NCBI GenBank assembly: GCA_964410505.1
Contig: CAYPGR010000003.1
Location: 31,809-95,808, forward strand
Direction: 5' to 3'
Length of the DNA stretch: 64,000 nucleotides
Source of the DNA: an uncultured Staphylococcaceae bacterium
Lineage (GTDB): Bacteria; Bacillota_I; Bacilli_A; RFN20; CAG-826
Part shown: positions 1-64,000 of the stretch, one piece after another
Layout: the number at the start of each line of letters is the position of its first letter
Position numbering within the stretch: the stretch's first letter is position 1
Notes under the pieces: generated by a model
What the model was told of the DNA's origin: nothing
Database searches by the model: none
The model's input: only the letters and a program-made list of their open reading frames with translations
Position numbers and translations under genes: made by a program

Positions 1-1560
1 GGGACACTGATCCTTGTTATGATTACCGCTTTATCAATCATTCTTGGTTATTCCCTTAGTAAGTCACTGCAAGACGTTGGACAAAAAATAACCCATGATA
101 TACGCACGGAAGTCTTTGAGCATATTGAAGACTTATCGATCGGTCAAATCAACTTATTACCAGTTGGTAAACTCGTGACCCGGGCCACCAATGATCCCAA
201 TAATATTTCCCAAATGTTTACCGACACAATCGTAAACTTGGTCCGTAACTTCTTAATGATGTTTATTGTTGCGGTCATTTTATTCGTGATTAATCCGTTA
301 ATGGCTTTAGTCACCATGGCAACGATTCCTTTTATTCTTCTTGCCTCATATTTATTTCGAAATTATTCACGCAATGCCTATCGGAGTGTCCGCAATAATG
401 TAAGTGAAGTGAATGCCTTCCTCTCAGAAAACCTCTCCGGGATGCGCATTACCCAAGTCTTCAACCAAGAAGATAAGAAAATAAAAGAATTTAATCGTAT
501 TAACAATCACTTGCGGAAAAGCTACATTCGCGAAATTAATGTGTTTGGTATCTACCGGCCCGTCATTTTCTTCTTGGCCATGGTCGCCACAATTATATCG
601 ATTTACTTTGGCGTAAGCCAAATATTCAAAGGCGCAATTAGTGTCGGTTTATTTGTCTCATTTTATGTCTATATCGGTCAATTCTTCGAACCAATCCAAC
701 AAATTTCCGAACAATTTAATAGCCTTCAAAATGGTTTCGCAAGTGCGGAAAAAATCTTTGACGTCCTTGATACAAGCCCAGACGTCACGGATGCTGAAGA
801 TGCCATTGAACTCACTTCATTTAGCGGGAATATCGAATTTAGACATGTTTGGTTCCAATACATTCCCGATGAATGGGTGTTAAAAGATGTCAGTTTTTCG
901 GTCAAAAGCAATGAAACTGTGGCTTTTGTCGGTGCAACTGGTAGCGGTAAAACAACCATCCTCCAACTCATTGTTCGTAACTATGATATTCAAAAAGGCG
1001 AAATTCTGATTGATGGCATCGATATCCGTAAAATTAAACGCTCATCGCTTCGGAAACATATCGGACAAATGCTCCAAGATGTCTTTCTTTTCTCGGGCTC
1101 CATCCGTGACAACATCACGATGCACGATGATACTGTTGCCGATGAGGATATTCATGAAGCCAGTCAATATGTAGGGCTCAATTATGTGCTTGATAAATTA
1201 CCCGAAGGACTTGATCATATCGTCCGTGAACGAGGCAATAACTTCTCAAGTGGCGAACGGCAACTCATTAGCTTCGCTAGAGCGGTTGTCTATAAACCAT
1301 CCCTCATGATTCTTGATGAAGCGACCGCAAATATTGATTCAGAAACGGAAGCTATCATTCAAGACTCCTTAACTAAAATGATGAACATCTCAACCATGTT
1401 GATCGTGGCCCACCGCCTTTCAACAATTCAACATAGCGACAAAATCATTGTGATGCATAAAGGTGAAGTAAAAGAAAGTGGCAATCACCAAGCCCTCTTG
1501 CGGAAAAAGGGTCTTTACTACAATCTATATCAACTTCAATACGACCCTAAAAATAAATAG
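1..1560 (+). CDS. ABC transporter permease/ATP-binding protein (exporter type), 5'-partial; the frame is open from base 1
   Basis: N-terminal TM helices, then Walker A GATGSGKTT, signature FSSGERQ and Walker B LMILDEAT. No stop in frame upstream of the annotated Met at 19. Confidence 0.85.
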   Translation, partial: GTLILVMITALSIILGYSLSKSLQDVGQKITHDIRTEVFEHIEDLSIGQINLLPVGKLVTRATNDPNNISQMFTDTIVNLVRNFLMMFIVAVILFVINPLMALVTMATIPFILLASYLFRNYSRNAYRSVRNNVSEVNAFLSENLSGMRITQVFNQEDKKIKEFNRINNHLRKSYIREINVFGIYRPVIFFLAMVATIISIYFGVSQIFKGAISVGLFVSFYVYIGQFFEPIQQISEQFNSLQNGFASAEKIFDVLDTSPDVTDAEDAIELTSFSGNIEFRHVWFQYIPDEWVLKDVSFSVKSNETVAFVGATGSGKTTILQLIVRNYDIQKGEILIDGIDIRKIKRSSLRKHIGQMLQDVFLFSGSIRDNITMHDDTVADEDIHEASQYVGLNYVLDKLPEGLDHIVRERGNNFSSGERQLISFARAVVYKPSLMILDEATANIDSETEAIIQDSLTKMMNISTMLIVAHRLSTIQHSDKIIVMHKGEVKESGNHQALLRKKGLYYNLYQLQYDPKNK

Positions 1561-1958
1561 GAAACGAAATCCATCACTTATTGATGTTTCCGTGATTATT
1601 TCACTGAAATGGAAACTTATAATCAAATTTCAGTTTATGAAATTAGTGTAACTTGGCACTATCTTAATCATTTTCAGCGTGATTCAAATGATTCTTGCTT
1701 TTTCTCAACAATTAGATACAGTAGGGTATATTGTGATGAACTCTAAATCACTTAATCTAATTTATCTTTTATATAATAAGAGTAATTTATCAAAAATCAA
1801 AATTTTATTGATTTTAAAATGGTAATTTGATATTATTCAAATGTAATGCATTATATTTTTGAATATAAGAGAAGATACAAATATGTTTCACGTATTTAGT
1901 TTTTATATTAATAGTTTTCTTATCGTTTAATGAATATAAAGGATAATAGGAGGAAACC

Positions 1959-3083
1959 ATGAAGAGAAAGAACTTGATTATACTATCTTTATTTCTAACC
2001 TTAGGCGTTATTGGATTATCACGCCTTTCACCAAATAGCGATAGCTTCTTACCACTTGAAGCAGATGATATTCTTGTACGCACGATCGATTTTGAGGATC
2101 TAAGCTCTGGAAACATGAGCGCACTTGCTTCAAACAATAGTTTTTATGGCGGATTAATCGTCGCCGATGGGAAGGTTACTAAAACTTTATCTGCCGCCAT
2201 CGATTCCAATACTCTTGGTTTGAGAGTAACCCCAATTTCTGACGAAAACCCGTCACCATTTCGATTAATTAAAATCCAAGTTTCTGGTTATTCTAAGATC
2301 GTTTTGGATATTAAACAACAATATACAACAACCATGGTGTCTTCGGGTTGTAACCAAGATATTGTTTCCGCTTCTAATAATGAAATAGTGCGCGATGTTG
2401 TATTACCCACCTATGGTCATCATGAGATCATTCTTACTTTTTATCCTACTTCCACCACTGGATCTAATATGGATTGCGGGATTGACAATATACGGTTCTA
2501 TGGGCCGAGTAGCGGAGAATCAACATCTTCAACATCAGCGAGTACTAGCTCAACCCAAAATTCATTATCAACTGATCAAAGCACGGAATCAGTAGTCTCA
2601 ACTAGCGAAGGTCCGATCCAGACATATGAAATTACCATACGAGACATGTCCAACTTCCTTCAGACCAAAAATACACACTATCCAATCTCAAATGAATTCA
2701 TTGAAGAATATCAACAAAAAAGTGGCGGTTATATAGATTTAGCAAAGAGTCTCGGTCTACTTGTAGATAAAACGCAACATGAACCAAATCAGAAATGGCA
2801 TTTCTTTGATTCATGGATGCAGCCAAGCATTGATCAAGGCACTTTAAGCTGGGATGATGATGCCAGGGATCGTGTTTATATGCGTCTTTTATCTCCAGAA
2901 CTATTACTATGGATATATGAGGCTTCCGGAGTTTCAGAAGAGAAAATACTATTAGCAAAGGATGCCGCCGTGAATGGCAAAATTGAGGGAACACATTCTT
3001 CAACAATAGCAAAAAATATGAGAAGTTGTGTTTCTTGGGACGATATAAGAATCCCCGTCTTGGCCTATAAAAACAGTCTCTAA
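1959..3083 (+). CDS. secreted hypothetical protein with a Ser/Thr-rich linker
   Basis: AGGAGG RBS 6 nt upstream. N-terminal signal peptide MKRKNLIILSLFLTLGVIG. Low-complexity S/T stretch SSGESTSSTSASTSSTQNS. Confidence 0.55.
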   Translation: MKRKNLIILSLFLTLGVIGLSRLSPNSDSFLPLEADDILVRTIDFEDLSSGNMSALASNNSFYGGLIVADGKVTKTLSAAIDSNTLGLRVTPISDENPSPFRLIKIQVSGYSKIVLDIKQQYTTTMVSSGCNQDIVSASNNEIVRDVVLPTYGHHEIILTFYPTSTTGSNMDCGIDNIRFYGPSSGESTSSTSASTSSTQNSLSTDQSTESVVSTSEGPIQTYEITIRDMSNFLQTKNTHYPISNEFIEEYQQKSGGYIDLAKSLGLLVDKTQHEPNQKWHFFDSWMQPSIDQGTLSWDDDARDRVYMRLLSPELLLWIYEASGVSEEKILLAKDAAVNGKIEGTHSSTIAKNMRSCVSWDDIRIPVLAYKNSL

Positions 3084-3237
3084 ATCGATAAGTTTTATTA
3101 CTTTTTTAACAGATTTATGTCTTAATGAAAAACACTTAGTTCTATCAAGCTCAACATATTACTATCACGATAAAATTAAAAAAATCCCCTCAATTTTCAC
3201 CTATTTATGGAAAAATTAGGGGGATATTTTATACTCA

Positions 3238-3314
3238 TGGTGCCGACGACAGGAATCGAACCTGCAACCTACTGATTACGATTCAGTTGCTCTGCCAGAT
3301 TGAGCCACGTCGGC
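3238..3314 (-). tRNA. tRNA-Thr (anticodon CGT), CCA encoded
   Basis: Reverse complement is GCCGACGTGGCTCAATCTGGCAGAGCAACTGAATCGTAATCAGTAGGTTGCAGGTTCGATTCCTGTCGTCGGCACCA. It has a 7-bp acceptor stem, a TTCGATT T-loop and an ATCGTAA anticodon loop. Confidence 0.85.
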
Positions 3315-3351
3315 CTGGTAATTATGATACCTATTTTTTATTCAATATGCA

Positions 3352-3381
3352 ATAAAAACAAGGCGCCTGGCCTTGTTTTTA
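3352..3381. terminator. bidirectional rho-independent terminator, mainly serving the minus-strand aquaporin gene
   Basis: ACAAGGC-GCCT-GCCTTGT hairpin with A-runs and T-runs on both sides. Confidence 0.6.
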
Positions 3382-3404
3382 AGTTCTTCTTTTAAAATTA
3401 TTGA

Positions 3405-4067
3405 CTATTCTTTCGCAAACAGATCAACAAGTCCAGCAAATAAGCCGCCCAATAAAGGTCCCACAAAGTAAACCCAAACATTTTTTAAAGCATCACCACC
3501 CTCAATCAAAGCAGGTCCAAAACTACGAGCTGGATTTAAACTACCACCAGTGATCGTAAAGGCAAAGGAAATAAAGGCAAATAAAGATAGTCCAATTACA
3601 AATGGAGCGATCGATTTTTGCTCTGGTTTCGTTGTCACTCTTAAAATGATAAGAACAAAGATAAACGTAATAATCATTTCAACTAAGATGGCAATGAGCG
3701 CGCCATTTGTATCACCATGAGTACTAATTAAAGTGTTAAAACCATTGGAGCCCAAATTACTTTGATCACCACTAATGAGCCAAATCATTAATCCGGCAAA
3801 AATAGCACCGATTATTTGTGCTAAAACATTAAAGATAAACTCTAAAAATGAAATACGTTCGCGAATCGCAAAAGCAAGGCTGACTGCTGGGTTATATTGA
3901 CCACCACCTACAGCAACAAGGGCGATTACCACTAAACCGAAAACAAGCGGAACTACTAAGCCGACACCAAGTAAAAGACTGAACACAGCTGATCCAGCAC
4001 CTAAAAGCACCAGGATGAATGTCCCAATTAATTCATTTAAGACATTTTTAACTTTAAAACTTCCCAT
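3405..4067 (-). CDS. MIP-family channel (aquaporin / glycerol facilitator-like)
   Basis: Two NPA motifs (GGQYNPAVSLA and SLNPARSFGPA) and six TM helices. Confidence 0.85.
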   Translation of the reverse strand: MGSFKVKNVLNELIGTFILVLLGAGSAVFSLLLGVGLVVPLVFGLVVIALVAVGGGQYNPAVSLAFAIRERISFLEFIFNVLAQIIGAIFAGLMIWLISGDQSNLGSNGFNTLISTHGDTNGALIAILVEMIITFIFVLIILRVTTKPEQKSIAPFVIGLSLFAFISFAFTITGGSLNPARSFGPALIEGGDALKNVWVYFVGPLLGGLFAGLVDLFAKE

Positions 4068-4138
4068 GATAGTACTCCTTTAATATAGATATATTCATTG
4101 TAAAACAAAATAGTAATAATAGACTTAAAACGCCATTT

Positions 4139-4735
4139 TTAGCTGTTCATGTCACTCATTATTGCGTTAATCTGAGTCTCAACCTCAGCCATGGATGTAA
4201 ATAATATGCCGTGAATCTCCAAAGCTTGAGCAGCTTTGATATTCGCCAGATTATCATCAATCATAAATGCGATATCAAATGAAACTGGCGTATTATCTAA
4301 TACATAGCGAAAGATAGCCGGATTTGGCTTTGCCATTTTTAAATCACTAGAAACAAACTTCTTTAAGAAGAGAGAATCAATATCATACATCTTAAAGAAA
4401 TGATTGAGGAAAGTACGACTTGCATTCGATAATAGCACAATATGGTATCGATCCTGATTCATTTTTAAAAAAGTGTACGTATCTTGGTTTAAAACCCCAT
4501 AGTCGAGCCAGCCTTGTTCTACCTCTTGATATGGCACGCCTGTCATCGCTTCAAGTTTCTTAAAGCAATCTTCGGCAGTCATGCGGCCTTCGTCAACGGC
4601 GACAAAGAGGGTGGCGATGACTTCTTTAGCGGTTTTTTCGTCCATATGTCCCTTTAGCCAAAGGTGAGCAACCTCGGCGACAACGACACCAAAGAAATCA
4701 AAAATTAGTAACGGTTTTTTCATATTCTTCCTCAT
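4139..4735 (-). CDS. HAD-superfamily hydrolase-like protein
   Basis: HAD motifs II (LLSNASR), III (KPNP) and IV (IDDN) are present. Motif I reads LIFDFFGVV, so the second Asp of DxD is Phe. Confidence 0.55.
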   Translation of the reverse strand: MRKNMKKPLLIFDFFGVVVAEVAHLWLKGHMDEKTAKEVIATLFVAVDEGRMTAEDCFKKLEAMTGVPYQEVEQGWLDYGVLNQDTYTFLKMNQDRYHIVLLSNASRTFLNHFFKMYDIDSLFLKKFVSSDLKMAKPNPAIFRYVLDNTPVSFDIAFMIDDNLANIKAAQALEIHGILFTSMAEVETQINAIMSDMNS

Positions 4736-4799
4736 TCAATTACGCTTATTACCATCGTAAAATACACTTAAATTCATATAAATAGTATAATATATAATC

Positions 4800-5531
4800 A
4801 TGAATATAACTAAAAAGAATCTCCGACTGGTATTACGAATCGCCATTATCGTGATGGTGATTGCTGGCGTCATCGGGCAATATTTGAGTGGGATCCTCGT
4901 TGATAAAGGATGGAGCTCTTTACTTTTTTACACAACCCAAAGTAATTTACTGGTAGCGGCTACTTACTTATTCCTACTCATATACGAACTTAAAGATAAA
5001 AAGACGCCTCGCCTCATTATCATCTTTGAGCATATTGCTGTCAGTGCCACAACATTAACCTTTATTGTCTTTGCCCTATTCTTAGGACCTTATATCGCCA
5101 ATGTTCGCTATTTCTATTCACTCCAAAATTTGACGCTTCACAACTTAGTGCCAATTCTTTCAATCATCACTTATTTGATTGGGAAAGATACGGGTCAAAA
5201 ACGAATCATTCCCTTTGCCCTTATCAGTGGTTTTTCCTATCTCATCTTTGCATATCTTTTATATTTCCTTAAAGTCCCTTTTGGAAGTTTCGAATTCCCT
5301 TACTTTTTTATGGACTTTAATCAATATGGTTGGTTACGAATTCAAGGGATTAATTTCGGTGTCATATACTGGTGGATCACGATTGCCCTTTTATTATATG
5401 GAATCAGTTTTTTACTCTTCAAACTCAAAGAAAAAACAATCAATTCAAAAAAAGTCCCATTATATGTTTTCATTATTTTATTAGCGTTTGCGATATTGAT
5501 TACTTTAATAAACATTATAATAAAATTATAG
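4800..5531 (+). CDS. polytopic membrane protein, function unknown
   Basis: Multiple hydrophobic segments. No recognisable motif. Confidence 0.45.
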   Translation: MNITKKNLRLVLRIAIIVMVIAGVIGQYLSGILVDKGWSSLLFYTTQSNLLVAATYLFLLIYELKDKKTPRLIIIFEHIAVSATTLTFIVFALFLGPYIANVRYFYSLQNLTLHNLVPILSIITYLIGKDTGQKRIIPFALISGFSYLIFAYLLYFLKVPFGSFEFPYFFMDFNQYGWLRIQGINFGVIYWWITIALLLYGISFLLFKLKEKTINSKKVPLYVFIILLAFAILITLINIIIKL

Positions 5532-5547
5532 TAAAGGGGGTTTTTAT

Positions 5548-7713
5548 ATGAAAAACCGCATCTATAAACTGCTACCACTAAGTTTAGCAACGATATTTTC
5601 ATTAACAAGTTGTAAATTCTTAGCAAATATTCTCAGTAATGTGCTTGTCACGGCCATTATGAATTCACCATTAGTGCTCAATGGAATTGACTTACTCCCA
5701 GAAGGGGCTGATAGTCAACCAGGCCTAATTGAGTGGGAAACATTACCCACGACAGAAGAGGCTCGTACAGGTCTAGAGTACTTTAAAAATGTCCTAGTGA
5801 CTCCAAAAATGTTTGAAACCTCGATTCTTGATAGTCCCGTCCGCATTGACTTTCAAGTCACCGTCACCGGTGAAGACGAAGGCGCAGCAGATAACTTCAA
5901 AATGATTGATGTCTCTAAAGATGATTTACCTGAAGGCTTCGAATTTGATACGAGTGCCCTACCGTTACCGGTCAACTTTGCCCTCAGTGTCATTGTCCCC
6001 GTGGGTGATTCCGACTTGTTTGATAACGTCAACTCCTTCGAAGACTTACAAGGCTTAATGGAAACAACTTCCCAACAAGACTTAATCGAAGCGACCAACC
6101 AAGTTGACCGTGAAATTACCCTTGACATTAAAGCCGTTGCCGGTACCAAGGAAGTAAATAAATCCTTCTTCTTTAACCTTACGAAACCAGGCTTTGGTCA
6201 ACTCATTCTTGATGAAGTATATAAATCTTCATACTTAATTAACGTCTACCACGAAAAAACAAATTCGATTGAAAGTTTATTAAACTTACCAACCGATAGT
6301 AATAATCCGTTACCACTCTCCTACTTCCGTGATTCACTCGCCGTACCAAAACGTGTTGAGTTAAATGACATTGGTCCCGTTGACTTCACCGTCACCGTTA
6401 GCCGCCCTGAATTATTCTTCAGTGCTGAAATGGCCAAACCAATCGAAGAAGTTGATCCCGGTAACACGCTTATCACAGGGGATATTGAAGTGTTTACCTT
6501 CACCCCAGTAGGTACATATAAAGATCAAATTCCAAATGACGTCATCACAATTGAAGACTTCAGCGCTCATGTCCGTGGCATTGATGCCCGTGACTTATTT
6601 AGTTATGTAAGTCAACCCGATGAAACCTTTACCTTAACCATCGCCGCAACGGCAGGTGGCGAAACTATGAGCAAAGATTATTTCTTTACACTTGAAGAAC
6701 CAGTCATTGATGAAGAAATTATTGATTTCTTAATTGAAGAAAATGGGCTCTTAAATGTTGTAGGTTATGAATCAGTCGAAGATGATACGCAAATCCAAAG
6801 TATTGCCAACGCTGCCCGCGACGAAAATAATCCGTATGTCATTAACCACCTTGTCGATACCCTCGTTATTCCTGAATCCATCGTCCTTAAAGACTTTGGT
6901 TCACGACGTTTAGAAATCGACACCGAAATCAATGACTTAACGAATTACTTCAGTGCCACCAAGGAAACGGTGATTAGTGAAAATGATGTCACTGCACGGA
7001 CAATCACGCCTCTCGGTACCTTTGATGCCTCTGGCGTCCCGGTTGGTGATCTTGAAGCCCTTGCTGATAGCTTAAAGGCGCTCCCAACCAAAGATCTTTA
7101 TAGTGCTTCCCAAGCCGCGACCTTTGAGTTCTCACTTGATGTCACGATTAACCTCGTCGACGCCAATGAAAACATTACCGAAAGTAAATCAACCTCCTTC
7201 TACCTCCAAGTTGAAAAGCCAAATCTTGATGAAAAAATTGGTGAAGCGATTATGAATGATTATAGTATCGTCAACTACATCGATCACACCAATCCAAATG
7301 GCAGTGTTGCCAATCCAGTCCAACCAACTGATAGCAATAATCCCGAAACGATTGAATACTTCCGTAAAACCATTATTTTCCCATCGAGCTTCAGTTTCAA
7401 TGACTTTGCGGATAAAGAAATTACGTTTGAAATCACCACGACCGGCGATGAGTTCTTCTTAATTAGTAGTAAGACCCATACCTACGAAGGTCAAGATATT
7501 ACGGTCAGTACTTATAGTCCCGTCGGAACCTATGATACGACCGGCATCACATCCTTCCAAGAACTTGTCGATCACGTCAATAATAATCTCCTCGCCATTA
7601 ATGCCCACAACGCAACTGAAATATCTCGCGATGTGAGCTTCACGGTCGTGGCAAAGATTAATGGCGTAGCGGTGTCTGAAAGAACCTACTACTTCACCTT
7701 TGTCCCGTTTTAA
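5548..7713 (+). CDS. large surface lipoprotein built from about four tandem repeat modules of roughly 170 aa
   Basis: Lipobox LTSC after the signal peptide. Recurring module ends: ...FFFNLTKP, ...DYFFTLEEP, ...SFYLQVEKP, ...YYFTFVPF. Recurring DSNNP...YFR segments. Confidence 0.6.
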   Translation: MKNRIYKLLPLSLATIFSLTSCKFLANILSNVLVTAIMNSPLVLNGIDLLPEGADSQPGLIEWETLPTTEEARTGLEYFKNVLVTPKMFETSILDSPVRIDFQVTVTGEDEGAADNFKMIDVSKDDLPEGFEFDTSALPLPVNFALSVIVPVGDSDLFDNVNSFEDLQGLMETTSQQDLIEATNQVDREITLDIKAVAGTKEVNKSFFFNLTKPGFGQLILDEVYKSSYLINVYHEKTNSIESLLNLPTDSNNPLPLSYFRDSLAVPKRVELNDIGPVDFTVTVSRPELFFSAEMAKPIEEVDPGNTLITGDIEVFTFTPVGTYKDQIPNDVITIEDFSAHVRGIDARDLFSYVSQPDETFTLTIAATAGGETMSKDYFFTLEEPVIDEEIIDFLIEENGLLNVVGYESVEDDTQIQSIANAARDENNPYVINHLVDTLVIPESIVLKDFGSRRLEIDTEINDLTNYFSATKETVISENDVTARTITPLGTFDASGVPVGDLEALADSLKALPTKDLYSASQAATFEFSLDVTINLVDANENITESKSTSFYLQVEKPNLDEKIGEAIMNDYSIVNYIDHTNPNGSVANPVQPTDSNNPETIEYFRKTIIFPSSFSFNDFADKEITFEITTTGDEFFLISSKTHTYEGQDITVSTYSPVGTYDTTGITSFQELVDHVNNNLLAINAHNATEISRDVSFTVVAKINGVAVSERTYYFTFVPF

Positions 7714-7735
7714 AACGCGTTAACACGATTGCCAA

Positions 7736-7766
7736 TAAACCTTGGTTAACTCCAAGGTTTTTTTAT
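7736..7766 (+). terminator. rho-independent terminator after the lipoprotein gene
   Basis: AACCTTGG-ttaact-CCAAGGTT followed by TTTTTTT. Confidence 0.7.
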
Positions 7767-7903
7767 GACTGAATGTCTACTCATAAGAATGAAACTGTGC
7801 CAAGAAAATAAATTTCTATGCATTATAGAATATAGTTACAAATAATTAATTTTATAATGGGAGTGGAAGATGATTTTTGTTATCTTGCCAAAGGAGCAGA
7901 ATT

Positions 7904-8473
7904 ATGAAAAGAATTTATTACTACATAATTGGGATTATTGCCTTACTTGCTGTGGTAACAGGTTCAACCTGGATTGGGGCCACCAATGGTGAGGTTCGTA
8001 AACGCCAAAACGTCATTGAGGCGACTGGTAATGTCCACGCCAAACTAAGTGGCCGCTATGACAAGGTGACCGCCTTTATTGATGCGATTGAAGACGCAAA
8101 TGCGACGATTGAAAGTTATCTCACGATCATTGCTGATGCGCGGACAGCTTTTGCGAATGCCATTGCTGCAAGCGACCTAGACGCTGCCAATGAAGCGGCT
8201 GATACTATCGATGCGACTTTTATCGATTTAGTCTCCTACATGGAAGATAATCCGTCTTCATATAATACAGTAGACCTCTATAGTGGTTATATGGCCGAAT
8301 TTGCAGCTTCTACGAATGCCGTCATCGTCGCGGTGACCACCTATAACAAAGAAGTCAATGCCTATAACACCCATATTGAAACCTTCCCAAACCTCATCTT
8401 TCTTCAAGGGAAAACCCCTTATGAAACATGGGCCATTACCAACTATAATACGACCCTTCCGACCTTTAATTAG
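7904..8473 (+). CDS. lemA: LemA-family membrane protein
   Basis: AGGAG RBS before MKRIYYYIIG. Single N-terminal TM helix. About 190 aa, typical LemA architecture. The ORF track starts at an earlier, less likely Met at 7877. Confidence 0.7.
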   Translation: MKRIYYYIIGIIALLAVVTGSTWIGATNGEVRKRQNVIEATGNVHAKLSGRYDKVTAFIDAIEDANATIESYLTIIADARTAFANAIAASDLDAANEAADTIDATFIDLVSYMEDNPSSYNTVDLYSGYMAEFAASTNAVIVAVTTYNKEVNAYNTHIETFPNLIFLQGKTPYETWAITNYNTTLPTFN

Positions 8474-8481
8474 GACGTAAC

Positions 8482-9294
8482 ATGAAGGCATTCACCCAAA
8501 CACTAAAAAAGTTCTTCCTCATTTTTTTAGCGATATTTTTAACCGGTTGTACGAGTTCTGGATTTTATCAATCCAACGCCTTTTATATTAATGACCGGGC
8601 GGGTGCTTTACTTAGTTCCACTGAATATTTAATTTATACATACTCAAAAAATCTCGATCAAAAAGATTCACAAGTCCAAGCATTTCGTGATCAAAAACTA
8701 AATGGAACGCAACTGGTGGTTGCAACCCACCTCGGAGAACCCGATAGTATCGATACCACCGCCATCTTTGATAAATGGAAAATTGGGACGAATGATCTCG
8801 GCTTCCTAATTATGCTTTATTTTGAAGAATCTCCAACTGAAGAGTATCTTTTTAATTACCTCGGGATGACTTGGGAAATTAGTGATACTTTATCAGGTTA
8901 TATTTCAATGACCCGGGTTGATCAAATCTATCAAGCCACCTGGAATAGTAGCGCTACCCAAAATAACCATCCAGGTGATTACGATTATTGGTTAGCGGAT
9001 TTTTATGTCGGGGTCCTCAAAGAAATATATTTAGAAGTATATGGTTATACGAGTTTTGCCGATGACGACATTATGGAAGCATATGAAAATGATCAATATG
9101 AATCGTTTTATGCTTATTTACCTGATGAAAGTTTTAATATTCACGCGATCCCGTGGTATGTCTACGTTCTCGGTGTGATCATCTTGATCTTAATCTTAAG
9201 CGGTCGGTGGTGGTATGTTTTAATCTTCTTCCGAGTCCCTGGGAGTAATCGTGGGGGCGGCGGCCGTTCCGGTGGTTACCGCTATACGAAGTAA
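8482..9294 (+). CDS. TPM-domain (TLP18.3/Psb32-like) membrane protein
   Basis: N-terminal lipoprotein-like signal, C-terminal TM helix and a Gly-rich tail (GGGGRSGG). Canonical LemA–TPM gene pairing. Confidence 0.55.
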   Translation: MKAFTQTLKKFFLIFLAIFLTGCTSSGFYQSNAFYINDRAGALLSSTEYLIYTYSKNLDQKDSQVQAFRDQKLNGTQLVVATHLGEPDSIDTTAIFDKWKIGTNDLGFLIMLYFEESPTEEYLFNYLGMTWEISDTLSGYISMTRVDQIYQATWNSSATQNNHPGDYDYWLADFYVGVLKEIYLEVYGYTSFADDDIMEAYENDQYESFYAYLPDESFNIHAIPWYVYVLGVIILILILSGRWWYVLIFFRVPGSNRGGGGRSGGYRYTK

Positions 9295-9295
9295 A

Positions 9296-9745
9296 CTATT
9301 CGTTTTCATTTTCATTTAAATAATCATCAAGGTCTCGTTCTCTTATTTTTTGTCGTCTTTTATGAAAAGTTTTAATCTCAGCAGTGGTCGGTTTTTTAAA
9401 GGTCACGGTATTGGTTTTAACCCCGCGGATATTTGTATAATTAGGTTCATTCACTAGCCGATCACGAAATAGATCGACATTTTGCCTTGTTTTCTTATTC
9501 CAATAAGGATCTTTCACTAATTGTTCACGAAGCATCTCATAGGTTTCACGGGTAATTTCGGTGGGCCCTTTTAAACACCAATCGGGATGATCACGTTTAA
9601 CCCCGCCCATTTTCTTGGCTTTGGCACTGGCTTCTTTCTTGCTGAAAGCTTTGACGGGGATATCGAGCGGCAAATATTTGTCACGACCAACATGGCCAAA
9701 TTTACAGGTCACAACATAATGCTTACGGGTAGTAAAAAATGGCAT
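9296..9745 (-). CDS. small basic hypothetical protein
   Basis: ORF only. Lys/Arg-rich. No recognisable motif. Confidence 0.35.
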   Translation of the reverse strand: MPFFTTRKHYVVTCKFGHVGRDKYLPLDIPVKAFSKKEASAKAKKMGGVKRDHPDWCLKGPTEITRETYEMLREQLVKDPYWNKKTRQNVDLFRDRLVNEPNYTNIRGVKTNTVTFKKPTTAEIKTFHKRRQKIRERDLDDYLNENENE

Positions 9746-9964
9746 ATGGCCTCTTTCTATATAAATTTCTTATAACTAATACTTATATCTTACCGCAAAA
9801 GCAACCCTTTGAAAAGATAAGGGGCGACTTTTAAGACTATCTCCATCATTCTTTAATATGCTAATATTAAAAGTAAGAAACATGACTTCTGCTGCATCAA
9901 GTTATTGCTGTACCTTCATGTTCGCTACCATAAAACGTCTATCAAGAAAGAATGAGGATCTTGT

Positions 9965-12900
9965 ATGAAAAAAGGATATCGTAATTTCTTTACCCTCCTA
10001 ATCATTGGGTTAATTGGTTTGGGCGTCCCCCGTTGGACGAAGGATCAATCCATTATCGATACAAAGGCCGCTGAAACAACGACCGTTTACTTTCGGGCGA
10101 ATGAAAACTGGCGTTTAGACAATGCCCGTTTTGCAGCTTGGATTTGGCTTAACGGTGGGATCGACGGGACTTGGGTCAATTTAACCCCCACTCCGGCTGA
10201 AACTGAGATCTATCAAGTAGCGATCCCTAATGTGGGCTATGACCGCATTATCTTTGCGCGCATGAATCGTGCAATCCCAACCAATAGTTGGACCTGGGGC
10301 AAAGATGATGGTCCCCTTTGGAATCAATCCGAAGATATCACGCTTGACTTTACAAGTGGTGACAACATGTACTCGATGTTTGAAGAACGATGGGGCCTTG
10401 ATGGTGACGGCAATAATTATGGACAAGTGATTGGTTATTGGACAAAATATGTGCCAATTATTATTGAACCGCCTTCATCAAGTGAAGAAACGTCTGAATC
10501 CTCGGAAACGCCAGCGATTGAAGCATCAATATACACCATTCATTATTGGCGGAATGACCTCAAGCAAGCCAATTACGACTTATGGCTCTGGAGTGATGGT
10601 CAAGCCGGTCAAGCTTACTCCTTTACGAGTAGTGATGATTATGGTCGTGTCTTCCAAATTGCCTCCACCAACTTTAAAAATCCGCCCTACCTCTATTTGA
10701 TTGTTCGTTTTGGAGACTGGGTCCAACAAACACCAGACATTAAAATTGATGTGCGCGATTATCCAATCGTTGAAGATGGTAGCGGCATCAAACGTCGCCA
10801 CTTCTATTTAGTCGATATGGAAACAACCATCTATAAAAGTGCGGAAGAAGCAAAAGGCGAAAAACTTTTAAGTGCCCGCTTTACAAATACGAGTGAACTG
10901 AGTGTTGAAACGTATAAAGAGCCTTTATCCTACCGCGTCCTTCGTGATGAACTCCCAATCACCAATGGCACTGCCGTCACCACTTATCATCCAAGTGCTT
11001 ATCGGTGGTCGTTTAAAATCAACACCGGAGAAATTGTTGATTTAGTCAAGGATTACGAAGTTGAAGTAACCTTTAAAGCAACCGAAGTTATTAAAATCAA
11101 AACAGCAACCTTTGACGGCCTCTTTGATACGAGTTTCTTTATTGATAATTACACCTATAGTGGCAGTGACCTCGGGGTCACCTACACCTCAAGTGCGACC
11201 ACCATTAAAGCGTGGGCACCAACAACAAAAGACCTTAAACTAAGAATATATAATAATGGAACCCCAAAACGGGTCAGTAGTGCGCTCGGCAATGACGAGT
11301 ATACTGAACACGCCTTTATACGTGGTGACAAAGGGGTTTGGTCAGTAACTTTAAACGGCGACTACCACGGCAAATACTACACATTCTTTGCCACGAATAG
11401 TAGCGGTAGTGATGAATTCGCCGATCCATACGCCAAAGCCAGTGGTGTCAATGGTATTCGCGGCATGATTGTTGATTTTTCTAAAACAAACCCAACAGGT
11501 TGGGATAATGTCGTCCTCTCCACCAAAAAAGCCACCGAAATTGTTCCTTATGAACTTCATGTGAGCGACTTAACCGCTGATGATACATGGAACGGAACTG
11601 AATCGAACCGTTATAAGTTCTTAGGCTTAATTGAAAGTGGCACGACTTATACCGAAGACGAAAAAATGGTCAGAACCGGTTTTGATCATATTAAAGAACT
11701 TGGCATTAATGCCCTGCAAATACTCCCCTTCTATGATCAAGAAAATGACGAGACCAATATGGAATTTAACTGGGGTTATAACCCTAAAAACTATAATGTC
11801 CTTGAAGGGGGTTATAGTAGTGATCCGTATAACGGTCTCGCCAGAATTAATGAATTCAAGCAAGTCGTTCAAGCGTACGCTAAATATGACATTCGTATCA
11901 TTATGGACGTAGTCTATAATCACGTCGCCAGTATTAGTCAGCATAGTTTCTCAAAACTAAATCCTGGTTACTACTTCCGTTATAGCGGTGAATCTCCTAG
12001 TAACGCCAGTGGGGTTGGTAATGACACCGCATCCGAACGGATCATGTTTGAACGCTATATGGTTGATTCAACGTACTTCTGGGCCACTGAATATAAGCTC
12101 GGCGGCTTCCGGTTTGACTTAATGGGTCTTCATACCGTCGATGCGATGAATGCCGTTAAGACAAAACTTAATACGTATCGAAGTGACATTGTCGTCTATG
12201 GTGAACCCTGGGATATGGATGGCACCGTGATGAGTGTCCGTAAAGACTTAGCTAAGCACGCAAACTTATATAAAACCCCTGGTGTTGGCGGCTTTAACGA
12301 TCAAATACGCGACGCCATTAAAGGTGATTCAAGCGGCTCAGGTCGCGGTTGGGTCCAACTTGGGGCCTCGCAAATTGATCCCAACATGCTCGGTAAAATT
12401 AAAGACGGGATGATGGGGAAAGTGACCGGCGGAACCACCGATCCAAATCAAGTTGTAAACTATATCTCAGTCCATGATAACTACGCCATCTTTGATAAAC
12501 TTCAAGTCGCCGGAAGACCAGATTATGATATCGCACGGATCAAACTCCAAAGTGTCCAAGCCGAAGCGATGTCGCTTTTATCACAAGGGATGGGCTTTAT
12601 CCACGCCGGCAGTGAAATCATGCGCTCTAAGCCCCTTAGTCCTGGATTCTTTGATCATAACTCCTATAAATCACCTTACAGTGTCAACTCGATTAAATGG
12701 GATGAAAAATGGGATAACCTCGTCTACCATAACTATTACCGGCAAATGATTGCCCTTAAAACAAAAGCGGGCGCCTTTAACCAAAACAGTCGGACCACAC
12801 TTGATAATGGTGGAGCCGGCGTTGAAACAAAAGCCAATAACCTCATCAAATTAACCTACACTTTAAATAATGATGTCTACACGATTTATCACTTCGGTAT

Positions 12901-13369
12901 TGGTACACGGGCTGATATCACTGACGTGGGCGGTCAAGAAGTCGTCCTTGATACGAGCGGTGTTCTTAAAACCGGAGCCATTGCCCCAAATAGTTTCCGG
13001 ATTAATTCAAACACCACGCTCGTGACCCGTAACGTCCGCGATCGCGGTGCAATTGATCCAACAATCGTCACTGATATTCCTTATCTTGATGGTACCGATC
13101 CAATTGATCCAGGTGACTCTTCTTCTTCAATGCCGACTACAACGTCTTTACCTGATAATCCAACAAGTGGCGATAGTGGCAGTACAAGTGGAAACACGAG
13201 TGATGTCCCACCAAGTAGTGGTAGCAACAGTGAGCCAGGAACGAGTGAACCAGGGAATGACCAACCACTTAGCACACCCGTTATTATTACAGCCTCAGTG
13301 GTTGGGGCCGGTTCAATCGGCGGTATTGTCTACTTGATTGTCAAATTACTCGGCAAAAAACGTCTATAA
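9965..13369 (+). CDS. type I pullulanase / GH13 debranching enzyme, membrane-anchored by a C-terminal TM segment
   Basis: GH13 conserved regions: VVYNHVA (I), GFRFDLMGLH (II), YGEPWD (III), YISVHDN (IV). N-terminal signal peptide. S/T/P-rich linker, then a hydrophobic anchor and a KKRL tail. Confidence 0.85.
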   Translation: MKKGYRNFFTLLIIGLIGLGVPRWTKDQSIIDTKAAETTTVYFRANENWRLDNARFAAWIWLNGGIDGTWVNLTPTPAETEIYQVAIPNVGYDRIIFARMNRAIPTNSWTWGKDDGPLWNQSEDITLDFTSGDNMYSMFEERWGLDGDGNNYGQVIGYWTKYVPIIIEPPSSSEETSESSETPAIEASIYTIHYWRNDLKQANYDLWLWSDGQAGQAYSFTSSDDYGRVFQIASTNFKNPPYLYLIVRFGDWVQQTPDIKIDVRDYPIVEDGSGIKRRHFYLVDMETTIYKSAEEAKGEKLLSARFTNTSELSVETYKEPLSYRVLRDELPITNGTAVTTYHPSAYRWSFKINTGEIVDLVKDYEVEVTFKATEVIKIKTATFDGLFDTSFFIDNYTYSGSDLGVTYTSSATTIKAWAPTTKDLKLRIYNNGTPKRVSSALGNDEYTEHAFIRGDKGVWSVTLNGDYHGKYYTFFATNSSGSDEFADPYAKASGVNGIRGMIVDFSKTNPTGWDNVVLSTKKATEIVPYELHVSDLTADDTWNGTESNRYKFLGLIESGTTYTEDEKMVRTGFDHIKELGINALQILPFYDQENDETNMEFNWGYNPKNYNVLEGGYSSDPYNGLARINEFKQVVQAYAKYDIRIIMDVVYNHVASISQHSFSKLNPGYYFRYSGESPSNASGVGNDTASERIMFERYMVDSTYFWATEYKLGGFRFDLMGLHTVDAMNAVKTKLNTYRSDIVVYGEPWDMDGTVMSVRKDLAKHANLYKTPGVGGFNDQIRDAIKGDSSGSGRGWVQLGASQIDPNMLGKIKDGMMGKVTGGTTDPNQVVNYISVHDNYAIFDKLQVAGRPDYDIARIKLQSVQAEAMSLLSQGMGFIHAGSEIMRSKPLSPGFFDHNSYKSPYSVNSIKWDEKWDNLVYHNYYRQMIALKTKAGAFNQNSRTTLDNGGAGVETKANNLIKLTYTLNNDVYTIYHFGIGTRADITDVGGQEVVLDTSGVLKTGAIAPNSFRINSNTTLVTRNVRDRGAIDPTIVTDIPYLDGTDPIDPGDSSSSMPTTTSLPDNPTSGDSGSTSGNTSDVPPSSGSNSEPGTSEPGNDQPLSTPVIITASVVGAGSIGGIVYLIVKLLGKKRL

Positions 13370-13385
13370 CGAATCGATCAGAAAA

Positions 13386-13407
13386 AAGAAGAGGGTGACC
13401 TCTTCTT
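13386..13407. terminator. hairpin terminator between convergent genes
   Basis: AAGAAGAGG-gtga-CCTCTTCTT, with a T-run on the minus-strand side. Confidence 0.55.
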
Positions 13408-13427
13408 ATACTTTGTAAAAAGTAATC

Positions 13428-15272
13428 TTAACTTAAATGCGTCGTAACGGCATTCTTCATACTATTAATAAAGTTTGTCATGAATGTCGTGTTATTAAAG
13501 GGCGAGACATAATATGCAGGATTATCTTTATCGGCAGGGCGGTCAAGGTCGCTTCCGCTTTTAGTATTGTAAGTCGCCTTATAGGTGTTAAAGAGGTTAT
13601 TGAAGGTGGTGTTCGTATAGAAAGAATCATTATTAAGGGACAGAATATAACTGACGTATTGATCACGGTAGGCTTGATTCATCGTAATATTATGATACGG
13701 GCGTTCATTATTATTTGAGGTAAGAATCGTGTACCAGAAGAGTCGATTTTCTTGCCATCCACTTGTATCCATGAGGTAACGGGTTTCAAATGGTGAGGCG
13801 CCAAACATCCGTGTGTTGCCTGCGTCCCATGTTAAGCCTAATCCCCAGTCATAGTCGTAGGGAATAAAGTAGGCTTTATTATTTTGACTTGGATTAAAGA
13901 AAATATAATAGTTATTGCCCCAGTTACGCATATCATCAATATTACCCATTAAGTAAGAGACAGCGGCATACTTTAAGAAACTATTGATATCAATGACAGC
14001 TTCAAGCGCTGGTGCGAATTCGCCAACTGACTTTCCTTCGTTATCTTTTAAGACTTTCATCAAATTGATCAGTTTCGCAAATGGATTGGCGGCAGTGTCG
14101 TCATATTCTTTCGCGTCATACGCTGGTGTATAACCGCGGAATTTATCTTCTTCGCCGATGACGGCATCGGCGATAAGTTGATCGTCATTCCACCTTAAAT
14201 CTTCATAACGGAGGCTACCTTTTACATCTTGTTCACTTGGCGATGGTTTACCCCAACCCACTTTATAAAGTTCGCCCGCCGCGGCGGCTTTCGGGAAATA
14301 ACGACGTAATAAATGTTTATCAACCGGTTCATTAATCGTCACGAGGCCAAGGCGGGTTCCATTGACATTTAAGGTTGTTAAGGTTGAGTTTTGACTAATA
14401 AGACCATGCTTTTGGAAGAAACTAAAGATGAATGGTTGAATGACTAAAGAGTCATCGCGCGACTTATTCCATTTAATGTCAATCTTTTTAAGGCCAAGTT
14501 TGCCAGATTCGTCACCCATAAAGGTTCGATCATCGCGCACTTTCCATTCTGGGTTAGCGGCTTTTGTCCATGTCTTCTTTAAATTATATGGGATGTATTC
14601 ATCGGTATCCCAAAGTTCATTAAATGATAGTTTAAAGTTCAAGGAATTATAAAAATTGCCGTCATTATCAATAAAATCTTGCCGGGATGTATTACCCTTC
14701 ATCCGCATCCCAACTTCATAATAGACAAATCGTTTTTGATTCATCACGACTTCAAGGGTCACTGGCCAATATAAATCAGCAAGGTTTTGTTCATGAACCC
14801 CATATTGTTCAATCCATTGGAAGATTTGTTTAGACGCTACAATTTTCAAGGCTAAATCCGTTTCCGGATGCCAAAATTCTAAGTACGCATTCGTTGGTTG
14901 AACTTGCGCATCAAGTGGATACGTAAACCCGTTCGGGAATGGCTTCACAGTATAGTCACCCGCAGTGTAGGTGATGAGCGGATCACTGACAATGTCCGTC
15001 GCAAAGGTCGCAATATTGGCCGGGGCGATATCTTCACTTCCGGGTTCACTTGTGGTTGAGATAATGGATGTTTCTTCGGTCCCACTAATAATGGAATCAA
15101 AGATACTCGTTACATCTTCTGAAATGACCTCAGGTTCGGTTACTGATTCACTAGCCGAACCTTCGGAAACTTGTGATGTTGTGTTAGGTTGACTAAGTAA
15201 GTCTTCAAGAGTTGCACATCCCGATAGGATTAAAGCAAAGGCAAGAAGACCCACACTTTTTCTAAATCGCAT
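13428..15272 (-). CDS. CotH-family (CotH kinase-like) secreted lipoprotein
   Basis: Lipoprotein signal MRFRKSVGLLAFALILSGC. The C-terminal half matches the CotH pattern: ELYKVGWG ... FLKYAAVSYLMGNIDD ... NNYYIFFNP ... FIPYDYDWGLG. Confidence 0.5.
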   Translation of the reverse strand: MRFRKSVGLLAFALILSGCATLEDLLSQPNTTSQVSEGSASESVTEPEVISEDVTSIFDSIISGTEETSIISTTSEPGSEDIAPANIATFATDIVSDPLITYTAGDYTVKPFPNGFTYPLDAQVQPTNAYLEFWHPETDLALKIVASKQIFQWIEQYGVHEQNLADLYWPVTLEVVMNQKRFVYYEVGMRMKGNTSRQDFIDNDGNFYNSLNFKLSFNELWDTDEYIPYNLKKTWTKAANPEWKVRDDRTFMGDESGKLGLKKIDIKWNKSRDDSLVIQPFIFSFFQKHGLISQNSTLTTLNVNGTRLGLVTINEPVDKHLLRRYFPKAAAAGELYKVGWGKPSPSEQDVKGSLRYEDLRWNDDQLIADAVIGEEDKFRGYTPAYDAKEYDDTAANPFAKLINLMKVLKDNEGKSVGEFAPALEAVIDINSFLKYAAVSYLMGNIDDMRNWGNNYYIFFNPSQNNKAYFIPYDYDWGLGLTWDAGNTRMFGASPFETRYLMDTSGWQENRLFWYTILTSNNNERPYHNITMNQAYRDQYVSYILSLNNDSFYTNTTFNNLFNTYKATYNTKSGSDLDRPADKDNPAYYVSPFNNTTFMTNFINSMKNAVTTHLS

Positions 15273-15336
15273 TAAAAATCCTCCAATCTTAATTACATTT
15301 TCATTATAACGCATATCAATAACACGTGAAGGAATT

Positions 15337-15364
15337 ATGAAAAGGGGACATTTTAATGTCCCCC
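15337..15364 (-). terminator. rho-independent terminator of the 15382–16959 gene
   Basis: GGGGACAT-ttta-ATGTCCCC, followed by a T-run on the minus strand. Confidence 0.7.
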
Positions 15365-15381
15365 TACATCATTAATCGATC

Positions 15382-16959
15382 TTAGGCATTCTTTTTTCTT
15401 AGTTTAAGGAAGGCAAGCGCGCCAAATGCGAATAAAGAAATGACTACCAATAGGCTGACATTCGTGCTCGTTTTTTGAATCATTCGATAAGGGCTAATCG
15501 ATTCACCACTTGGTAAGGTTGCTGACTTTTGAGCCATTAAGTTGTACTTTGCAAGCGCATCCGTATTTGCTGCTACTTCGCGCACGCCAGTACTATAGGC
15601 ACCAATCGATTCATAGTCTTTAATCATGACCCCAGCAAGGAGTCCTTCCATGTTCCATACACCACTCACACGTGGTAAGAAGTTTTCGTCTAACATTGCA
15701 AACGCCCCATAACCATTTTCAGCATTCGCATCACAAGTTAGATATCCTTCTAATACGCTAGCGAAGAAGGTATTATAAATTCGATCTGTGATGGCGCCTT
15801 TGGTAAAGATCCATTCACTTGCGACATAATCGACTTTCCATAGTTTATTATTATCACCTGCAACATAAGGAACGCCAGGAATTTCTAAATCAACTTTAAG
15901 GAATGAATTAACGATAGAAAAACCAACATTGCCGGTTAAAACTGATTTTGACATATCGTAAAAGGCATAGAAACGATCAACACTTGCAATCGTTACTGCT
16001 TTAATAAACCCGGTTGGTTGGTAAAGTGTTGTGCCAACTTTTAAGGCCCAAGTAAATCCTTCTTCATAATGCCCGGAACGATCAAGCCAAATCCGAACTT
16101 TATTAATATCAATCCCCTCAGCGGTAGGAGTTAAGGTGACAGAATCACGTTCCGTAAAAGTTTTCCATGATGAATCGGCACTATCATAGAGCACTTTCCC
16201 ATGAACTTGAGTAAGATTCCCTGTTTGTGCAACCTTATTTGGCCAATCTGGTAGGTCATCAACCCAAGCAGGCGTCTCATTTAAGCTAGCAAAAATTACG
16301 CGGTCAAAATTAACGCCGACTAAATTTGGAACTAACACCTTATATATGTCTGTATCAACTTCATCCATTACAGTCCATTGTGGGTCTGATCCTGGCGAAA
16401 CATAAAAGTATGCCCCCATTTTAGTGGCGCCAATCTTAAATGCACTAGTTGCCCTAAAATAGACAGCTGAACCGGCGACAAATGAAGGGGGTAAAGGGTG
16501 ATCATTTGGATCATAAGTTCCCCAATTACCAGTAGCGTCATTCCATTCTCCTTCTTTTAATGTAAATAGCGGAGAATCATTTTCATAAGTCAAATTTACC
16601 GTTTGATCATATTTATTATCCCAATTATTTACAGTCGTTGCGGGATTCATTCTCGCAAAGATAAGATTTTGGTATTCAGTAACAGGTGATATTACCTTAT
16701 ATATATCAAGGACATCCGGTTCCGAAACCAAATCTTTCCACTCGTTTCCCCCGCCATCAGTAAAGAAATAAACGGCAAATCGGGATCCTCCAGTTAACCA
16801 GTTTGCATTTGGTTTAAAGTATATTGTGCTACCAGCGGGAATAGCCGCAGCTTGCGTGGTTGTTACACTATTTTGCTTTAAAGAACTGCCAAAACCAAAG
16901 GCTAAGGCAATGGTAGCAAAAAATAGAAGAAAACGATTATTCACCTTTTTTGGTCTCAT
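15382..16959 (-). CDS. cell-surface protein with two starch-binding-like (CBM25/26-type) modules and a C-terminal membrane anchor
   Basis: Signal peptide. Two repeats homologous to the pullulanase N-terminal module (YFKPNANW...IFARMN and VYFRATSAF...VIFASLN). C-terminal hydrophobic segment plus a KLRKKNA tail. Confidence 0.55.
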   Translation of the reverse strand: MRPKKVNNRFLLFFATIALAFGFGSSLKQNSVTTTQAAAIPAGSTIYFKPNANWLTGGSRFAVYFFTDGGGNEWKDLVSEPDVLDIYKVISPVTEYQNLIFARMNPATTVNNWDNKYDQTVNLTYENDSPLFTLKEGEWNDATGNWGTYDPNDHPLPPSFVAGSAVYFRATSAFKIGATKMGAYFYVSPGSDPQWTVMDEVDTDIYKVLVPNLVGVNFDRVIFASLNETPAWVDDLPDWPNKVAQTGNLTQVHGKVLYDSADSSWKTFTERDSVTLTPTAEGIDINKVRIWLDRSGHYEEGFTWALKVGTTLYQPTGFIKAVTIASVDRFYAFYDMSKSVLTGNVGFSIVNSFLKVDLEIPGVPYVAGDNNKLWKVDYVASEWIFTKGAITDRIYNTFFASVLEGYLTCDANAENGYGAFAMLDENFLPRVSGVWNMEGLLAGVMIKDYESIGAYSTGVREVAANTDALAKYNLMAQKSATLPSGESISPYRMIQKTSTNVSLLVVISLFAFGALAFLKLRKKNA

Positions 16960-17114
16960 AAAACTCCTCCGTTTTATATAAAAAATAATTAACTTACTTT
17001 AATTTTTGCGGAAATACGCCGTTTTGTCAATGAAATAAGGTGTTTTATGACTTTAAAAAGCGTGAAAAGATAGAATTCTTAAGATGTATCGATTATTTAT
17101 CAGCTCAAGGAAGT

Positions 17115-19856
17115 TTATGTCTTCGTTACTAAAATACTCCAAGCCGGTAATGTATTGCTAGTTGCCCCTTCAATACTTAAAACGACACTACCACTTAAAT
17201 TAAGACTATTAACCGCATCATTGCGGAGATTAATATAAATCTTAAAAGTGTCATTACCTAATGTTCTTTGGAAAGCAAAGACCGTATTTGAATAATTGTA
17301 TTCACTTAATGGAACCGGTGCGTAACTTCCCGTCTTGAGTGCTTGGTTTGCTTTCTTAAGGGCTGTAATCTTTTTCATTCGCCCAAGCATTGAGGCCTCA
17401 CTTGTTTGTTCAAGAACACCGTCAAGGGTCGTGTTATAGTCGTCCCAACCAACATCATAGGTCTGACCACCAGTAAATGAATAGTTGGTCGTCCGTGCAT
17501 CCGTGCCATTTTTATCCCATTTCATTGGTTGCCGGAAAATGCGGTCAATATTAGGGGTTGCTAAAGTTGTTTCTGTTGGTAAGTTACTGGAAAGTCCTAG
17601 CTCATCCCCGTAATAAATCCATGAGAGACCCGGTAAAAGCATGATCCCCGCCATATAGGCAATCGCCTGTTTTTCAATGAGTGTTTTAGCGGCCGTTGTC
17701 ACAATACCCGGTTTAATAATGTTACCGGCTTCATCAAGATAGCCAATTGCTTGGTTAATAGCACGGGTGACATCATGATTACTCGTAAAATTATTATCAA
17801 TCGCTTCGCCACTTTGGACACTCCCTGCGCTTCGGTAACGGTTATAAGCTTTAAAGGTATCATTATAGTTCCATTTCCCACCATAAGCTAGCCCTGCTTC
17901 ACTAAAGGTATCCCCGCCACTATTCGCGCCACTGACAGTCGCCGCTTTATTATATGAATAGAAAGCAGGTTGGCCACCCATCGAGGTGGCTTGGCTTAAG
18001 TTATAGTACATATAGAAGTTGAGCATCCCGTCAAGGCCTTCATAGTAAGGCGCGACGTGATAAGCATGACCATCAAAGTTTTCGCCCAGAATAAAAATAT
18101 CGGGATTCATCGCTTTAAGTCGGGCGTTTAATTCTTTAAATAAATGTAAGTTCTTGGTTAGGTTACTGGAATAATCTTGTTTTGAGACCGCATCATAGTC
18201 AGTAATGATCTTGTCTCCTCCGACTTGTGTCACTTCTTCCTTCATGTAGGCATGCTTGACGGCGTCGATGCGGAATCCGCGTACACCAAGGGTGACCCAG
18301 TGCCCCATAATATCGACAATCTTATCGCGGGTCTTTTGATAATCAAAATTGAGTTCAGGCATGCTACTTGCGAATTTACCGTAGTAATAATAATTATAAT
18401 TTGAATATTGGTACCAATTATTATTTTCTTTCGTGTTCCGCCAATGATAATAAGCCCGGTATTCAGGATTTAAACTGAGACTTTCTTGGAAGAGTAAATT
18501 ATTGATTGATGTATGGTTAATGACTAAATCCATGACCACACTCATGCCAAGCGTATCGGCCGCACTAATGAGTTCAACATAGTCTTGGTTAGCCGAAGCA
18601 ATTGTGACTTCACCGTCTTCAGCATAAGGACTCGTTCGGCTGCCAAACTTTGGATCAATATTATAATAATCAATCGTGTCATAACCGTGATAAGAATCAC
18701 TCAATTGAACGGGCGTCAACCATAAGGCTTCAACATGAAGACTTGCGAGGTAAGGTAAGCTCAACGTAATCCCGCGAATATCCCCAAAGCCATCACCGTC
18801 ACTATCCGCAAACGAACCGACCATGATTTGGTAACCAACCCCTTTTTGTTTCATTAAAGGTGAGGTCGGACTAATCGGACGGGGATTTTGGCTACTATTC
18901 ACATTGTTATAGTTACTTGAAATACTATTGCCATCATCAGCGGCATATGGATTATCATAGACTTCCCCACCATAGCGATAGGTGAAGTTACGAACATTTT
19001 CTTGCACAACAAAGACATGTAACGAACCGTTAAGGGCATATTCTTGTGCATCGGCGGTCGAAATAAACTTATCCCCGCCGTCACTCGTCCAATGGCCCCC
19101 AGACGTGCGACTACTCTTGTAGGTAATTAAAAATCCAATCCGCGGTACAACGACTTCATCAACACTGAAGTTAACCGGTTCACTTGTTTTACCGCCCGCT
19201 CCGTCATGGCCGCCATCGGTGTAAACATAGTTGAGGTTAATCTCAACCACGGCCCCACCAAAATCATCTTTATAGATGGTGCTGCCTTCTTGGTTAAAAT
19301 CAAAAATCCGTCCCGTTTTATTTGCCGGCCACACCCAAATGTCCCAGTTTGCATATTCAGATGGGGTATTATTAAAGCGTAAATAATGAATATATAAATG
19401 CCCCGGTTTACTGGTTAAGGCGAGGTGATTATTATACTCCGCCACCGCATCAAGGCCAAGTCCTTGCCATTTGGCGTACAAGACGACATCTCGTTCAGGC
19501 ATCGTATTAAACACAAATGGTTCAGTCCAATTGATTTTATCTTCATACCAGTCAATAAAGTTATAACCTTGGCGAACAGGGTTAAGTGGTTTCGTAATAA
19601 TGGCCCCTGCTTCGGCTTTTATACTACTGACTGAAGTCCCACCCTCACTATAAAAAACAATCGTGTATTTTGTGACGACACTTACACTTGTGACAGACGA
19701 ACTGTTTTCACTCGTCACCGTGTCACTCGTTGGGTTTTCACTTTCATTCGTATTAGGTGTTGAAATAGACGGATCACTGCTTGACGGGATCCTTGTACAG
19801 CCAACCAGCATCATGAGGGTCATTAATCCCAAATATAAGCGTTTTGCGTTTTGCAT
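17115..19856 (-). CDS. GH13 alpha-amylase-family lipoprotein with an N-terminal Listeria/Bacteroides-type repeat domain
   Basis: Lipobox LVGCTR. GH13 regions VVMDLVINHTS, GVRGFRIDAVKH, FILGENFD and FTSNHDVTR. Confidence 0.85.
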   Translation of the reverse strand: MQNAKRLYLGLMTLMMLVGCTRIPSSSDPSISTPNTNESENPTSDTVTSENSSSVTSVSVVTKYTIVFYSEGGTSVSSIKAEAGAIITKPLNPVRQGYNFIDWYEDKINWTEPFVFNTMPERDVVLYAKWQGLGLDAVAEYNNHLALTSKPGHLYIHYLRFNNTPSEYANWDIWVWPANKTGRIFDFNQEGSTIYKDDFGGAVVEINLNYVYTDGGHDGAGGKTSEPVNFSVDEVVVPRIGFLITYKSSRTSGGHWTSDGGDKFISTADAQEYALNGSLHVFVVQENVRNFTYRYGGEVYDNPYAADDGNSISSNYNNVNSSQNPRPISPTSPLMKQKGVGYQIMVGSFADSDGDGFGDIRGITLSLPYLASLHVEALWLTPVQLSDSYHGYDTIDYYNIDPKFGSRTSPYAEDGEVTIASANQDYVELISAADTLGMSVVMDLVINHTSINNLLFQESLSLNPEYRAYYHWRNTKENNNWYQYSNYNYYYYGKFASSMPELNFDYQKTRDKIVDIMGHWVTLGVRGFRIDAVKHAYMKEEVTQVGGDKIITDYDAVSKQDYSSNLTKNLHLFKELNARLKAMNPDIFILGENFDGHAYHVAPYYEGLDGMLNFYMYYNLSQATSMGGQPAFYSYNKAATVSGANSGGDTFSEAGLAYGGKWNYNDTFKAYNRYRSAGSVQSGEAIDNNFTSNHDVTRAINQAIGYLDEAGNIIKPGIVTTAAKTLIEKQAIAYMAGIMLLPGLSWIYYGDELGLSSNLPTETTLATPNIDRIFRQPMKWDKNGTDARTTNYSFTGGQTYDVGWDDYNTTLDGVLEQTSEASMLGRMKKITALKKANQALKTGSYAPVPLSEYNYSNTVFAFQRTLGNDTFKIYINLRNDAVNSLNLSGSVVLSIEGATSNTLPAWSILVTKT

Positions 19857-20013
19857 AACTTGTCTCCTTATTCGGATGGGAGGGGCTTTATTAAAACCGC
19901 TTTACTGTTAACATTTTAACAACTCGGTGCACGATTTACAATGTGCGCGTGTTAGGGACCTGAGTGAATTTCCTCATTTTTGAATGAAGGGTGTTCCTTT
20001 GCTATAATCTAAA

Positions 20014-21321
20014 GTGAAAGTGAGAATGAATATGAACCGAAAAAAGAATGTATCTTTGTTACTTTTAAGTGCTCTCCTTTTTAGTGGATGCACCCCTGAA
20101 GGCACTACGTCACTTCCAAGTAGCGAAGCACCGACAAGTCTTGAGACAACATCCGTGACAAGTGAAGGACCGCTTCTTTATCCGCTTGTCGAATTTAGAG
20201 CAATCTTGCCCTTTGAAAAACCTGAAGGCGCGACCATTCGTATTGTCGGAAACTTCACCGCTTGGGATCCCTTTAGTGGGATTGCCCTAAGTCATCTTAA
20301 GGACAATACGTACTATGTGATTCACCCCTTTGAAGAAAGTAGTGTTGGCTCTAAAATCTCTTATAAATTTGTTCTCATCTATGACGATCAACCACCCGGC
20401 ACCGGGTTTGATAACGAAGAAGTCGATAGTGCAGGACTAAGAATGAATAACCGTGAATTAACCCTGACAGCCGGCAAATCACGGATTGATGCCAAAATTG
20501 GAGGATTTAAAGGAATGGGAAAAGGAACGGTGACCCGCGGTGAACTTGTAAAAGTTGTCCTTGATATGCCACAATTCAGTGATGGCCGGAAGCGGACGAT
20601 TCGCATCTGGTTACCAGATGGCTATGAGGCCGCAGACAAAGCCACAAAATATCCGGTCTTATACATGCATGACGGGCAAAACCTATTTGATCAAAATACA
20701 AGTTTTGGTGAAGAATGGCAAATTGATGAAACGATTGGCACGATGATGGATAAAGGGTACGGTGGCACCATTGTGGTGGGGATTGATAATGGTCCTGAGC
20801 GGCTTAGTGAATACACACCAAGTGTCTTCCCGGTTCGGAAAGAAAATGAAGATTTAGGCATTACCGCAAAAGGTGATTTATACGCCGCCTTTGTCGTCAA
20901 CACCGTGAAGCCTTATATTGATCAAAACTTTAATACCTTAACGGCTAAAGAACATACCGGGATTGGCGGCTCAAGCATGGGCGGGATTATTTCCTTCTTT
21001 ATGGCCCTTGAGTATCAACATATTTTTGGTTATGGTCTGATCTTTAGTTCATCGTTCTGGGTCTATGAAGCAAATGCCCCCACAAACTTAATTAACGAAA
21101 AAATAACGGACCCACTCAACGCCCCAAAACTTTACTTATATCACGGCAATGGGGAAGGAAGTTATACATACCTTAACACCCTTGCAAATGCCCTCAGTGA
21201 TAAAGGCGTTGCAACGACGAAGTATACAACCTATCTAGGTCTAGGCCGTGATCACACCGAGCGGTCGTGGTCCTTAGAATTCCCGCGGGCATATCGCTGG
21301 CTAGTCGACTTTACGGGATAA
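20014..21321 (+). CDS. lipoprotein esterase (esterase_D / S-formylglutathione-hydrolase-like fold) with an N-terminal CBM20/48-like carbohydrate-binding module
   Basis: Lipobox LFSGC. RIVGNFTAWDP CBM-like motif. GGSSMGG nucleophile elbow. VLYMHDGQNLFD. Confidence 0.65.
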   Translation: MKVRMNMNRKKNVSLLLLSALLFSGCTPEGTTSLPSSEAPTSLETTSVTSEGPLLYPLVEFRAILPFEKPEGATIRIVGNFTAWDPFSGIALSHLKDNTYYVIHPFEESSVGSKISYKFVLIYDDQPPGTGFDNEEVDSAGLRMNNRELTLTAGKSRIDAKIGGFKGMGKGTVTRGELVKVVLDMPQFSDGRKRTIRIWLPDGYEAADKATKYPVLYMHDGQNLFDQNTSFGEEWQIDETIGTMMDKGYGGTIVVGIDNGPERLSEYTPSVFPVRKENEDLGITAKGDLYAAFVVNTVKPYIDQNFNTLTAKEHTGIGGSSMGGIISFFMALEYQHIFGYGLIFSSSFWVYEANAPTNLINEKITDPLNAPKLYLYHGNGEGSYTYLNTLANALSDKGVATTKYTTYLGLGRDHTERSWSLEFPRAYRWLVDFTG

Positions 21322-21345
21322 AGATTTAATCAGCTAAATGAAAAA

Positions 21346-21382
21346 GGTGCCTCTCATCACAGGGAGGCATCTTTATTTTTTT
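21346..21382 (+). terminator. rho-independent terminator after the esterase gene
   Basis: TGCCTC...GAGGCA hairpin followed by TTTATTTTTTT. Confidence 0.55.
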
Positions 21383-21389
21383 GTTTTAA

Positions 21390-22238
21390 TTATTCGTCTT
21401 TAATCAGGATGAGACTACCATTAAGATCATGGAACATCACATATTGGCCGTCACTTTGGAGTTTAACCCCGCTGGCGACGAGATGATTATAAAACTCAGT
21501 TTTGCGATCATTGGGGAGATGGAGATAATACCCAAATAATCCCGTAGCCTTTTTATTTTGGGGGAGGGGATCGTTACGCCACGTATTAAGACCAATGTGA
21601 TGGTGATAACCGCTGTCACTCGTAAAGATGGCTTGATCGCCATAGGCAAGCATCAACTTAAACCCAAGGGTATCGACGAAAAACTTCTTTGCTTTGGCGA
21701 TGGAGGGGACATGAAGATGAATATGCCCCATAATCGTATCAATAGGGATATCTTTAAAGCCATTTGGATCGCGCTCTTCTAATAGGCGATTGACGTCGAG
21801 GCGCCGGGTATCCATAAAGACCCCAGACCCCATCTTTTTCCATTCGGTATCAGGACGATCAACATAAATTTCAATGCCGTTTCCTTCGGGATCTTCAAGA
21901 TAGAGCGCTTCACTCACACTATGGTCACTCGCGCCAATAAATGTGTAGCCCCGTTCAACATAATGAAGTAAGAAAGTCGCAAGATCACGTCTCGTTGGTA
22001 ATAAAAGCGCAAAGTGGTATAACCCGACGGTACCATTCATAACCGTGGCTTCGGGATCGAGTAATAGACTCACAAGCACCCGACCCGTACTCGTGCCCAA
22101 GTGAAGATAGGCGTCATCTTCTTTAATGATGGTGAGACCAAGGGCATCGGTATAATATTTAAGCATAGCTTCTTTATCTTTGGTGCGTAAAATAACGCTT
22201 TCGACATACATGGTGTTTAAATTGTGATAGGGATACAT
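21390..22238 (-). CDS. VOC-family (glyoxalase / extradiol dioxygenase-like) two-domain protein
   Basis: Two tandem beta-alpha-beta-beta-beta modules. AGGAG RBS precedes MYPYHN. The track ORF extends upstream to 22283. Confidence 0.65.
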   Translation of the reverse strand: MYPYHNLNTMYVESVILRTKDKEAMLKYYTDALGLTIIKEDDAYLHLGTSTGRVLVSLLLDPEATVMNGTVGLYHFALLLPTRRDLATFLLHYVERGYTFIGASDHSVSEALYLEDPEGNGIEIYVDRPDTEWKKMGSGVFMDTRRLDVNRLLEERDPNGFKDIPIDTIMGHIHLHVPSIAKAKKFFVDTLGFKLMLAYGDQAIFTSDSGYHHHIGLNTWRNDPLPQNKKATGLFGYYLHLPNDRKTEFYNHLVASGVKLQSDGQYVMFHDLNGSLILIKDE

Positions 22239-22413
22239 ATTTTTTCTCCTTCTCTTTATGGGCCGTCCTATAAAGCACCCCAATTATAACAAAAGAAAAA
22301 TGAGACCATGTCCCTAATGCCTATGGTCTCACGTTTCTCTTCATCAAAATTGTTGGAATTGTATCGACTTATACGGCTAATACTTCAAGATAAGCCTGGA
22401 TGTTTCGAATGGG

Positions 22414-22776
22414 CTACTTAGCGTCTTCTTCGTTACTTAAAGCATCGAGTTCAGCCTTTGCCTTTGTAAAACAAGCACGGACTTTATCGTGATCACCATG
22501 AATAAAATAAAGATCACTTAGTAAATTTAAGATGTCATGATCTCCTTTTTCAAACGCGAGATCAAGATACTTCCGGGCCATATCATTATCACCTTGAGTG
22601 GCGATACGATGGGTTAAGAGATACGCATAGACGTACTGGGCCCGTGGTAATCCTTCATCGGCTTTCTTTTTGGAAAAGGCGACATCGTCAGTTGAGATTT
22701 GGCGCGACTCGAGTCGATATTGGATGCTAAGCAACCGCCTCAATTCGACTAATTTGACATTACTAGATAAACTCAT
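22414..22776 (-). CDS. small helical-repeat (TPR/Sel1-like) hypothetical protein
   Basis: ORF only. Helical repeat-like composition. Confidence 0.35.
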   Translation of the reverse strand: MSLSSNVKLVELRRLLSIQYRLESRQISTDDVAFSKKKADEGLPRAQYVYAYLLTHRIATQGDNDMARKYLDLAFEKGDHDILNLLSDLYFIHGDHDKVRACFTKAKAELDALSNEEDAK

Positions 22777-23021
22777 GTTCTTTCCCTCAGGTTACAAAAA
22801 TGGTGTAACTTTTCTTTCTTAATAATAGATACATTCTTTTTTTGCACTTTGTTACGAAATTATGCAATTTAACTAGTGATGGCGATGAACTCACATCTTT
22901 TGCTATTGCCCTATCTTAACATGTTAAACGGATATATCCAAGGGAAAGGGGAAAACATCCGTTGATATGAATATTTTTCAACATTTTGGTTACAAATGAA
23001 TATCAATAATTAAAATATATT

Positions 23022-23372
23022 TTACTTAAACAAATAGTCTAGATTTTTCCCTTTGACGAGATCATCGATTAATTTATCACTATAGCGGATCTTTTGCATA
23101 ATAGGATCGGTGATTGTATCAAGCTCAACACCGCAAATACTTCCTTTAATTCGTGAAGCATGGGGGTTAAAGTGACTCGCTTGATCATAAAAGTCATAAA
23201 CCGTTATGTCTTCTTTTAAAAGGGTATCAATCCTGACTGGGTCATAACCCGTTAACCATGAAAGGAGGCGATAGACATCTTGCGCTTGATAACCTTTCCG
23301 TTCTGCTTTCGCAATGTAAAGCAGGGCGATCTGGCTCATTTTCATGGTGTATATTTTGTGATTTTCTTTCAT
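23022..23372 (-). CDS. hypothetical protein (DUF)
   Basis: ORF with a tight 9-nt spacing to the upstream gene. Confidence 0.4.
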   Translation of the reverse strand: MKENHKIYTMKMSQIALLYIAKAERKGYQAQDVYRLLSWLTGYDPVRIDTLLKEDITVYDFYDQASHFNPHASRIKGSICGVELDTITDPIMQKIRYSDKLIDDLVKGKNLDYLFK

Positions 23373-23381
23373 TCTTGATTC

Positions 23382-23786
23382 CTATAATTTGGTGATAAAA
23401 GAAAGCGATAAGGTATCTTTAATCGCCGCTTCCGTTAATGCTTTTAAAACCTCGAGATCAATGTCTTCAAGGCGATTGATGTAAAGACATCCCTTGCCGT
23501 GTTTATATTTTCCTAACGTATGAAGATTCTCAAACTTAGTAATATCATTACTTAGATATAAAGTAAGACCCTGTTTCCTACTTGCAAGACCAATAAGGGG
23601 CATTTCACCCGAATGGCCACTTTCATAAACATAACGCAGCCGCCCAAACCCAATAATAGATCCCCATAGCTTTGGAGTCTCTTGAGTTAGTTTCGTAAAG
23701 AGGGCCACTAAATGAAAAATATCTTGACGCTTCTTCTCATCGATTGTTAAAAGAAAAGGACGAATATCGTGATTTGTAATTTCCAT
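23382..23786 (-). CDS. DUF1801 (YdhG-like) family protein, tentative
   Basis: Size and sequence pattern only. Confidence 0.35.
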   Translation of the reverse strand: MEITNHDIRPFLLTIDEKKRQDIFHLVALFTKLTQETPKLWGSIIGFGRLRYVYESGHSGEMPLIGLASRKQGLTLYLSNDITKFENLHTLGKYKHGKGCLYINRLEDIDLEVLKALTEAAIKDTLSLSFITKL

Positions 23787-23831
23787 AACTTTATTATATC
23801 GGGCGCAGTCCGTGAATAATCATGCCACGCA

Positions 23832-23858
23832 ATAAAAAAACCACCCGGTGTGGGTGGT
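23832..23858 (-). terminator. rho-independent terminator of the AIM24-family gene
   Basis: CCACCC-ggtgt-GGGTGG, then a T-run on the minus strand. Confidence 0.65.
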
Positions 23859-23874
23859 ATGCTACATGTTGCGC

Positions 23875-24588
23875 TTAGCTCTTATGCGGAATCCGTTTTA
23901 GTAATTCAAAAAATGGTGTTGATTGTAAATAGACTTTTCCTGGTCCAGTCACGACGGTATTAAAAAGACCTTCGCCACCAAAGAACATATTCTTGGCCCC
24001 TTTGATCATTTGAATATCCATTGTTACCGATGCGTCCATACCGGCAATATAACCCGTGGACACCACAAGCTTTTCGCCGGCTCGTAATTCTTTAACTGTT
24101 AATGAGCCATCAATTTCAATAAAAGCTTTTCCGTTTCCGGTTAGCTTTTGCATGATAAAACCTTCGCCACCAAAGAAGCCACTTCCAATCTTACGTTGAA
24201 AGTAGATCGACAGATCAACGCCCTTTTGGGCAGCGAGGAATGAACTTTTTTGGGCAATAAAGCCTTGAGTCGGGGTAATATCAATCGCCAGTATCGAACC
24301 AGGAAGGGCATTTGTAAGGGCAATCGTTCCGGCACCACCTTCTGGCGTAAATTCATTTAAGAAAAGTGATTCACCAGAGAAAAGACGGCCCATGACTTTT
24401 CCAAATCCGCCCCCTTTTGTGGTCATCACCATATTTGGGCTCATCCAGCTCATTGCCCCGGCTTCGGTAATCAGCGTTTCACCCCGATTAAGGGTAATCG
24501 TCAAGACTGGTAGTTGTCCGCCATCAATTATGTATTCCATATACTCTTGTTCCTCCTTTAGTATATTGATTGAGTTATTCTTAGGCAC
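23875..24588 (-). CDS. AIM24 / TIGR00266 (DUF124) family protein
   Basis: Characteristic Gly-rich beta-rich sequence: GGGFGKV...GSGFFGGEGFIMQKLTG...NMFFGGEGLF. Confidence 0.8.
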   Translation of the reverse strand: MPKNNSINILKEEQEYMEYIIDGGQLPVLTITLNRGETLITEAGAMSWMSPNMVMTTKGGGFGKVMGRLFSGESLFLNEFTPEGGAGTIALTNALPGSILAIDITPTQGFIAQKSSFLAAQKGVDLSIYFQRKIGSGFFGGEGFIMQKLTGNGKAFIEIDGSLTVKELRAGEKLVVSTGYIAGMDASVTMDIQMIKGAKNMFFGGEGLFNTVVTGPGKVYLQSTPFFELLKRIPHKS

Positions 24589-25759
24589 TAATCCAGAAGT
24601 CCGTGTTCATAAAACCAGTATCTGGATCAATCCGGTAAAGGGTCGATAGGGTCGTGTTACTCACATAGAGCCAGTGATTAATGACCTGCACATACATCGC
24701 ATTCGTATATAGTTCATGCAGGAGACTTAAGGTAGCGGTCATGACATGATAGCGATATAAATTTTGCCCTTTAATAAAGTATACATATTCGCCATCACTG
24801 TTCATACTATGAATATCATCACCCTTACTTATTTCGACTAATTGTTGGTCCCCATTGTTATATAGGTATAAGGCCGTTTCCGTTCCTTTTCGTAAGAGTA
24901 AAGCAAAGGTTAAAACACTTGGTGAATCATTACTCACAGCGTAGAGATGGACCGCTTTCATTTCATCATAGCCAAATGGGGCCGCAGAAAAATAAGTCAT
25001 ATTCGTTTTGCCCATAAATGAATCCGCCATCAAACTTAAGGTCGGACCATAGTTTTCAGTATAGATGACTTTGGTGTCCATGATATTGATGGTTGTGACA
25101 TCCCGCATAAACTTAGTCGTTGCTTCTTTTTTGTCATGGTTATAGGTACCGATACCTAATACTGGTTCTTCACTATAATAGATCTTCTTCATATTGAGGA
25201 ACACCGTCTTATAATAGCCATACACCGCACTGGTTTCATATTCATAAACAAGCGTTTTCTCTAACGTTGCAAGGTTGTAACGAAAAAGAAATTGATTCGT
25301 CGTCGTGACATAATATAAATCATTATCAAGTAGACAAAGATTCCTAATATAGCCGGTATCATCATTCGTAAATAAAAGCGTTGTCTGATCCGTTGATGGT
25401 TGATACACATAAACTGACCGCCCGACAGCGTAATAATGAACCTTTGCTTTATGGTTAAAAACTGCAAGGCCACGATTATTGGCGTTTCCATTTGTATTAC
25501 CGTAAGTCATGCTATTCGAGTGGAAAGCCTTCGTTTTATCTTTTAAGGTTACCACTTCACTCGTCGGGGTTGAAGTTTCAGTCGTAGTCTCACTCATCAC
25601 ACTCGTGGATGCACTTGTGTCATGGTTAGTGGTTGTTGGATAGGCGGATGTGGTTTCGCTGAGGGAGTCCTCATCGTGACTACTGGATGGATTATTCTTA
25701 CAACTTACGAGCACTAAAAGTATTAGTAGAACATAAGTTGTGAGACGAGCCGGTCTCAT
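24581..25759 (-). CDS. lipoprotein with an S/T-rich linker and a probable beta-propeller domain
   Basis: Lipobox LVSCKN. YVY and YY repeat blades. Confidence 0.45.
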   Translation of the reverse strand: MRPARLTTYVLLILLVLVSCKNNPSSSHDEDSLSETTSAYPTTTNHDTSASTSVMSETTTETSTPTSEVVTLKDKTKAFHSNSMTYGNTNGNANNRGLAVFNHKAKVHYYAVGRSVYVYQPSTDQTTLLFTNDDTGYIRNLCLLDNDLYYVTTTNQFLFRYNLATLEKTLVYEYETSAVYGYYKTVFLNMKKIYYSEEPVLGIGTYNHDKKEATTKFMRDVTTINIMDTKVIYTENYGPTLSLMADSFMGKTNMTYFSAAPFGYDEMKAVHLYAVSNDSPSVLTFALLLRKGTETALYLYNNGDQQLVEISKGDDIHSMNSDGEYVYFIKGQNLYRYHVMTATLSLLHELYTNAMYVQVINHWLYVSNTTLSTLYRIDPDTGFMNTDFWISA

Positions 25760-25957
25760 ATCCTATTCCCCCTTATATACTTAAATTATAGCACTCCAAA
25801 ATATATGGGTGTCGATCTATTAAACGGAGTTCGTAACAACATTACTCTCAAACCCTACTAAGACAAGTTTCTTTCCTCTAATGGTTAGAGATACTAAAAA
25901 GATAACATTACAAGTTCAAATAAAGCACTTGCTTACTATCCAGCCTGTAGAAGGCAC

Positions 25958-25978
25958 CTCGCTTCGGCGAGTTTTTTT
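25958..25978 (+). terminator. orphan plus-strand intrinsic terminator (UUCG tetraloop)
   Basis: CTCGC-ttcg-GCGAG followed by TTTTTTT. There is no plus-strand CDS upstream. Confidence 0.45.
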
Positions 25979-26093
25979 AACTTACTTTCATTATATCTTA
26001 GAGAGGTTTAAATAAATACATTAATTTAAAATGCATCTATTTTTGCCATATTAATCTTAAAGAATAATCAGATCATTTTTCGATAAGAGATCT

Positions 26094-27764
26094 TTATGCT
26101 TCACAAGTCGTACATACTTTTTCTTTATTGAATTGCTGAGCGGCGTTCGTACTATGTTGGTAATAGAGTGACTTCACACCATTCTCCCATGCAAAGATTA
26201 ATAGAGCATTCATTTCTTTAGCGGACATTTTCGGATTAATCATCAAGTTTAACGATTGGCTTTGATCAATAAATTGTTGTCTAATCGCGGCTTGTTGAAT
26301 CACACTATATTGATCAAGTTCACTAAAAGTTTTAAAGACTTCTTTTTCTAATTCACTTAAAAAATCAAGATGTTGAACCGAACCATCATGGTCACGAATA
26401 TCATTCCATGTATCACGGTCATTTTTCCCTTTTCGTTCAAGCACTTCTTCTAAGAAAGGGTTCCGGATTGTCACTTTAGTCTTCGCCACATCTTTCACAT
26501 AGATATTCGACCAGACTGGCTCGATACTTTGTGAGACTTGCCCAAGAATAAAGGCGGAGGAAGTGGTTGGGGCAACCGCCGTTAAAGTTGTATTTCTGCG
26601 GCCATATCCTTTTAAGATTTCCGGTTCACCAAATAGGGAAGCAAGCTTTTGGGAAGCTAGGTGTGCTTTGTTGTTAATTTCTTTAAAGATCCTAGCGTTT
26701 AGTTTAGAGGCTTCTAAACTTTCAAAGGGAATCATTTTGGATTGAAGATATGAGTGCCATCCAAGCACCCCGAGGCCTAATGCCCGGTTTGCGACCGCAA
26801 AGTCATAAGCCCGGCGCATAAAGGAAAATGCTAAATTCTTTTCTTTTTCTTTAGCGTCCCGTAATGCTTCAAGTTTATGAATAAAGTCTGTCATCACCGC
26901 ATCAAGGAAAAAGATCATCGTTTCAACCGCGTCAGTATCTTTCCATTCATCAAAGTATAAAAGATTCATCGATGATAAGTTACACACAAAAGACCACGCT
27001 TCGTGATTGGGTAAGGCAATCTCAGAACAAAGATTACTATGTGTAATTTTGAGTCCTTTATCTTTATAGACATCGACAGTCTCACGATTAACGGTGTCAG
27101 TGAAGAAAATATAGGGATAACCGATTTCTACCCGCCTTTGGATGAGTTTCGCCCAGGTGGCTCGTTTTTTCATGTCTCCGGCAATCATTTCACGCATCCA
27201 GTTATCAGAAACCGTCACCCCGTGCGTAATTTCTTGAATGGGATTCCCTTCGGTGCCAATTTGGAGGAACTCATCGATATCTTGATGGTCAATTGGTAAG
27301 TAAGGGGCGAAGCGACCGCGTCTCGTTGATCCTTGGGACACGACATCAATAATCGTTTCAAATAACTTCATAAAATGAACCGCCCCAGATGAGGTGCCGT
27401 TATTAGTGATGACACCACCGCGAGGACGAAGATCACCAAAGTAACCTGACGTGCCGCCACCAAATTTAGACATCATCCCGACTTCACTTTGGGTATAAAG
27501 AATCGAGCCCATATTGTCACTGATATGTGAACCAAAGCAACTGATGGGTAATCCCTTATTCGTGCCAAAGTTAGACCAGACCGGTGACGATAGTGAATAA
27601 TACCCTGCCTTCATGTATGAGATAAACTTATCTTTAAAACCACTGATCCCTAAAAGCTTTTCAGCATAAGTGGCAATATCTTCAATTCTTTGTTCAGGGG
27701 TCATTCCGGGCGCTAAGTAGCCCCGTGATAAAAACAACCGACTATTTTCATTTAACCAACGCAT
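26094..27764 (-). CDS. nrdA: class I ribonucleotide reductase catalytic (alpha) subunit, short form without an ATP-cone
   Basis: Thiyl-radical loop SNLCSEI (N-x-C-x-E). Second Cys motif VCNLSS. C-terminal Cys pair CTTCEA. Confidence 0.8.
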   Translation of the reverse strand: MRWLNENSRLFLSRGYLAPGMTPEQRIEDIATYAEKLLGISGFKDKFISYMKAGYYSLSSPVWSNFGTNKGLPISCFGSHISDNMGSILYTQSEVGMMSKFGGGTSGYFGDLRPRGGVITNNGTSSGAVHFMKLFETIIDVVSQGSTRRGRFAPYLPIDHQDIDEFLQIGTEGNPIQEITHGVTVSDNWMREMIAGDMKKRATWAKLIQRRVEIGYPYIFFTDTVNRETVDVYKDKGLKITHSNLCSEIALPNHEAWSFVCNLSSMNLLYFDEWKDTDAVETMIFFLDAVMTDFIHKLEALRDAKEKEKNLAFSFMRRAYDFAVANRALGLGVLGWHSYLQSKMIPFESLEASKLNARIFKEINNKAHLASQKLASLFGEPEILKGYGRRNTTLTAVAPTTSSAFILGQVSQSIEPVWSNIYVKDVAKTKVTIRNPFLEEVLERKGKNDRDTWNDIRDHDGSVQHLDFLSELEKEVFKTFSELDQYSVIQQAAIRQQFIDQSQSLNLMINPKMSAKEMNALLIFAWENGVKSLYYQHSTNAAQQFNKEKVCTTCEA

Positions 27765-27784
27765 GATTACTCATCCTCTTTTCT

Positions 27785-29053
27785 TTAAAATAAGTCGTCG
27801 CCGGTAATACTCCGGGTCCGCTTGCTGTAATTGATCGACCGTTTGACAAAGAAGTCGACATGTTTGGTGGCGACGACTTCGTCATCAAACCAGTCAGTGG
27901 CTTTAACTGCTTCCTCATCAACGGGGAAAAGCCGTTCATAACCAATACTCACTAATGAGTTATTTAGTCTATTCTTCACAAATTCTTTGACAACGCTTTT
28001 AGGCATAAAGTCAAGATCACCTTTTTCATAGATCCAGTCGATGACAACTTCTTCCGAGCGATACGCTTCTAAGCACGCTTTACGAACCGCTTCTTTCATG
28101 TCGTCATCAAACCATTCTGGATGTTCATTTCGAATAATGTTAATAAGATCAATCCCAAAAAGACCGTGGATTTGTTCTTCTTTTGACGTCGCTTCAATCG
28201 CGTTTGACATCCCTTTAAAGAGGTTTTTAAATTTGTTAAACGCCATGATAATTAAAAACTGGGAAAATAATGAGACATGTTCGATAAAAAGGGAGAATAA
28301 CAGCACCGAAAGTGTAAAATCACGTTCACTGCTTGATTTTGCTAGATGGGTGGACTTCGTTAAGTAATCGACCCGCTGCATTAGTTCGGGAATATCTTTA
28401 AGTTTTAAAAATTCATCATTGAGACCGAGAATTTCTAAAAGGTGGGAATAGGCATCATGATGACGGACTTCACTTTCCGCGAAAGTGTAACCAACCGAAC
28501 CAATTTCTGGTTTTGGCATCTTGTGATAGAGGTCACCCCAGAATGTTTTAACTGCAACTTCCACTTGGGCAATCGCAAGCATCGCATTTTTTATAACACT
28601 TCGTTCGCCTTCGCTGACATTAACCATAAAATCTTGAATATCTGATGTATAGTTAAATTCCGTATGGAGCCAATAAGAATGTTGAATGGATTCTTTATAT
28701 TTAGCAAGTTCAGGATATTCATAAGGTTTTAGATTTAAACGAAATTTAAAAATATCGGGACGCCGGGCTTGGTTTCTTTTTTCGCGGTAGATAATAAACG
28801 CCTTGGCAGTCTTTTTATATGTTGATTCAAGTAGGACTGTTTCTACATAATCTTGAACCTTTTCAACCGTTAAAGTTTCGTAATCATTATTCGTCACGAT
28901 TAAATCTAATACGCGGGCAGTTAAGAGTTCGGTTTCTTCTAACGAAAACTCTCCTGTCGCCATTCGCGCTTTATTGAGGGCAGTAAATATCTTATGAGAA
29001 CGGAAAGGTTCAGTGGATCCATTGCGTTTCACAATGAGGGTTGGTAGTTTCAT
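27785..29053 (-). CDS. nrdB: ribonucleotide reductase radical-generating (beta) subunit with an N-terminal ATP-cone domain
   Basis: N-terminal VKRNGSTEPFRSHKI ATP-cone of about 90 aa. Ferritin-like ExxH metal ligands (ESEVRHH, EEQIHG). Confidence 0.75.
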   Translation of the reverse strand: MKLPTLIVKRNGSTEPFRSHKIFTALNKARMATGEFSLEETELLTARVLDLIVTNNDYETLTVEKVQDYVETVLLESTYKKTAKAFIIYREKRNQARRPDIFKFRLNLKPYEYPELAKYKESIQHSYWLHTEFNYTSDIQDFMVNVSEGERSVIKNAMLAIAQVEVAVKTFWGDLYHKMPKPEIGSVGYTFAESEVRHHDAYSHLLEILGLNDEFLKLKDIPELMQRVDYLTKSTHLAKSSSERDFTLSVLLFSLFIEHVSLFSQFLIIMAFNKFKNLFKGMSNAIEATSKEEQIHGLFGIDLINIIRNEHPEWFDDDMKEAVRKACLEAYRSEEVVIDWIYEKGDLDFMPKSVVKEFVKNRLNNSLVSIGYERLFPVDEEAVKATDWFDDEVVATKHVDFFVKRSINYSKRTRSITGDDLF

Positions 29054-29357
29054 TGATATCTCCTTTTGACACTTTTATTTTTCAATAATAACACGGGTCA
29101 AATAGGGGATGTCAACTCTTAGAGCTTATAAAAAAAAGATAAATATTATCGGTCGAATTGGTAGTTTTTTAGGGCAAAAAAAGGCTGGTTTAGAGACCCC
29201 GTATCACATTACTAAATTGGTACTAATGATATAGCGGCCACTAGCCTTCAATTAAAAGACATATGAAACTCGTTAGAAATTATGGCTTCAAGATTTAAGT
29301 CTATAGCCGAAAAAGTAAATGTGTTGTTTTCTTATTCTATTTTTTCTAAACAAAGGA

Positions 29358-31223
29358 TTAGTTAAATCTCATCATTAATCTTTCTTTTATATAATCGTTT
29401 AGTGCTTTATCTTCACAAAAAATGAAACAACCTTTTTGACCTCGTGATAACAATGTTTTATATGTATTACGAATTATTCGATCAGCTAGTTCATAGTTTT
29501 TTGAAGACTTAATTCCTTTGAGGCTTGCGTCCGACTTAGCTCGCATTTTATAATCTGTGATAACGCGACCTTCTTCAAACCTCATATCTTTTCCGATGAT
29601 AATCCCGACATAGTCAAACTCTAAACCTTGTGCTGTGTGAATGCACCCCACTTCATCAAATGAATCTTCGTCAATCGCCCAAGTGCTTGTGGAAGAAAAG
29701 TTCCATTTAGCTTTAAATCCATTGATGAGATTAATGTCATAGAGTTGGTGAGTCGGTTTATTTTTCGTCACCCACTCATAACAATAGCCTGCAATCATCC
29801 TTGCTTTATTGTTGATATGGTTTAAGTTTCGTAATTCTTCTCTCATCAAAATAGGGTCATCAAAAACACGAATATCATAATCTAAATCGAAACCATCGTA
29901 GTTAGCAGTTTCTCTGATTCCTAGTAAATGATCTAAAAATGCAATATAACCATCACTACCATTACATCTAAATTGTGAGGTGAGTTTAAAGTCATCACCA
30001 CTAAAAACTTTACTACCAAGACGTTGCGCTTGTTTCTTAATTTCTAAAATACTGCCAAAATCCTTCGTAGTAACAATCTGATCCTCGTCGATGAAGAAGA
30101 CACTCACGCGTGCCGCATTAATGATTTCTCTAATTTGGTTTTCGCCTAAATTCATAAACATTCCCGATTTCTCGTTGAGTCGGTGCGCCTCATCTACAAC
30201 TAAGCAATCAAACTCATTTGGTTTCGAATCAACATAAGCTCCTGAGCCCTTAAACATATTTTTAACATAATTTAGCTTGTAATTTCCTTGTCGCATTTTG
30301 TTGAAATAGACATTTCGTGGAGCAGCATTCTTTGTAACATAATTAACCATCATACTCTTAAACTCTGCTAAAAGATTGATCGCAATTACACTTTTACCCG
30401 TTCCAGGTCCGCCCTCAACAATTACCGTATACTTATTATTTGTCTTAATAGCATCTTCAACTAACTTCTTAACGGTTGAAAAGACGACTTTTTGTTCATC
30501 AATCATATAAAATTCTTGATTACCAGCGATCATCGAAACAATCGCATCTTGAAGGGCTTTAGAAGGTCTAATTTTCCCATGATCAATTTGGTAAAGAACT
30601 TCACCATTGTCAGATTTTGAAACATATTTCTTAATGAACTCTCTTAATTTTAATACGTCTCTTTTTAAATACATCGGTGAAACTTCCAAAATATCTTTAT
30701 ATAGATCGTTGTCGAGTTCATGTCTGAACTCTTCTCGAAAGTTATGTAAAAAACAGCAAGGATACAATTGAATTTCACTATTTTGAACGAATTCATTATA
30801 ATTTTCGATTGTCTTGGCGTATGAATAAGCTTGATAAGAAGGATGCGTAACTGCACGCATTGAACCGGCCAGGAATGTCGTTACAATGTCTTTACGACTC
30901 GTTCTTTGAGCTTCTTCCCATTGCTTTAATTCAACAATAACAACATTACTATTATCTGACTCATCTTTTCCGGAAATAATAAAATCGACTCTTTTTGAAG
31001 TAGCAGGAATTTGATATTCAATCGCCACGCGAATGTCTGTATTAATCTCATTAAAATCTAACACATTTTTCATATGTAAAAGAGAGTTGTCCCAAGCACG
31101 AAACTCAGATTCGTTATTGTTTATGATGCTTCGTTTTCTTAGTTCGGATTTAATTAATTCGGCAATAATCCCATTATCAACATCACTACTAAACTTTGCA
31201 ATTGTTCCTGAGTATACAATCAT
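29358..31223 (-). CDS. DUF2075-like protein: an N-terminal PD-(D/E)xK nuclease fold fused to a P-loop SF1-type helicase/ATPase
   Basis: RVDFIISGKD...VVIVELKQW (D...ExK). Walker A GGPGTGKS. Walker B LVVDEAH. C-terminal HTAQGLEFDYV, an SF1 motif VI-like sequence. Confidence 0.65.
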   Translation of the reverse strand: MIVYSGTIAKFSSDVDNGIIAELIKSELRKRSIINNNESEFRAWDNSLLHMKNVLDFNEINTDIRVAIEYQIPATSKRVDFIISGKDESDNSNVVIVELKQWEEAQRTSRKDIVTTFLAGSMRAVTHPSYQAYSYAKTIENYNEFVQNSEIQLYPCCFLHNFREEFRHELDNDLYKDILEVSPMYLKRDVLKLREFIKKYVSKSDNGEVLYQIDHGKIRPSKALQDAIVSMIAGNQEFYMIDEQKVVFSTVKKLVEDAIKTNNKYTVIVEGGPGTGKSVIAINLLAEFKSMMVNYVTKNAAPRNVYFNKMRQGNYKLNYVKNMFKGSGAYVDSKPNEFDCLVVDEAHRLNEKSGMFMNLGENQIREIINAARVSVFFIDEDQIVTTKDFGSILEIKKQAQRLGSKVFSGDDFKLTSQFRCNGSDGYIAFLDHLLGIRETANYDGFDLDYDIRVFDDPILMREELRNLNHINNKARMIAGYCYEWVTKNKPTHQLYDINLINGFKAKWNFSSTSTWAIDEDSFDEVGCIHTAQGLEFDYVGIIIGKDMRFEEGRVITDYKMRAKSDASLKGIKSSKNYELADRIIRNTYKTLLSRGQKGCFIFCEDKALNDYIKERLMMRFN

Positions 31224-31336
31224 TTGGTGTTCCTCTTATTTATTCGCATATAATTGTATTCATTTTATCACCAAAAAACCATTTGGCCTAACATCAAAAT
31301 GATACCGTCCTATTGATGACTATACTTTCATTCAAT

Positions 31337-32527
31337 TTACACTAAAAATCCTATCACTGCCGCTAAAACAATAATAAACGGTGCCGGTATCTTCTTTGAA
31401 AATAACAGCAAGGCACTACCAAGCACAACAACATAATTTAGTATGTTACCCGAAAGGGCAATTGATTGATTAATACCCGTTATCACTAATAAACTGGCAG
31501 CGGTCACACTGACGCCTATTAAAAAGTATTTCACCTGTGGGATAAGGCGACTCTTCTTCCAAAGCGGAAAGATAAAAAATACAAGTAAGGTTCCGGGTAA
31601 GAATATACTTAGTCCACCGACAAGACCTGCAAGGAAACTCAAATTGGTCCCTGCAAAAGACCTCGCACTCACAAATGAAGCAAAGCTAAATAATGGTCCG
31701 GGTATTGCTTGATCAATCGCATATCCAGCTAAAAAGTCATTAAGGCTAATCAAGGATTGACTCACCACTAAATCTTGAATCATTAAAGGGACAACAATTT
31801 GACCACCCCCAATGACAGAGTAGCCGTAACGATAAAATGAGGTATATAAAATCAACCAATCACTTTCGAATAGAAGAATTAAACCTTCATTAAGTAGTGC
31901 TAAGAAAACAACAATCAAAAGAATCATCCAACGGGGCTTTTCAATCTTAAGGGATGACTTTTCGTTTAGATGCGGTAAAAGATAGATCCCGCCTCCTGTT
32001 AATAATAAAAGCGGGACAACCCACATTGAATAGGGCACTAAAAAGAAGCTAAGCGCAATCATCACACCATAAAGGATTAAGTCATATTTTCTTTTTATGA
32101 CTTTAAGCGACAACTTAATAGCGGCATAAACAATAAAGCCAACGGCGGCCGCTGGTAAATAAGTTAAGATTGGTTTCCATGTCTCATTATCGGCTATTAT
32201 CCCAAAAAAGACACCAAATAAAGTCATGATGATAATCGCGGGAAGGGCCCATACTAAAAAAGTTAGTAAGGCCAACACCGGTCCCCCAACATAGTAACCA
32301 GTAGCCGTAATCGTTTGGGTGCTACTCGGTCCAGGAACGAGGGCATATAAGCCGATCATTTCGCCAAGTTCTTCTTCACTCAGATAGTTACGTTTCGTAA
32401 CGAGAATCGACGAAAAGACACCATAATGGGCTTCAGGTCCGCCATAAGAGCCTAGTGAGCACATCATGACGTCTTTTAAGAAAGTTGACCATTTTACTTT
32501 TGTTATTTGATCCATTTTAAATACCAC
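31337..32527 (-). CDS. chrA: chromate ion transporter (CHR family, two-domain)
   Basis: CHR domain signature GGPEAHYGVF...VPGPSS. About 12 TM helices. The start is more likely the second Met (MDQITK, at 32515). Confidence 0.75.
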   Translation of the reverse strand: MVFKMDQITKVKWSTFLKDVMMCSLGSYGGPEAHYGVFSSILVTKRNYLSEEELGEMIGLYALVPGPSSTQTITATGYYVGGPVLALLTFLVWALPAIIIMTLFGVFFGIIADNETWKPILTYLPAAAVGFIVYAAIKLSLKVIKRKYDLILYGVMIALSFFLVPYSMWVVPLLLLTGGGIYLLPHLNEKSSLKIEKPRWMILLIVVFLALLNEGLILLFESDWLILYTSFYRYGYSVIGGGQIVVPLMIQDLVVSQSLISLNDFLAGYAIDQAIPGPLFSFASFVSARSFAGTNLSFLAGLVGGLSIFLPGTLLVFFIFPLWKKSRLIPQVKYFLIGVSVTAASLLVITGINQSIALSGNILNYVVVLGSALLLFSKKIPAPFIIVLAAVIGFLV

Positions 32528-32594
32528 TATCTAAAAGATAGCGGATATCCACGCCTTCAGTGATCAAAATGCATTATCGAAGGTAAGACAAGGG

Positions 32595-33389
32595 TTAACT
32601 CCCTGCACTTTCATAACGGGATAATCCTTTCTTCCAGATGAAGAGAGATAAGATTATCATCGCAGTACTTGCAATAGCCACATAAAGGGTGACAAGCCAA
32701 ATATTCTCATTAAATAAAAGGGCCTTGATTGGTAAGAAGATGACCACCGAGAAAGGTAAGATGTAGGTTAATAGAATACGGATAAAACGGTTAAAAATAT
32801 CAATCGGATATTTAGCAAAATTAGAAAACCCATAAACAAGGGTCATGACTTCAATACTCCGTTTTGTCCAAAATGAAAGTGAACCAAAGATAAGTTTGAT
32901 GGCGAAGAAAAAACCCATCGCGAACATGACACATAAAAGAAGGGCGATGACTTTGCCGAAGGTCCAACTTATCACTAGTTGCGGGGTGAAAATCGAAAGA
33001 AAGATAATCCCTAAGATTAGTTCCCCGAATCCTTCAAGTTGAATCATTTCCGTAACCAGTTGAAAAAGCGGATTAAGCGGTTTAATTAAGTACTTATCTA
33101 GAATACCGCGGGTAATGCCGCCATTCGCGAGCATCCATATTTGATCACTTAAGATATGATCAAGCGCTTTCGGTATAAGATAGAACCCGTATAAGAAGCC
33201 CATCATATTAATGTTCCAACCGTTGAGCGAAGGAATCGCACTAATCGTTAAATAGAGGGTTGAAAAGGTAATCACATTCTCAATAAGGAAGCCAAAAATG
33301 CCGATAAAAGCATCAAATCGGTAGGCGAGACGCGCCTTGATACTACGGGATACATAAAGGGGATATAACTTAAAATATTTTTTCATCAC
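32595..33389 (-). CDS. ABC-2 family transporter permease
   Basis: Six TM helices. Operon with the ATPase below. Confidence 0.55.
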   Translation of the reverse strand: MMKKYFKLYPLYVSRSIKARLAYRFDAFIGIFGFLIENVITFSTLYLTISAIPSLNGWNINMMGFLYGFYLIPKALDHILSDQIWMLANGGITRGILDKYLIKPLNPLFQLVTEMIQLEGFGELILGIIFLSIFTPQLVISWTFGKVIALLLCVMFAMGFFFAIKLIFGSLSFWTKRSIEVMTLVYGFSNFAKYPIDIFNRFIRILLTYILPFSVVIFLPIKALLFNENIWLVTLYVAIASTAMIILSLFIWKKGLSRYESAGS

Positions 33390-34238
33390 TTAACCACCAA
33401 CACTCACAACCCATTTTTTGAGTTTGTTAAAAGAGACGTTGCATAAAAGATTTAGAATAATGACCCACATAATTTGAATGGCGAATGCTTTAACAATCTC
33501 CACGGGACTTAACTTTCCTAAAAAAATCATAATTGGTTTTTCAATCATACTTTGAAAAGGCAAGAAGTTTAATATTTGGGTTAGCCAATCTGGAAAATAG
33601 GATGAGGGTAAAAGACTACCAGAAAGAAATGAAAAGAGAATATTTTTCATGAGCATAAGCCCAAAGAGGGCATTTGTAAATATTGCAATCTCTCCAATTA
33701 AGAAATTAAGGGCGTCGGCAATCACAAACGAAAGCACCGCGCTTAATAAAAATAAACCCGTATATATAAGTCCTGGAAACGGTAACCCTAAAGTCACATT
33801 TAGTAAGATGATTGAAATAATCCAAAGCGGAATAAACATTAAGATTGCACTGCTTAAGAAGTTACCAAAGCTTGACGCCAATAAGCGATAACGATAGTTA
33901 ATGGGTCGAACCAAACTAATGGCAATATTACCTTCGTAGATATCTTCACCAATAATCCAAAATGACGAACTTGCAAATACAAGCGACGTCGCGACCCGGG
34001 CGTAAATAAGATAGGCAATCATATCATTAAACGTCATCCCGTTAATAACATCGGTTGGCGAATTTGAGTAGATGGCTTTCCACAAGAAATACAAGATAAG
34101 AAGCGATATGACATCACCTAATAACCAACCAAGGGCACTAAACTTATAGGCGAAGCCGTCCAAGATCCCAGCTTTAGAAAAGGCCAAATACTTTTTAAGC
34201 TTGTTTCGTTTCATATATTTTTTTAACAATACTTTCAA
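33390..34238 (-). CDS. ABC-2 family transporter permease
   Basis: Six TM helices. Adjacent to the ATPase. Confidence 0.55.
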   Translation of the reverse strand: MKVLLKKYMKRNKLKKYLAFSKAGILDGFAYKFSALGWLLGDVISLLILYFLWKAIYSNSPTDVINGMTFNDMIAYLIYARVATSLVFASSSFWIIGEDIYEGNIAISLVRPINYRYRLLASSFGNFLSSAILMFIPLWIISIILLNVTLGLPFPGLIYTGLFLLSAVLSFVIADALNFLIGEIAIFTNALFGLMLMKNILFSFLSGSLLPSSYFPDWLTQILNFLPFQSMIEKPIMIFLGKLSPVEIVKAFAIQIMWVIILNLLCNVSFNKLKKWVVSVGG

Positions 34239-35196
34239 GCGAGTTTTCTTGGATTTGCATATCCTCCACGCTGTAATTATCTAGAATTGTTTTGAGGACT
34301 TTATTAATATTAATATCTTTTGCTTCAAAAGTAATATGGGCATATCCATTCACGTCTTCTACCGTGCAGTACTTCCCTAACTTTTCACGAAGCATGTCAA
34401 AATCAACTGGGATTGAGCTGAAAAAACTAATATGACGAATATCGCCGAACTTTTGTTTAATTTGTTTTATCGTCCCGTCATATAAGATGACCCCTTCATC
34501 AAGGATAATGACCCGTTCACAAAGATTGGTGATGTCATCCATATTATGGGTCGTTAAGACAATGGTTGTATTATAGGTCTTATGAATTTCTTTAATCGCT
34601 TTAATCATGCGATCTTTGACTAAGACATCTAAACCAATCGTTGGTTCATCTAAGAATAAGATCTTTGGATTATGAATTAAACTCGCCGCGAGATCAGCCC
34701 GCATCCGTTGCCCTAATGACAGCGTCCGCACGGGTTGATTAATAAAAGAATCGAGTTCAAGGACTTCTTTTAAAAAGGTTAGGCGACTCTCGTAATCACT
34801 TTCACTCACATCATAAATTTCTTTTAAAATAAAAAGGGATTCCACGAGCGGAAGATCCCACCAAAGTTGGGTTCGCTGTCCAAAAACAACCCCGATATTA
34901 TGGAGGACACTTCTTCTTTGTTTCGGGTGATATGGTTTATAGCCATCAATGAGGATATCGCCACTCGTTGGGGTTAAGATTCCGCACATCATTTTGATGG
35001 TCGTCGATTTACCCGCGCCATTTGCGCCGATGTAACCAACGATTTCTCCCATCTCTAAGGAAAACGAAATATCTTTAACTGCTTCAATGGTTGTGGACTT
35101 CATACTGAATAGTGTTTTAAACATACCTACAATACCGGGTTTACGGACTGGACGTTTAAAATTCTTTTTTGCTGATTTGACTTCAATAATAGGCAT
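34195..35196 (-). CDS. ABC transporter ATP-binding protein
   Basis: Walker A GANGAGKST, signature LSLGQRMR and Walker B LFLDEPT. AAGGAAG RBS before MPIIEVK. The track ORF extends further upstream. Confidence 0.8.
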   Translation of the reverse strand: MPIIEVKSAKKNFKRPVRKPGIVGMFKTLFSMKSTTIEAVKDISFSLEMGEIVGYIGANGAGKSTTIKMMCGILTPTSGDILIDGYKPYHPKQRRSVLHNIGVVFGQRTQLWWDLPLVESLFILKEIYDVSESDYESRLTFLKEVLELDSFINQPVRTLSLGQRMRADLAASLIHNPKILFLDEPTIGLDVLVKDRMIKAIKEIHKTYNTTIVLTTHNMDDITNLCERVIILDEGVILYDGTIKQIKQKFGDIRHISFFSSIPVDFDMLREKLGKYCTVEDVNGYAHITFEAKDININKVLKTILDNYSVEDMQIQENSLESIVKKIYETKQA

Positions 35197-35393
35197 ATTA
35201 ATACTTCCTTTATTTGGCCATATAATTATATCAAGTCTACTCCGTATTTTAAAAATAGCATTGTAAAATCTATAATAAATATGTTTTCTGTTCTTTGACA
35301 GACCTATTAAAGCAAAACAAACTTCTTTTCTCAACAGAAGGACACTATTTTAGAATAGATGAATCTCAAGATTCTTAAGATTGACTAGGATGT

Positions 35394-36266
35394 TTATTCA
35401 ATTTCTTCGTAATAATATGAAGTATCAACGCCTTTTAAAAATAGTTCTCTATTGTCAATCTCATCAGTCAAAGCGTTTTTAAGTATTCTTTTAATGTCCT
35501 CATCACTATTTGGACTAAGAGTCATCGCATCTAAATATTCTTTTTTCTCAATTTTTGACCAATCAACACAAACGCTCAATTCTTTCTTAAAGATTAAATC
35601 GACCCAAATACGTGTTGCCCGACCATTACCTTCCATGAAAGGGTGTGCAACATTCATTTCAATATATTTATTAACAATTTCATCAAATGTTGATTGCGGC
35701 ATTTTTTCAATTTCTCCTAAAATTTGAGGTAGAAAATCACCATTTGCAAAAACAAAACCACCTTTAGAAATCGTTTTGGTCCTTATCTTTCCAGCGAATG
35801 GGTATAGACCTTCAAATAGAAACGCATGTATTTTTAGGAGGCTGATTGTTTTCCCAATTTCATCATCTTGAATAAGATTTGATTTGAACACTTCATAGGC
35901 TTTTCTTTTGCTTTGCTCATCAAGGGGATCTAACATTCCGGTTAGCCAATTTTGAACAGCTAATTTATGTTTGGATGGCATGATTGTTACAAATAGACGC
36001 ACACCTTCTTCATTCATAACATCCGATAGGTATTTCTTGTTATCAGCAGCATATAATTTCAGTTGTCCACAAAATGAAGTCAACTCAGGATGTCTCATTT
36101 TAAACATGTTCCAATATCTTCTAGCATCACTAGAATCTAAAAGCACTTTTGTTAAATCAACAGCGGAGTACCACCATTGAGATTTGTCATGATCCCAAAC
36201 AGCTCTAACTGGTTGATTATTAAAATAGCGAATGGAATGTTTTATCATAATTAGATGATATAACAA
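35394..36266 (-). CDS. Fic-family protein (AMPylase fold) with an N-terminal Bro-N-like domain
   Basis: Fic motif HPFMEGNGRATR. N-terminus IRYFNNQPVRAVWDHDKSQWWYSAVDLTKVL resembles Bro-N. The annotated start is a TTG; an ATG lies 18 nt downstream. Confidence 0.7.
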   Translation of the reverse strand: MLYHLIMIKHSIRYFNNQPVRAVWDHDKSQWWYSAVDLTKVLLDSSDARRYWNMFKMRHPELTSFCGQLKLYAADNKKYLSDVMNEEGVRLFVTIMPSKHKLAVQNWLTGMLDPLDEQSKRKAYEVFKSNLIQDDEIGKTISLLKIHAFLFEGLYPFAGKIRTKTISKGGFVFANGDFLPQILGEIEKMPQSTFDEIVNKYIEMNVAHPFMEGNGRATRIWVDLIFKKELSVCVDWSKIEKKEYLDAMTLSPNSDEDIKRILKNALTDEIDNRELFLKGVDTSYYYEEIE

Positions 36267-36300
36267 ACATTTTCAGTTGTCCACAAAATGTTGACAACTC

Positions 36301-36336
36301 AAATAAAAAAACAGGCCGATTGAATCAAGCCTGTTT
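36301..36336 (-). terminator. minus-strand intrinsic terminator upstream of fic
   Basis: AACAGGC-12 nt loop-GCCTGTT with TTTTTTTATTT on the minus strand. Confidence 0.45.
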
Positions 36337-36892
36337 AATCTAATGGAATTGTGTGACAGAAACGATTCAAAATCTAATTTGCGTTATTGAGAGTGATTGT
36401 GCTCCTCCCCTGGTCAACCTCCAATGTTTACAGGGGAACAATGTTGATTATGATGGCTATGACTATAGAAAATCGTTCTAGAGTCTAAAAAAATCCTCAA
36501 AAAAAGAAAAAAGTGTCCAAATAAAAAAAGGACTGATATTTATATATCAATCCAATCTCTCATTTTTGGAACCACACGTTTAGTTTGATACTTTGAATAC
36601 CCTAATAATTAACGAGTGAATACCTCTAGAACTATGATTCTTTTTTGACGCTATTTGACATAAGTAACGAATTTACTTTAAGGTGAACTGATACCAAAAA
36701 CCTGTACTTTAACTTCCTTGTAATTACTACATGGTTTATAGATAAATCACTCTATACTCATAAATCCTTTAGCTGTAAATGCCATCATATAAATGTAGGA
36801 AATTGACGGTCGAAAATGTAGGTTTCTTACGGGTATGCTTTTCTTTTTGATAAACTTTTTCTAACTCACGATTAGAAAGGTTTAGAAATTAA

Positions 36893-38095
36893 ATGAGAAG
36901 AGACTTATATGAAAGGATGGTATTTATGAAAAACCATGGTGAAGAGCCAAATTATGCCGAACTAGCTCGCCGCTATAACTGCGACTATCGGACGGTAAAA
37001 CGCTACTTTGAGGGTGACGGATCACTCAAAGAGAGAAAAAAGAATCCGTCGAAACTTGATAAATTTAAAGAAATTATTGAGGATAAACTGGAACTTGGTT
37101 GTACGTATGCTTCAATCTATCACTTTATTAAAAAGCTTGGTTATGACGGTAAGTATACAATTGTTCGTGAATATGCGAATAAAGTGATAGTGATCAAAAC
37201 AAAGAAAGCAACCGTTCGTTTTGAAACGATGCCAGGATTACAAGCACAAGTTGATTGGAAAGAACACCTAACCATGATTAGTCGTGAAGGCGAGGTCTTC
37301 ACCGTGAATATCTTCCTTCTTGTTCTTGGTTATTCACGTTTAAAATTTCTAAAGCTGACCCTTGACCGTAATCAAGACACTCTAAAGGAGGCGCTGGTAG
37401 AAGGGTTCAAGTATATAGGTGGAATTCCAAAAGAGATTCTCTTCGATAATATGAAAACTGTGATTGATCAAAGTCGTTCGCACTTCATGGACGCGGTTGT
37501 TAACGAGGACTTCTACGCCTTTAGTAAGGATATGGGTTTCGAGGTAATTGCTTGTCGCGCTTATCGCCCCGAAACAAAGGGAAAAGTTGAAGCACTCGCT
37601 AAGTTTACAAGCCGCCTTCAACCTTACAACCACGACTTTGTTTCCCTTGATGAATTAAATGAAATTGTCAAAATGGTCAATGATGACATAAATCACGAAA
37701 TATCCCAAGCGACAAACGAAATCCCTCTCACTCGTCATAAAAATGAAAAAGAATACTTATTACCCTTACCACGCGCTGAACTTCTTCTTAACTTCCTTAC
37801 TAAACCACTAACAAGAATCGTTACGAAGGAGTCACTCATTACGTATCAGAATAACAAATATTCCTTGCCCCCTTATTATATCGGAAAAACTTTAACGATT
37901 AAACCATCCGCTGTTAACCTCGATATTTTTGATAACGGTGTCCTCATTATGCGCCACCCCCTCTCAAATAAAAAATACAACTACAAAAAAGAACATTATA
38001 TTGAAATTCTTAAAAGTGATGCCCTCCCCTTTAAAAATGATGATGATATTAATCGCATCGCCGAAAAGAATTTAAAACTCTACGATAATCTCTAA
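36893..38095 (+). CDS. istA: IS21-family transposase IstA
   Basis: N-terminal HTH (ELARRYNCDYRTVKRYF). DDE region typical of IstA. Confidence 0.8.
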   Translation: MRRDLYERMVFMKNHGEEPNYAELARRYNCDYRTVKRYFEGDGSLKERKKNPSKLDKFKEIIEDKLELGCTYASIYHFIKKLGYDGKYTIVREYANKVIVIKTKKATVRFETMPGLQAQVDWKEHLTMISREGEVFTVNIFLLVLGYSRLKFLKLTLDRNQDTLKEALVEGFKYIGGIPKEILFDNMKTVIDQSRSHFMDAVVNEDFYAFSKDMGFEVIACRAYRPETKGKVEALAKFTSRLQPYNHDFVSLDELNEIVKMVNDDINHEISQATNEIPLTRHKNEKEYLLPLPRAELLLNFLTKPLTRIVTKESLITYQNNKYSLPPYYIGKTLTIKPSAVNLDIFDNGVLIMRHPLSNKKYNYKKEHYIEILKSDALPFKNDDDINRIAEKNLKLYDNL

Positions 38096-38112
38096 AAGGA
38101 AAGAACACCAAA

Positions 38113-38868
38113 ATGTCCCATTATAATCAACTTATTAATAATTTAGATAACCTTAAACTCTTGAAAATGCGCGAACTCCTTCCCGCTTATCTTGATGATG
38201 CTATTATTAAAAACAAATCATTTGTTGATATTTTTAAAGAACTAACCGATCAAGAAGTTGCTTTCCGCGAAGAACGCGCACGCCTTATTAATCTTACTAT
38301 TTCGCATTTCCCCTATCACAAACGTCTCGATGATTTTGATTTTGGCTACCAACCGTCCATTAATAAAACCCAGATTCTCGATCTTGCTTCGCTTCGCTTT
38401 GTTGAACAGGTTGAAAATATCCTCCTTATCGGCAACTCCGGTGTCGGCAAAACGCACCTTGCTACCGCGCTTGGCATTGAAGCTTCCAGTAAACGCGTCT
38501 CGACCTATTTTATCCACTTTAATACACTCATGCAAAAGTTTAAAGTCGCCGCGAGTGAAGGTACCGTCGACAAAGTTGTTAAACATTATCTAAAATACAA
38601 ACTGCTTATCGTCGACGAAGTTGGCTATCTTCCTGTTGATAAAGATGCCGCGAATGGTTTCTTTCAGCTTGTCGCCGCTCGCTATGAAAGACGACCGCTA
38701 ATTATTACATCAAATTTACCACTTTCTAAATGGGGCGATGTCTTTGGTGATTATACAATCGCTAACGCTATTATTGATCGCCTTGTTCATCATTCTCACA
38801 TTATCAAAATAACCGGGCAATCCTACCGCATCAAAGGTAAACTCCAATTTGAAAATGACGAGGACTAG
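38113..38868 (+). CDS. istB: IS21-family helper ATPase IstB
   Basis: Walker A GNSGVGKTHLA and Walker B LLIVDEVGY. 17-nt spacing after istA. Confidence 0.85.
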   Translation: MSHYNQLINNLDNLKLLKMRELLPAYLDDAIIKNKSFVDIFKELTDQEVAFREERARLINLTISHFPYHKRLDDFDFGYQPSINKTQILDLASLRFVEQVENILLIGNSGVGKTHLATALGIEASSKRVSTYFIHFNTLMQKFKVAASEGTVDKVVKHYLKYKLLIVDEVGYLPVDKDAANGFFQLVAARYERRPLIITSNLPLSKWGDVFGDYTIANAIIDRLVHHSHIIKITGQSYRIKGKLQFENDED

Positions 38869-39088
38869 TCCTCGTCATTTACCTACATTTTCAACCGCTA
38901 TAAACCAACATAAATTTCTTGACAATTACAAATACGCACAGTTGTATAGACCGTTGGAATGAGCCCCATTAGCAATAAGGCAAGTAGGAGGCGGTAATTT
39001 ATTTTTTTAATTGATTTAGATATATTGCGCATCATTAATCTTTATTTTAGCAATGTATTTAAAGGAAAAATAGATATTTTTTTTATAG

Positions 39089-40084
39089 TTATTCTTGATA
39101 TCCCAGTTTTATTAATAACCCACCAATTAATGGACAGATGTTATTTGAGTTAGTTAACAAACTATTAATACCCAATAAGGAACATATTTTATTTGCTCTG
39201 CGTTTATTAGTATCTATGTAGCAGGTGGATACTCTATCTACATGCAGGGTTATTTTCCACTTGTTATCTGTTGTTTGTTCCTCTTTAAACATAATTTGCT
39301 GTACTAGTTCATGGATTTTCAATTTATATAATATTTCTTTTCCATTATTCTCATTTAAGCCAATAAGAAAATCTTTAATGGCGATTTCTTCTTTATTCTC
39401 TATTATTTTCTCATGGGCTAGGCTAGCGGCTTGTAAGAGTGCATCTACTTTAGTATCAGAAATTCCCTCTATCTCATAATTGCCAAACTTTATTGTTGCC
39501 CTATAAAAACCGTTGCCCTTGTTCTCGAGGAGCTTAAAAGAATAGGTTAACTTATTATGTTTTTTTACTTTGCACCATCTTTTAACATATAAAAAAGAGG
39601 CAAACCCTTTGTAATTAATTTGTGTTCTATGAAACAACAAATTATTCACTAAATCGTAAAGCTTAATTTGATTAAAATTAGAATCAATAGCGATGGAGCC
39701 TACAACGCTCTCGAGTAAATCTCCTCTATAAGATCTTTGGATTTGTTCATTAGGGCTTAATCTAATATAGTGTTCGAACCCCAACTTATGTATGATAGAA
39801 GCGAGATTTTCATTCTCGACAATTAGTGATTTAAGAAATGTCAATTCTCCTGGATTAAATACGCTTTTTAGACCTTGACTATCATTTGACATTATTTGAT
39901 CAAATAGAATTTTTGTAACGTGATATTCGATGACTCTATCACCAATAAATTCTAGTACTTCAGAATTAAGCTCTTTTGATTCATTTGAAAATGAACTTCT
40001 CGTAAATGCTTGTCTCAAAAGCGCTTTATTTTTGAATTCGTAATCTAATTCTTTTTCAATTTGAATAATATCTTTTTCATCCAC
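39089..40084 (-). CDS. RNase III-family protein with two C-terminal dsRBD-like modules
   Basis: RNase III signature ALLRQAFTRSS...EVLEFIGDRV. Second catalytic segment GDLLESVVGSIAID. dsRBD-like segments GNGFYRATIKFGNYEIEGISDTKVDALLQAASLA and NKWKITLHVDRVSTCYIDTNKRRANKICSLLG. Confidence 0.55.
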   Translation of the reverse strand: MDEKDIIQIEKELDYEFKNKALLRQAFTRSSFSNESKELNSEVLEFIGDRVIEYHVTKILFDQIMSNDSQGLKSVFNPGELTFLKSLIVENENLASIIHKLGFEHYIRLSPNEQIQRSYRGDLLESVVGSIAIDSNFNQIKLYDLVNNLLFHRTQINYKGFASFLYVKRWCKVKKHNKLTYSFKLLENKGNGFYRATIKFGNYEIEGISDTKVDALLQAASLAHEKIIENKEEIAIKDFLIGLNENNGKEILYKLKIHELVQQIMFKEEQTTDNKWKITLHVDRVSTCYIDTNKRRANKICSLLGINSLLTNSNNICPLIGGLLIKLGYQE

Positions 40085-40184
40085 AATGACAAATCAATCC
40101 CCTAGAGTAAATTTATTATGATAAAACTATTTTTTAAGGCGACCTTTAAGAATCAACACTTTCGTTAATTTTAAGAACCATCAG

Positions 40185-41213
40185 TTAATTAGTAACTTCA
40201 GGTATCTCCGTTAGTCTTTTTCCATTAAATTTAAAATAAAGAGGGCCTTGATATGCTCCACTACTATTCACCTTTCCTAAACGAGTAAATAGTTCTCTTG
40301 TTAATGGCGATAAGTACCAGAGCCTACCTTCAAACATGACTTTTCGTTCATTTTCAACATAGGCAACAAAGGACTCGTTTTCAGCAAAGACAATCTCCGC
40401 CCCTTTTTTAATACCTCTTTTAAAGAAATTAAAACGCGTATTGACTTCTTCTCCATTCGTCTTATCTACCTGCTCATTGCCGCTATTTTTAATGTCTCTA
40501 GCAGCGCCAGATACAGAAACCTCAGTAATATCTTCAATGATTTTGACAAATTTAGATAATTTAATACCTTTTCCTATTTCAACATTCAAAAAATCTTTAC
40601 CTGTGGCTTCGAAGGCGAGATTTTTAATAGAATAATTTTTTAAATCATCTCCATACCGGATGCCAAACATATGCAGCATAGTCATTTGATAGCCATCAGG
40701 AGCCTCATTGTACATTTTTTTTAAAATTTCCAAGTATTCATTATAGGTCAAATGACCATTTCCTTTTGGGAGGTCTTGGAATAGAAAATTTTGTATTATT
40801 TTCTTGTTTTCTGGCCAGGCTTTAATATCCGTGAGTTGTATACTTTCAGAGTCAAAATCGAAAAATAAAAATGGGAGATTGTCTTTAGAAATCTTGAGTA
40901 AATTGTCAATATTCTTTTTTGTTTTTCGTTTGTTTTCATGGAATTTATTTGATTGCACGCTGGACATTTTCAGCAAAGTATTAAAATCGTTTGTATTTTC
41001 AATGCTAAAGTTGGAATCAAGAAAATGATTAATCGTTTCAAAAATAGCAATGTCATATATCCTATTTGATTTACTCTCCCTGATATATTTTTTGATAATT
41101 TGAGCAACTATATCATCATATGTAATTTTGACAGAATATGGATCCATCCTTTCGTCTATCAGGTCAATCAATGCACTAAAGACGTTTCTTTGGAGCGTAT
41201 TTGCGGTTTGCAT
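40185..41213 (-). CDS. hypothetical protein (342 aa), co-operonic partner of the SMC-like ATPase
   Basis: ORF. 1-nt gap to the upstream 119-aa gene. Confidence 0.4.
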   Translation of the reverse strand: MQTANTLQRNVFSALIDLIDERMDPYSVKITYDDIVAQIIKKYIRESKSNRIYDIAIFETINHFLDSNFSIENTNDFNTLLKMSSVQSNKFHENKRKTKKNIDNLLKISKDNLPFLFFDFDSESIQLTDIKAWPENKKIIQNFLFQDLPKGNGHLTYNEYLEILKKMYNEAPDGYQMTMLHMFGIRYGDDLKNYSIKNLAFEATGKDFLNVEIGKGIKLSKFVKIIEDITEVSVSGAARDIKNSGNEQVDKTNGEEVNTRFNFFKRGIKKGAEIVFAENESFVAYVENERKVMFEGRLWYLSPLTRELFTRLGKVNSSGAYQGPLYFKFNGKRLTEIPEVTN

Positions 41214-41214
41214 A

Positions 41215-41574
41215 TTAAATTATATCCACTATGGTCCAATCTTTATTATTATTGATGATATCCAGTATCTTATCTAAACCTATACTTATTACTGCTCTAA
41301 GTGCATAATCTTCATCTTTTACGTCATCATGATACAACCTAATTAACGTCCTAAAAAATTTGTCACCATCAAAATCTTCCATATGCCATTTGTTGTTTTT
41401 AAAACTGCCTTTGTATTCGTCTAGTGGCTTGTACTGGCTTAAATCAACCCTAGACAAGGCGTAACTAGCTGCAAATTTCGCTGTCGTCTTATCGTCATCA
41501 AAATATCCTTTTTCTTTAAGTTTGGCAATGCATTCATCATTGTCAACTGAAATGTTAATATCTGCTAGTGGCAT
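41215..41574 (-). CDS. small hypothetical protein (119 aa), co-operonic partner of the SMC-like ATPase
   Basis: ORF. 1-nt gaps on both sides. Confidence 0.4.
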   Translation of the reverse strand: MPLADINISVDNDECIAKLKEKGYFDDDKTTAKFAASYALSRVDLSQYKPLDEYKGSFKNNKWHMEDFDGDKFFRTLIRLYHDDVKDEDYALRAVISIGLDKILDIINNNKDWTIVDII

Positions 41575-41575
41575 A

Positions 41576-43600
41576 TTATTTCTCCCTTACATTGGTATTG
41601 AAGGAATTTCCTTCTTGATATATCTCTAATTCCTTTATTAGTTTATTACCTAAAATTGCTCTGGTTTTACTAATATCAATTTTGTCGTTATGAATCAGCA
41701 AAATCAACTGTGGTGCGATTTCATTAAATGTTTTTATTATGTTGTTTGTGTATGAATTTTGAAGAACTGAAAAGGCTGCATCAAAAAATATGGTGCCAAA
41801 TAATTGAGAGTTGTGGTTTAAACCAAAAATTAATGATAATGCTAATAAAGTATTGTATCCCGTTCCGGGAATGGGCATAATTGAATCGTCCTTCATTACA
41901 ATTTTCATGCGATAGTTTTCATTTATATGAATTTGTTTAATATCTTGATTTTCGCCCTCGATAAATTTCATGAAAATATCACTTGAAGAAATTTGAACTT
42001 TTTGTCTCATGGTAGAGATAAACTGTTCTTTAGAATTTTTGTAGGTCGTTCGCACATGATCAATTGTCTTAAGTTCATTTTCAAGATCACTAGTATCAAA
42101 ATCAGTTCCCATTTTCTTTATTAGAGCTGTAATTTTTCCATTTAATCTTTCATAATCTTTAATCAGGTTTTCATTTAGCGTTGTCTCCCATTTGCTGATT
42201 AGATTTTCTGACTGAGTTTTTTTCATAAATGCGTCCTTAAAATAGGTGTTTAAATCTGAGCCGCTTGAACTTAATTCATCACGTGTTTTTTTAGCATCGT
42301 TAAGAAGACTATGTCTTTTATTTTCGTACATGATTAAATCTTCTTGGTAACTTCTTAGCGTTTTGTCGTTAAAAAATGTCAGTTCAGAAAGTATTTTAGT
42401 AAATTTGACTATTTTATTGTTGGAATATTCATATGAAGTCATCTCGTCGCTCGATAAGGAACTTTGAGAGATTTTAAACTTGATTTCATCAACCTTGGAT
42501 TTAAAGAAAACTATTTTTTCTAAGGGTAAGTGACTACCACAATACTGACAAGTATCATTATTCAGTAGATCCTCATATGTTTTTAATTCAACTCTAAATT
42601 TATTAATTATTTGGTGTCGGTCGGAGATAAGAGAGAATTTTTCTTCCATCGTTTTAATCTCTTGTATAATTTTCGAATATTGCAGAGATTTTATATTTTC
42701 TTTTAGAAAGTTTTTAATGTCCGTTTTTCTTGATTTAATCAATGCTTCAGTGGAATTAATCTCTTTTTCAATTTTTTCCAAGTATTTGTAGGCAGCGATT
42801 TTTCTACCATTAGCGTCAAGATCTTCATTTAAACGAGTTAACTCCTCTTTTTCCTTTTCAATTTTCCTGTTTAAATCGTCAATCTCTTTCTTTTTTAAAC
42901 TCAATTCTTGTTGCTTATCCTGCAATTCTTTCTTGTCATTTTCATTTTTTGAATTTCTATTTACGATGGAAGAAATTTGATAATAGGTTTGACTATAAAG
43001 ACTGTCTAAACGAGCAATGATTCTATCAATAAATGGGGTTCCGATAATCTTGTTAATAGCTTCTTTAATTCTTCTATTTTCAGTGCCAGTAGCACTATCA
43101 TTGTTGAGAATTTCAATGTATTTTTCAATGTTTTCTCCATCAAAAAGCATAAATTCAGAGATGTCTTTTGGAATTATTTTATCAATGATATCTTGTGTAT
43201 ATTTCTCTGATTGATATTGACCATCTTCTTGCAATGTCATCGTCATCTTAAAATCATTGTCTGATTTAGGTTTTCCCATCACGTTTGAGTCAAAATTATA
43301 CTCTCTTTTCATCTTGTAAGTTTTACCATTATAGATAAACTCCATATATGCATAGAATCTATAATCTTCATTCTCGTAAGCAATTTTGTTTATAGATAAT
43401 GAAATTTTATAATTTGGGTCGTCGGGATTGTCTTTAAGATAGTTAAAAAGCAAAAACCGAATACCATTGATAAATGAAGTCTTTCCAGTATTATTATTAC
43501 CAAAAATTATAGAGGTTCCTTTATTAGATCCTAAATCAAATTCCTTGACTCCATAGTAGGGAATAAAGTTTTTGAATGATATCTTGAGTATCTGTATCAT
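41576..43600 (-). CDS. SMC/Rad50-like ABC ATPase with a long coiled-coil and a central CxxC hook-like motif
   Basis: N-terminal Walker A GNNNTGKTS. Long K/E-rich helical middle region. CQYC near the midpoint. C-terminal Walker B / D-loop IFFDAAFS. Confidence 0.7.
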   Translation of the reverse strand: MIQILKISFKNFIPYYGVKEFDLGSNKGTSIIFGNNNTGKTSFINGIRFLLFNYLKDNPDDPNYKISLSINKIAYENEDYRFYAYMEFIYNGKTYKMKREYNFDSNVMGKPKSDNDFKMTMTLQEDGQYQSEKYTQDIIDKIIPKDISEFMLFDGENIEKYIEILNNDSATGTENRRIKEAINKIIGTPFIDRIIARLDSLYSQTYYQISSIVNRNSKNENDKKELQDKQQELSLKKKEIDDLNRKIEKEKEELTRLNEDLDANGRKIAAYKYLEKIEKEINSTEALIKSRKTDIKNFLKENIKSLQYSKIIQEIKTMEEKFSLISDRHQIINKFRVELKTYEDLLNNDTCQYCGSHLPLEKIVFFKSKVDEIKFKISQSSLSSDEMTSYEYSNNKIVKFTKILSELTFFNDKTLRSYQEDLIMYENKRHSLLNDAKKTRDELSSSGSDLNTYFKDAFMKKTQSENLISKWETTLNENLIKDYERLNGKITALIKKMGTDFDTSDLENELKTIDHVRTTYKNSKEQFISTMRQKVQISSSDIFMKFIEGENQDIKQIHINENYRMKIVMKDDSIMPIPGTGYNTLLALSLIFGLNHNSQLFGTIFFDAAFSVLQNSYTNNIIKTFNEIAPQLILLIHNDKIDISKTRAILGNKLIKELEIYQEGNSFNTNVREK

Positions 43601-43794
43601 ACGTTTGACCTTTTCTTGTTGTAAGAATCAATTAGTTGCTTAATGCTATTGTTTTTTTCTTGATCGGAGGCATTATTAAGTTCAATATCTAGAATATTTG
43701 TCAACAGCAAAAAATAATTTTCATCAGCATTTGACATTTCCTCCAAAGTTTCTTTAATGTTTTTAATCGTTTTTTCATTCATCTTCAAAACCAT
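43597..43794 (-). CDS. small ORF (65 aa), translationally coupled between the helicase and the SMC-like ATPase genes
   Basis: ATGA overlap with the downstream gene start. Overlaps the upstream gene's stop by 20 nt. Confidence 0.3.
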   Translation of the reverse strand: MVLKMNEKTIKNIKETLEEMSNADENYFLLLTNILDIELNNASDQEKNNSIKQLIDSYNKKRSNV

Positions 43795-46132
43795 CCTCTT
43801 CGTTATTTATTTTTTCAATATCTAAATTGTTTTTTATTGCCAATTCCTCAATACTCAACATAGATGTGGCACTATTAAATGAAGCCTTGGCAAAAATTAT
43901 TGCTCTTTTCAACTCGTACTTTAAAAATGTGAATTCATCTCCGGAAGATTCCAGATTTTCAGGCGAAACAATCGCATCAAAAATATGGGCAAACTGTTTG
44001 TTTTTATGCTTTCTTAATACCCTCCCACGTCTTTGAATAAATTGTCTCTCATTTTGACTTGAGGCCAGCACTAAGGCATGGTCTATGCTGGGAATGTCAA
44101 CTCCCTCATCCAAACAATTAATTGACAGTAAAACTCCTCCATTTCTCTCGAAAACTTCAAGAACTTGGTTATGTAACCCACTCTTTGAATGATAAATAAA
44201 CAAGTCGTTATGAAACAATCTACTAAGTTTTGATTCAAGTTGGTTCTTGATTTCTTCTAACTGTTCAATGTCATCACAGTATATTAACCATCTTTGACCT
44301 GGAAGATAATGGTCTTCAATAATCTTAAGGGTCAACAAAATTTTAGCCTTAGCTTTTTTGATAATTTTTGATCTTTGGATTAGCCATTGCTTCATAATTG
44401 AATCAGATAAAATATCGAAAATTGAGTATTTTTGAGATTTGAGCAATGCAAATCTGCGAGCAATTTTGGTTGATAGTTCTTGATATTCAACGCCCTCTAT
44501 AAGATCAAGTTCAACTTTTTGGGGGTAATAAAGATAATTGCATAAAGATTTATCTCTAATAGCATTTTCTAAAGAATAAGGATAGTCGATAACCTTTCCA
44601 AAAAAATCAAAGATCTTTTTTGTTCCAATTGAGTCTCTATACCTTTTAGGAGTAGCGCTCAACCCTATCTTTGAACCCACATTGATGGTTAATAAATTAC
44701 TGTATTTTTCCGATCCAGAATTATGAACTTCATCAATCACCAGCAACAAATGATTTCCTTGGCAAAGTAAGTTAATAAAATTGTTATTGCTAGCTGTTTG
44801 GATTGTACTTAAAATAATTTTTCTTTTGCCTGTAATTGAGGAAGCAATCTTGAGATTTGTAGTGCTGTCATTTCCATTCCCATATTGATACAAGAATACA
44901 TCGTCGCCGAATACTTTTTCAATTTCTTCTTTCCACTGTTCAAATAAAATGCTCCTTGGCACAATTATAATTGGGATTTGATCATGGAGATAAATGGCAT
45001 CTCTAATTGCGCAAAAAGCAGTAAATGTTTTTCCGCTTCCCGTGGCCATTTCAAAAATTCCGACTCGATTGTTTTTAACCCAATTATCAAGAATGGTCTC
45101 TTGGTAATTCCTTATCTTACGGCGGTTTAGCCCCGGCTCTGCCGCCCATCTAATTACTGTAATTTCTCGCTCGTCCAATGTTTGATTTGTGTAGTTGGAC
45201 TTGAGAACTATTTTTTGATTTCCATAAGAAATAGCTTGAATTGTGTGTTTATCATTATCTAATACAAGTATTTTATGGTCATCAACAAGTTCAATGACTA
45301 CATCATTAAGACTAGAACAATGTAAAACCCCAATTTTAGCAACTTCGCCAAGAACCAAATCAGAATATTGTATGTCAATTCTTGGCGATTTTTCATCAAT
45401 ATGTCCTAACTCAATTGTGACCTCATCGATTAATTCACGGACATTTTTGTCGTTACTGAGCGCACGAAATTTATCTTTCGTAACTTTCGGAATTTCAAAA
45501 GTATGAATACCTTTTTCATCTCCTCGCCAAATGTTATTAAATCTTTCTTTGTAAATACTAACTCTTTTAATCTCTGATGCATCACCCCAGGAAGTATTAA
45601 CCTCAAAGACTTCACTATTGCCAAATTCTGAGACACCTTTGTAAGTTTCATTGATTGATCCACCAAAACTAACTGTGTTCCCATTTACATCATGAAATAA
45701 ACCAACTTTATCGTGAAGCAGTTTGAATGCCAAAGGGTTGTCGCCAAAAACCGCCATTTTTATTTCAAGTATTCCCAATGAGATTAGATTAGAAAGTAAA
45801 GTTGTAGTTTTAGGATATTGCTTGCTCATTTCATCAATAACTTCATTGAATTTATTTGATGAGGAATCTAGTGATTTAAAATACCCGGAAATTATGGCGT
45901 CATAATCCTCGTCAGTTATTATAGGGGAGCATACAATACGTATTTTTCCATTATTTTGAACAAAATCTTTTAAGGCATCCTTGATAACAAGGAAAACAGA
46001 ACTGCCAAAATAGCCCGTGATTCTATCATATTTAATTGAAGATTCTAAACAGGGTTTATAAAAATCTCGATAGATTTCATTTCTAGTTTTGTAATATATT
46101 TGGTGAAAATTATGCTTGTCGAGGGTTTGCAT
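43775..46132 (-). CDS. restriction-type enzyme: N-terminal PLD-family (HKD) nuclease fused to an SF2 (type III res-like) helicase
   Basis: PLD motif LLHDKVGLFHD...GGSINET. Helicase motif I MATGSGKTFTA, motif II LLVIDEVHN, motif III LSATPKR and motif VI QRRGRVLR. The start is assigned to MQTLDK, 7 nt after the methyltransferase stop. Confidence 0.7.
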   Translation of the reverse strand: MQTLDKHNFHQIYYKTRNEIYRDFYKPCLESSIKYDRITGYFGSSVFLVIKDALKDFVQNNGKIRIVCSPIITDEDYDAIISGYFKSLDSSSNKFNEVIDEMSKQYPKTTTLLSNLISLGILEIKMAVFGDNPLAFKLLHDKVGLFHDVNGNTVSFGGSINETYKGVSEFGNSEVFEVNTSWGDASEIKRVSIYKERFNNIWRGDEKGIHTFEIPKVTKDKFRALSNDKNVRELIDEVTIELGHIDEKSPRIDIQYSDLVLGEVAKIGVLHCSSLNDVVIELVDDHKILVLDNDKHTIQAISYGNQKIVLKSNYTNQTLDEREITVIRWAAEPGLNRRKIRNYQETILDNWVKNNRVGIFEMATGSGKTFTAFCAIRDAIYLHDQIPIIIVPRSILFEQWKEEIEKVFGDDVFLYQYGNGNDSTTNLKIASSITGKRKIILSTIQTASNNNFINLLCQGNHLLLVIDEVHNSGSEKYSNLLTINVGSKIGLSATPKRYRDSIGTKKIFDFFGKVIDYPYSLENAIRDKSLCNYLYYPQKVELDLIEGVEYQELSTKIARRFALLKSQKYSIFDILSDSIMKQWLIQRSKIIKKAKAKILLTLKIIEDHYLPGQRWLIYCDDIEQLEEIKNQLESKLSRLFHNDLFIYHSKSGLHNQVLEVFERNGGVLLSINCLDEGVDIPSIDHALVLASSQNERQFIQRRGRVLRKHKNKQFAHIFDAIVSPENLESSGDEFTFLKYELKRAIIFAKASFNSATSMLSIEELAIKNNLDIEKINNEEDGFEDE

Positions 46133-46139
46133 TTTCGTC

Positions 46140-47006
46140 CTACACTGGATTCCGATTTGAAATATTATGAATAGACATCTGACAAAACTCTTCAGAAATT
46201 TCAAAACCGATAAATTTCCTGTTATTATTAAGCGCGACCACTCCAGTTGTTCCACTTCCAGTCCATGGATCAAGTACGATATCGCCCTCCTGCGTACATG
46301 CTCGAATATACCTTTCGGGCAAGTAATTCGGTTGGACAGCTTGATGATTGACCACTTTTCCTGATACTGCACCACTAATCACATTTATCGGTAATGCACC
46401 TAGAGGGTTAGGAAAAATTTTCTTTTCTTTTGTGACATATTGCAATTTATTCTGCCTTGGTTTATAAATCACATTCTCATAGGATTTGATAGAAGATTCT
46501 TTGTAAGGTCTTCTAATCTGATCTATATTGATAACCCATTTTGAGGATTTAGAAAACCACAGGTTATACTCATAAGCATCAATCGTCGCAACTCTTACTC
46601 CTGTGGGAACAGGATTTGTTTTTGCCCAGATTTCAATATCAACACAATACAATTTTAGTACCTTTTTCATATGAATCATTAGTTCTTCGATGACTAACGA
46701 TCGCTCCGATGATGTGGTTTTTGTTCCTTGAACTCGATTTGATTTGACATTAATGACAATAAATCCATCATCAGTTAATTTTGGAATTAAAAACTTAATA
46801 AATGGGCTTATTTCTTTTATATAGTTTTCAATCTTCCATGTTCTATAGTTTCTTTTTGCATTTGGATAAGGAGGTGACCCATAAACTAATTTTATGGACT
46901 TATCTTTCAGATGCTTTATGAGTTTTACACCGTCTCCGTGGGTAACAGAAAAATTACGACTATCTAAATCTTCGTATATGTTGATAGTAGTATTTTGGTG
47001 TAACAT
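46140..47006 (-). CDS. beta-class DNA methyltransferase (N4-cytosine / N6-adenine type)
   Basis: Motif IV GSPPYPN near the N-terminus and motif I LDPWTGSGTTGVVA near the C-terminus. Confidence 0.8.
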   Translation of the reverse strand: MLHQNTTINIYEDLDSRNFSVTHGDGVKLIKHLKDKSIKLVYGSPPYPNAKRNYRTWKIENYIKEISPFIKFLIPKLTDDGFIVINVKSNRVQGTKTTSSERSLVIEELMIHMKKVLKLYCVDIEIWAKTNPVPTGVRVATIDAYEYNLWFSKSSKWVINIDQIRRPYKESSIKSYENVIYKPRQNKLQYVTKEKKIFPNPLGALPINVISGAVSGKVVNHQAVQPNYLPERYIRACTQEGDIVLDPWTGSGTTGVVALNNNRKFIGFEISEEFCQMSIHNISNRNPV

Positions 47007-47364
47007 TTAATTAATACTCCCCACTTTATATAAAAATCTTTTTATGTAATTCAAATTATACCATCATACACGGTATTAAAGAACTGTATACTTATCAAAT
47101 TGATGATTTTGAGTGGTGAATTAAATAGAAAACACAAAATAAACAACAAAAATAAACGCACATTGCACAATGGGACAGTTAATATTCTTACTAATTAACC
47201 CTCTTTTTCGCACTGTTTATTAAGAAATTGAAAAAAATACTCTTTCTATTTAATCTTTGATATCTAACGAATCATAAGAAATATATTATACTTGAATATC
47301 CTAAGAAAAAACCCTTATATCTCAACCTTATTAGGTCCAATATCTTGGGGTATCTTCATTAGTT

Positions 47365-47451
47365 TGGTGCCTCCGGTCGGACTCGAACCGACACAGTATC
47401 GCTACTATTGGATTTTGAGTCCAACGCGTCTACCAATTTCACCACGGAGGC
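47365..47451 (-). tRNA. tRNA-Leu (anticodon CAA), long variable arm, CCA encoded
   Basis: Reverse complement is GCCTCCGTGGTGAAATTGGTAGACGCGTTGGACTCAAAATCCAATAGTAGCGATACTGTGTCGGTTCGAGTCCGACCGGAGGCACCA. Confidence 0.85.
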
Positions 47452-47516
47452 GTGGTTTAATTATAAACCAAAAAGAAAGATATATTAAGAAAAATCACAT
47501 TGAGATTATAAAATAT

Positions 47517-48620
47517 TTATAGATCTAGAATATTTGAATATGAGAGTCCAAAGGCATTGGCGACTTCTTCATTCGTTAGTTTTCCTTTATAGGTATTAAC
47601 GCCTCTTCTTATGGCAAGCGTTTCAAGCGCTTTTTCTTTTCCTCGCGCAATCTTTAAGCCGTAATGAAGCGTCGCGTTATTAAGGGCTTCCGTTGTGGTC
47701 AGGGCGACTGCTCCTGGCATATTCGCGACACAGTAATGGGTAATTCCATCAACTGTAAAGACCGGATCAAGATGCGTCGTCGGTCGACTCACTTCCGTGG
47801 ATCCGCCTTGGTCAATGGCGACGTCGACAATGACGCTTCCAGGTGCCATTGTTTTGTAATATTCTCGTTTAATCAGTTTTGGTGCTTTCGCCCCCGGAAT
47901 AAGAACCGCCCCAATGACGAGATCTTGACTTTTAATCGTTTCACGAATATTCGCTTCACTACTATATAGAGTCGTCACTCGTCCACCGTAAAGGGTATCA
48001 ATCTCCACAAGCCGTTGGAGATTAACATCAAGAATGGTGACCCGTGCTTCAAGTCCGACTGCCATTTTAAGCGCGTTCATGCCGACAACACCCGCGCCAA
48101 TAATCATCACCCGTGCCCTTTTGACGCCCGGAAGACCAGAAAGAAGTAATCCACGGCCCCCAAACGGCTTTTGTAAGTATTTGACGCCTTCAAGAACACT
48201 TAAGCGTCCGGCGGCTTCACTCATCGGTCGTAAGCACGGCAATGTTTTGCCGTCTTCACTGATCGTTTCATAAGCGATACCAGTCACTTTATGTTCAAGA
48301 AGTTTTTTCGTTAGTTCTTCATTCGCCGCCAGATGGAGGAAGGTATAGATAATAAGACCTTCTCGAAAGAAACCGTATTCTTTTTCAAGTGGTTCTTTGA
48401 CTTTGACGATCATATCAACCGTGTCCCATACTTCTTTGGCGGAATCAACAATCTTCGCGCCATAGTGACGGTATTCTTCGTCACTAAAACCAGCCCCTTC
48501 ACCCGCGCCTTTTTCGACAAGGACTGAGTGGCCGTTTAAGATATATTCGTTGACACTACTGGGGGAAAGACCGACCCGATATTCCTGGGCTTTTATTTCT
48601 TTGACAGTACCGATAATCAT
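47517..48620 (-). CDS. ald: alanine dehydrogenase
   Basis: N-terminus MIIGTVKEIKAQEYRVGL. NAD-binding GAGVVGMNA. Typical 367-aa length. Confidence 0.9.
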   Translation of the reverse strand: MIIGTVKEIKAQEYRVGLSPSSVNEYILNGHSVLVEKGAGEGAGFSDEEYRHYGAKIVDSAKEVWDTVDMIVKVKEPLEKEYGFFREGLIIYTFLHLAANEELTKKLLEHKVTGIAYETISEDGKTLPCLRPMSEAAGRLSVLEGVKYLQKPFGGRGLLLSGLPGVKRARVMIIGAGVVGMNALKMAVGLEARVTILDVNLQRLVEIDTLYGGRVTTLYSSEANIRETIKSQDLVIGAVLIPGAKAPKLIKREYYKTMAPGSVIVDVAIDQGGSTEVSRPTTHLDPVFTVDGITHYCVANMPGAVALTTTEALNNATLHYGLKIARGKEKALETLAIRRGVNTYKGKLTNEEVANAFGLSYSNILDL

Positions 48621-48661
48621 ATTGTGCTCCTTAGGGGTCCACCTTAAATGGTGACCCTATT

Positions 48662-49633
48662 TTAAAGTCTATAGTGGTTGGTTAAGTATTTTTTGATGAG
48701 GTTAAGCAAAACACGTAAGTAACGCTCATCTTCTTCATCAAAATAATCATAATCATGAGAATCTAAATCAAGGACGCCAATGAGTTCATCATGCGCGTTA
48801 TATAAGGGTAAGACAATCTCACTATTTGAGCCTTCGTCACACGCAATATGGCCGGGAAATTCATGAACGTCCGGGACAATAAGCGCTTTTTGACTCGAAA
48901 AAGAAGCCCCGCAAACGCCTTTTGTATAGGCAATCGTTTCACAGGCCACTTTGCCTTGAAATGGGCCAAGAAAGAGGTGTTTGCCGTTATCTAGATAAAA
49001 GCCCGCCCATGACACTTTGGTAAAGGTGTCTTTGATGAGGGCGCTCATATTACTTAAAACACTTAAGGGATGCGAGTCTTTGGTAAAAAGAACTTCCGCG
49101 TGCCGTAATAAGTCACTATAAAGCATCCGCTTATTGACTTTCTTTTCTTCGGGCTTTAAATCATTTAATGAGATATGGCAATACCCATAGGGATTCTTCG
49201 TTAAATAGTCTTGATGATAAAGTTCCGCGTCATAAAAGTTTAATAAGGGCTTATTCTCCACGACAATGCGCGCTTTATAATTTTTTTGTTGCTCGGCTAA
49301 GAATTTTTTAATGATGGCTTCGTCGCTTGGATCACTAAAGTAAACCCCAGTTCGATATTGAGTGCCAATGTCGCCTGCTTGTTTATTTAAAGACGTTGGA
49401 TCAATAATGCGAAATAGATAACTTAAGATCTTCTCTAAGGTGATGACTTTGGGGTTATACATTAAGTATGTCGCTTCAACCGCATTTGTCGCCCCACTAC
49501 AAACAGCTTCATAACTTGGGCTATCAATAAGCGAGTTCGCGTAACCGACTTTTGTTTTTTTGACACCGGGGATGAGTTTAAAATAGGCTTCAACGCCCCA
49601 GAAACAACCCCCTCCTGCATAGATTTCTTTCAT
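48662..49633 (-). CDS. msrA: peptide methionine-S-sulfoxide reductase MsrA fused to a GAF-type free methionine-R-sulfoxide reductase (fRMsr) domain
   Basis: N-terminal GGGCFWGVEAYF. C-terminal GAF/fRMsr segment KGVCGASF...VPDVHEFPGHIACD...GVLDLDS. Confidence 0.7.
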   Translation of the reverse strand: MKEIYAGGGCFWGVEAYFKLIPGVKKTKVGYANSLIDSPSYEAVCSGATNAVEATYLMYNPKVITLEKILSYLFRIIDPTSLNKQAGDIGTQYRTGVYFSDPSDEAIIKKFLAEQQKNYKARIVVENKPLLNFYDAELYHQDYLTKNPYGYCHISLNDLKPEEKKVNKRMLYSDLLRHAEVLFTKDSHPLSVLSNMSALIKDTFTKVSWAGFYLDNGKHLFLGPFQGKVACETIAYTKGVCGASFSSQKALIVPDVHEFPGHIACDEGSNSEIVLPLYNAHDELIGVLDLDSHDYDYFDEEDERYLRVLLNLIKKYLTNHYRL

Positions 49634-49713
49634 GAGATTATTTTACTATATCTTTTAAAAAAACGCCTCAGTTTGCCTGAGACGTTAAAGGATGTCTTAA
49701 TAATTAAGAAAAC

Positions 49714-50535
49714 CTAAATAATATACGTCTTATCTTTCTTATTCACAAAGCCAAGCACAAGACTAACAAAAAGACCGGGCCGTTCATACATACTCGCATG
49801 ACCGGCATTTTCAATAATGATGTGATCGTTATGGGGCATCCGTTCTGCAAGATAAACTTGGTCTTCAATCGGTGTTAAGTAGTCTTGACGACTGCTGATA
49901 ATTAATGTGGGAGCGGTAATTGAACTTAACTTATCCCGCACATCATGGTTTTCGGCACTTTTCGTCAGCCGCACAAAGGCATCAACAATCACTTTATTAC
50001 TAAAGATCGGCGTTAAAAATTCTTCGCGCCGCTTCATCCAGGCAAGATTTTTGGTGTAGAAAGCGGGCGAGTAGATCATCGGAATTGACGTTAGGTAATA
50101 GGCTCTGCCGTCCCCCGTCGCCGCGGCTTTATTCCAGGCGTCACCAATATCTTTAAGCCAGGGTGACGTAAAGGCACACGTATTAAGTAAGACTAATCGT
50201 TCGACATATTGCGGGTATTTGGCCGCAAATTGGAGGGCCACTTCGCCACCATAAGAAATGCCAACAATCGGTAAATGAGTGATTTTTAAGAAATCAAGAA
50301 AAGCTTTAAGAAGTTCAACTTGATAATCTTGGGTATAGTTTTCCGTTGCCTTACTACTTTGGCCTTGATCTAGAAAGTCAAAAAGAATTAACGTATTCTT
50401 TTCTTTAAATTCATCAACAAAAGGCGTCCATGATTTAGTTGACATCATCACCCCATTCAGTAAGATAAAAGGGTTTGTCATGTCACCATGCACTTCATAA
50501 TAAAAGTGATAGCCTTGATAACTGAATAACGCCAT
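49714..50535 (-). CDS. alpha/beta-fold hydrolase
   Basis: Nucleophile elbow GISYGG. About 270 aa. Confidence 0.6.
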   Translation of the reverse strand: MALFSYQGYHFYYEVHGDMTNPFILLNGVMMSTKSWTPFVDEFKEKNTLILFDFLDQGQSSKATENYTQDYQVELLKAFLDFLKITHLPIVGISYGGEVALQFAAKYPQYVERLVLLNTCAFTSPWLKDIGDAWNKAAATGDGRAYYLTSIPMIYSPAFYTKNLAWMKRREEFLTPIFSNKVIVDAFVRLTKSAENHDVRDKLSSITAPTLIISSRQDYLTPIEDQVYLAERMPHNDHIIIENAGHASMYERPGLFVSLVLGFVNKKDKTYII

Positions 50536-50537
50536 CG

Positions 50538-51854
50538 TTATTTACCAGGGTGAAGGCCGACTTTAACGGCCTCACGCATAAGTCCTTCACGAAATTTAGG
50601 GTGAGCAATACTAATAAGACGTTCGACTCTTTCTTTAATGGTCGTGCCTTTTAAGTGCACCATCCCGTATTCAGTCACAACATATTCAATATCGTTACGT
50701 GATAAGGTAACAGGTGAACCTGGTTTAAGCATCGGCACGATTTTACTGACTTCTTCGCGTTCACCCGTATCCGGATTACGCACAAGCGCGGTACTATATA
50801 GGGCAATAAAAGAACGTCCACCCTTACTTCGTTGCGCGCCCGTTGCGGTGTCGACTTGCCCGCCGGTACCGCTAAATTGACGCGGACCAATCGCTTCACT
50901 ACAGCATTGACCCGTTAAGTCAATTTCAATCGTCGAGTTAATCGAAACTTGATTATCATTAAGGCCAATCACATACGGATCATTAACGTAATGACCGTCA
51001 AGAATTTGGACCAGCGGGTTATCATCTAAAAAGTCATAAAGTTCTCGTGTTCCTAAGGCAAAACAAGCGACCATTTTACCAGGGTGGGTTTTCTTAAATT
51101 TCCCACTGATGGCGCCAGCTTTATATAATTTCATAAAGCCTGTCGTCAGCATTTCGGTATGAACGCCTAAATCTTTTTTATGCACTAAGGCATTCGCGAC
51201 CGCGTTTGGGATACCGCCGATCCCAAGTTGTAAACAGTCACCGTCGTTAATACGTTCAGCAATAAGGTTACCGATGATTTTATCTTTTTCGGTTATTTCG
51301 CCGTCAGGTAAAACGGGTACTTCGTAATCCGTCTTAATAAGGTAATCGACTTCATCTATATGGATTTCAACATCCCCATGGGTGCGTGGTAAGTTTGGAT
51401 TAATTTCTAAAATCGTAATTTTAGCTTCTTTAATCGTCCGTTTTTCGTAAACGTTAGAAAGAGATAAAGACATAAAACCATTTTTATCAGGCATCGTCGC
51501 ATTGCCAATATAAATATCAGGCTTAACATGGGCGAGCCGGTCGGTGGCCGCAAGGTGCAAGTGATTCGGGATATAACGAATATTGCCGTTACTCATTGCT
51601 TTCCGTAAGGCACCACTTAAAAACCAACTATCAACGCGAAAGCGATCCGCGTATTCCTTTTCTGTAAAAAAGGGCGCATCGAGCATCGGTAAACAGTTCG
51701 TAACGGTCACATTTTTAATCTTCGGGTCAAGTTCATGAAGGCGTGAAAGAAATAGTCTTCCTTCTGCGGCCATCATGCCACTAAAGATTTGATCGCCACT
51801 TTTTACAAGTTTTAAGGCTTCCTCGACAGTGATTAGTTTATGTTGATAGTTCAT
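50538..51854 (-). CDS. acetyl-CoA hydrolase/transferase family protein (4-hydroxybutyrate / succinyl-CoA:acetate CoA-transferase-like)
   Basis: N-terminus VEEALKLVKSGDQIFSG. Family-typical GQCCSEAIGPRQFSGTGGQVD region. Confidence 0.75.
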   Translation of the reverse strand: MNYQHKLITVEEALKLVKSGDQIFSGMMAAEGRLFLSRLHELDPKIKNVTVTNCLPMLDAPFFTEKEYADRFRVDSWFLSGALRKAMSNGNIRYIPNHLHLAATDRLAHVKPDIYIGNATMPDKNGFMSLSLSNVYEKRTIKEAKITILEINPNLPRTHGDVEIHIDEVDYLIKTDYEVPVLPDGEITEKDKIIGNLIAERINDGDCLQLGIGGIPNAVANALVHKKDLGVHTEMLTTGFMKLYKAGAISGKFKKTHPGKMVACFALGTRELYDFLDDNPLVQILDGHYVNDPYVIGLNDNQVSINSTIEIDLTGQCCSEAIGPRQFSGTGGQVDTATGAQRSKGGRSFIALYSTALVRNPDTGEREEVSKIVPMLKPGSPVTLSRNDIEYVVTEYGMVHLKGTTIKERVERLISIAHPKFREGLMREAVKVGLHPGK

Positions 51855-51942
51855 ATATATTTATCTCCCTTGATGTGAACGTTTAAGTAAAGAAAGGGGG
51901 AGGGGAATGCCCTCCCCCTAAATCAGTAAAAGTTTAGTAAGA

Positions 51943-53253
51943 CTAAGCAGCGATTTTAGCGACGATATCGGCTAATGGTTCGGCATCAACGGCTTTAATA
52001 AAGCCATCATAATCAGCAGCTGGGTTTCCTTCACCAAAGGCATCTTTAGGAATAAAGACACGTTCGGTTAAGACTAATTGGTCAATACCCCAACGTTTAC
52101 CACCGGAGAAATCAACACCATTGGTGAATGGAAGGTCGATTGGTCCTTTTTCAAGGGCGGCAATGTAGTTGGCCCAGGTAATTTCATCGTCTTCACCTAA
52201 GGCGTTAAGACCAGCAATAAAGGTTTCAGCAGCGATGTAACCAGCTAAGGCGTAGGCAAAACCAGCACCTAAAGCAACGGTTTCTTCGTCAGCCGTAATA
52301 GCTCCAACAGTTTTGGCATTATTGATGGTTGCGACGAATTCTCCATATTGGACACCGAAGTTTGCACTATAAACGTCGACCCATGCGTTGGCAAAGACAC
52401 GGCGAGTTGCACTGATGTGATCTTTGTTAATTGCCGTGGTATTAGCGTTAACGTAAGATGTAATGACTGGGGCGTCAACTTCTTGAAGTGCTAATGAGGC
52501 AAGGAATTTACCAAATGGGACTTGGTTAGCAGCACCAATAATGGCATCAACATTGGCTTCTTTAATGGCGGTGGCGATTGAGTTGTAGTCAGTGGCATCT
52601 GGTGCCCCTTCAAACTTCACTAAATCAGTCGTCCGACCAAGCGCGGCCATTTGTTGTTCGACACCGGCAAGGATGGAACGGCCAGCATCTTCAGCAGTAT
52701 AGAAGACAGCGACTTTAGAGACTTCACCGAATTGAGCGGTTTCGGCTAATACACGGGCGGCCATAACACGGCCTTCTGTGCGATAAATAGGTTGGACGGC
52801 GAAGACTGGGTTTCCAACTTCTTCTTCTGTATATAAGGCGTTAATACCGGTTGCGGCATAGACCATTGGGACACCAGTTTCTTTGATGAAATCAAGCGTT
52901 GCACCGACTGTTGGGGTACCAAAGTGGCCGACAAGCGCGAATACTTTGTCGTCTTCAACGAGTTTCTTCGTTAAGGTTAAACCTTCAGTGGCACTAAATT
53001 GATCATCATAGTGCTTGAGTTCGACCACACGATCACGGAAGCCACCAGCCTCGTTAAGCTTGGACATCCGGGCTTTGAGTGCAGCGTTGAATGGCACACC
53101 AACGGTTGCAAAGCCACCGCTCGTCGCGGCTGTATTACCAATGATAATCTTCGTCTTGGTAACACCTTGTTGCCCTTTTGGGGCACAGCCTGTTAATGCT
53201 GCAACGCTGAACGCTGAGAGCATTAAGAGGGATAGACCTAATTTCTTCCTCAT
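51943..53253 (-). CDS. branched-chain amino acid ABC transporter substrate-binding lipoprotein (LivJ/K family)
   Basis: Lipobox LTGCAP. Periplasmic-binding-protein type I pattern. Last gene of the liv operon. Confidence 0.75.
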   Translation of the reverse strand: MRKKLGLSLLMLSAFSVAALTGCAPKGQQGVTKTKIIIGNTAATSGGFATVGVPFNAALKARMSKLNEAGGFRDRVVELKHYDDQFSATEGLTLTKKLVEDDKVFALVGHFGTPTVGATLDFIKETGVPMVYAATGINALYTEEEVGNPVFAVQPIYRTEGRVMAARVLAETAQFGEVSKVAVFYTAEDAGRSILAGVEQQMAALGRTTDLVKFEGAPDATDYNSIATAIKEANVDAIIGAANQVPFGKFLASLALQEVDAPVITSYVNANTTAINKDHISATRRVFANAWVDVYSANFGVQYGEFVATINNAKTVGAITADEETVALGAGFAYALAGYIAAETFIAGLNALGEDDEITWANYIAALEKGPIDLPFTNGVDFSGGKRWGIDQLVLTERVFIPKDAFGEGNPAADYDGFIKAVDAEPLADIVAKIAA

Positions 53254-53271
53254 ATTTTCCTCCTTTTTATC

Positions 53272-54003
53272 TTAACCGCCTAGATAGGCGGATATGAGTT
53301 CGTCATTTTGCAGGAGCTCGCTTGGTTTACCTTCTAATTTGATTCTACCAAGTTCGAGCAGGTAGGCATAATCGGCTATTTTCAACGTTTGTAACGCATT
53401 TTGTTCAACGATGAAGACCGAGGTACCTTCGGCAGCAATTTTACCAATAATGGTAAAGATATTTTGAATAATAAGGGGCGCAAGACCAAGACTTGGTTCA
53501 TCAAGCACGAGTAGTTTTGGTTTACCCATCAATGCGCGACCAATGGCGAGCATTTGTTGTTCACCGCCCGATAACGTTGACGCCCGTTGTTTTTTACGTT
53601 CCAGTAAGATTGGGAATAAGTCATAGACTTTGGCCAGATTATCCTTTATTTCTTGACGCATATTATCAACGCGTTTACGAATGGAGTAGGTGCCAACCAT
53701 TAAGTTTTCTTCAACGGTTAATTCCGTAAAGATTAAACGACCTTCTGGAGAAGTAATAATCCCTTTTGATGAAATCACATTGGGGGCAAGTCCATCAATA
53801 CGTTTTCCGTCGAAGAAGACGTTACCGCTACTTGGTTTATTAAGCCCATTAATCGTTTTAATGATCGTTGATTTCCCCGCACCATTCGCGCCTAAAATCG
53901 CAACGATTTGGCCTTTTTTGACTTCCATGTTAACGCCTTTGATCGCTTCAATCGGACCATATTTGACGTGTAAATTTTCAAGTTTTAAGATTGTTTCCGT
54001 CAT
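53272..54003 (-). CDS. livF: branched-chain amino acid ABC transporter ATP-binding protein LivF
   Basis: Walker A GANGAGKST, signature LSGGEQQML and Walker B LLVLDEPS. Confidence 0.85.
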   Translation of the reverse strand: MTETILKLENLHVKYGPIEAIKGVNMEVKKGQIVAILGANGAGKSTIIKTINGLNKPSSGNVFFDGKRIDGLAPNVISSKGIITSPEGRLIFTELTVEENLMVGTYSIRKRVDNMRQEIKDNLAKVYDLFPILLERKKQRASTLSGGEQQMLAIGRALMGKPKLLVLDEPSLGLAPLIIQNIFTIIGKIAAEGTSVFIVEQNALQTLKIADYAYLLELGRIKLEGKPSELLQNDELISAYLGG

Positions 54004-54005
54004 TG

Positions 54006-54839
54006 TTATTCACTCCCCAAATACGCTTCACGAACGGCAACGTTTGCTTGACATTCTTGTGGGGTGCCAACCATCAGCATTTTTCCAAAGTTAATGGCAC
54101 ACACGGTATTACTAATACCCATCACCAGTTTCATATCATGTTCGACTAAAAAGATGGTGGTGTTATACATCGAACGAATCATATCGATTGTTCGCGCGAG
54201 CTCAGCAGTTTCACTATCGTTTAGTCCGGCTGCAGGTTCATCAAGAATAATTAATTTCGGATCAACCATGAGCGTACGAGCTAATTCTATCTTCTTTAGT
54301 ATACCATAGGGAAGCCCATAGGGACTAATGTCTTTGTATTGGAAAAGCCCTAAAAACGCTAGGATATTGAGTGCTTTTTCACGTATTTTTGCTTCCTCTT
54401 TACGGGTATGCGGGAGTTTCAAAATTGAACCGGCAATAATTGCTTTATGATGGGTGGTATGGGTCACTAAAAGGTTTTCAAGAACCGTTAATTCCCAAAC
54501 GAGTTCAACGTTTTGGAAGGTACGAATAATACCATGCTTAATAACATCACTCACTTTGACATCATTTAAGTGAACGACTTTGCCTCCCTCACCTTGGAAG
54601 TAGACATCGCCACTTGTTGGTTTATAAAACTGGGTAATGCAGTTAAAGACGGTTGTCTTCCCGGCCCCGTTTGGACCAATGAGGCCAAAAATCTCGCCGC
54701 GTTTAACGTCAATTGATAAATCATTGACGGCGGTCAAGCCACCAAACTTCATGGTAAGGTTACGGACACTTAAGACGACATCTTCATTAAGGATAGGAAG
54801 ATCTTTTTTCGGTTGCTTAGTTTTGCGCAGTAACTTCAT
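54006..54839 (-). CDS. livG: branched-chain amino acid ABC transporter ATP-binding protein LivG
   Basis: Walker A GPNGAGKTT and Walker B LIILDEPAAGLN. Confidence 0.85.
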   Translation of the reverse strand: MKLLRKTKQPKKDLPILNEDVVLSVRNLTMKFGGLTAVNDLSIDVKRGEIFGLIGPNGAGKTTVFNCITQFYKPTSGDVYFQGEGGKVVHLNDVKVSDVIKHGIIRTFQNVELVWELTVLENLLVTHTTHHKAIIAGSILKLPHTRKEEAKIREKALNILAFLGLFQYKDISPYGLPYGILKKIELARTLMVDPKLIILDEPAAGLNDSETAELARTIDMIRSMYNTTIFLVEHDMKLVMGISNTVCAINFGKMLMVGTPQECQANVAVREAYLGSE

Positions 54840-55899
54840 CTTGATTCCCTCCTTTTTTTAATGCTGTTTTGGCTTTGCGCTCTTTGAGCCAAGCCGTCAC
54901 ATAATATTTTGATTTAAAGTAAAGTTGGCTGAGGCCACCAGGGTAGAATAAAACGACGATAATCATGAGTAACCCGTTAAAGATAAGGGTTAAGCTTGGG
55001 TATTTCACAAAGACATCAATGTTTTTTAAGAAAGCATTAATGCCGAAGATCAAGAACCCGCCGCCAACGATACCCCAGATGGAGGCCGTGCCACCGATAA
55101 CCACCGCTGCCAGAACGTTAAGGGACATATTAAGATTCCATTCCGTTAAGATCGCGAAACGTTGATTAAACATATAAAGGAAACCAGCAACCATCGCTAA
55201 GACGGAGGCAACGACGAAGGCTAAAATCCGATATTTAAGTAAGTTAACACCCATTGTTTGGGCCGCACTTTCACTATTCTTCATTGAAAGCATGGCGCGG
55301 CCAACCGGGCTTTTTGTTAGGTTATAAACAAGCGCCATAATGATCACAAAGAAAATCACGATGACAACAAACATATTTTCAGTTGTCAGCGAAATGAGGC
55401 CAAAGAGAATACTTTTCCTTGGCATCGATACGCCGTTAAAGTTACCGGTTAAGCCGTTAAGGGCAGTTAAACGGAATAACGCCACGACAATTTCGGAAAT
55501 CGCAAGTGTAATAATGGCGAGATACATCCCTTCAATCCGAAGCGAGATAAAGCCAACCCCGACCCCAAGAATAATCCCAATCAGCATGATAAGGACTAAT
55601 CCTATCATAAATGGCATATTAAGGACATGGACAAAGTAACGGGCTAAGAAGGCCCCAAGCCCGATAAAGGATGAGGTCCCCAGTGAGGCAAGACCGCCAT
55701 AACCTAGTAAGACATAGAAACCTAAAACGGCAATCGAGAAGATTAAGAAAATGCCAACTGTATTCACAAAGAAATTATTGAACACAATGCCGCGTAATAA
55801 ATTAACGACCACCAGTAAGAGACCAAAGACGACAAAATGCGCATACGCATTCTTTTTTACAAAGAGACCGATACGGTGCATGGTATTTTTAAAATTCAT
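54817..55899 (-). CDS. livM: branched-chain amino acid ABC transporter permease LivM
   Basis: Polytopic permease. Operon position. Confidence 0.75.
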   Translation of the reverse strand: MNFKNTMHRIGLFVKKNAYAHFVVFGLLLVVVNLLRGIVFNNFFVNTVGIFLIFSIAVLGFYVLLGYGGLASLGTSSFIGLGAFLARYFVHVLNMPFMIGLVLIMLIGIILGVGVGFISLRIEGMYLAIITLAISEIVVALFRLTALNGLTGNFNGVSMPRKSILFGLISLTTENMFVVIVIFFVIIMALVYNLTKSPVGRAMLSMKNSESAAQTMGVNLLKYRILAFVVASVLAMVAGFLYMFNQRFAILTEWNLNMSLNVLAAVVIGGTASIWGIVGGGFLIFGINAFLKNIDVFVKYPSLTLIFNGLLMIIVVLFYPGGLSQLYFKSKYYVTAWLKERKAKTALKKGGNQDEVTAQN

Positions 55900-55903
55900 A
55901 CAA

Positions 55904-56818
55904 TTACACCTTTTTAATCACTTTCTTGCCGAATAAGCCATATGGTTTAATCATCACGACGAGTAAGACAATCCCGTAAATAATAAAGGTACTATATTGG
56001 GATAAGAAATAATCACTAAAGCTACGAGTAATGGTAATAATGAAAGCCGCAACGACTGGACCATGGAAGGTTGAGAACCCACCAAGAACCGCAGCAAGGA
56101 AGCCTTGAATTTGAACGGTTGTCATCATCCCCACTTCACTCGTGGTTAAAAGACTCATCGTTCCCGCAAGGAAACTGGCGGCTAAAGAGCCAATCCCACC
56201 GGCAATCGCCCAACTAACGGCCGTAATCATTTTGGTATTAATGCCCATCATACTCGCCACTTTTTCATTATTAGCAGTCGCCCGGACAGCTAAACCCCAA
56301 CGGGTGAATTTAAGACTGAAGAATAAAATGGCTAAAATGGCTAATGAAATAATGAGGGCTACGAGAGCGTGATTACTAATAATCACCCGGTAATAACCAC
56401 GGACTTCATCATAAATGAGCCGTACACTGCCACTGACAATCGGGGGGACTTGAATATCACCCGCAAACGACACAAACAAGGGAATAATCCCTAATAAAAT
56501 TAAAACAATACCCATCGTAATCATTTGCTTACCGACAGGGGTGACAATTTTAGCCCGGCGAATAATACCGCGATCAACAAACACACCAACTAAGAATCCG
56601 AAGACAACCCCAACGAGGATTGACCAATAAATCGGAATCCCAAATTTTGAAAAGAATAATGCGGTGACATATGCCCCAAATGTTGAAATCATGCCTTGGG
56701 CGAAGTTCGTTGTTGTCGATGTCTTAAAGATTAAGATAATCGCAAACGATGACAACACTAAAAGTGCCGTTGGTAAGAACGCATTCGCTAATAATTGTAG
56801 GAAAAGGGCAAAGTCCAT
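55904..56818 (-). CDS. livH: branched-chain amino acid ABC transporter permease LivH
   Basis: Polytopic permease. Operon position. Confidence 0.75.
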   Translation of the reverse strand: MDFALFLQLLANAFLPTALLVLSSFAIILIFKTSTTTNFAQGMISTFGAYVTALFFSKFGIPIYWSILVGVVFGFLVGVFVDRGIIRRAKIVTPVGKQMITMGIVLILLGIIPLFVSFAGDIQVPPIVSGSVRLIYDEVRGYYRVIISNHALVALIISLAILAILFFSLKFTRWGLAVRATANNEKVASMMGINTKMITAVSWAIAGGIGSLAASFLAGTMSLLTTSEVGMMTTVQIQGFLAAVLGGFSTFHGPVVAAFIITITRSFSDYFLSQYSTFIIYGIVLLVVMIKPYGLFGKKVIKKV

Positions 56819-56819
56819 A

Positions 56820-57854
56820 CTACGCCTTTCCCCATTTAATCACATTTGCCGCCCAAACATAACCAATCCCAGCCGCAATCATCGCAATAACAGTGCCGTC
56901 TTTAATTTGGCCGCTTTGAACGCCTAAATGAATGGATAAAATTTGATCGATCTGACCAATATGGCCATAATCTTCTAAATAGATGCTTTGTTCGGGTTTA
57001 AGTCCGAGTTCAGCGACCATTGCTTCATGGCCACTGCGTTTCATATGAAGAATGGCTAAGAAACCAAGATCTTTACGGGTTAAATGTGATTTCCGTAAGG
57101 ATTCATCGATACATTTATACCAGTTATCCATACTCACGGCATTAAGACGATCCTTCATTCTAACGGGATCCATAAGCCGTAAGGACTTCTTACCTTCTTC
57201 TAAGTTTTCTTTGGTGTATGGTTTCGCGGTGCCGCCAATTTCGACCCCGGCACTACGGGCTAACGAACCATCACTGACAATATGTGAACCTAAGAGTAAG
57301 TTTGAATGGTGATTTTTCTTTAAAAGAATCGCACCACCGCCGGCCCCTAAGTTATACATCATCGACATATTTTTATCAGTGTAATCAACGAAATCACCAT
57401 TCCGGTAGCCACCGACAATGAGGACCGTGTTAATTTCGTCATCGGCTAAAAGCATATCTTTCGCCATCTTCATCGCGGTCACGGTTGTGCAGCAACGATT
57501 GGCGACGTCAATGCCCCAAGCATTGGTTGCACCGATCCGATCTTGAACATAAAGGGCACTGGTCGTTAATGGATATTCTTTCCATTCTTCACCCACACTT
57601 AAAATGACATCAATGGCTTTGGGATCAAAGCCTGTATTTTTCAGTAAGTCTAAAGCCGCCAGGGCGCCCATTTCTTGGGTGCCGTCTTCAGGACCATCAC
57701 CTGGGACAGGCTTTTGTTTAATCCCGAGTTTGGCGATGACGTTTTCTTCACTCCAAATACCATTTGTTGCATCGGCAATTTCTTTGGCGGTCATCACCTT
57801 GTGTGGAAAATAAACACCAGTACCGACTATCCCAACAACGTCTTTCTTCGACAT
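56820..57854 (-). CDS. 3-oxoacyl-ACP synthase III (FabH/KAS III) family protein
   Basis: DVANRCC aligns with the FabH active-site Cys segment. About 340 aa. Thiolase fold. Confidence 0.65.
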   Translation of the reverse strand: MSKKDVVGIVGTGVYFPHKVMTAKEIADATNGIWSEENVIAKLGIKQKPVPGDGPEDGTQEMGALAALDLLKNTGFDPKAIDVILSVGEEWKEYPLTTSALYVQDRIGATNAWGIDVANRCCTTVTAMKMAKDMLLADDEINTVLIVGGYRNGDFVDYTDKNMSMMYNLGAGGGAILLKKNHHSNLLLGSHIVSDGSLARSAGVEIGGTAKPYTKENLEEGKKSLRLMDPVRMKDRLNAVSMDNWYKCIDESLRKSHLTRKDLGFLAILHMKRSGHEAMVAELGLKPEQSIYLEDYGHIGQIDQILSIHLGVQSGQIKDGTVIAMIAAGIGYVWAANVIKWGKA

Positions 57855-58576
57855 TATAGTCTCATGCCTCCGGACACTTCTAGGACGTGACCTGTGACAT
57901 AACTTGCTTCGTCACTCGCTAAGAAAACAGCGGGTCCTGCTAATTCTTCAGGTTGACCAAGGCGGCCAAGCATGGTAAGTTTGGCAAAACCATCAAGTAA
58001 ATCTTGTGGAACGGTTTTAAGAATATCAGTCATCATATATCCTGGAGCAATCGCGTTAACACGGACTGGGACTCCTTTACGAGCAAATTCTTTGGCCCAT
58101 GATTTTGTCATCCCAATGACGCCGGCTTTACTGGCCGCATAGTTTGCTTGGCCGATATTACCGAAGACACCGACGACAGAAGAAATATTAATAATTGAAC
58201 CACCACCGGTTTGTTCCATTAAAGGACCCACTTCACGGGTGAGGTTAAAGACACCTTTTAAGTTAACGTTAATCACACGGTCCCACATGGCATCATCCAT
58301 CCGAACCGTTAATTTATCAGCCGTAATCCCGGCGTTATTGACTAAAACATCAATTTTGCCATGTTTGGCTTTGATCATTTCGACGACTTCTTTGACTTGT
58401 GCGACATCGGTGACATTTAAAATGACACCTGAGACATTCTTTGCATCATAGGCAAGTGGGGCCATATCAGCAGCGTAAACAACTGCGCCTTCTTTTGCGA
58501 AAGCTTCCGCCATCACTTGACCTAATCCTTTAGCAGCACCTGTCACTAATGCGACTTTTCCTTGTAATCTTCCCAT
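57854..58576 (-). CDS. short-chain dehydrogenase / 3-oxoacyl-(ACP or CoA) reductase, FabG family
   Basis: GKVALVTGAAKGLG Rossmann motif. YAASKAG catalytic Tyr-x3-Lys. AAGGAG RBS before MGRLQGK. The track ORF extends upstream. Confidence 0.8.
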   Translation of the reverse strand: MGRLQGKVALVTGAAKGLGQVMAEAFAKEGAVVYAADMAPLAYDAKNVSGVILNVTDVAQVKEVVEMIKAKHGKIDVLVNNAGITADKLTVRMDDAMWDRVINVNLKGVFNLTREVGPLMEQTGGGSIINISSVVGVFGNIGQANYAASKAGVIGMTKSWAKEFARKGVPVRVNAIAPGYMMTDILKTVPQDLLDGFAKLTMLGRLGQPEELAGPAVFLASDEASYVTGHVLEVSGGMRL

Positions 58577-58599
58577 AAATTTATTTCTATCTCCTTTAT

Positions 58600-59808
58600 T
58601 TATGATACTCTTTTTACGATGACGGCTGTTCCCATCCCGCCACCAATGCACAGGCTTGCAAGCCCTAATTTTGCATTTCGTTTTGCCATCTCATGGACCA
58701 AGGTCACGATAATTCTTGAACCACTATTACCAACCGCGTGGCCAAGGGCAATCGCACCACCATTGACATTTGTCCGGGACATAATGTGTTCAATGGTATC
58801 GCCATGTTCTTCTGATAATTCTTTGACAACGCCTAAGCTTTGCGCGGCAAAGGCTTCATTTAATTCGATTAAATCAATGTCTTTTAAGGATAATTTAGCG
58901 GCCTTAAGCGCATTGCGTGTGGCTGGCACTGGACCTAAACCCATGAGTAATGGATCGACCCCACCTTGCCCAACCCCAACAATTTCCGCAAGGGGTGTTA
59001 AGCCGTATTTTTTAATGGCTTCTTCACTCGCCAGTAAGATGATGCTCGCGCCATCATTAATGCCGCTACTATTACCAGCAGTCACGGTCCCATCTTTTTT
59101 AAAGGCAGGCCGTAATTTCGCTAATTTTTCTAAATTGGTTGTCCGGTTTGGATATTCGTCTTTATCAAAGACTACTTCATCACGGCCCACCTTGACGGTA
59201 AGCGGGACGATTTCGTCTTTAAAACGATCGGCGTCAACGGCAGCGATCGCTTTATGTTGTGAATTGAGTGCGAACTGATCTTGTTCTTCACGGGTTAAAT
59301 GATGTTTTTCGGCAATGTTTTCAGCGGTAATACCCATATGGACATTGTTGAAGGCATCAGTTAAAGCATCAACAAGCATATGATCTTTTGCGACCACATC
59401 ACCCATTTTAATCCCACTACGGACATCATTATTTAATAAGTATGGCGCGCGGCTCATACTTTCAACCCCACCCGCTAAGACGAGATTGTGAAGGCCTACT
59501 TTAATATTTGTATAGGCGGTGATGACGGCTTTCATGCCTGAACCGCATAACATGTTAAGGCTATAAGCTGGAATACTTTCGTCAACCCCACCTTTGATGG
59601 CGATTTGACGACCAATGCCTTGACCTAAACCGGCACTTAAAATATTACCGATGATTACTTCATCGATTTCTTTACCACTAAGTTTATTACTACTTAGAAC
59701 GTCTTTGACTAAAACGGCTCCTAAATCGGCTGGATGGACATTTTTGAGTGTACCCAAAAAAGATCCTACTGCCGTTCTTTTGGCTGCGACAATAAAGACT
59801 TTATTCAT
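58600..59808 (-). CDS. acetyl-CoA C-acetyltransferase (thiolase II)
   Basis: N-terminus VAAKRTAVGSF. Cys nucleophile in NMLCGSGM. C-terminal GHAVGNSGSRI...CIGGGMG. Confidence 0.85.
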   Translation of the reverse strand: MNKVFIVAAKRTAVGSFLGTLKNVHPADLGAVLVKDVLSSNKLSGKEIDEVIIGNILSAGLGQGIGRQIAIKGGVDESIPAYSLNMLCGSGMKAVITAYTNIKVGLHNLVLAGGVESMSRAPYLLNNDVRSGIKMGDVVAKDHMLVDALTDAFNNVHMGITAENIAEKHHLTREEQDQFALNSQHKAIAAVDADRFKDEIVPLTVKVGRDEVVFDKDEYPNRTTNLEKLAKLRPAFKKDGTVTAGNSSGINDGASIILLASEEAIKKYGLTPLAEIVGVGQGGVDPLLMGLGPVPATRNALKAAKLSLKDIDLIELNEAFAAQSLGVVKELSEEHGDTIEHIMSRTNVNGGAIALGHAVGNSGSRIIVTLVHEMAKRNAKLGLASLCIGGGMGTAVIVKRVS

Positions 59809-59913
59809 GATTTTCCCCCTCAGTTTAGTGCCACTGAGACGTCTGTGACACGATTCTAATTACATTTTGTCAAAACCTGAAAGCGCTGTCAAGTAGAATG
59901 TGAATACTTCTTC

Positions 59914-59950
59914 ATGTTTGCAAACATTCCGTTTTCTTTGCTATAATAAA
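59914..59950 (+). promoter_or_regulatory. candidate tetR promoter with a perfect 14-bp palindromic operator
   Basis: ATGTTTGCAAACAT palindrome (59914–59927) overlaps a -35-like TTGCAA. TATAAT sits at 59942–59947, only 8 nt before the tetR ATG, which suggests a leaderless transcript. Confidence 0.45.
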
Positions 59951-59955
59951 ACCCA

Positions 59956-60567
59956 ATGAATGGCATTACCAAACCGTTAACCAAACGTGGACAAAAAACC
60001 TTTGACGCATTGGTTCGCTCAGCGACCACCCTTTTTCATACGAAAGGGTATCACCAAACGACGATTGCCGAAATCGCCAGCGATGCCGGGGTCGGGGTTG
60101 GGACCTTTTATATTTACTTCTGCGACAAATATAGTCTTTATCGTTTTGTGTTATTAGAACTTGGACATGTGATTCGGACCCATACGACCAAAGCAATCCA
60201 AGCCGCGAAGACGAGACGCGAAGCCGAACGGGCCGGGATGAAAGCCTTTATTAAATATATCCGTGATTATCCGTATGCCTATACCGTTATTTGGCAAGCC
60301 TTGCAAGTCGATAAGTCCTTATTTGTGAACTACTATAAAGATTTTAGTGCTCGCTATGTGCGTGGTCTAAGAGAAGCTTTAGGAGAAGGCGAAATCGTGG
60401 ATATCGATTTAGAGACCCTTAGTTATGCCTTAATGGGTATTAGTAACTTTGTCGGGCTCCAAATCACAATGTTTGAACCCCATTTACAAAAAGACGAGAT
60501 GATTGATCACCTCGTCGATAATTTGTTTGACGGTATTGAAAAAGGCTTATTCGTGAAGAAAGTCTAA
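59956..60567 (+). CDS. TetR/AcrR-family transcriptional regulator
   Basis: N-terminal HTH TLFHTKGYHQTTIAEIASDAGVGVGTFYIYF. About 200 aa. Confidence 0.8.
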   Translation: MNGITKPLTKRGQKTFDALVRSATTLFHTKGYHQTTIAEIASDAGVGVGTFYIYFCDKYSLYRFVLLELGHVIRTHTTKAIQAAKTRREAERAGMKAFIKYIRDYPYAYTVIWQALQVDKSLFVNYYKDFSARYVRGLREALGEGEIVDIDLETLSYALMGISNFVGLQITMFEPHLQKDEMIDHLVDNLFDGIEKGLFVKKV

Positions 60568-61455
60568 AATATCTTTGGTTAATTCATTTGGTTTATCAAC
60601 AAGCGGGCTATGTCCGCATTTTTTATAGGTGATAAGCCGTGCTTTATTGCCTAACGCCCCCACGGTTTCACGGGCCATGAATTCAGGCACGACTTTATCA
60701 TCAAGGCCATAAATTGCTAAAAGCTTAGCGCGCATATTGACAATCTTCTTATCGCCTTCAATGCCCGAGTAACTCAGGCCAACGCCTAAATTAAGTTGGG
60801 TTAAGGCCCAGTCAAGATCAACAAGGCACCGTTGTTTAAATGTTTCCGTCATGTAGAGATCATTTTCTTCTGGGGTTGGTTTATTGACGTTATAAATCGT
60901 TAAGTTCCACACATAATCCATAAAGGCGCGGTCTTTGCCTTCGATTGCTTTTAGTAACGGGGCAACTTGAATCGGGTCTTGCGCCATTTTTTCCTTACTT
61001 TTATATGGGGCAGTGAGGATCATTTGCCCTTTGGCGTCTTTTTCGTAAATCGGCAGTCCACGATAGGACATGCTATCAACAAGAATTACTTTTTCAACTA
61101 GTAACGGATGATGGCTCGCTAGGCTCAGGGCGACACCGCCCCCTGCTGACCAGCCGGCGACACTAAGGGGGGTCTTAAGTTTTAACGTTTCAATAAAAAG
61201 CACGACGTCTTCGGCTAATTCATTAAGGTGATTAAAACCTTTAACATAAGAACTGTCACCAAAGCCACGTAAGTCGACGGCGATGACATGGAGGTCATCT
61301 GGTAAACGGTTAATAAGCGGTAAATAATGAACACTGCTACTCATATTGCCGTGAATTAAGAGGAGGGTTTTGTCCCCACTTCCTTTTTCAAGATAGGCAA
61401 GGGTTTCCCCATTACTTAATTTAATATATTTCTTATCTAGATTTTGCTGCATCAT
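60547..61455 (-). CDS. alpha/beta-fold hydrolase
   Basis: AAGGAG RBS before MMQQNL. HG oxyanion motif LLLIHGN. Nucleophile elbow GWSAGG. Confidence 0.65.
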   Translation of the reverse strand: MMQQNLDKKYIKLSNGETLAYLEKGSGDKTLLLIHGNMSSSVHYLPLINRLPDDLHVIAVDLRGFGDSSYVKGFNHLNELAEDVVLFIETLKLKTPLSVAGWSAGGGVALSLASHHPLLVEKVILVDSMSYRGLPIYEKDAKGQMILTAPYKSKEKMAQDPIQVAPLLKAIEGKDRAFMDYVWNLTIYNVNKPTPEENDLYMTETFKQRCLVDLDWALTQLNLGVGLSYSGIEGDKKIVNMRAKLLAIYGLDDKVVPEFMARETVGALGNKARLITYKKCGHSPLVDKPNELTKDILDFLHE

Positions 61456-61526
61456 GATTTCTCCTTGGTTAGATTTTAAACGAAACATGAAAGCCATGCA
61501 AATATTCCTATATCGTGATGGCTTCT

Positions 61527-62546
61527 CTATTTATTATATGCTTCAAATGAAAAAGGAATCGTTTTATATAAGGCGTGAAGTTTCTTAATGACGTCTTCAT
61601 TTGGTTTATGATTCATTGATGAAACATTATTAAGAACTTCTCTAATCAGAGTCCCCACCGCGTAGCCCTCATTAAAGAAATCCTTGTGACGAATAATCAT
61701 GGATTGTTCACTCACATTTAATGAATTGAAATAAGATGAAGCTTTTAAAACTGTTTCTAAAGACAATTCGTCATTAATAAGTGAAGCCGTCTTAAAGTAA
61801 GTTAATGGAAATGGCAAGTGATCACGTAAGACTTCGGGATGATAACGGGCGACAAATGAAGGTAGATAAACGGGTGTTTCGTTTCCCTTATAAACGAGAT
61901 GATAATAAAGGCTAATAAAATCATGCGGATTAAGAAGTAAGATAAAAGCATCCGTCTCTAAGTTCGAGATGTATTTATAAACCCCTTCATAGTTTTGAGT
62001 ATCTTGTTCAATTTTTATGGGGCTATATAAAAGCGTTTGATACGTGATGACATCCGCGACAATTGCTTCAATCATTGGTTCATCACTATAAAGAATAAGT
62101 GGGCGTGACACACCTGTTTCTTCCACCAGTTGGATTAGTTCCTTGACATCATTTTTCATGCCTGGGCTCATTGGGAAAAGTGGGGCTTCCGTATCATAGC
62201 TAACATCTAACGGTTTGAAGTAAGGACTAATCACAGGAGTCAAACCATACTTATCAAACTCATGAGACGCAATGACAATATCTATTTTTTCTTGATTTAA
62301 GTCTTGCTTAAGAAGGTGGTATCTATTGTAGTATTCAAAAGAAAAATTGAGGGTTTTATTATCCGATAAGAGATAATCGATGCCGTGCAAATAGGATCTT
62401 ACCACTTCACTTTGTGCCATATTTGCGGGGATATCGATATATAAAGAGACTTGAAAACTTTGTTTACTACAACTAATGTTGCTGCCAAAAATAAAAAATG
62501 AAGCAATGAACAATTTCACTATTTTCTTAACAAATTTATACTTCAT
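61527..62546 (-). CDS. hypothetical lipoprotein
   Basis: Signal plus lipobox FGSNISC after MKYKFVKK. The track ORF starts earlier. Confidence 0.4.
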   Translation of the reverse strand: MKYKFVKKIVKLFIASFFIFGSNISCSKQSFQVSLYIDIPANMAQSEVVRSYLHGIDYLLSDNKTLNFSFEYYNRYHLLKQDLNQEKIDIVIASHEFDKYGLTPVISPYFKPLDVSYDTEAPLFPMSPGMKNDVKELIQLVEETGVSRPLILYSDEPMIEAIVADVITYQTLLYSPIKIEQDTQNYEGVYKYISNLETDAFILLLNPHDFISLYYHLVYKGNETPVYLPSFVARYHPEVLRDHLPFPLTYFKTASLINDELSLETVLKASSYFNSLNVSEQSMIIRHKDFFNEGYAVGTLIREVLNNVSSMNHKPNEDVIKKLHALYKTIPFSFEAYNK

Positions 62547-62753
62547 GACACTATAGTGACCATTATGGCCATTAAGTGCGACAAATACAACCTTTACTAT
62601 AGTTCCAGGGTTTTCGCATGCTTTCCCGTTAATGATAGGTTGATCACCGGGCATATGCTCAAAGTATCCTTTTTTATTCTTCGTGAATCGATGAAGAATT
62701 AATAAAAAAACGCCAGTCAGCATGTTGATGCCGCTAGCGATTGAAATAAAAAA

Positions 62754-62830
62754 TGGTCGGAATGACAGGATTCGAACCTGCGACCTTCTGGTCCCGAACC
62801 AGACGCACTACCAAGCTGTGCTACATCCCG
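62754..62830 (-). tRNA. tRNA-Pro (anticodon CGG), CCA encoded
   Basis: Reverse complement is CGGGATGTAGCACAGCTTGGTAGTGCGTCTGGTTCGGGACCAGAAGGTCGCAGGTTCGAATCCTGTCATTCCGACCA. Confidence 0.85.
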
Positions 62831-62925
62831 ACTGCAAATGATATTATACTCCAATTCATTATTTTGCAAAAGAAAATCCTCTAAAAAAGGCGGAATGAAG
62901 CGGTTATTAATGATACAATGGTGTC

Positions 62926-63849
62926 ATGAAACAAAAGGCATTAAACGGGACACTTAATCTTGGTGATTACTTTTTATCGCTTTTAAATGATCTCAATCAC
63001 TATGAAGGTTCATCCCTTCATTTTGACCATATTAACATCGACTTCATCAATTACCTTAAAGTCTCTTTTATCTATTTAGATAACCAAGCAAAAAAAGATA
63101 TTCTCGCTAAATTTACAAAAGAGACAATCTACAAAAAACATCCCTTCCTTCCGATTATCATCGATATTCTCGACGGAAAACATATCCGAGGTGGAAAGTG
63201 GGATCTTCTCCAAACCGCCATTAATCAAAACAAAAAGTACCCGTTAGTGCCTTTTATTAATCTCATCACCAAATATTTGTCTAACGATAAGTCCTCAATA
63301 AAAGTCATCCACCGTGAACTCAAAAAAGGTAACCTTCTCCTTTTCATCTATTGCCTCAATCATCATTTCATTGGTTTTAAGCATGAAGAAAAAATCAGTC
63401 TTCTAACCTTTTATAGTGCTTCGGGTTTAAGTTACGCGACCTATCTTTTAGCCGCCGAAGCGGTGCGAAAAGGTGATGTTGATGACGCCAAAAGAAAACT
63501 CGTCCTTACCGCCCGCCAGTCCGGGAAAAACGCCATTGATTTCGTTGGCGAAGAATCTTATCGTTTAGCAAAAAAGTTTGCCCATGAAAATAAAATTAGT
63601 GGTGAACTACTTAAACTAGCGGCAGATCTTGATTATGAAAATGCGTTTATGCCGTTAATTGAGTATTATGAAAATGCCCTTGAACTCGGTGAAGACCGTT
63701 TTGCCTATGCTTTTTATTATCTTTCGATTGCGAGTTTTAAATATATTAAGGCTGCGCAACGAAAACTCATCACTTATTACGAAAAAGGCATCTACATTCC
63801 AAAGAGTAGACGCCTTGCCCAAGATTTTAAAGATATTCTTAACGATTAA
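62926..63849 (+). CDS. hypothetical protein (307 aa)
   Basis: ORF only. Helical-repeat-like composition. Confidence 0.4.
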   Translation: MKQKALNGTLNLGDYFLSLLNDLNHYEGSSLHFDHINIDFINYLKVSFIYLDNQAKKDILAKFTKETIYKKHPFLPIIIDILDGKHIRGGKWDLLQTAINQNKKYPLVPFINLITKYLSNDKSSIKVIHRELKKGNLLLFIYCLNHHFIGFKHEEKISLLTFYSASGLSYATYLLAAEAVRKGDVDDAKRKLVLTARQSGKNAIDFVGEESYRLAKKFAHENKISGELLKLAADLDYENAFMPLIEYYENALELGEDRFAYAFYYLSIASFKYIKAAQRKLITYYEKGIYIPKSRRLAQDFKDILND

Positions 63850-64000
63850 TAATCGCCAAAGTCGAATAAACTAATTTGGTTGCTTTCAGGAAGGTCATTT
63901 AACGCCCCTAACTCTTTTAAACTTTCAATGTTTGAAGTGTTAAGGCGGGTCCGACTAACGAGATCTTCAATACTTAAGAACGCGCCATCTTTACGCGCTT
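63846..64000 (-). CDS. 3' end of a longer gene running off the window; the C-terminus ARKDGAFLSIEDLVSRTRLNTSNIESLKELGALNDLPESNQISLFDFGDY resembles the PolC-type DNA polymerase III C-terminus
   Basis: Hand translation of the minus strand is open to the window edge. Identification is from remembered PolC C-terminal patterns only. Confidence 0.35.
   Translation of the reverse strand, partial: ARKDGAFLSIEDLVSRTRLNTSNIESLKELGALNDLPESNQISLFDFGDY

What the first reader, a model, noticed from the sequence alone, without database searches (positions are those of the whole stretch)
39089..40084. RNase III catalytic domain followed by two dsRBD-like modules, encoded at the edge of the defence island
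The protein carries both RNase III signature segments (EVLEFIGDRV and GDLLESVVGSIAID). These are followed by two regions with the dsRBD pattern of beta strands ending in a basic/Ala-rich helix. The protein is 331 aa, whereas canonical bacterial rnc is about 230 aa with one dsRBD and sits near smc/ftsY. This gene is separated by 100 bp from the ATPase operon, on the same strand, next to IS21. An RNase III paralogue inside a mobile defence island could be an RNA-targeting effector or a phage-derived gene.
Basis: partly seen in the sequence, partly recalled or inferred. Interest (0 to 1): 0.55.

Follow-up and report, generated by a model that had tools for sequence, protein, structure and literature searches.

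The report
Accessory RNase III with two dsRBDs
This is a real, probably active extra copy of the double-stranded-RNA-cutting enzyme RNase III with two RNA-binding modules instead of one; it belongs to a large unstudied bacterial family that keeps turning up next to anti-phage genes and mobile elements, but it is not part of the neighbouring ATPase system and no defence role has been shown.

Summary
ORF 39089-40084 (-) encodes a 331-aa protein with an RNase III catalytic domain in which all five acidic catalytic residues are invariant. Two dsRBD folds follow it, supported by AlphaFold2 (pLDDT 89.7), by a profile-profile match between the two modules, and by profile matches to Loquacious, R2D2 and TARBP2.

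It is not a canonical Rnc: it scores 103.6 bits on TIGR02191 against a cut-off of 166. Its GC is 30.5% against about 40-42% in the flanking genome, so it was probably acquired horizontally.

It is not a component of the upstream Pbe/CxC-ABC operon. A 96%-identical orthologue lacks Pbe and sits after a different gene. Homologues at 25-59% identity follow type I R-M, Z1/Dcm, SNF2-methylase and helicase systems, or prophage ends.

The family has about 988 clusters at 50% identity, mostly 320-400 aa, mainly in Bacillota. PADLOC has no model for it, and I found no paper on it.

Best reading: a stand-alone, island-borne dsRNA endonuclease acting in host-mobile-element conflict. The defence role is inferred from neighbours only. 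The main rival is that the gene merely flanks an integration hotspot. Whether the MAG also has a canonical rnc could not be tested.

The parts
39089..40084 (-). Complete ORF of the RNase III paralogue (331 aa, GTG start; NCBI MFA5660023.1, 'ribonuclease III domain-containing protein')
   Evidence: dN/dS is 0.21 against the 96% orthologue.
39632..40084 (-). RNase III catalytic domain (aa 1-151) with E42, E45, D49, D122 and E125, and a beta-hairpin insertion at aa 65-74
39398..39613 (-). dsRBD1 (aa 158-229). It has the alpha-beta-beta-beta-alpha fold, but the KKxAK RNA-contact motif is degenerate (TKVDA).
   Evidence: (dsrm at 19.9 bits)
39155..39343 (-). dsRBD2 (aa 248-310). It has the alpha-beta-beta-beta-alpha fold and keeps a basic NKRRANK motif. 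In the wider family this is the module Pfam recognises as dsrm.
39107..39133 (-). Short C-terminal helix (aa 318-326) after dsRBD2, conserved in the 331-aa clade
40085..40184 (-). 100-bp spacer upstream of the gene, with GGGGA about 14 nt before the GTG. No sigma-70-like promoter lies wholly within the spacer, there is no intrinsic terminator, and there is no stable leader fold.
38930..40452 (-). 1.5-kb block shared at 95.9% nucleotide identity with loci L095/L096. It holds the last ~89 codons of the upstream gene, the spacer, the RNase III gene and the first 41 codons of the downstream gene. Everything outside the block is unrelated between the two contexts.
38913..39035 (-). Context: 5' stump (41 codons) of a MATE-like membrane-protein gene that follows RNase III intact in L095. 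Here the IS cuts it off.
36774..38930 (+). Context: IS21-family element (IstA 36893-38095, IstB 38113-38868) with 50-nt imperfect inverted ends. No target-site duplication is present, so it marks a rearrangement junction.
40185..41213 (-). Context, not part of the RNase III unit: a 342-aa protein with an HTH_73 domain and a PDC-S57-type C-terminal domain. The C-terminal ~120 aa are shared (73% aa identity) with a T5orf172/PDC-S57 protein that precedes RNase III in L095.
41215..47006 (-). Context, not part: a Pbe/CxC-ABC defence operon. It comprises an N6/N4 methylase (46140-47006), PbeA HKD+SF2 helicase (43775-46375 as listed), PbeC (41576-43600) and a 119-aa protein (41215-41574, presumed DndE/PbeD cognate, not confirmed).

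Best explanation
The gene encodes a stand-alone, horizontally acquired accessory RNase III with the architecture RNase III domain - dsRBD - dsRBD.

Like other class-1 RNase III enzymes, it should form a homodimer with one composite catalytic valley and cut both strands of double-stranded RNA with Mg2+. This is inferred from the conserved catalytic residues and the fold. The canonical-looking second dsRBD, held away from the catalytic core by a degenerate first dsRBD, should lengthen the duplex footprint and favour long perfect dsRNA. This too is inferred.

The gene is not a subunit of the adjacent Pbe/CxC-ABC system. It is an independent cassette that persists while neighbouring cargo is swapped. 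This is shown by comparison of loci.

Its most likely biological role is in conflict between host and mobile elements. It would destroy or process dsRNA made by invading phages or other elements, for example from convergent or antisense transcription. That role rests on neighbourhood only and is unproven.
For: - Domains and catalytic residues.
- Structure and second dsRBD.
- Purifying selection, dN/dS 0.18-0.31.
- Foreign composition, 30.5% GC against 40-42% in the flanking genome.
- Independence from Pbe: the 96% orthologue shares only a 1.5-kb block and follows a PDC-S57 gene instead.
- Cassette behaviour: in the 58% clade, homology of 81-91% starts 62-190 bp upstream of the ATG and ends about 0.9 kb after the stop, with unrelated flanks.
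- Neighbourhoods: of 14 distinct contexts examined in the 331-351-aa clades, 11 have recognised defence genes next to the gene. These include Pbe, PDC-S57, PDC-S46, type I R-M, Dcm-HATPase-Z1-DUF4420, SNF2 with a D12 methylase, SLFN-g3/UvrD helicases, PLD-helicase with GmrSD, Mrr, Abi_2 and an OLD-like ATPase. Two more are (pro)phage-like elements, one ending in holin genes and one in a recombinase pair.
- Family size: about 988 clusters at 50% identity with E <= 1e-30, mostly full-length at 320-400 aa.
Against: - There is no experimental or literature support for a defence role. PADLOC has no model for the protein.
- No conserved partner gene exists across the family.
- In the wider GTDB sample many neighbours are housekeeping genes.
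- In several loci the gene sits exactly at the junction between a serine-recombinase element or prophage and host genes. A passive flanking gene would look the same.
- dsRBD1 has lost most RNA-contact lysines.
- Dimerisation and substrate preference were not tested.
Confidence: 0.5

Rival explanations
1. Passive neighbour. The RNase III paralogue has an ordinary RNA-processing or regulatory role, and it simply flanks a preferred integration site for serine-recombinase elements, prophages and defence islands. Defence genes then pile up beside it with no functional link, much as cassettes accumulate next to rlmH/orfX or tRNA genes.
For: - In IMG/VR loci L102-L110, two large serine recombinases lie directly upstream of the gene. 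In L107, host sugar-nucleotide genes lie downstream.
- In L101 a prophage tail and holin module ends just upstream, and housekeeping genes follow.
- L002 and L007 begin with a serine recombinase, an HTH_17 gene and a DnaD-like gene at the far end of the cargo.
- A conserved junction motif, TGTATGTGAACG, marks the left edge of the conserved block in the sister clade.
- Downstream neighbours in the GTDB sample are often housekeeping genes.
Against: - In the window the gene has island-like GC (30.5%), not the 40-42% of the flanking genome. Here it is cargo rather than a resident flanking gene.
- In the sister clade both sides of the 2-kb cassette vary.
- Window and L095 share only the 1.5-kb block at 96% identity, with a breakpoint inside the upstream ORF rather than at a fixed site.
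- Defence genes also occur on the downstream side.
Confidence: 0.28
2. The gene serves the mobile element rather than the host. It might process or silence antisense-regulated toxin transcripts of the island, in the way B. subtilis RNase III silences prophage type I toxins. Or it might act as an anti-defence factor that destroys dsRNA or guide-RNA intermediates of host immunity, as the RNase III enzymes of ascoviruses and giant viruses do (own knowledge).
For: - The gene is linked to recombinase-bearing elements at similar nucleotide identity across the recombinases and the RNase III gene.
- The closest viral structural matches are multi-dsRBD RNase III proteins of giant viruses and ascoviruses.
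- PemK-like and Fic genes lie downstream in L013.
Against: - No type I toxin or antisense pair was identified near the gene.
- No close relatives exist in phage or plasmid collections.
- No structured RNA was found in the flanks.
Confidence: 0.14
3. It is an added effector or subunit of the adjacent Pbe/CxC-ABC (SMC-like ATPase) defence operon and is co-transcribed with it.
For: The gene is on the same strand with a 100-bp gap. No sigma-70-like promoter lies wholly within the spacer, and no terminator was detected.
Against: - The 96% orthologue has no Pbe genes nearby.
- None of the other neighbourhoods contains PbeA or PbeC.
- The reappraisal of Pbe/CxC systems lists an HKD-SF2 protein, a small protein, the CxC ATPase, DndE and methylases, and never mentions RNase III.
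Confidence: 0.04
4. It is the organism's only, housekeeping RNase III, merely with an extended C-terminus.
For: - The full MAG could not be inspected.
- Some long (415-444 aa) RNase III genes in Oscillospirales occupy the same conserved context as 250-aa ones and look like the resident rnc.
Against: - TIGR02191 scores 103.6 bits against a cut-off of 166.
- GC is about 10 points below the flanking genome.
- The gene is embedded in mobile, defence-rich DNA whose flanks differ in a 96%-identical relative.
- No smc, ftsY or acpP-type neighbours are present.
- RNase III is near-universal in bacteria (PMC5303251), so a separate canonical copy is expected.
Confidence: 0.04

Closest known systems
Canonical bacterial RNase III (Rnc; e.g. 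Aquifex aeolicus, E. coli, Thermotoga structures)
   Same: It has the same catalytic domain and acidic residues, followed by a dsRBD. These are the top Foldseek matches, at E 7.5e-12 and weaker. It aligns over the whole TIGR02191 model.
   Different: - It has an extra C-terminal dsRBD and helix (331 aa against about 220-250).
- It has a beta-hairpin insertion in the catalytic domain.
- Its first dsRBD is degenerate.
- It scores below the equivalog cut-off.
- It has foreign GC and island or mobile-element context rather than housekeeping synteny.
Budding-yeast Dicer (Dcr1) and plant RNASE THREE-LIKE 2 (own knowledge)
   Same: They share the architecture of one RNase III domain followed by two dsRBDs. 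As homodimers they act on long dsRNA, and in eukaryotes that activity feeds antiviral and transposon silencing.
   Different: - These are eukaryotic proteins, and Dcr1 has an N-terminal dimerisation domain that is absent here.
- No Argonaute or other small-RNA machinery was seen near the bacterial genes.
- Whether the shared architecture reflects common descent or convergence was not tested.
Mini-III (MrnC)
   Same: It is a second RNase III-fold enzyme found in Bacillota.
   Different: Mini-III has no dsRBD and is about 130-140 aa (own knowledge). This protein has two dsRBDs.
RNase III proteins of giant viruses and ascoviruses
   Same: They combine an RNase III domain with one or more dsRBDs, and they are the best matches in the viral structure library (E 1.5e-12 to 2e-7). 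They illustrate RNase III used in virus-host conflict.
   Different: They come from eukaryotic viruses, share 13-20% identity, are longer multi-domain proteins, and work for the virus rather than the host.
Uncharacterised Bacillota 'ribonuclease III domain-containing protein' family (RNase III-dsRBD-dsRBD, 320-400 aa)
   Same: The window protein is a member. It shows full-length profile matches, the same three modules and the same invariant residues.
   Different: The window's 331-aa clade is a small, divergent branch with roughly a dozen sequences. Its dsRBD2 no longer reaches Pfam dsrm significance on its own.

Membership tests
Canonical Rnc (TIGR02191 equivalog) | RNase III catalytic domain with signature E-x-x-E-F-x-G-D and D-x-x-E acidic residues | tested here: met
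   E42, E45, D49, D122 and E125 are invariant. Pfam PF14622 and PF00636 both match.
Canonical Rnc (TIGR02191 equivalog) | Score at or above the curated equivalog cut-off | tested here: not met
   103.6 bits against a cut-off of 166.25
Canonical Rnc (TIGR02191 equivalog) | Single C-terminal dsRBD, about 220-250 aa in total | tested here: not met
   331 aa with two dsRBD folds. Canonical examples L083 (232 aa) and L038 (250 aa) end after dsRBD1.
Canonical Rnc (TIGR02191 equivalog) | Housekeeping genomic context and host-like composition | tested here: not met
   The neighbours are Pbe genes, a PDC-S57-like gene and an IS21-family element. GC is 30.5% against 40-42%.
Canonical Rnc (TIGR02191 equivalog) | Being the sole RNase III of the genome | not testable with these tools
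   Only one contig of the MAG is accessible. The single genome-collection scan did not return this genome.
Mini-III | RNase III domain alone, no dsRBD | tested here: not met
   Two dsRBDs are present.
Pbe / CxC-ABC defence system | Conserved co-occurrence with PbeA (HKD-SF2), PbeC (CxC ABC ATPase) and DndE | tested here: not met
   These genes are absent from all 13 other contexts examined, including the 96% orthologue. RNase III is not listed among components in PMC10853773.
Bacterial RNase III-dsRBD-dsRBD family (uncharacterised) | Full-length homology over the catalytic domain, dsRBD1 and dsRBD2 | tested here: met
   Twelve homologues show 41-96% identity at 99-100% coverage, and more distant ones cover 70-92%. 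Domain HMMs hit all three modules across loci. There are 988 clusters at E <= 1e-30.
Known anti-phage defence systems (PADLOC-DB v2) | Match to a model of a described or candidate defence protein | tested here: not met
   The only hit is a 15-bit, E 0.003 partial match to PtuB.
Known anti-phage defence systems (PADLOC-DB v2) | Experimentally shown protection against phage | not testable with these tools
   No paper was found.
Phage-encoded RNase III | Presence in bona fide phage genomes | tested here: not met
   Nine weak partial hits of 24.8-31.7% identity in 50,697 phage records, none covering 80% of the query. There are 31 IMG/VR loci; in the largest related group (L102-L110) the gene directly follows two serine recombinases, with host genes beyond it in L107. 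A PHROG match covers the catalytic domain only.

The most novel reading that the evidence does not exclude
The RNase III-dsRBD-dsRBD family is a previously unrecognised single-gene bacterial immune nuclease. It would be a prokaryotic counterpart of Dicer-type antiviral dsRNA recognition: carried in defence islands and mobile elements of Bacillota, it would detect and cut long dsRNA produced during phage infection.
Probability: 0.3. Interest if true: 0.8.

Novelty: new variant of a known kind. Interest (0 to 1): 0.5.

Why it matters
RNase III is treated as a single-copy housekeeping enzyme in bacteria. Direct dsRNA-targeted innate immunity is regarded as a eukaryotic trait.

Here a sizeable bacterial family has a second dsRBD, is horizontally mobile, and recurs beside restriction, Abi-like and helicase systems. 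That makes the question of whether bacteria use RNase III-type dsRNA cleavage in conflicts with phages or other mobile elements directly testable. The test objects are small single genes with obvious catalytic knock-out mutants.

If the association proves passive, the result is still useful. It would identify a recurrent integration hotspot for serine-recombinase elements and defence cargo in gut Bacillota.

The work also corrects the local annotation. The Pbe/CxC system ends before this gene, and an IS21-family element has reshaped the island.

Tried and rejected
- **Pbe link.** The idea that RNase III belongs to the Pbe operon is rejected by comparative context and by the literature.
- **Self-regulating leader.** I looked for a leader hairpin like that of E. 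coli rnc. The window spacer folds no better than shuffled sequence (z = 0.14). The sister-clade leader shows no covariation.
- **Promoter and terminator scan** of 38700-40500. No sigma-70-like site lies wholly within the 100-bp spacer, and no terminator was found. Whether the gene is co-transcribed with its upstream neighbour stays open.
- **Conserved partner gene.** The 222-238-aa 'fam4' gene follows RNase III only in the 58% clade. It has no remnant in the window and no Pfam or PADLOC match. All-against-all clustering of neighbours found no family present in more than 11 of 91 loci.
- **Rfam scan** of five sister loci found nothing.
- **Phage and plasmid collections** returned only distant canonical rnc genes.
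- **Look-up of cluster member P0087** failed.
- **Genome-collection scan** did not return the window's own genome, so the 'second rnc' test could not be run.
- **The GTGTTGCACATAT motif** from sister loci is absent from the window.
- **Aggregated PADLOC and Pfam scans** of neighbours in 68 loci report counts per family only. No per-locus enrichment statistic could be derived.

Full report
**1. The observation**

The ORF at 39089-40084 (minus strand, GTG start, 331 aa) is real. It contains EVLEFIGDRV at aa 42-51 and GDLLESVVGSIAID at aa 121-134.

- Pfam finds the two RNase III models at 5e-15 and 6e-14. It also finds a sub-threshold dsrm match at aa 171-225.
- NCBIfam's Rnc equivalog aligns end to end with aa 10-227 but scores only 103.6 bits against a cut-off of 166.25.
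- The best sequence matches in the PDB are Dicer RNase IIIb and bacterial RNase III.
- In alignments of 13 close and 52 wider homologues, E42, E45, D49, D122 and E125 are invariant. They line up with ERLEFLGD and EDLFES of canonical Rnc genes. The enzyme is therefore very probably catalytically competent.

**2. The second dsRBD**

An AlphaFold2 model built on the 52-sequence alignment has mean pLDDT 89.7. It shows four parts:

- a helical RNase III domain (aa 1-151);
- an alpha-beta-beta-beta-alpha module at 158-229;
- a second alpha-beta-beta-beta-alpha module at 248-310;
- a short terminal helix.

Foldseek against the PDB returns Aquifex and E. coli RNase III and Dicer, DCL3 and DCL4. A profile-profile comparison of the two modules gives 94% probability and E 1.2e-7. 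A profile of the C-terminal module hits the dsRBDs of Loquacious, R2D2, TARBP2, RDE-4, PKR and Staufen at 1e-10 to 1e-7. Pfam dsrm is detected in 12 of 17 homologous C-terminal segments, though not in the window's own.

From the sequence, dsRBD2 keeps a basic NKRRANK motif in place of KKxAK, whereas dsRBD1 (TKVDA) has lost most of it.

**3. Surroundings in the window**

The window comes from an NCBI MAG labelled 'Bacilli bacterium', where this protein is named 'ribonuclease III domain-containing protein'.

Upstream on the same strand lie, in order:

- tRNA-Leu (47365-47451);
- an N6/N4 DNA methylase;
- PbeA (HKD plus SF2 helicase);
- PbeC (a DndD-like ABC ATPase);
- a 119-aa protein;
- a 342-aa protein with HTH_73 and a PDC-S57-type C-terminal domain.

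According to PMC10853773, Pbe systems consist of the HKD-SF2 protein, a small protein, the CxC ABC ATPase, a DndE cognate and often methylases. RNase III is not mentioned.

Downstream, 159 bp past the stop codon, an IS21-family element (36774-38930) begins. Its IstA and IstB are homologous to those of IS5376. It has no target-site duplication, and it truncates a MATE-like gene after 41 codons. Beyond it lie a Fic protein (PDC-S04), an ABC transporter, a 396-aa multi-pass membrane-protein ORF (not annotated) and an SLFN-g3/DUF2075 helicase.

The whole 29-47 kb stretch is GC-poor. The RNase III gene itself is 30.5% GC, against 40-42% in the flanks of the window.

**4. The gene is independent of the Pbe operon**

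A 96%-identical orthologue (P0001, loci L095/L096) follows a 213-aa T5orf172/PDC-S57 protein and precedes an intact MATE-like gene. No Pbe genes are present.

At the DNA level the window and L095 share only 40452-38930, which is 1526 bp at 95.9% identity. This block holds the last ~89 codons of the upstream gene, the spacer, the RNase III gene and the first 41 codons of the downstream gene. Everything else is unrelated between the two contexts.

**5. Relatives elsewhere**

The 331-aa clade at 53-59% identity sits about 100-240 bp downstream, on the same strand, of completely different cargo:

- an SLFN-g3 helicase with a UvrD helicase and an Eco57I-type gene;
- MTaX1-Dcm-HATPase_c_3-Z1-DUF4420;
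- a type I R-M system with DUF2971 and DUF3800;
- an SNF2 helicase with a D12 methylase and DUF7226;
- an AAA_30 helicase.

Two of these loci begin with a large serine recombinase, an HTH_17 gene and a DnaD-like gene.

Pairwise blastn shows that homology (81-91%) begins 62-190 bp before the ATG, at a shared TGTATGTGAACG motif. It ends about 0.9-1.0 kb after the stop, taking in one conserved 222-238-aa gene of unknown function. The flanks are unrelated. This is a 2-kb cassette.

The more distant clade of 336-351 aa (25-34% identity) shows the same habit:

- PLD-helicase, Dcm and GmrSD upstream;
- Mrr and the Z1 system upstream, with PemK-like and Fic genes downstream;
- PLD/DpnI_C and Abi_2 upstream, with an OLD-like ATPase downstream;
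- a prophage tail and holin module upstream, with housekeeping genes downstream.

A 49% relative is followed by PDC-S46.

In IMG/VR, a group of related contigs carries two tandem serine recombinases directly upstream of the gene. In the one locus that extends further, host sugar-nucleotide genes lie beyond it.

**6. Size and spread of the family**

A profile search of 1.84 billion representatives finds 988 clusters at E <= 1e-30. The best 150 are mostly 320-400 aa and match over the full length.

In GTDB genomes the relatives occur in Clostridia, Bacilli, Mycoplasmatota and some Spirochaetes, including cultured isolates. HMMs for the three modules hit most of them.

Their neighbours are highly variable.

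- Upstream, helicases, methylases, Z1, recombinases, Mob_Pre and integrases are the commonest families, but housekeeping genes also occur.
- Downstream genes are heterogeneous.
- Some 415-444-aa forms in Oscillospirales share a conserved context with 250-aa forms and look like the resident rnc.

**7. Selection and origin**

dN/dS is 0.18-0.31, so the gene is under purifying selection. In the sister-clade loci the gene's GC matches that of its roughly 30%-GC surroundings. In the window it is about 10 points below the surrounding genome. This argues for horizontal acquisition from a low-GC lineage.

There are no close relatives in phage or plasmid collections. In the viral structure library only giant-virus and ascovirus RNase III proteins match.

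**8. Interpretation**

- *Shown:* a divergent RNase III with intact catalytic residues and two dsRBD folds. It is horizontally acquired and behaves as an independent cassette in defence-rich, mobile DNA. It is not part of Pbe.
- *Inferred from the biochemistry of the family:* homodimeric, Mg2+-dependent cleavage of dsRNA. The extra, more canonical dsRBD2 would extend the duplex footprint.
- *Inferred from neighbourhood only:* a role in host-mobile-element conflict, most simply the destruction of invader dsRNA.
- *Main rival:* the gene merely flanks an integration hotspot for serine-recombinase elements and prophages. The recombinase-adjacent and prophage-end loci support this for some clades. 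The GC contrast and the variability on both flanks argue against it in the window.
- *Other rivals:* a role serving the element, either silencing type I toxins or countering host defence, is possible but has no specific support. The 'only rnc' scenario is unlikely but could not be excluded directly.

**9. Novelty**

PADLOC has no model for the protein. Ten of the 85 homologous clusters carry a source name, all either 'hypothetical protein' or 'ribonuclease III domain-containing protein'. Literature searches found no description of a bacterial RNase III with tandem dsRBDs or of RNase III as defence-island cargo. It is best filed as a new variant of a known kind of enzyme. It is a candidate, not a demonstrated, conflict or defence gene.

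Noticed in passing
window 36774-38930: An IS21-family element (IstA/IstB) with 50-nt imperfect terminal inverted repeats has no target-site duplication (flanks TTAGC and AATAC). It truncates a MATE-like gene after 41 codons, and the rest of that gene is absent from the window. This points to an IS-mediated deletion or rearrangement that joined two island segments.
   Followed up: partly
window 40185-41213 (-); L095 723-1364: The 342-aa protein looks chimeric. Its N-terminal part carries HTH_73. Its last ~120 aa are 73% identical to the C-terminal domain of a T5orf172/PDC-S57 protein that precedes RNase III in the 96% orthologue's locus. The DNA homology breakpoint (40452) lies inside the ORF.
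   Followed up: partly
window 41215-47451: A Pbe/CxC-ABC system lies directly beside tRNA-Leu and is coupled to an N6/N4 methylase rather than to phosphorothioation genes. No integrase is present. The listed PbeA ORF (GTG at 46375) overlaps the methylase ORF by 236 nt, so the true start is probably the internal ATG near 46135 (MQTLDKHNF...). The 119-aa protein is presumed to be the DndE cognate but matched no model.
   Followed up: partly
window 29358-31223 (-); L002 1502-3379: The island's SLFN-g3/DUF2075 helicase is 80% identical to the one in the serine-recombinase element of L002, which also carries the RNase III cassette. A 34%-identical one sits directly upstream of RNase III in L001. 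The helicase and the RNase III gene thus co-occur within 10 kb in 3 of about 9 contexts of the 331-aa clade.
   Followed up: partly
L001 9926, L002 9822, L004 1538, L005 9927, L007 9823: A TGTATGTGAACG motif marks the left edge of the conserved RNase III cassette in otherwise unrelated upstream sequences. L002, L004 and L007 carry a 115-bp insert flanked by GTGAACG(C/G)C repeats. This may be an att core or an insertion scar.
   Followed up: partly
L001 14676-14938, L008 8290-8556, L003 7475-7743, L009 9643-9924: A conserved non-coding element of about 270 bp, with three GTGTTGCACATAT-like boxes, lies 3-6 kb downstream of RNase III in four sister loci. It has no Rfam match and is absent from the window.
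   Followed up: partly
L102-L110 (IMG/VR), about 4770-7660: Two tandem large serine recombinases (about 438 and 529 aa) lie directly upstream of the RNase III homologue in a group of related (pro)viral contigs. Nucleotide identity is similar across the recombinases and the RNase III gene.
   Followed up: partly
window 35394-36266 (-): A Fic-domain protein gives a full-length match to the PADLOC candidate PDC-S04 (E 1e-117). A Fic protein also lies two genes downstream of RNase III in L013.
   Followed up: no
GTDB loci downstream of RNase III homologues (alignment A8): Thg1-like (tRNA-His guanylyltransferase family) genes occur among the three nearest downstream genes in three loci. This was the commonest downstream Pfam family.
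   Followed up: no

Follow-up and report, generated by a model that had tools for sequence, protein, structure and literature searches.

Does the SMC/Rad50-like ATPase encoded next to methyltransferase (MTase) and helicase genes in the window, which is the whole 64,000-nt stretch of DNA analyzed here, form a separate defence module with its small partners, or do all of these genes belong to a single system? We consider that the operon very probably represents one composite, six-gene defence system, namely a methylation-linked version of PbeABCD (CxC ABC-ATPase–DndE). The first-pass annotation had regarded the ATPase and its partners as a candidate uncharacterised module, but the components belong to the already described PbeABCD family. 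The system is thus of a known kind and departs from it modestly, in that MTaX1 is absent and a gene for an HTH_73/RAMA-like protein follows PbeD. Judged from sequence, the system would act in a restriction-like manner against phages and plasmids, and its predicted methylation specificity and dependence have the same basis.

All six genes reside on the minus strand, and the source MAG labels each of them 'hypothetical protein'. The ORFs for the 65-, 674-, 119- and 342-aa proteins were confirmed at the coordinates given by the first-pass annotation, and the operon extends beyond them, beginning with the gene for the 288-aa MTase (46140..47006). The MTase is followed by PbeA, which combines an HKD nuclease with an SF2 helicase (785 aa; 43775..46132), and by a small protein assigned to the PbeB position on account of its place (65 aa; 43597..43794). 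The DndD-related ABC ATPase PbeC (674 aa; 41576..43600), the 119-aa protein predicted to be PbeD (41215..41574) and a 342-aa protein specific to the clade of the window (40185..41213) complete the operon. The gene order previously described as SMC-first is therefore wrong, as both the nuclease-helicase and the small protein precede the ATPase. On the other hand, the junctions read directly from the DNA agreed with the earlier description: the stop codon of the 65-aa ORF and the start codon of the 674-aa ORF share ATGA, and the 674/119 and 119/342 junctions are separated by a single nucleotide each (TAA-T-ATG at either junction). There is also an overlap between the 65-aa ORF and the end of the helicase gene upstream of it. 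The 65-aa ORF contains a second in-frame ATG at 43782, from which a 61-aa product would be translated; the gene called in a related locus (L005; 64 aa) starts at the Met equivalent to this codon. The start of the nuclease-helicase is most likely the ATG at 46132, 7 nt past the MTase stop, rather than the GTG at 46375 chosen by the ORF lister, and the gene calls in locus L001 support a start of the former type. Altogether, the six genes are translationally coupled. Scans for a promoter and a terminator of the operon gave matches at chance level.

PbeC bears GNNNTGKT at residue 34, CQYC at residues 351–354 and IFFD/FFDAAFS at residues 604–611, and its insert of ~360 coiled-coil residues places the CxxC hook at the apex. 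The Walker B and D-loop motifs had been located at the extreme C-terminus; they are indeed near the end of the protein, albeit 63–66 residues away from it. C351 and C354 are invariant among the seven aligned PbeC homologues, down to 20% identity, so that conservation, rather than chance, accounts for the CxxC. We regard this element as a putative zinc hook resembling that of Rad50, and the heads of Rad50 are the nearest relatives of PbeC among solved structures. The invariant cysteines and the match to the PADLOC PbeC model (E 4.1e-79 over residues 5–642) bear out the earlier view of a module centred on a coiled-coil ABC ATPase with a Cys hook, and the 674-aa protein contains no extra domain, consistent with the earlier statement that the ATPase lacks a fused effector. 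In the alignment, the PbeC sequences of the window clade display GTGYN and FDAAFSVLQ where the distant homologues possess the signature SAGxE and MDSPFGRLD, respectively, and the ATPase chemistry of the clade may differ from that of the distant homologues.

The matches of PbeC to defence protein families bear on a suggestion of the first-pass annotation, namely that the locus could be a divergent system of the Lamassu, ABC-3C, PARIS or Septu type; the likeness amounts to the general combination of an ABC/SMC-like ATPase with small partners. The best 25 of the 32 PADLOC families matched by the ATPase are all PbeC or DndD. No LmuA/C, AriB or PtuB match was found in PADLOC for the 65-, 119- and 342-aa partners, the sole PtuB match being at chance level (E 0.003) and on an unrelated RNase III-like ORF; the partners of the ATPase are instead an HKD-helicase and a protein with a DndE-like fold. 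The likelihood of any of these four system types is thus next to nil. The RNase III-like gene was also considered as a member of the cassette and rejected, as it is not conserved in three related loci (L002, L005 and L086). The relationship of PbeC to DndD (PADLOC DndD, E 5.9e-29) does not make the locus a part of the DndABCDE machinery: the match to the NCBIfam DndD model TIGR03185 (E 5e-18, 65 bits) is under the cutoff of 246, the Pfam DndE model has no match, and no dndA/dndC partners are present. Moreover, DndD is devoid of a CxxC hook (PMC10853773) but PbeC of the window has one.

PbeA was identified with a PADLOC PbeA match of E 3.5e-183 and matched NCBIfam dnd_restrict_1 with E 3.6e-96 and 323 bits, under the curated cutoff of 600. 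The protein carries ResIII, Helicase_C and PLD-type domains, with an intact HKD motif as well as intact helicase motifs I, II, III and VI (HDK at residue 140, GSIN at 158, GSGKT at 365, DEVH at 467 and QRRGRVLR at 700). The nearest solved helicases are XPB/RAD25. The strong matches of PbeA and PbeC to the PADLOC family models link the window to PbeABCD of Haloterrigena jeotgali/Natrinema A29 (PMC6459918). PbeA–D have been defined as an HKD+SF2 protein, a small protein, a CxC ABC ATPase and a DndE cognate, respectively (Rakesh et al., 2024, PMC10853773).

The two small components were assigned from fold and position, and neither the 65-aa nor the 119-aa protein has Pfam, NCBIfam or PADLOC matches. 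The 119-aa protein, encoded directly after the ATPase, is modelled as two tandem ribbon-helix-helix (RHH) units and is probably a DndE cognate. This link comprises the predicted fold and a weak hhalign match (probability 47%, covering the first RHH unit only) in a comparison with four canonical DndE sequences. The Pfam DndE model matched none of the 73 members of the PbeD family, and the family profile retrieved no DndE among PDB sequences. The 65-aa protein has a net charge of −2 and close homologues in L002 (E 3e-10) and L005 (E 1e-15). A profile of the distant ORFs in the PbeB position gave a non-significant match to it (E 0.014). Nevertheless, the slot itself is generally occupied: an ORF of 45–96 aa was called between PbeA and PbeC in 73 of the 83 loci with a PbeC match (68 of the 78 distant ones), and these small ORFs have a median length of 69 aa and are acidic in 90% of cases. 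PADLOC-DB contained no Pbe-component match for the 65-, 119- or 342-aa genes, and word-indexed homologue searches returned only 5, 14 and 7 matches for the 119-, 342- and 674-aa proteins, respectively.

The first-pass annotation had proposed checking the co-occurrence of these genes in other genomes. We sampled 80 distant loci by scanning contigs from genomes and metagenomes for patterns; a PbeC match was found in 78 of them, and the PbeC identity to the window was 20–26%. PbeA lies directly upstream of the ATPase gene and in the same orientation in 76 of the 80 loci, with or without an MTase, the remaining four being three contig ends (L006, L022 and L076) and L045. Directly downstream of PbeC, an ORF of DndE size (109–170 aa) was found in 76 of the 78 loci. 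Thus, the core of PbeA, the small ORF, PbeC and PbeD is conserved across phyla, and the unity with the MTase and helicase genes noticed at first holds. The same counts bear on whether two systems are stacked here, that is, a Type III/ISP-like restriction-modification (R-M) pair of the MTase and the PLD-helicase followed by a separate ABC-ATPase module of the 65-, 674-, 119- and 342-aa proteins. Systems are often stacked in defence islands, ~40% of the related loci lack an MTase, and a PLD-helicase could in principle restrict alone (PbeA has a weak PADLOC PLD_Helicase match, E 4.5e-13). However, the PLD-helicase adjoins the ATPase regardless of the MTase, the genes in the window overlap or sit 1–7 nt apart, and pbeA–D act together genetically in the characterised system (PMC6459918). 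We therefore regard stacking as very improbable.

The characterised system is coupled to dndCDEA phosphorothioation (PT), but the window possesses a beta-class MTase. No ORF in the window matched the DndC-position proteins of four PT-linked loci (L055, L064, L074 and L082), and the modification slot is held by an N6_N4 MTase (Pfam N6_N4_Mtase, E 1.2e-42). SPPY (motif IV, residue 44) is N-terminal to DPWTGSG (motif I, residue 246), an order that is circularly permuted and of the beta class, and the SPPY motif predicts specificity for N4-cytosine. Neither a target-recognition domain nor a RAMA domain was recognisable in the MTase, which is predicted to be the self-marking component. In L002, L005 and L086, the same cassette begins with an orthologue of this MTase (62–68% identity), and an MTase also comes first in every clade member for which upstream sequence is available. 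Homologues of the N6_N4 MTase were found in 49 of the 80 distant loci, mostly directly upstream of the cassette. The occurrence of MTaX1 and of circularly permuted N4-cytosine MTases in Pbe-type systems has been reported from computational work (PMC10853773), and methylase-linked versions were described earlier, also computationally, by Krishnan, Burroughs, Iyer & Aravind (2020, NAR 48:10045), as cited in PMC10853773. These share the core with the window and have an N4-cytosine-type MTase in place of the PT genes, as do many of the 80 loci; the subtype is marked by a neighbouring cytosine-C5 and/or circularly permuted N4-cytosine MTase, and the beta-class MTase of the window agrees with the latter. 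In contrast to the window clade, in which the HTH_73 protein is encoded downstream of PbeD, such systems often have MTaX1 directly upstream of PbeA. About 37 of the 80 distant loci contain MTaX1, and of 30 ORFs that immediately precede PbeA in related loci, 26 have a Pfam match to it. An HMM built from those upstream ORFs found nothing in the window (best E = 1) and likewise nothing in L001–L005, L086 and L087.

With a dedicated MTase in the cassette, PbeC and PbeD might serve mainly for modification, guiding the MTase to specific sites as DndD–DndE do with DndC and leaving PbeA as the sole restriction component; the 342-aa protein, through its RAMA-like domain, would then provide in trans the DNA-binding domain that CcrM has in cis. 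We consider this unlikely. The PbeA–D core occurs with no detected MTase homologue in ~40% of the related loci, and in Haloterrigena PbeBCD are needed for restriction while a separate DndDE pair performs modification (PMC6459918). Furthermore, the C-terminal domain of the HTH_73 protein is unrelated or missing in other clade members, and a trans-acting RAMA role therefore cannot be general.

The 342-aa protein is an addition relative to Haloterrigena PbeABCD. It comprises a helical module (residues 1–150), an HTH matched by Pfam HTH_73 (residues 157–225) and a RAMA-like alpha+beta domain (residues ~260–342). Residues 157–225 have the sequence and the fold of the helical DNA-binding domain of RptR (PDB 9r2z, profile E 2.8e-6). 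RptR of EPEC is a stand-alone protein of 78 aa encoded by the first gene of an island linked to Type I R-M (Zhang et al., 2025, PMC12255303), whereas the RptR-type domain of the window lies inside a larger protein encoded by the last gene of the operon, for which a repressor role is putative. The C-terminal domain appears RAMA-like at the level of the modelled fold alone: it has no detectable sequence similarity to the RAMA domains of CcrM and MPND (PDB 6pbd and 7ydt; PMC9963953), and a search with its profile for RAMA, CcrM or MPND gave spurious armadillo-repeat matches alone. The AF2 model, derived from a shallow alignment of 12 sequences, is unreliable for residues 1–130, and MAFFT alignments that mixed homologues of N- and C-terminal fragments came out misaligned. 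The RAMA-like domain is apparently found also in the PADLOC candidate PDC-S57; it is fused to an HTH here and to a T5orf172/GIY-YIG-like domain there, and not to a methylase. Each of the seven clade loci, with PbeC identities as low as 31%, retains an HTH_73 gene whose start overlaps or abuts the PbeD stop. The C-terminus is variable, being RAMA-like in the window, formed by two other unrelated domains in relatives and missing in L087.

We propose that the MTase would mark host DNA, probably with N4-methylcytosine, in place of the phosphorothioate mark made by archaeal dndCDEA. A PbeC dimer joined via the Cys hook, together with the tandem RHH units of PbeD, would scan DNA and recognise sites, and on unmarked DNA this module would license the translocation of PbeA, followed by DNA cutting or a replication block. 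PbeA is a predicted translocating effector, and the nuclease step is uncertain despite the intact HKD motif because archaeal Pbe, which is PT-dependent, shows no detectable cleavage of viral DNA (PMC6459918). The small acidic protein would be a required regulator or adaptor like PbeB in Haloterrigena, where pbeB, pbeC and pbeD are each essential against virus SNJ1 and pbeA is partly required (Xiong et al., 2019, PMC6459918). The 342-aa protein might be a repressor of the operon, much as RptR represses Type I R-M islands, or act as an auxiliary reader of DNA or its modification state, the role proposed for the MTaX1 protein, which is encoded in most of the methylase-linked relatives but not in this clade. 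Comparison of the operon promoter with those of L002, L005 and L086 revealed no common operator-like repeats or palindromes. A bolder reading, which we hold only tentatively and consider rather unlikely, is that the HTH_73 protein is a sixth functional subunit, a swappable reader that replaces MTaX1 and gates PbeA together with PbeC–PbeD on DNA lacking N4-methylcytosine. If so, the operon would provide a genetically tractable, methylation-dependent bacterial Pbe and could show how Pbe stops replication. These individual steps are less certain than the assignment to the family and the view of the operon as one composite system.

The lack of observed viral DNA degradation also suits abortive infection, in which the small acidic protein would restrain PbeA until phage interference frees it to act on host DNA, with methylation irrelevant to self/non-self discrimination; PMC10853773 puts forward such a role of the small protein as an alternative model. 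Against it, a dedicated MTase opens the cassette in the window and in every clade member with upstream sequence available, and the escape of PT-modified virus from the archaeal system (PMC6459918) speaks for modification-based discrimination. We assign abortive infection a low probability and retain discrimination by methylation.

Pbe-type systems are widespread (> 200 loci were matched in one genome scan), and the one system studied experimentally is archaeal and PT-dependent, with its mode of virus restriction still unclear (PMC12707154). Methylase-linked Pbe systems apparently have no experimental tests in the literature. A compact six-gene, methylation-dependent version would be easier to work with, as its self mark can be read by methylome sequencing and its MTase supplied in trans. 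The window also extends the RptR-type HTH from the stand-alone Type I R-M repressor of 2025 to a domain of a larger protein in another defence family.

The cassette resides in a low-GC island and has a GC content of 0.28–0.35, compared with 0.40–0.46 for the Ald and Msr genes on the flanks. A tRNA-Leu(CAA) gene detected by ARAGORN (47365..47451, minus strand) marks the upstream edge, and no tRNA-Leu-derived direct repeat of at least 12 nt that would mark the far boundary was found. Neighbouring elements are this tRNA-Leu, IS21, Fic and an SLFN-like helicase, and a relative is carried on a prophage-like IMG/VR contig.

Six ORFs in the same direction (minus strand, 47006-40185) were found downstream of tRNA-Leu(CAA) (47365-47451), and we regard them as a methylase-linked PbeABCD system, also termed a CxC ABC-ATPase–DndE system, not as a new kind of system. 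They encode a 288-aa MTase (47006..46140), the 785-aa nuclease-helicase PbeA (46132..43775), a small 65-aa protein in the slot of PbeB (43794..43597), the 674-aa ATPase PbeC (43600..41576), the 119-aa PbeD with a DndE fold (41574..41215), and a 342-aa protein bearing the Pfam domain HTH_73 (41213..40185), all of which are carried as hypothetical proteins in the source MAG annotation. The genes are tightly coupled. In the junction sequences, 7 nt separate the MTase stop from the PbeA ATG, the 65-aa ORF runs across the PbeA stop, ATGA is common to the stop of the 65-aa ORF and the start of PbeC, and TAA-T-ATG is found both between PbeC and PbeD and between PbeD and the 342-aa gene. The start of PbeA was placed at GTG 46375 within the MTase gene by the ORF lister and at the ATG yielding 785 aa by the gene calls on an identical contig. 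The GC content of the cassette ranges from 0.28 to 0.35, in contrast to 0.40-0.46 in the genes for alanine dehydrogenase and MsrA that flank it.

PbeA and PbeC were assigned with the PADLOC-DB profiles. The former matched PbeA with an E-value of 3.5e-183, and the latter matched PbeC with an E-value of 4.1e-79 and DndD with an E-value of 5.9e-29. As the NCBIfam scores of PbeA (DNA phosphorothioation system restriction enzyme; E-value of 3.6e-96) and PbeC (DndD; E-value of 5e-18) were under the curated cutoffs, we consider the two proteins relatives, not equivalogs, of these families. In PbeA, the HKD nuclease motif (HDK at 140 and GSIN at 158) and the helicase motifs I, II, III, and VI are intact. 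No solved structure of any Pbe protein was retrieved by the structure search with PbeC and PbeA, of which the nearest solved structures were Rad50 heads and XPB/RAD25 helicases, respectively. The first-pass annotation described the ORFs and the motifs of the 674-aa protein properly, and we confirmed GNNNTGKT at residue 34, CQYC at 351-354, and IFFD/FFDAAFS at 604-611, with no additional fused domain. Both cysteines of the CxxC motif are invariant in the alignment of 7 homologues, down to 20% identity. In the clade comprising the window and the related loci L001-L005, L086, and L087, the alignment of the region of residues 579-613 displayed the signature GTGYN and the D-loop FDAAFSVLQ, in contrast to SAGxE and MDSPFGRLD in the distant homologues, implying that the ATP-site chemistry of the clade PbeC may be altered.

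The MTase was assigned to N6_N4_Mtase in Pfam with an E-value of 1.2e-42, and SPPY precedes the FxGxG-type motif, an order characteristic of the beta class. The SPPY motif is associated with N4-cytosine methylation, and we predict from it that the MTase is N4-cytosine-specific.

L001 is an exact copy of the cassette, while L002-L005, L086, and L087 are divergent (PbeC identity from 54% down to 31%); all of these loci keep the order of MTase, PbeA, small ORF, PbeC, an ORF of 119-123 aa, and the HTH_73 protein, and the MTase and HTH_73 genes are thus found clade-wide. Furthermore, one genome per GTDB species was scanned with the PbeC alignment, yielding 80 distant loci (20-26% identity) in many bacterial phyla and archaea, across which the four-gene core extends. 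PbeA lies directly upstream of PbeC in 76 of the 80 loci, the exceptions being three contig ends and a single locus, L045. Of the 78 distant loci with a PbeC hit, 76 have a DndE-size ORF directly downstream of PbeC. The first-pass annotation had counted the helicase among the R-M genes and considered either one composite system or two stacked systems; the conserved synteny rules out the latter possibility, and PbeA is integral to the ABC-ATPase system. A homologue of the N6_N4 MTase was detected in 49 of the 80 distant loci, mostly directly upstream of the cassette. In four loci, dndC-, dndD-, and dndE-like genes take the place of the MTase, matching the original PT-linked PbeABCD. No dndC homologue was found in the window, which in this respect differs from the PT-linked version.

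In a haloarchaeon, dndCDEA-pbeABCD defends against the virus SNJ1, for which pbeB, pbeC, and pbeD are each essential; viral DNA was not detectably degraded, and PT-modified virus escaped (Xiong et al., 2019; PMC6459918). PbeA-D were later re-annotated as an HKD+SF2 helicase, a small disordered protein, a 'CxC' Zn-hook ABC ATPase, and a DndE cognate by Rakesh et al. (2024; PMC10853773), who extended Krishnan et al. (2020) and found that C5 or circularly permuted N4-cytosine methylases replace the PT genes in some systems, often with an MTaX1 gene. According to a 2025 review, what the restriction event consists of 'remains obscure' (PMC12707154). Our literature search found no experimental work on the methylase-linked version, and the value of the cassette rests mainly on this lack and on the new context of an RptR-type domain.

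No family was detected for the 65-aa ORF, of which close homologues are present in L002 and L005. An ORF of 45-96 aa was called in the PbeB slot in 73 of the 83 loci with a PbeC hit (median 69 aa; 90% net negative). The profile of the distant PbeB-slot proteins matched the 65-aa ORF with an E-value of 0.014, as weak a match as expected for the 'rapidly evolving small protein' PbeB, which is 66 aa in Haloterrigena and essential for defence despite its rapid evolution (PMC6459918, PMC10853773). By phmmer, the 119-aa protein matched the ORF that immediately follows PbeC in 20 distant loci, and the full-library profile search gave a family of 35 representatives, nearly all of 115-131 aa. As the hhalign match to canonical DndE was weak (probability of 47%, first RHH unit only) and the Pfam DndE model matched none of 73 family members, we term the protein a DndE-fold PbeD cognate, not a member of Pfam DndE. 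The first RHH unit of the family profile also matched residues 2579-2611 of a 3655-aa protein (P0029) with an E-value of 1.6e-16.

Of 30 ORFs of approximately 180 aa lying directly upstream of PbeA in the related loci, 26 are MTaX1 according to Pfam (PF20296). With an HMM derived from these ORFs, MTaX1 was detected in approximately 37 of the 80 loci, and nothing was found in the window (best E-value of 1) or in L001-L005, L086, and L087. The clade instead carries the HTH_73 gene after PbeD (E-value of 4.3e-20 for the window product). The suspicion of a divergent or undescribed variant holds in part: the cassette is no new system type, but the absence of MTaX1 and the presence of a sixth gene with RptR-HTH and RAMA-like domains make it a modest new variant, distinct from the methylase-linked systems often accompanied by MTaX1. 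The HTH_73 gene keeps its position across the clade, while in the other loci the slot is vacant or occupied by different DNA-binding proteins. Among 46 post-PbeD slots, 29 (e.g., L013, L014, L021, L034, L047, and L048) hold a protein of approximately 830-1015 aa combining the domains Sigma70_r4, RNA_pol_A_CTD, and HARE-HTH. Among proteobacterial Pbe-type systems, this protein looks like a recurrent accessory, apparently an uncharacterised one.

Residues 14-232 of the 342-aa protein, comprising a helical module and HTH_73, share 31-37% identity with the clade members. We assign HTH_73 to the RptR family at the sequence level, because the profile of 22 HTH_73 domains matched RptR among PDB sequences with an E-value of 2.8e-6. 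The 78-aa RptR represses a Type I R-M/DarTG island, binds to TAGCTA repeats, and shows a strong association with Type I R-M genes (PMC12255303); no operator-like repeats common to the orthologous promoters were found. Other metagenomic HTH_73 matches are mostly stand-alone (approximately 75 aa), and one protein (L109:2-943) bears two tandem HTH_73 domains and a C-terminal GYDF…EVKG motif, by eye PD-(D/E)xK nuclease-like. The C-terminus following HTH_73 differs among the clade members: it comprises approximately 270 aa in P0011/L005/L086, approximately 400 aa in L002, and approximately 85 aa in the window, and is lacking in L087. In the AF2 model of the 342-aa protein, residues 260-340 are predicted with very high confidence (pLDDT above 90) and residues 157-225 with moderate confidence, whereas residues 1-130 are poorly modelled. 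The modelled C-terminal domain appears RAMA-like by fold only, the fold comparison giving no aligned-residue ranges, and no sequence-level RAMA match was detected. RAMA, represented by 7ydt and also contained in CcrM, contacts the dsDNA backbone and is poorly conserved in sequence (PMC9963953). The last approximately 120 residues of the window protein are 73% identical to the C-terminus of T5orf172/MUG113 proteins of 200-220 aa (PADLOC candidate PDC-S57), the final approximately 80 being near-identical; in P0008, 73% identity extends over 123 aligned C-terminal residues, and the near-identity of the last approximately 80 suggests a recent domain exchange. P0007 (304 aa) and P0008-P0019 are such T5orf172/MUG113 (GIY-YIG-like) proteins with the RAMA-like domain, of which P0007 has two tandem copies.

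We propose that self DNA would be marked by the MTase, and that PbeC, dimerised through its hook, would scan DNA together with PbeD. PbeA would be the ATP-driven effector on unmarked DNA; cutting and replication block are both possible, as the HKD motif is conserved, yet the sole experiment detected no degradation. The 65-aa protein would serve as a required regulator or adaptor, and the 342-aa protein may be an RptR-like autoregulator or a reader of DNA or its modification standing in for MTaX1.

The 342-aa gene is followed, 100 nt downstream, by an RNase III-like ORF (331 aa, GTG start; 39089-40084, minus strand) with an island-like GC content of 0.305. It matched Ribonuclease_3 in Pfam (E-value of 6e-14) and scored 104 bits against TIGR02191, under the cutoff of 166, with a weak dsRBD and approximately 100 extra C-terminal residues. 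This ORF could be either host rnc or a passenger of the island. The identical contig L001 also contains it, and it is absent after the cassette in L002, L005, and L086. Directly beyond it, an IS21-family element (36893-38868, plus strand; IstA with rve and Mu-transposase C-terminal domains, and IstB with an E-value of 3.7e-74) may delimit the island at its far end. The same low-GC stretch encodes a 621-aa Schlafen-group-3-type helicase (29358-31223, minus strand; SLFN-g3_helicase, E-value of 8e-94) and a Fic/DOC-family protein (35394-36266, minus strand), which may represent additional genes for defence or toxins. With the IS21 element, the Fic/DOC gene, and the Schlafen-like helicase gene nearby, the cassette is in a typical defence-island setting. 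In L086, an IMG/VR viral contig (UViG_3300005326_000711), the cassette is preceded by phage replication-initiation genes and followed by small-terminase and ParB-MTase genes, and ANT and Lin1244_N genes lie upstream of that in L005. From these phage-like settings, we conclude that the cassette travels on mobile elements.

Follow-up and report, generated by a model that had tools for sequence, protein, structure and literature searches.

A DNA methyltransferase and a fused PLD nuclease-helicase head a six-gene operon that is probably a methylation-based PbeABCD defense system

Introduction

What kind of system is built around a small DNA methyltransferase gene whose immediate neighbor joins a PLD-family nuclease to an SF2 helicase? 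Such a pair lies in the 64,000-nt stretch of DNA from an uncultured Staphylococcaceae bacterium analyzed here (the window), and an initial annotation asked whether it might represent a fused form of the NgoAVII/CglI restriction-modification systems. We find that the genes for the methyltransferase and the fused protein open an operon of six genes, and we judge, with a probability of about 0.75, that this operon is a methylation-based defense system of the PbeABCD family (also termed CxC-ABC-ATPase/DndE).

The methylase-linked form of PbeABCD, which does without phosphorothioation genes, had already been predicted computationally: methyltransferase genes lie near 155 of 320 pbeAC pairs without dnd genes (Xiong 2019, PMC6459918), and CxC-DndE systems linked to circularly permuted N4-cytosine methylases have been described (Rakesh et al. 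2024, PMC10853773). In the latter account, the operons carry a circularly permuted N4-cytosine methylase, a C5 methylase, or both, and MTaX1 is found "often" but is not obligatory. The only Pbe system that we found experimentally tested in the literature searched is DndCDEA-PbeABCD of the archaeon Haloterrigena jeotgali A29. This system requires all four pbe genes together with host modification and halts viral DNA replication with no cleavage detected, and loss of the modification is not toxic (PMC6459918); these last two properties argue against a simple restriction-enzyme model.

Results

Six closely packed genes are conserved together

The sequence features described in the initial annotation are all present where it placed them, and the two genes that it paired are followed by four more. 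All six genes lie on the (-) strand in the order methyltransferase, PbeA, PbeB, PbeC, PbeD, and HTH_73-domain protein (Table 1), with spacings of at most 7 nt or overlaps throughout and of at most 1 nt or overlaps for the four genes 3' of PbeA. A scan of genomes with a PbeA alignment yielded 59 loci (a scan with a single PbeA sequence as the query gave no confirmed relatives), and nine distinct loci, with PbeA proteins at most 55% identical to that of the window, have exactly this gene order. The downstream genes are kept with PbeA in every locus where the contig reaches far enough, and the pairwise identities of PbeA correlate with those of PbeC (0.96) and PbeD (0.92). No DndC (PAPS-reductase) or DndA-type domains were detected in the cassette neighbors or in the larger window open reading frames (ORFs) scanned; because dndCDEA neighbors are absent, we assign the system to the methylase-linked branch.

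Promoter and terminator scans across the surrounding island returned 41 sites against 44 expected and 2 against 2.9 expected, respectively, which is the level of chance, so the operon boundaries are not given by these scans. The 3' end of the tRNA-Leu gene, considered as an integration site of the island, showed no direct repeat, and a search of the island for att-like repeats gave none that was convincing. An RNase III-like gene lies 100 nt downstream of the operon and is missing beside all other cassettes; for now, we do not count it as a seventh component.

Table 1. Features of the six-gene operon and of the domains of PbeA, in window coordinates
Feature	Coordinates	Strand	Length or basis
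Beta-class DNA methyltransferase	46140..47006	(-)	288 aa; Pfam N6_N4_Mtase, E = 1.2e-42
PbeA: HKD/PLD nuclease, Big_2 insertion, and SF2 helicase	43775..46132	(-)	785 aa from ATG
Single-HKD PLD nuclease domain, PbeA residues 1-243	45404..46132	(-)	HKD conservation, PLDc_2, NF042964
Big_2-type Ig-like insertion, PbeA residues 250-327	45152..45385	(-)	Model and Pfam matches of equivalent inserts
SF2 helicase/translocase with DEVH box, PbeA residues 339-768	43829..45118	(-)	Motifs I, II, III, and VI
PbeB, small acidic protein	43597..43794	(-)	65 aa by ORF
PbeC, ABC ATPase with coiled coil and CxxC zinc hook	41576..43600	(-)	674 aa; PADLOC PbeC, 4.1e-79
PbeD, DndE-like tandem ribbon-helix-helix DNA-binding protein (predicted)	41215..41574	(-)	119 aa
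HTH_73-domain protein, sixth gene	40185..41213	(-)	342 aa; Pfam HTH_73, 4.3e-20, residues 157-225

PbeA joins a PLD nuclease to an SF2 helicase

The large protein scores 2.3e-183 against the PADLOC PbeA model and 2.4e-96, below the model cut-off, against NCBIfam TIGR04095 ("DNA phosphorothioation system restriction enzyme"). Its mechanical ORF extends to a GTG at position 46375 (866 aa); the N termini of homologues line up with the ATG start that gives 785 aa. At the N terminus are the motifs HDKVGLFHD (residues 140 to 148) and GGSINET (residues 157 to 163), in which H140, D141, K142, D148, G158, N161, E162, and T163 are invariant among 52 PbeA homologues and S159 is nearly so. When searched with the N-terminal 245 aa alone, PLDc_2 matches at 7.5e-6, with a score of 26.3 bits that narrowly misses the cut-off of 27; it also matches 11 of 14 PbeA homologues, and NF042964 (phospholipD_antiphage) matches PbeA at 6.4e-23. 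These results bear out the single HKD/PLD motif that had been read from the sequence. The helicase had been described as complete, with a DEVH box, and it is: GSGKT (365 to 369), DEVH (467 to 470), SATP (492 to 495), and QRRGRVLR (700 to 707) are all present and invariant among homologues, and Pfam recognizes both ResIII (8.8e-27) and Helicase_C (1.1e-11). The solved helicase cores nearest to this one are those of XPB-type helicases.

An AlphaFold2 model of PbeA (mean pLDDT, 86) has as its top Foldseek match in the PDB the PLD-helicase restriction enzyme SauUSI (7clg; E = 8e-18), over 747 aligned columns, and together with the motifs this match upholds the fusion of the two activities in one polypeptide. 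SauUSI, an ATP-dependent Type IV enzyme, likewise joins an N-terminal single-HKD PLD domain to an SF2 helicase within a single polypeptide. PbeA might thus be a SauUSI-like, modification-dependent enzyme standing beside an unrelated methyltransferase, a reading that SauUSI's place as the best solved structural match and a weak PADLOC mREase_IV score (7.3e-14) would favor. Yet the two proteins share only 14% sequence identity, and the Type IV score falls far short of that against PbeA (2e-183). SauUSI attacks modified DNA by means of a C-terminal target-recognition domain and acts alone with no cognate methylase; PbeA has no such domain, ending in just short helices after the helicase core, and its co-inherited methylase, found upstream in about 45 loci, is ill suited to an enzyme that attacks methylated DNA. 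We hold this reading to be highly improbable.

Scores for DISARM, Type I, Type III, and Cas3 readings are weak compared with that for PbeA. Type III restriction-modification is further opposed by a ResIII match that covers only the N-lobe of the helicase (residues 339 to 497), by a nuclease that is an N-terminal PLD domain instead of a C-terminal PD-(D/E)xK domain, and by a methylase of just 288 aa, where Type III systems have a large Mod subunit that brings its own recognition domain.

The middle region of PbeA is a Big_2-type insertion

The region between nuclease and helicase was initially considered to be of unknown fold. In the AlphaFold2 model, residues ~250 to 327 form a confidently predicted all-beta domain of nine strands (pLDDT, 85 to 95), an insertion relative to PbeA proteins of ~700 aa, and Pfam Big_2 matches the equivalent inserts of two homologues, P0005 (6.2e-6) and P0002 (2.3e-4); the region is thus modeled as a Big_2-type Ig-like domain. 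Among the best 150 of 1,561 PbeA clusters (E <= 1e-10), only P0064, P0005, and the fragment P0140 reach into the insertion, which suggests that it is specific to a small PbeA subclade.

The identity of this domain bears on the initial proposal of a two-gene, ATP-dependent restriction-modification system, in which PbeA would be a fusion of the NgoAVII/CglI R and N/H proteins, the adjacent methyltransferase would be its only partner, and the downstream genes would be unrelated. Like those systems, the operon does combine a methyltransferase with a PLD-family nuclease and an SF2-like ATPase, and here the three are tightly linked. However, the R and N/H proteins of NgoAVII/CglI are separate, and R carries a B3-like DNA-binding domain; PbeA has none, a Pfam search giving no B3 match and only the Big_2-type Ig fold as an extra domain. 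There is also no detectable sequence similarity between the PLD domains of NgoAVII and PbeA: across all PDB sequences, a PLD-domain profile picked up nothing above noise (best E = 0.57) and no NgoAVII, BfiI, or Nuc chain. NgoAVII/CglI methylases are C5-cytosine enzymes, whereas the methylase here is of the N6_N4 type. Nor do those systems have PbeB, PbeC, and PbeD partners; here the downstream genes overlap PbeA or are packed within 1 nt, are conserved with it, and, for PbeC and PbeD, co-diverge with it, and the archaeal system depends on each of the four pbe genes (PMC6459918). Together with the PbeA score, these results leave the NgoAVII/CglI proposal with only a slender chance of being correct.

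The combination had also been called uncommon. At the level at which this was stated, it is not: PbeA-type PLD domains form 2,745 clusters at 50% identity, 1,561 of them with E <= 1e-10, and linkage to a methylase has been reported before. What is uncommon is the arrangement in the window, a sub-variant of PbeABCD that does not open a new category.

The methyltransferase is a conserved partner of PbeA

SPPY (residues 44 to 47) precedes motif I (DPWTGSGTT, residues 246 to 254) in the methyltransferase, the beta-class order, and its N6_N4_Mtase match agrees with the N4C/N6A-type assignment made at the outset. The best solved full-length relative is the N4-cytosine enzyme M.PvuII (1boo; 1.4e-17), and the protein is therefore probably of the N4-cytosine type, a class assignment that by sequence leaves the methylated base as either m4C or m6A. 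As previously noted, the gene stops 7 nt before PbeA starts (TAG, 7 nt, ATG); an AGGA overlapping the stop is a candidate ribosome-binding site for PbeA, and this junction makes tight coupling of the expression of the two genes plausible.

In about 45 of the related loci examined, an orthologous methylase gene precedes PbeA, either immediately or with one gene in between, and across 41 loci the pairwise identities of the two proteins are correlated (r = 0.95; Mantel p = 0.0005), on a par with the values for PbeC and PbeD, although correlations of this kind are inflated by shared phylogeny and are not proof of functional coupling. The partnership with the large protein that had been proposed is thus supported, in that the methyltransferase appears to be a genuine, co-inherited partner of PbeA and is presumed to be the modification component of the operon.

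PbeB, PbeC, and PbeD complete the conserved module

The PbeB gene begins within the 3' end of PbeA, and an ATGA joins its stop to the start of PbeC. Its start is probably the ATG at 43782, which would give a protein of 61 aa. Nearly all related loci in which PbeA and PbeC were both found have an acidic ORF between the two, typically of 65 to 80 aa and longer in actinobacterial loci; PGAP annotates the equivalent gene as "DNA modification system-associated small protein." Rakesh et al. put forward abortive infection as an alternative model and suggest that such a small, rapidly evolving protein is a negative regulator freed by viral factors (PMC10853773). In an abortive-infection version of the operon, PbeB would restrain PbeA until a phage trigger released it to attack host DNA, and the methylase would have a different or ancillary role. 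We regard such a suicide function as very unlikely: co-inheritance of methylase and PbeA is what self/non-self marking predicts, and a suicide module has no evident need of it. In addition, a premodified virus escapes the archaeal system (PMC6459918), and it is therefore invader DNA that this system discriminates.

PbeC also scores against PADLOC DndD (5.9e-29). At least 95% of 52 sequences retain the Walker A GKT as well as C351/C354, a predicted zinc hook halfway along the chain. The window subclade departs from its relatives in the Walker B/D-loop region, where its PbeC reads FFDAAFSVLQ instead of MDSPFGRLD, so the ATPase behavior of this PbeC may differ. PbeD is resolved as a putative DndE-like tandem ribbon-helix-helix protein by structure comparison alone, using a model that draws on 5 sequences and is moderately confident (pLDDT, 72); a 29-sequence PbeD profile gave only noise against the PDB, and a Pfam search of the 29 members gave one DndE match (E = 0.11).

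PbeC and PbeD could instead serve modification, scanning host DNA and directing the methyltransferase, with PbeA, PbeB, and the HTH_73 protein as a separate restriction arm; methylation might then be sparse or patterned. Both proteins belong to a sister clade of DndD and DndE, which are themselves in a modification module; the methylase is small (288 aa); and loci of the HTH_73 type keep the methylase (56 to 66% identity) better than PbeC (22 to 54%) or PbeD (26 to 66%). Against this, M.PvuII-like beta-class methyltransferases are established as autonomous, sequence-specific enzymes. Moreover, deletion of any single pbe gene impairs archaeal protection while phosphorothioation is still expressed (PMC6459918), which assigns PbeC and PbeD to the restriction arm of that system. 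On balance we think a modification role for these two proteins unlikely, though not negligible.

An HTH_73 protein is found in place of MTaX1

The sixth gene starts 1 nt past the PbeD stop and encodes a protein with a conserved N-terminal region, an HTH_73 core, and a variable C terminus. HTH_73 homologues lie 3' of PbeD at loci L001, L002, L062, L064, L067, L071, L072, and L073. About 50 related loci instead have an MTaX1 gene, usually with a second methylase; the window has neither, an arrangement common to the nine distinct loci, and HTH_73 and MTaX1 genes never co-occur among the related loci compared. The cassette proteins gave no match to an MTaX1 profile derived from 48 such genes at related loci, and no match to MTaX1 was found in the 12 kb around the cassette. 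A comparison by hhalign ruled out the HTH_73 protein as a divergent MTaX1 (probability, 0.1).

We tentatively suggest, at somewhat less than even odds, that these loci are an undescribed sub-type of methylation-coupled Pbe in which a non-homologous HTH_73 protein took over the role of MTaX1 and the second methylase, presumably DNA recognition or modification reading. Its layout may be one methylase of the N4-cytosine type, PbeA with or without Big_2, PbeB, PbeC, PbeD, and the HTH_73 protein. In a bolder version of this idea, PbeC and PbeD may steer the methylase, with methylation, like phosphorothioates, laid by a scanning complex as opposed to a free enzyme. We found no mention of HTH_73 or Big_2 features in the main text of PMC6459918 or PMC10853773.

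Discussion

The operon shares with methylase-linked PbeABCD systems an HKD-SF2 PbeA, an acidic PbeB between PbeA and PbeC, a CxxC-containing PbeC, and a DndE-like PbeD directly downstream; in both, a methylase of the circularly permuted (beta-class), N4-cytosine type replaces the dnd genes upstream. Unlike the usual members of this group, it has no MTaX1 and no second methylase, carries the HTH_73 gene in sixth position, and differs in the Big_2 insertion of PbeA and the altered Walker B/D-loop region of PbeC. The Haloterrigena jeotgali A29 system has the four pbe genes in equal order and at similar sizes (PbeB is 66 aa there and 61 to 65 aa here), although its PbeD is longer (152 aa, against 119 aa in the window). 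That host is archaeal and its self-mark is a phosphorothioate made by DndCDEA, whereas the present operon comes from a Bacilli metagenome-assembled genome and its mark is presumably a methylated base made by one methyltransferase.

No experimental test of a methylase-linked Pbe system was found in the literature searched, and every functional step of the model proposed here therefore rests on homology. Starting from the observed domain identities, operon structure, conservation, and co-inheritance, we infer the methylated base, the motif, and the reader of the mark as follows. The methyltransferase, most likely an N4-cytosine enzyme, would mark a short motif in host DNA. PbeC, through its coiled-coil ABC ATPase and CxxC zinc hook, and PbeD would form a DNA-binding and scanning complex. 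PbeA would be the effector, its SF2 motor moving along DNA at the expense of ATP; its single-HKD PLD domain would have to pair with a second copy to make an active site, and the paired domains might nick, cut, or block unmarked DNA, cutting itself being conjectural. PbeB would be a required regulatory or bridging subunit. The HTH_73 protein and the Big_2 insertion, which occupy the place taken in most relatives by MTaX1 and a second methylase, probably supply DNA recognition, modification discrimination, or subunit contacts.

Pbe-type systems are widespread: at 50% identity, PbeA-type PLD domains by themselves make up over 1,500 clusters. The one system found tested in the literature searched, that of an archaeon, is linked to phosphorothioates and blocks replication without visible cleavage. 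Methylase-linked Pbe should be easier to study, since its mark can be read by SMRT or nanopore sequencing and its methylase is a single small gene. For annotation, a "DEAD/DEAH box helicase family protein" beside a small N6_N4 methylase is a cue to look for PbeB, PbeC, and PbeD downstream. The mutually exclusive presence of MTaX1 and the HTH_73 protein provides a natural comparison that could reveal which component reads the modification.

PbeA is a PLD-helicase with an Ig-like insertion

The motifs that the initial annotation had read from this region are all present in the window proteins. The 785-aa protein carries HDKVGLFHD at residues 140 to 148, GGSINET at 157 to 163, and DEVH at 467 to 470, and its HKD residues are invariant or nearly so among 52 homologs. 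Its N-terminal 245 residues alone match PLDc_2 at 7.5e-6, marginally under the curated cutoff, as do 11 of 14 homologs, and its SF2 helicase matches Pfam ResIII (8.8e-27) and Helicase_C. Seven nucleotides separate the methyltransferase stop codon, which an AGGA overlaps, from the ATG of this gene; the start giving 785 aa fits the N termini of homologs, while the longer GTG-initiated open reading frame (ORF) does not. The underlying sequence observation, a methyltransferase next to PLD-helicase features, is confirmed.

The AlphaFold2 model of this protein (mean pLDDT, 86) begins with an alpha/beta domain (residues 1 to 243), followed by an all-beta middle domain of nine strands (residues 250 to 327; pLDDT 85 to 95) and a two-lobed helicase. 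The middle region, initially taken to be of unknown fold, is a Big_2-type Ig-like domain; the corresponding inserts of two relatives match Pfam Big_2 at 6.2e-6 and 2.3e-4. In alignments this segment is a clean insertion of approximately 85 aa, common to the window protein and its six closest relatives (49 to 55% identity). A search of residues 1 to 335 against 1.84 billion cluster representatives returned 2,745 matches at E ≤ 1e-3, of which 1,561 reached E ≤ 1e-10. Of the best 150, only two homologs (P0064 and P0005) and a fragment (P0140) align past residue ~260; in the remainder, proteins of approximately 700 aa, the alignment ends with the PLD domain.

The closest PDB match to the model is SauUSI, a PLD-helicase restriction enzyme (747 aligned columns; E = 8e-18), followed by XPB-type helicases. 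Despite this similarity, a SauUSI-like Type IV enzyme fails as an explanation, as the window protein lacks a recognition domain and a resident methylase is conserved alongside it. Type III, DISARM, and Cas3 systems gave weak scores only, at the helicase level.

The operon is a methylase-linked member of the PbeABCD family

PADLOC assigned the large protein to PbeA (2.3e-183) and the 674-aa ATPase to PbeC (4.1e-79; DndD, 5.9e-29). NCBIfam also returned DndD, and PbeA matched TIGR04095 ("DNA phosphorothioation system restriction enzyme") at 2.4e-96, under its cutoff. Xiong et al. (2019, PMC6459918) introduced PbeABCD as the module that provides restriction alongside DndCDEA phosphorothioation in haloarchaea. 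Its components have since been reannotated (Rakesh et al. 2024, PMC10853773): PbeA as an HKD nuclease joined to an SF2 helicase, PbeB as a small, rapidly evolving protein, PbeC as an ABC ATPase bearing a "CxC" zinc hook, and PbeD as a cognate of DndE that contains two ribbon-helix-helix domains. At least 95% of 52 sequences retain C351 and C354, which sit at the midpoint of the window PbeC, as well as the Walker A motif. In nearly all related loci, the space between PbeA and PbeC holds a PbeB-type acidic ORF with a common helical pattern, typically encoding 65 to 80 aa and more in actinobacterial loci; the probable start of the window PbeB is the ATG at 43782, which would make it 61 aa long.

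The initial annotation had tentatively proposed a fused NgoAVII/CglI-type system from the pairing of a PLD/helicase protein with a methyltransferase. This proposal does not hold: there is no B3 domain and no sequence link to those systems, the methylase belongs to another class, and PbeB, PbeC, and PbeD are obligatory partners. Neither a DndC nor a DndA domain turned up among the window ORFs scanned, which places the system in the methylase-linked branch of the Pbe family. This kind of system is already known and its methylase-linked form already predicted: methyltransferase genes lie near 155 of 320 pbeAC pairs without dnd genes (Xiong et al., PMC6459918), and "circularly permuted cytosine-N4 methylases" have been described, often together with an MTaX1 gene (Rakesh et al., PMC10853773). 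In public records the parts are named "DEAD/DEAH box helicase family protein," "AAA family ATPase," and "DNA modification system-associated small protein."

At residues 605 to 615, in the Walker B/D-loop region, PbeC reads FFDAAFSVLQ in the window subclade (the window, related loci L001 and L002, and partly L005) versus MDSPFGRLD in other PbeC proteins. Members of the subclade keep this difference, so it does not represent decay; it may change the ATPase behavior of PbeC.

The methylase is co-inherited with PbeA

The methyltransferase matches Pfam N6_N4_Mtase (1.2e-42), in agreement with its initial class assignment, and carries SPPY (residues 44 to 47) before motif I (246 to 254). It aligns over its full length with the N4-cytosine enzyme M.PvuII (1.4e-17), whereas N6-adenine enzymes align only in part. 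Together with the SPPY motif, this alignment points tentatively to m4C as its product.

Pairwise identities of PbeA and the adjacent methylase are correlated at r = 0.95 (n = 41; Mantel P = 0.0005), as tightly as those of PbeA with PbeC (0.96) and PbeD (0.92); the correlation reported between DndCD and PbeAC is only 0.107 (Xiong et al., PMC6459918). This result removes the concern that the methylase might belong to an unrelated system, although the value measures co-inheritance, is raised by common ancestry, and is therefore not proof of biochemical coupling.

Across loci with an HTH_73 gene (the window, L001, L002, L062, L064, L067, L069, L071, and L072), the methylase is 56 to 66% identical to the window copy. 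In those without the Big_2 insertion, identity falls to 22 to 29% for PbeC and 26 to 36% for PbeD; the putative DNA-scanning pair thus diverges much faster than the methylase.

The operon lies in a low-GC stretch

The operon occupies a stretch of approximately 30% GC (~39,000 to 47,300; ~40% in the flanks), bordered on one side by tRNA-Leu and on the other by an IS21-family element; no directly repeated copy of the 3' end of tRNA-Leu was found that would mark an integration site for the island. All genes of the stretch are on the minus strand, and the first six are separated by at most 7 nt or overlap.

Features of the operon and its surroundings (window positions)
Feature	Position	Strand	Remarks
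tRNA-Leu	47365-47451		
Methyltransferase	46140-47006	-	288 aa
PbeA (PLD-helicase)	43775-46132	-	785 aa
PbeB (small ORF)	43597-43794	-	65 aa by ORF
PbeC (ATPase)	41576-43600	-	674 aa
PbeD	41215-41574	-	119 aa
HTH_73 protein	40185-41213	-	342 aa
HTH_73 protein tail	40185-40550	-	residues ~224-342
RNase III-like protein	39089-40084	-	331 aa; 100-nt gap from sixth operon gene
IS21-family element	36774-38930		50-nt imperfect terminal inverted repeats
istA	36893-38095		
istB	38113-38868		
Fic-domain protein	35394-36266	-	PDC-S04
Schlafen-group-3/DUF2075 helicase	29358-31223	-	
Ribonucleotide reductase small subunit	27785-29053	-	
Ribonucleotide reductase large subunit	26094-27764	-	556 aa

The RNase III-like protein has an RNase III domain, a weak double-stranded RNA-binding motif, and a C-terminal extension of approximately 100 aa; it scores 103.6 against an NCBIfam RNase III cutoff of 166. 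Its gene adjoins no other Pbe cassette examined and is therefore probably not a component of the system. The Fic-domain protein matches a PADLOC defense candidate (PDC-S04, 9.6e-118), and the Schlafen-group helicase gives weak PDC-S41, AbiO, and Nhi matches; the region from 29 kb to 47 kb may be a loose defense island. Beyond it, an N-terminal ATP-cone (6.2e-20) is present in the small subunit of ribonucleotide reductase, with no clear counterpart in the adjoining large subunit, an unusual placement for this allosteric domain.

An HTH_73 gene and the Big_2 insertion define a sub-variant

Fifty-nine loci from an alignment-based scan (one genome per species) and 13 more from look-ups of the closest metagenomic homologs were compared; ORFs were called in all of them and searched with the window proteins and with profiles built from neighboring genes. 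The common layout (approximately 50 loci) is [methylase 2]-methylase 1-MTaX1-PbeA-PbeB-PbeC-PbeD, in which MTaX1 matches Pfam PF20296 (1e-18 to 6e-20). In some of these loci PbeD is followed by one of two further genes, for a sigma-70-like HTH protein and for an SfsA-like nuclease, respectively. The former (~440 to 590 aa, with regions 2 and 4) occurs in L003, L035, L037, L038, L039, L057, L059, and L074, and the latter (~230 aa) in L009, L019, L023, L026, L028, L047, L051, and L052. In methylase-linked Pbe operons, the position downstream of PbeD thus seems to accept varying accessory genes.

Nine distinct systems (the window, L001, L002, L062, L064, L067, L071, L072, and L073) share the layout single methylase-PbeA-PbeB-PbeC-PbeD-HTH_73 protein. 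HTH_73 and MTaX1 genes co-occur in none of the loci examined, and homology between their products was ruled out (hhalign probability, 0.1). Together, the HTH_73 gene in sixth place, the lack of MTaX1, and the Big_2 insertion define a sub-variant, of which we found no description in the article text of PMC6459918 and PMC10853773.

HTH_73 proteins have an N-terminal region and the HTH_73 core in common and vary at their C termini, some carrying an HRDC domain and some extensions of approximately 400 aa. The window protein's tail (~120 aa) is 73% identical to the C termini of T5orf172/MUG113 (GIY-YIG-like) proteins of approximately 210 aa, which correspond to PADLOC candidate PDC-S57, and its last 63 residues match them almost exactly. 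Such a match suggests that defense-associated genes have recently exchanged a domain.

A proposed mechanism

Only architecture and conservation are demonstrated for the window system; the need for all four pbe genes and modification is demonstrated only in the archaeal phosphorothioate system, in which no cleavage was detected and, unlike in a classical restriction system, loss of the modification was not toxic (PMC6459918). DNA cleavage by the window PbeA is possible because its nuclease motifs are intact, and possible cleavage has been argued by Rakesh et al. (PMC10853773). In the mechanism we propose, the methylase would mark host DNA, PbeC and PbeD would form an ATP-driven DNA-binding and scanning complex, and PbeA would translocate on DNA, its dimeric HKD site probably nicking, cutting, or obstructing unmarked DNA. 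Alternatively, PbeC and PbeD may direct the methylase instead of the nuclease, or the system may work via suicide of the infected cell. Under the proposed restriction mechanism, PbeB is probably an essential small subunit, and the HTH_73 protein and Big_2 domain, replacing MTaX1, would probably serve in recognition of DNA or its modification or in subunit contacts.
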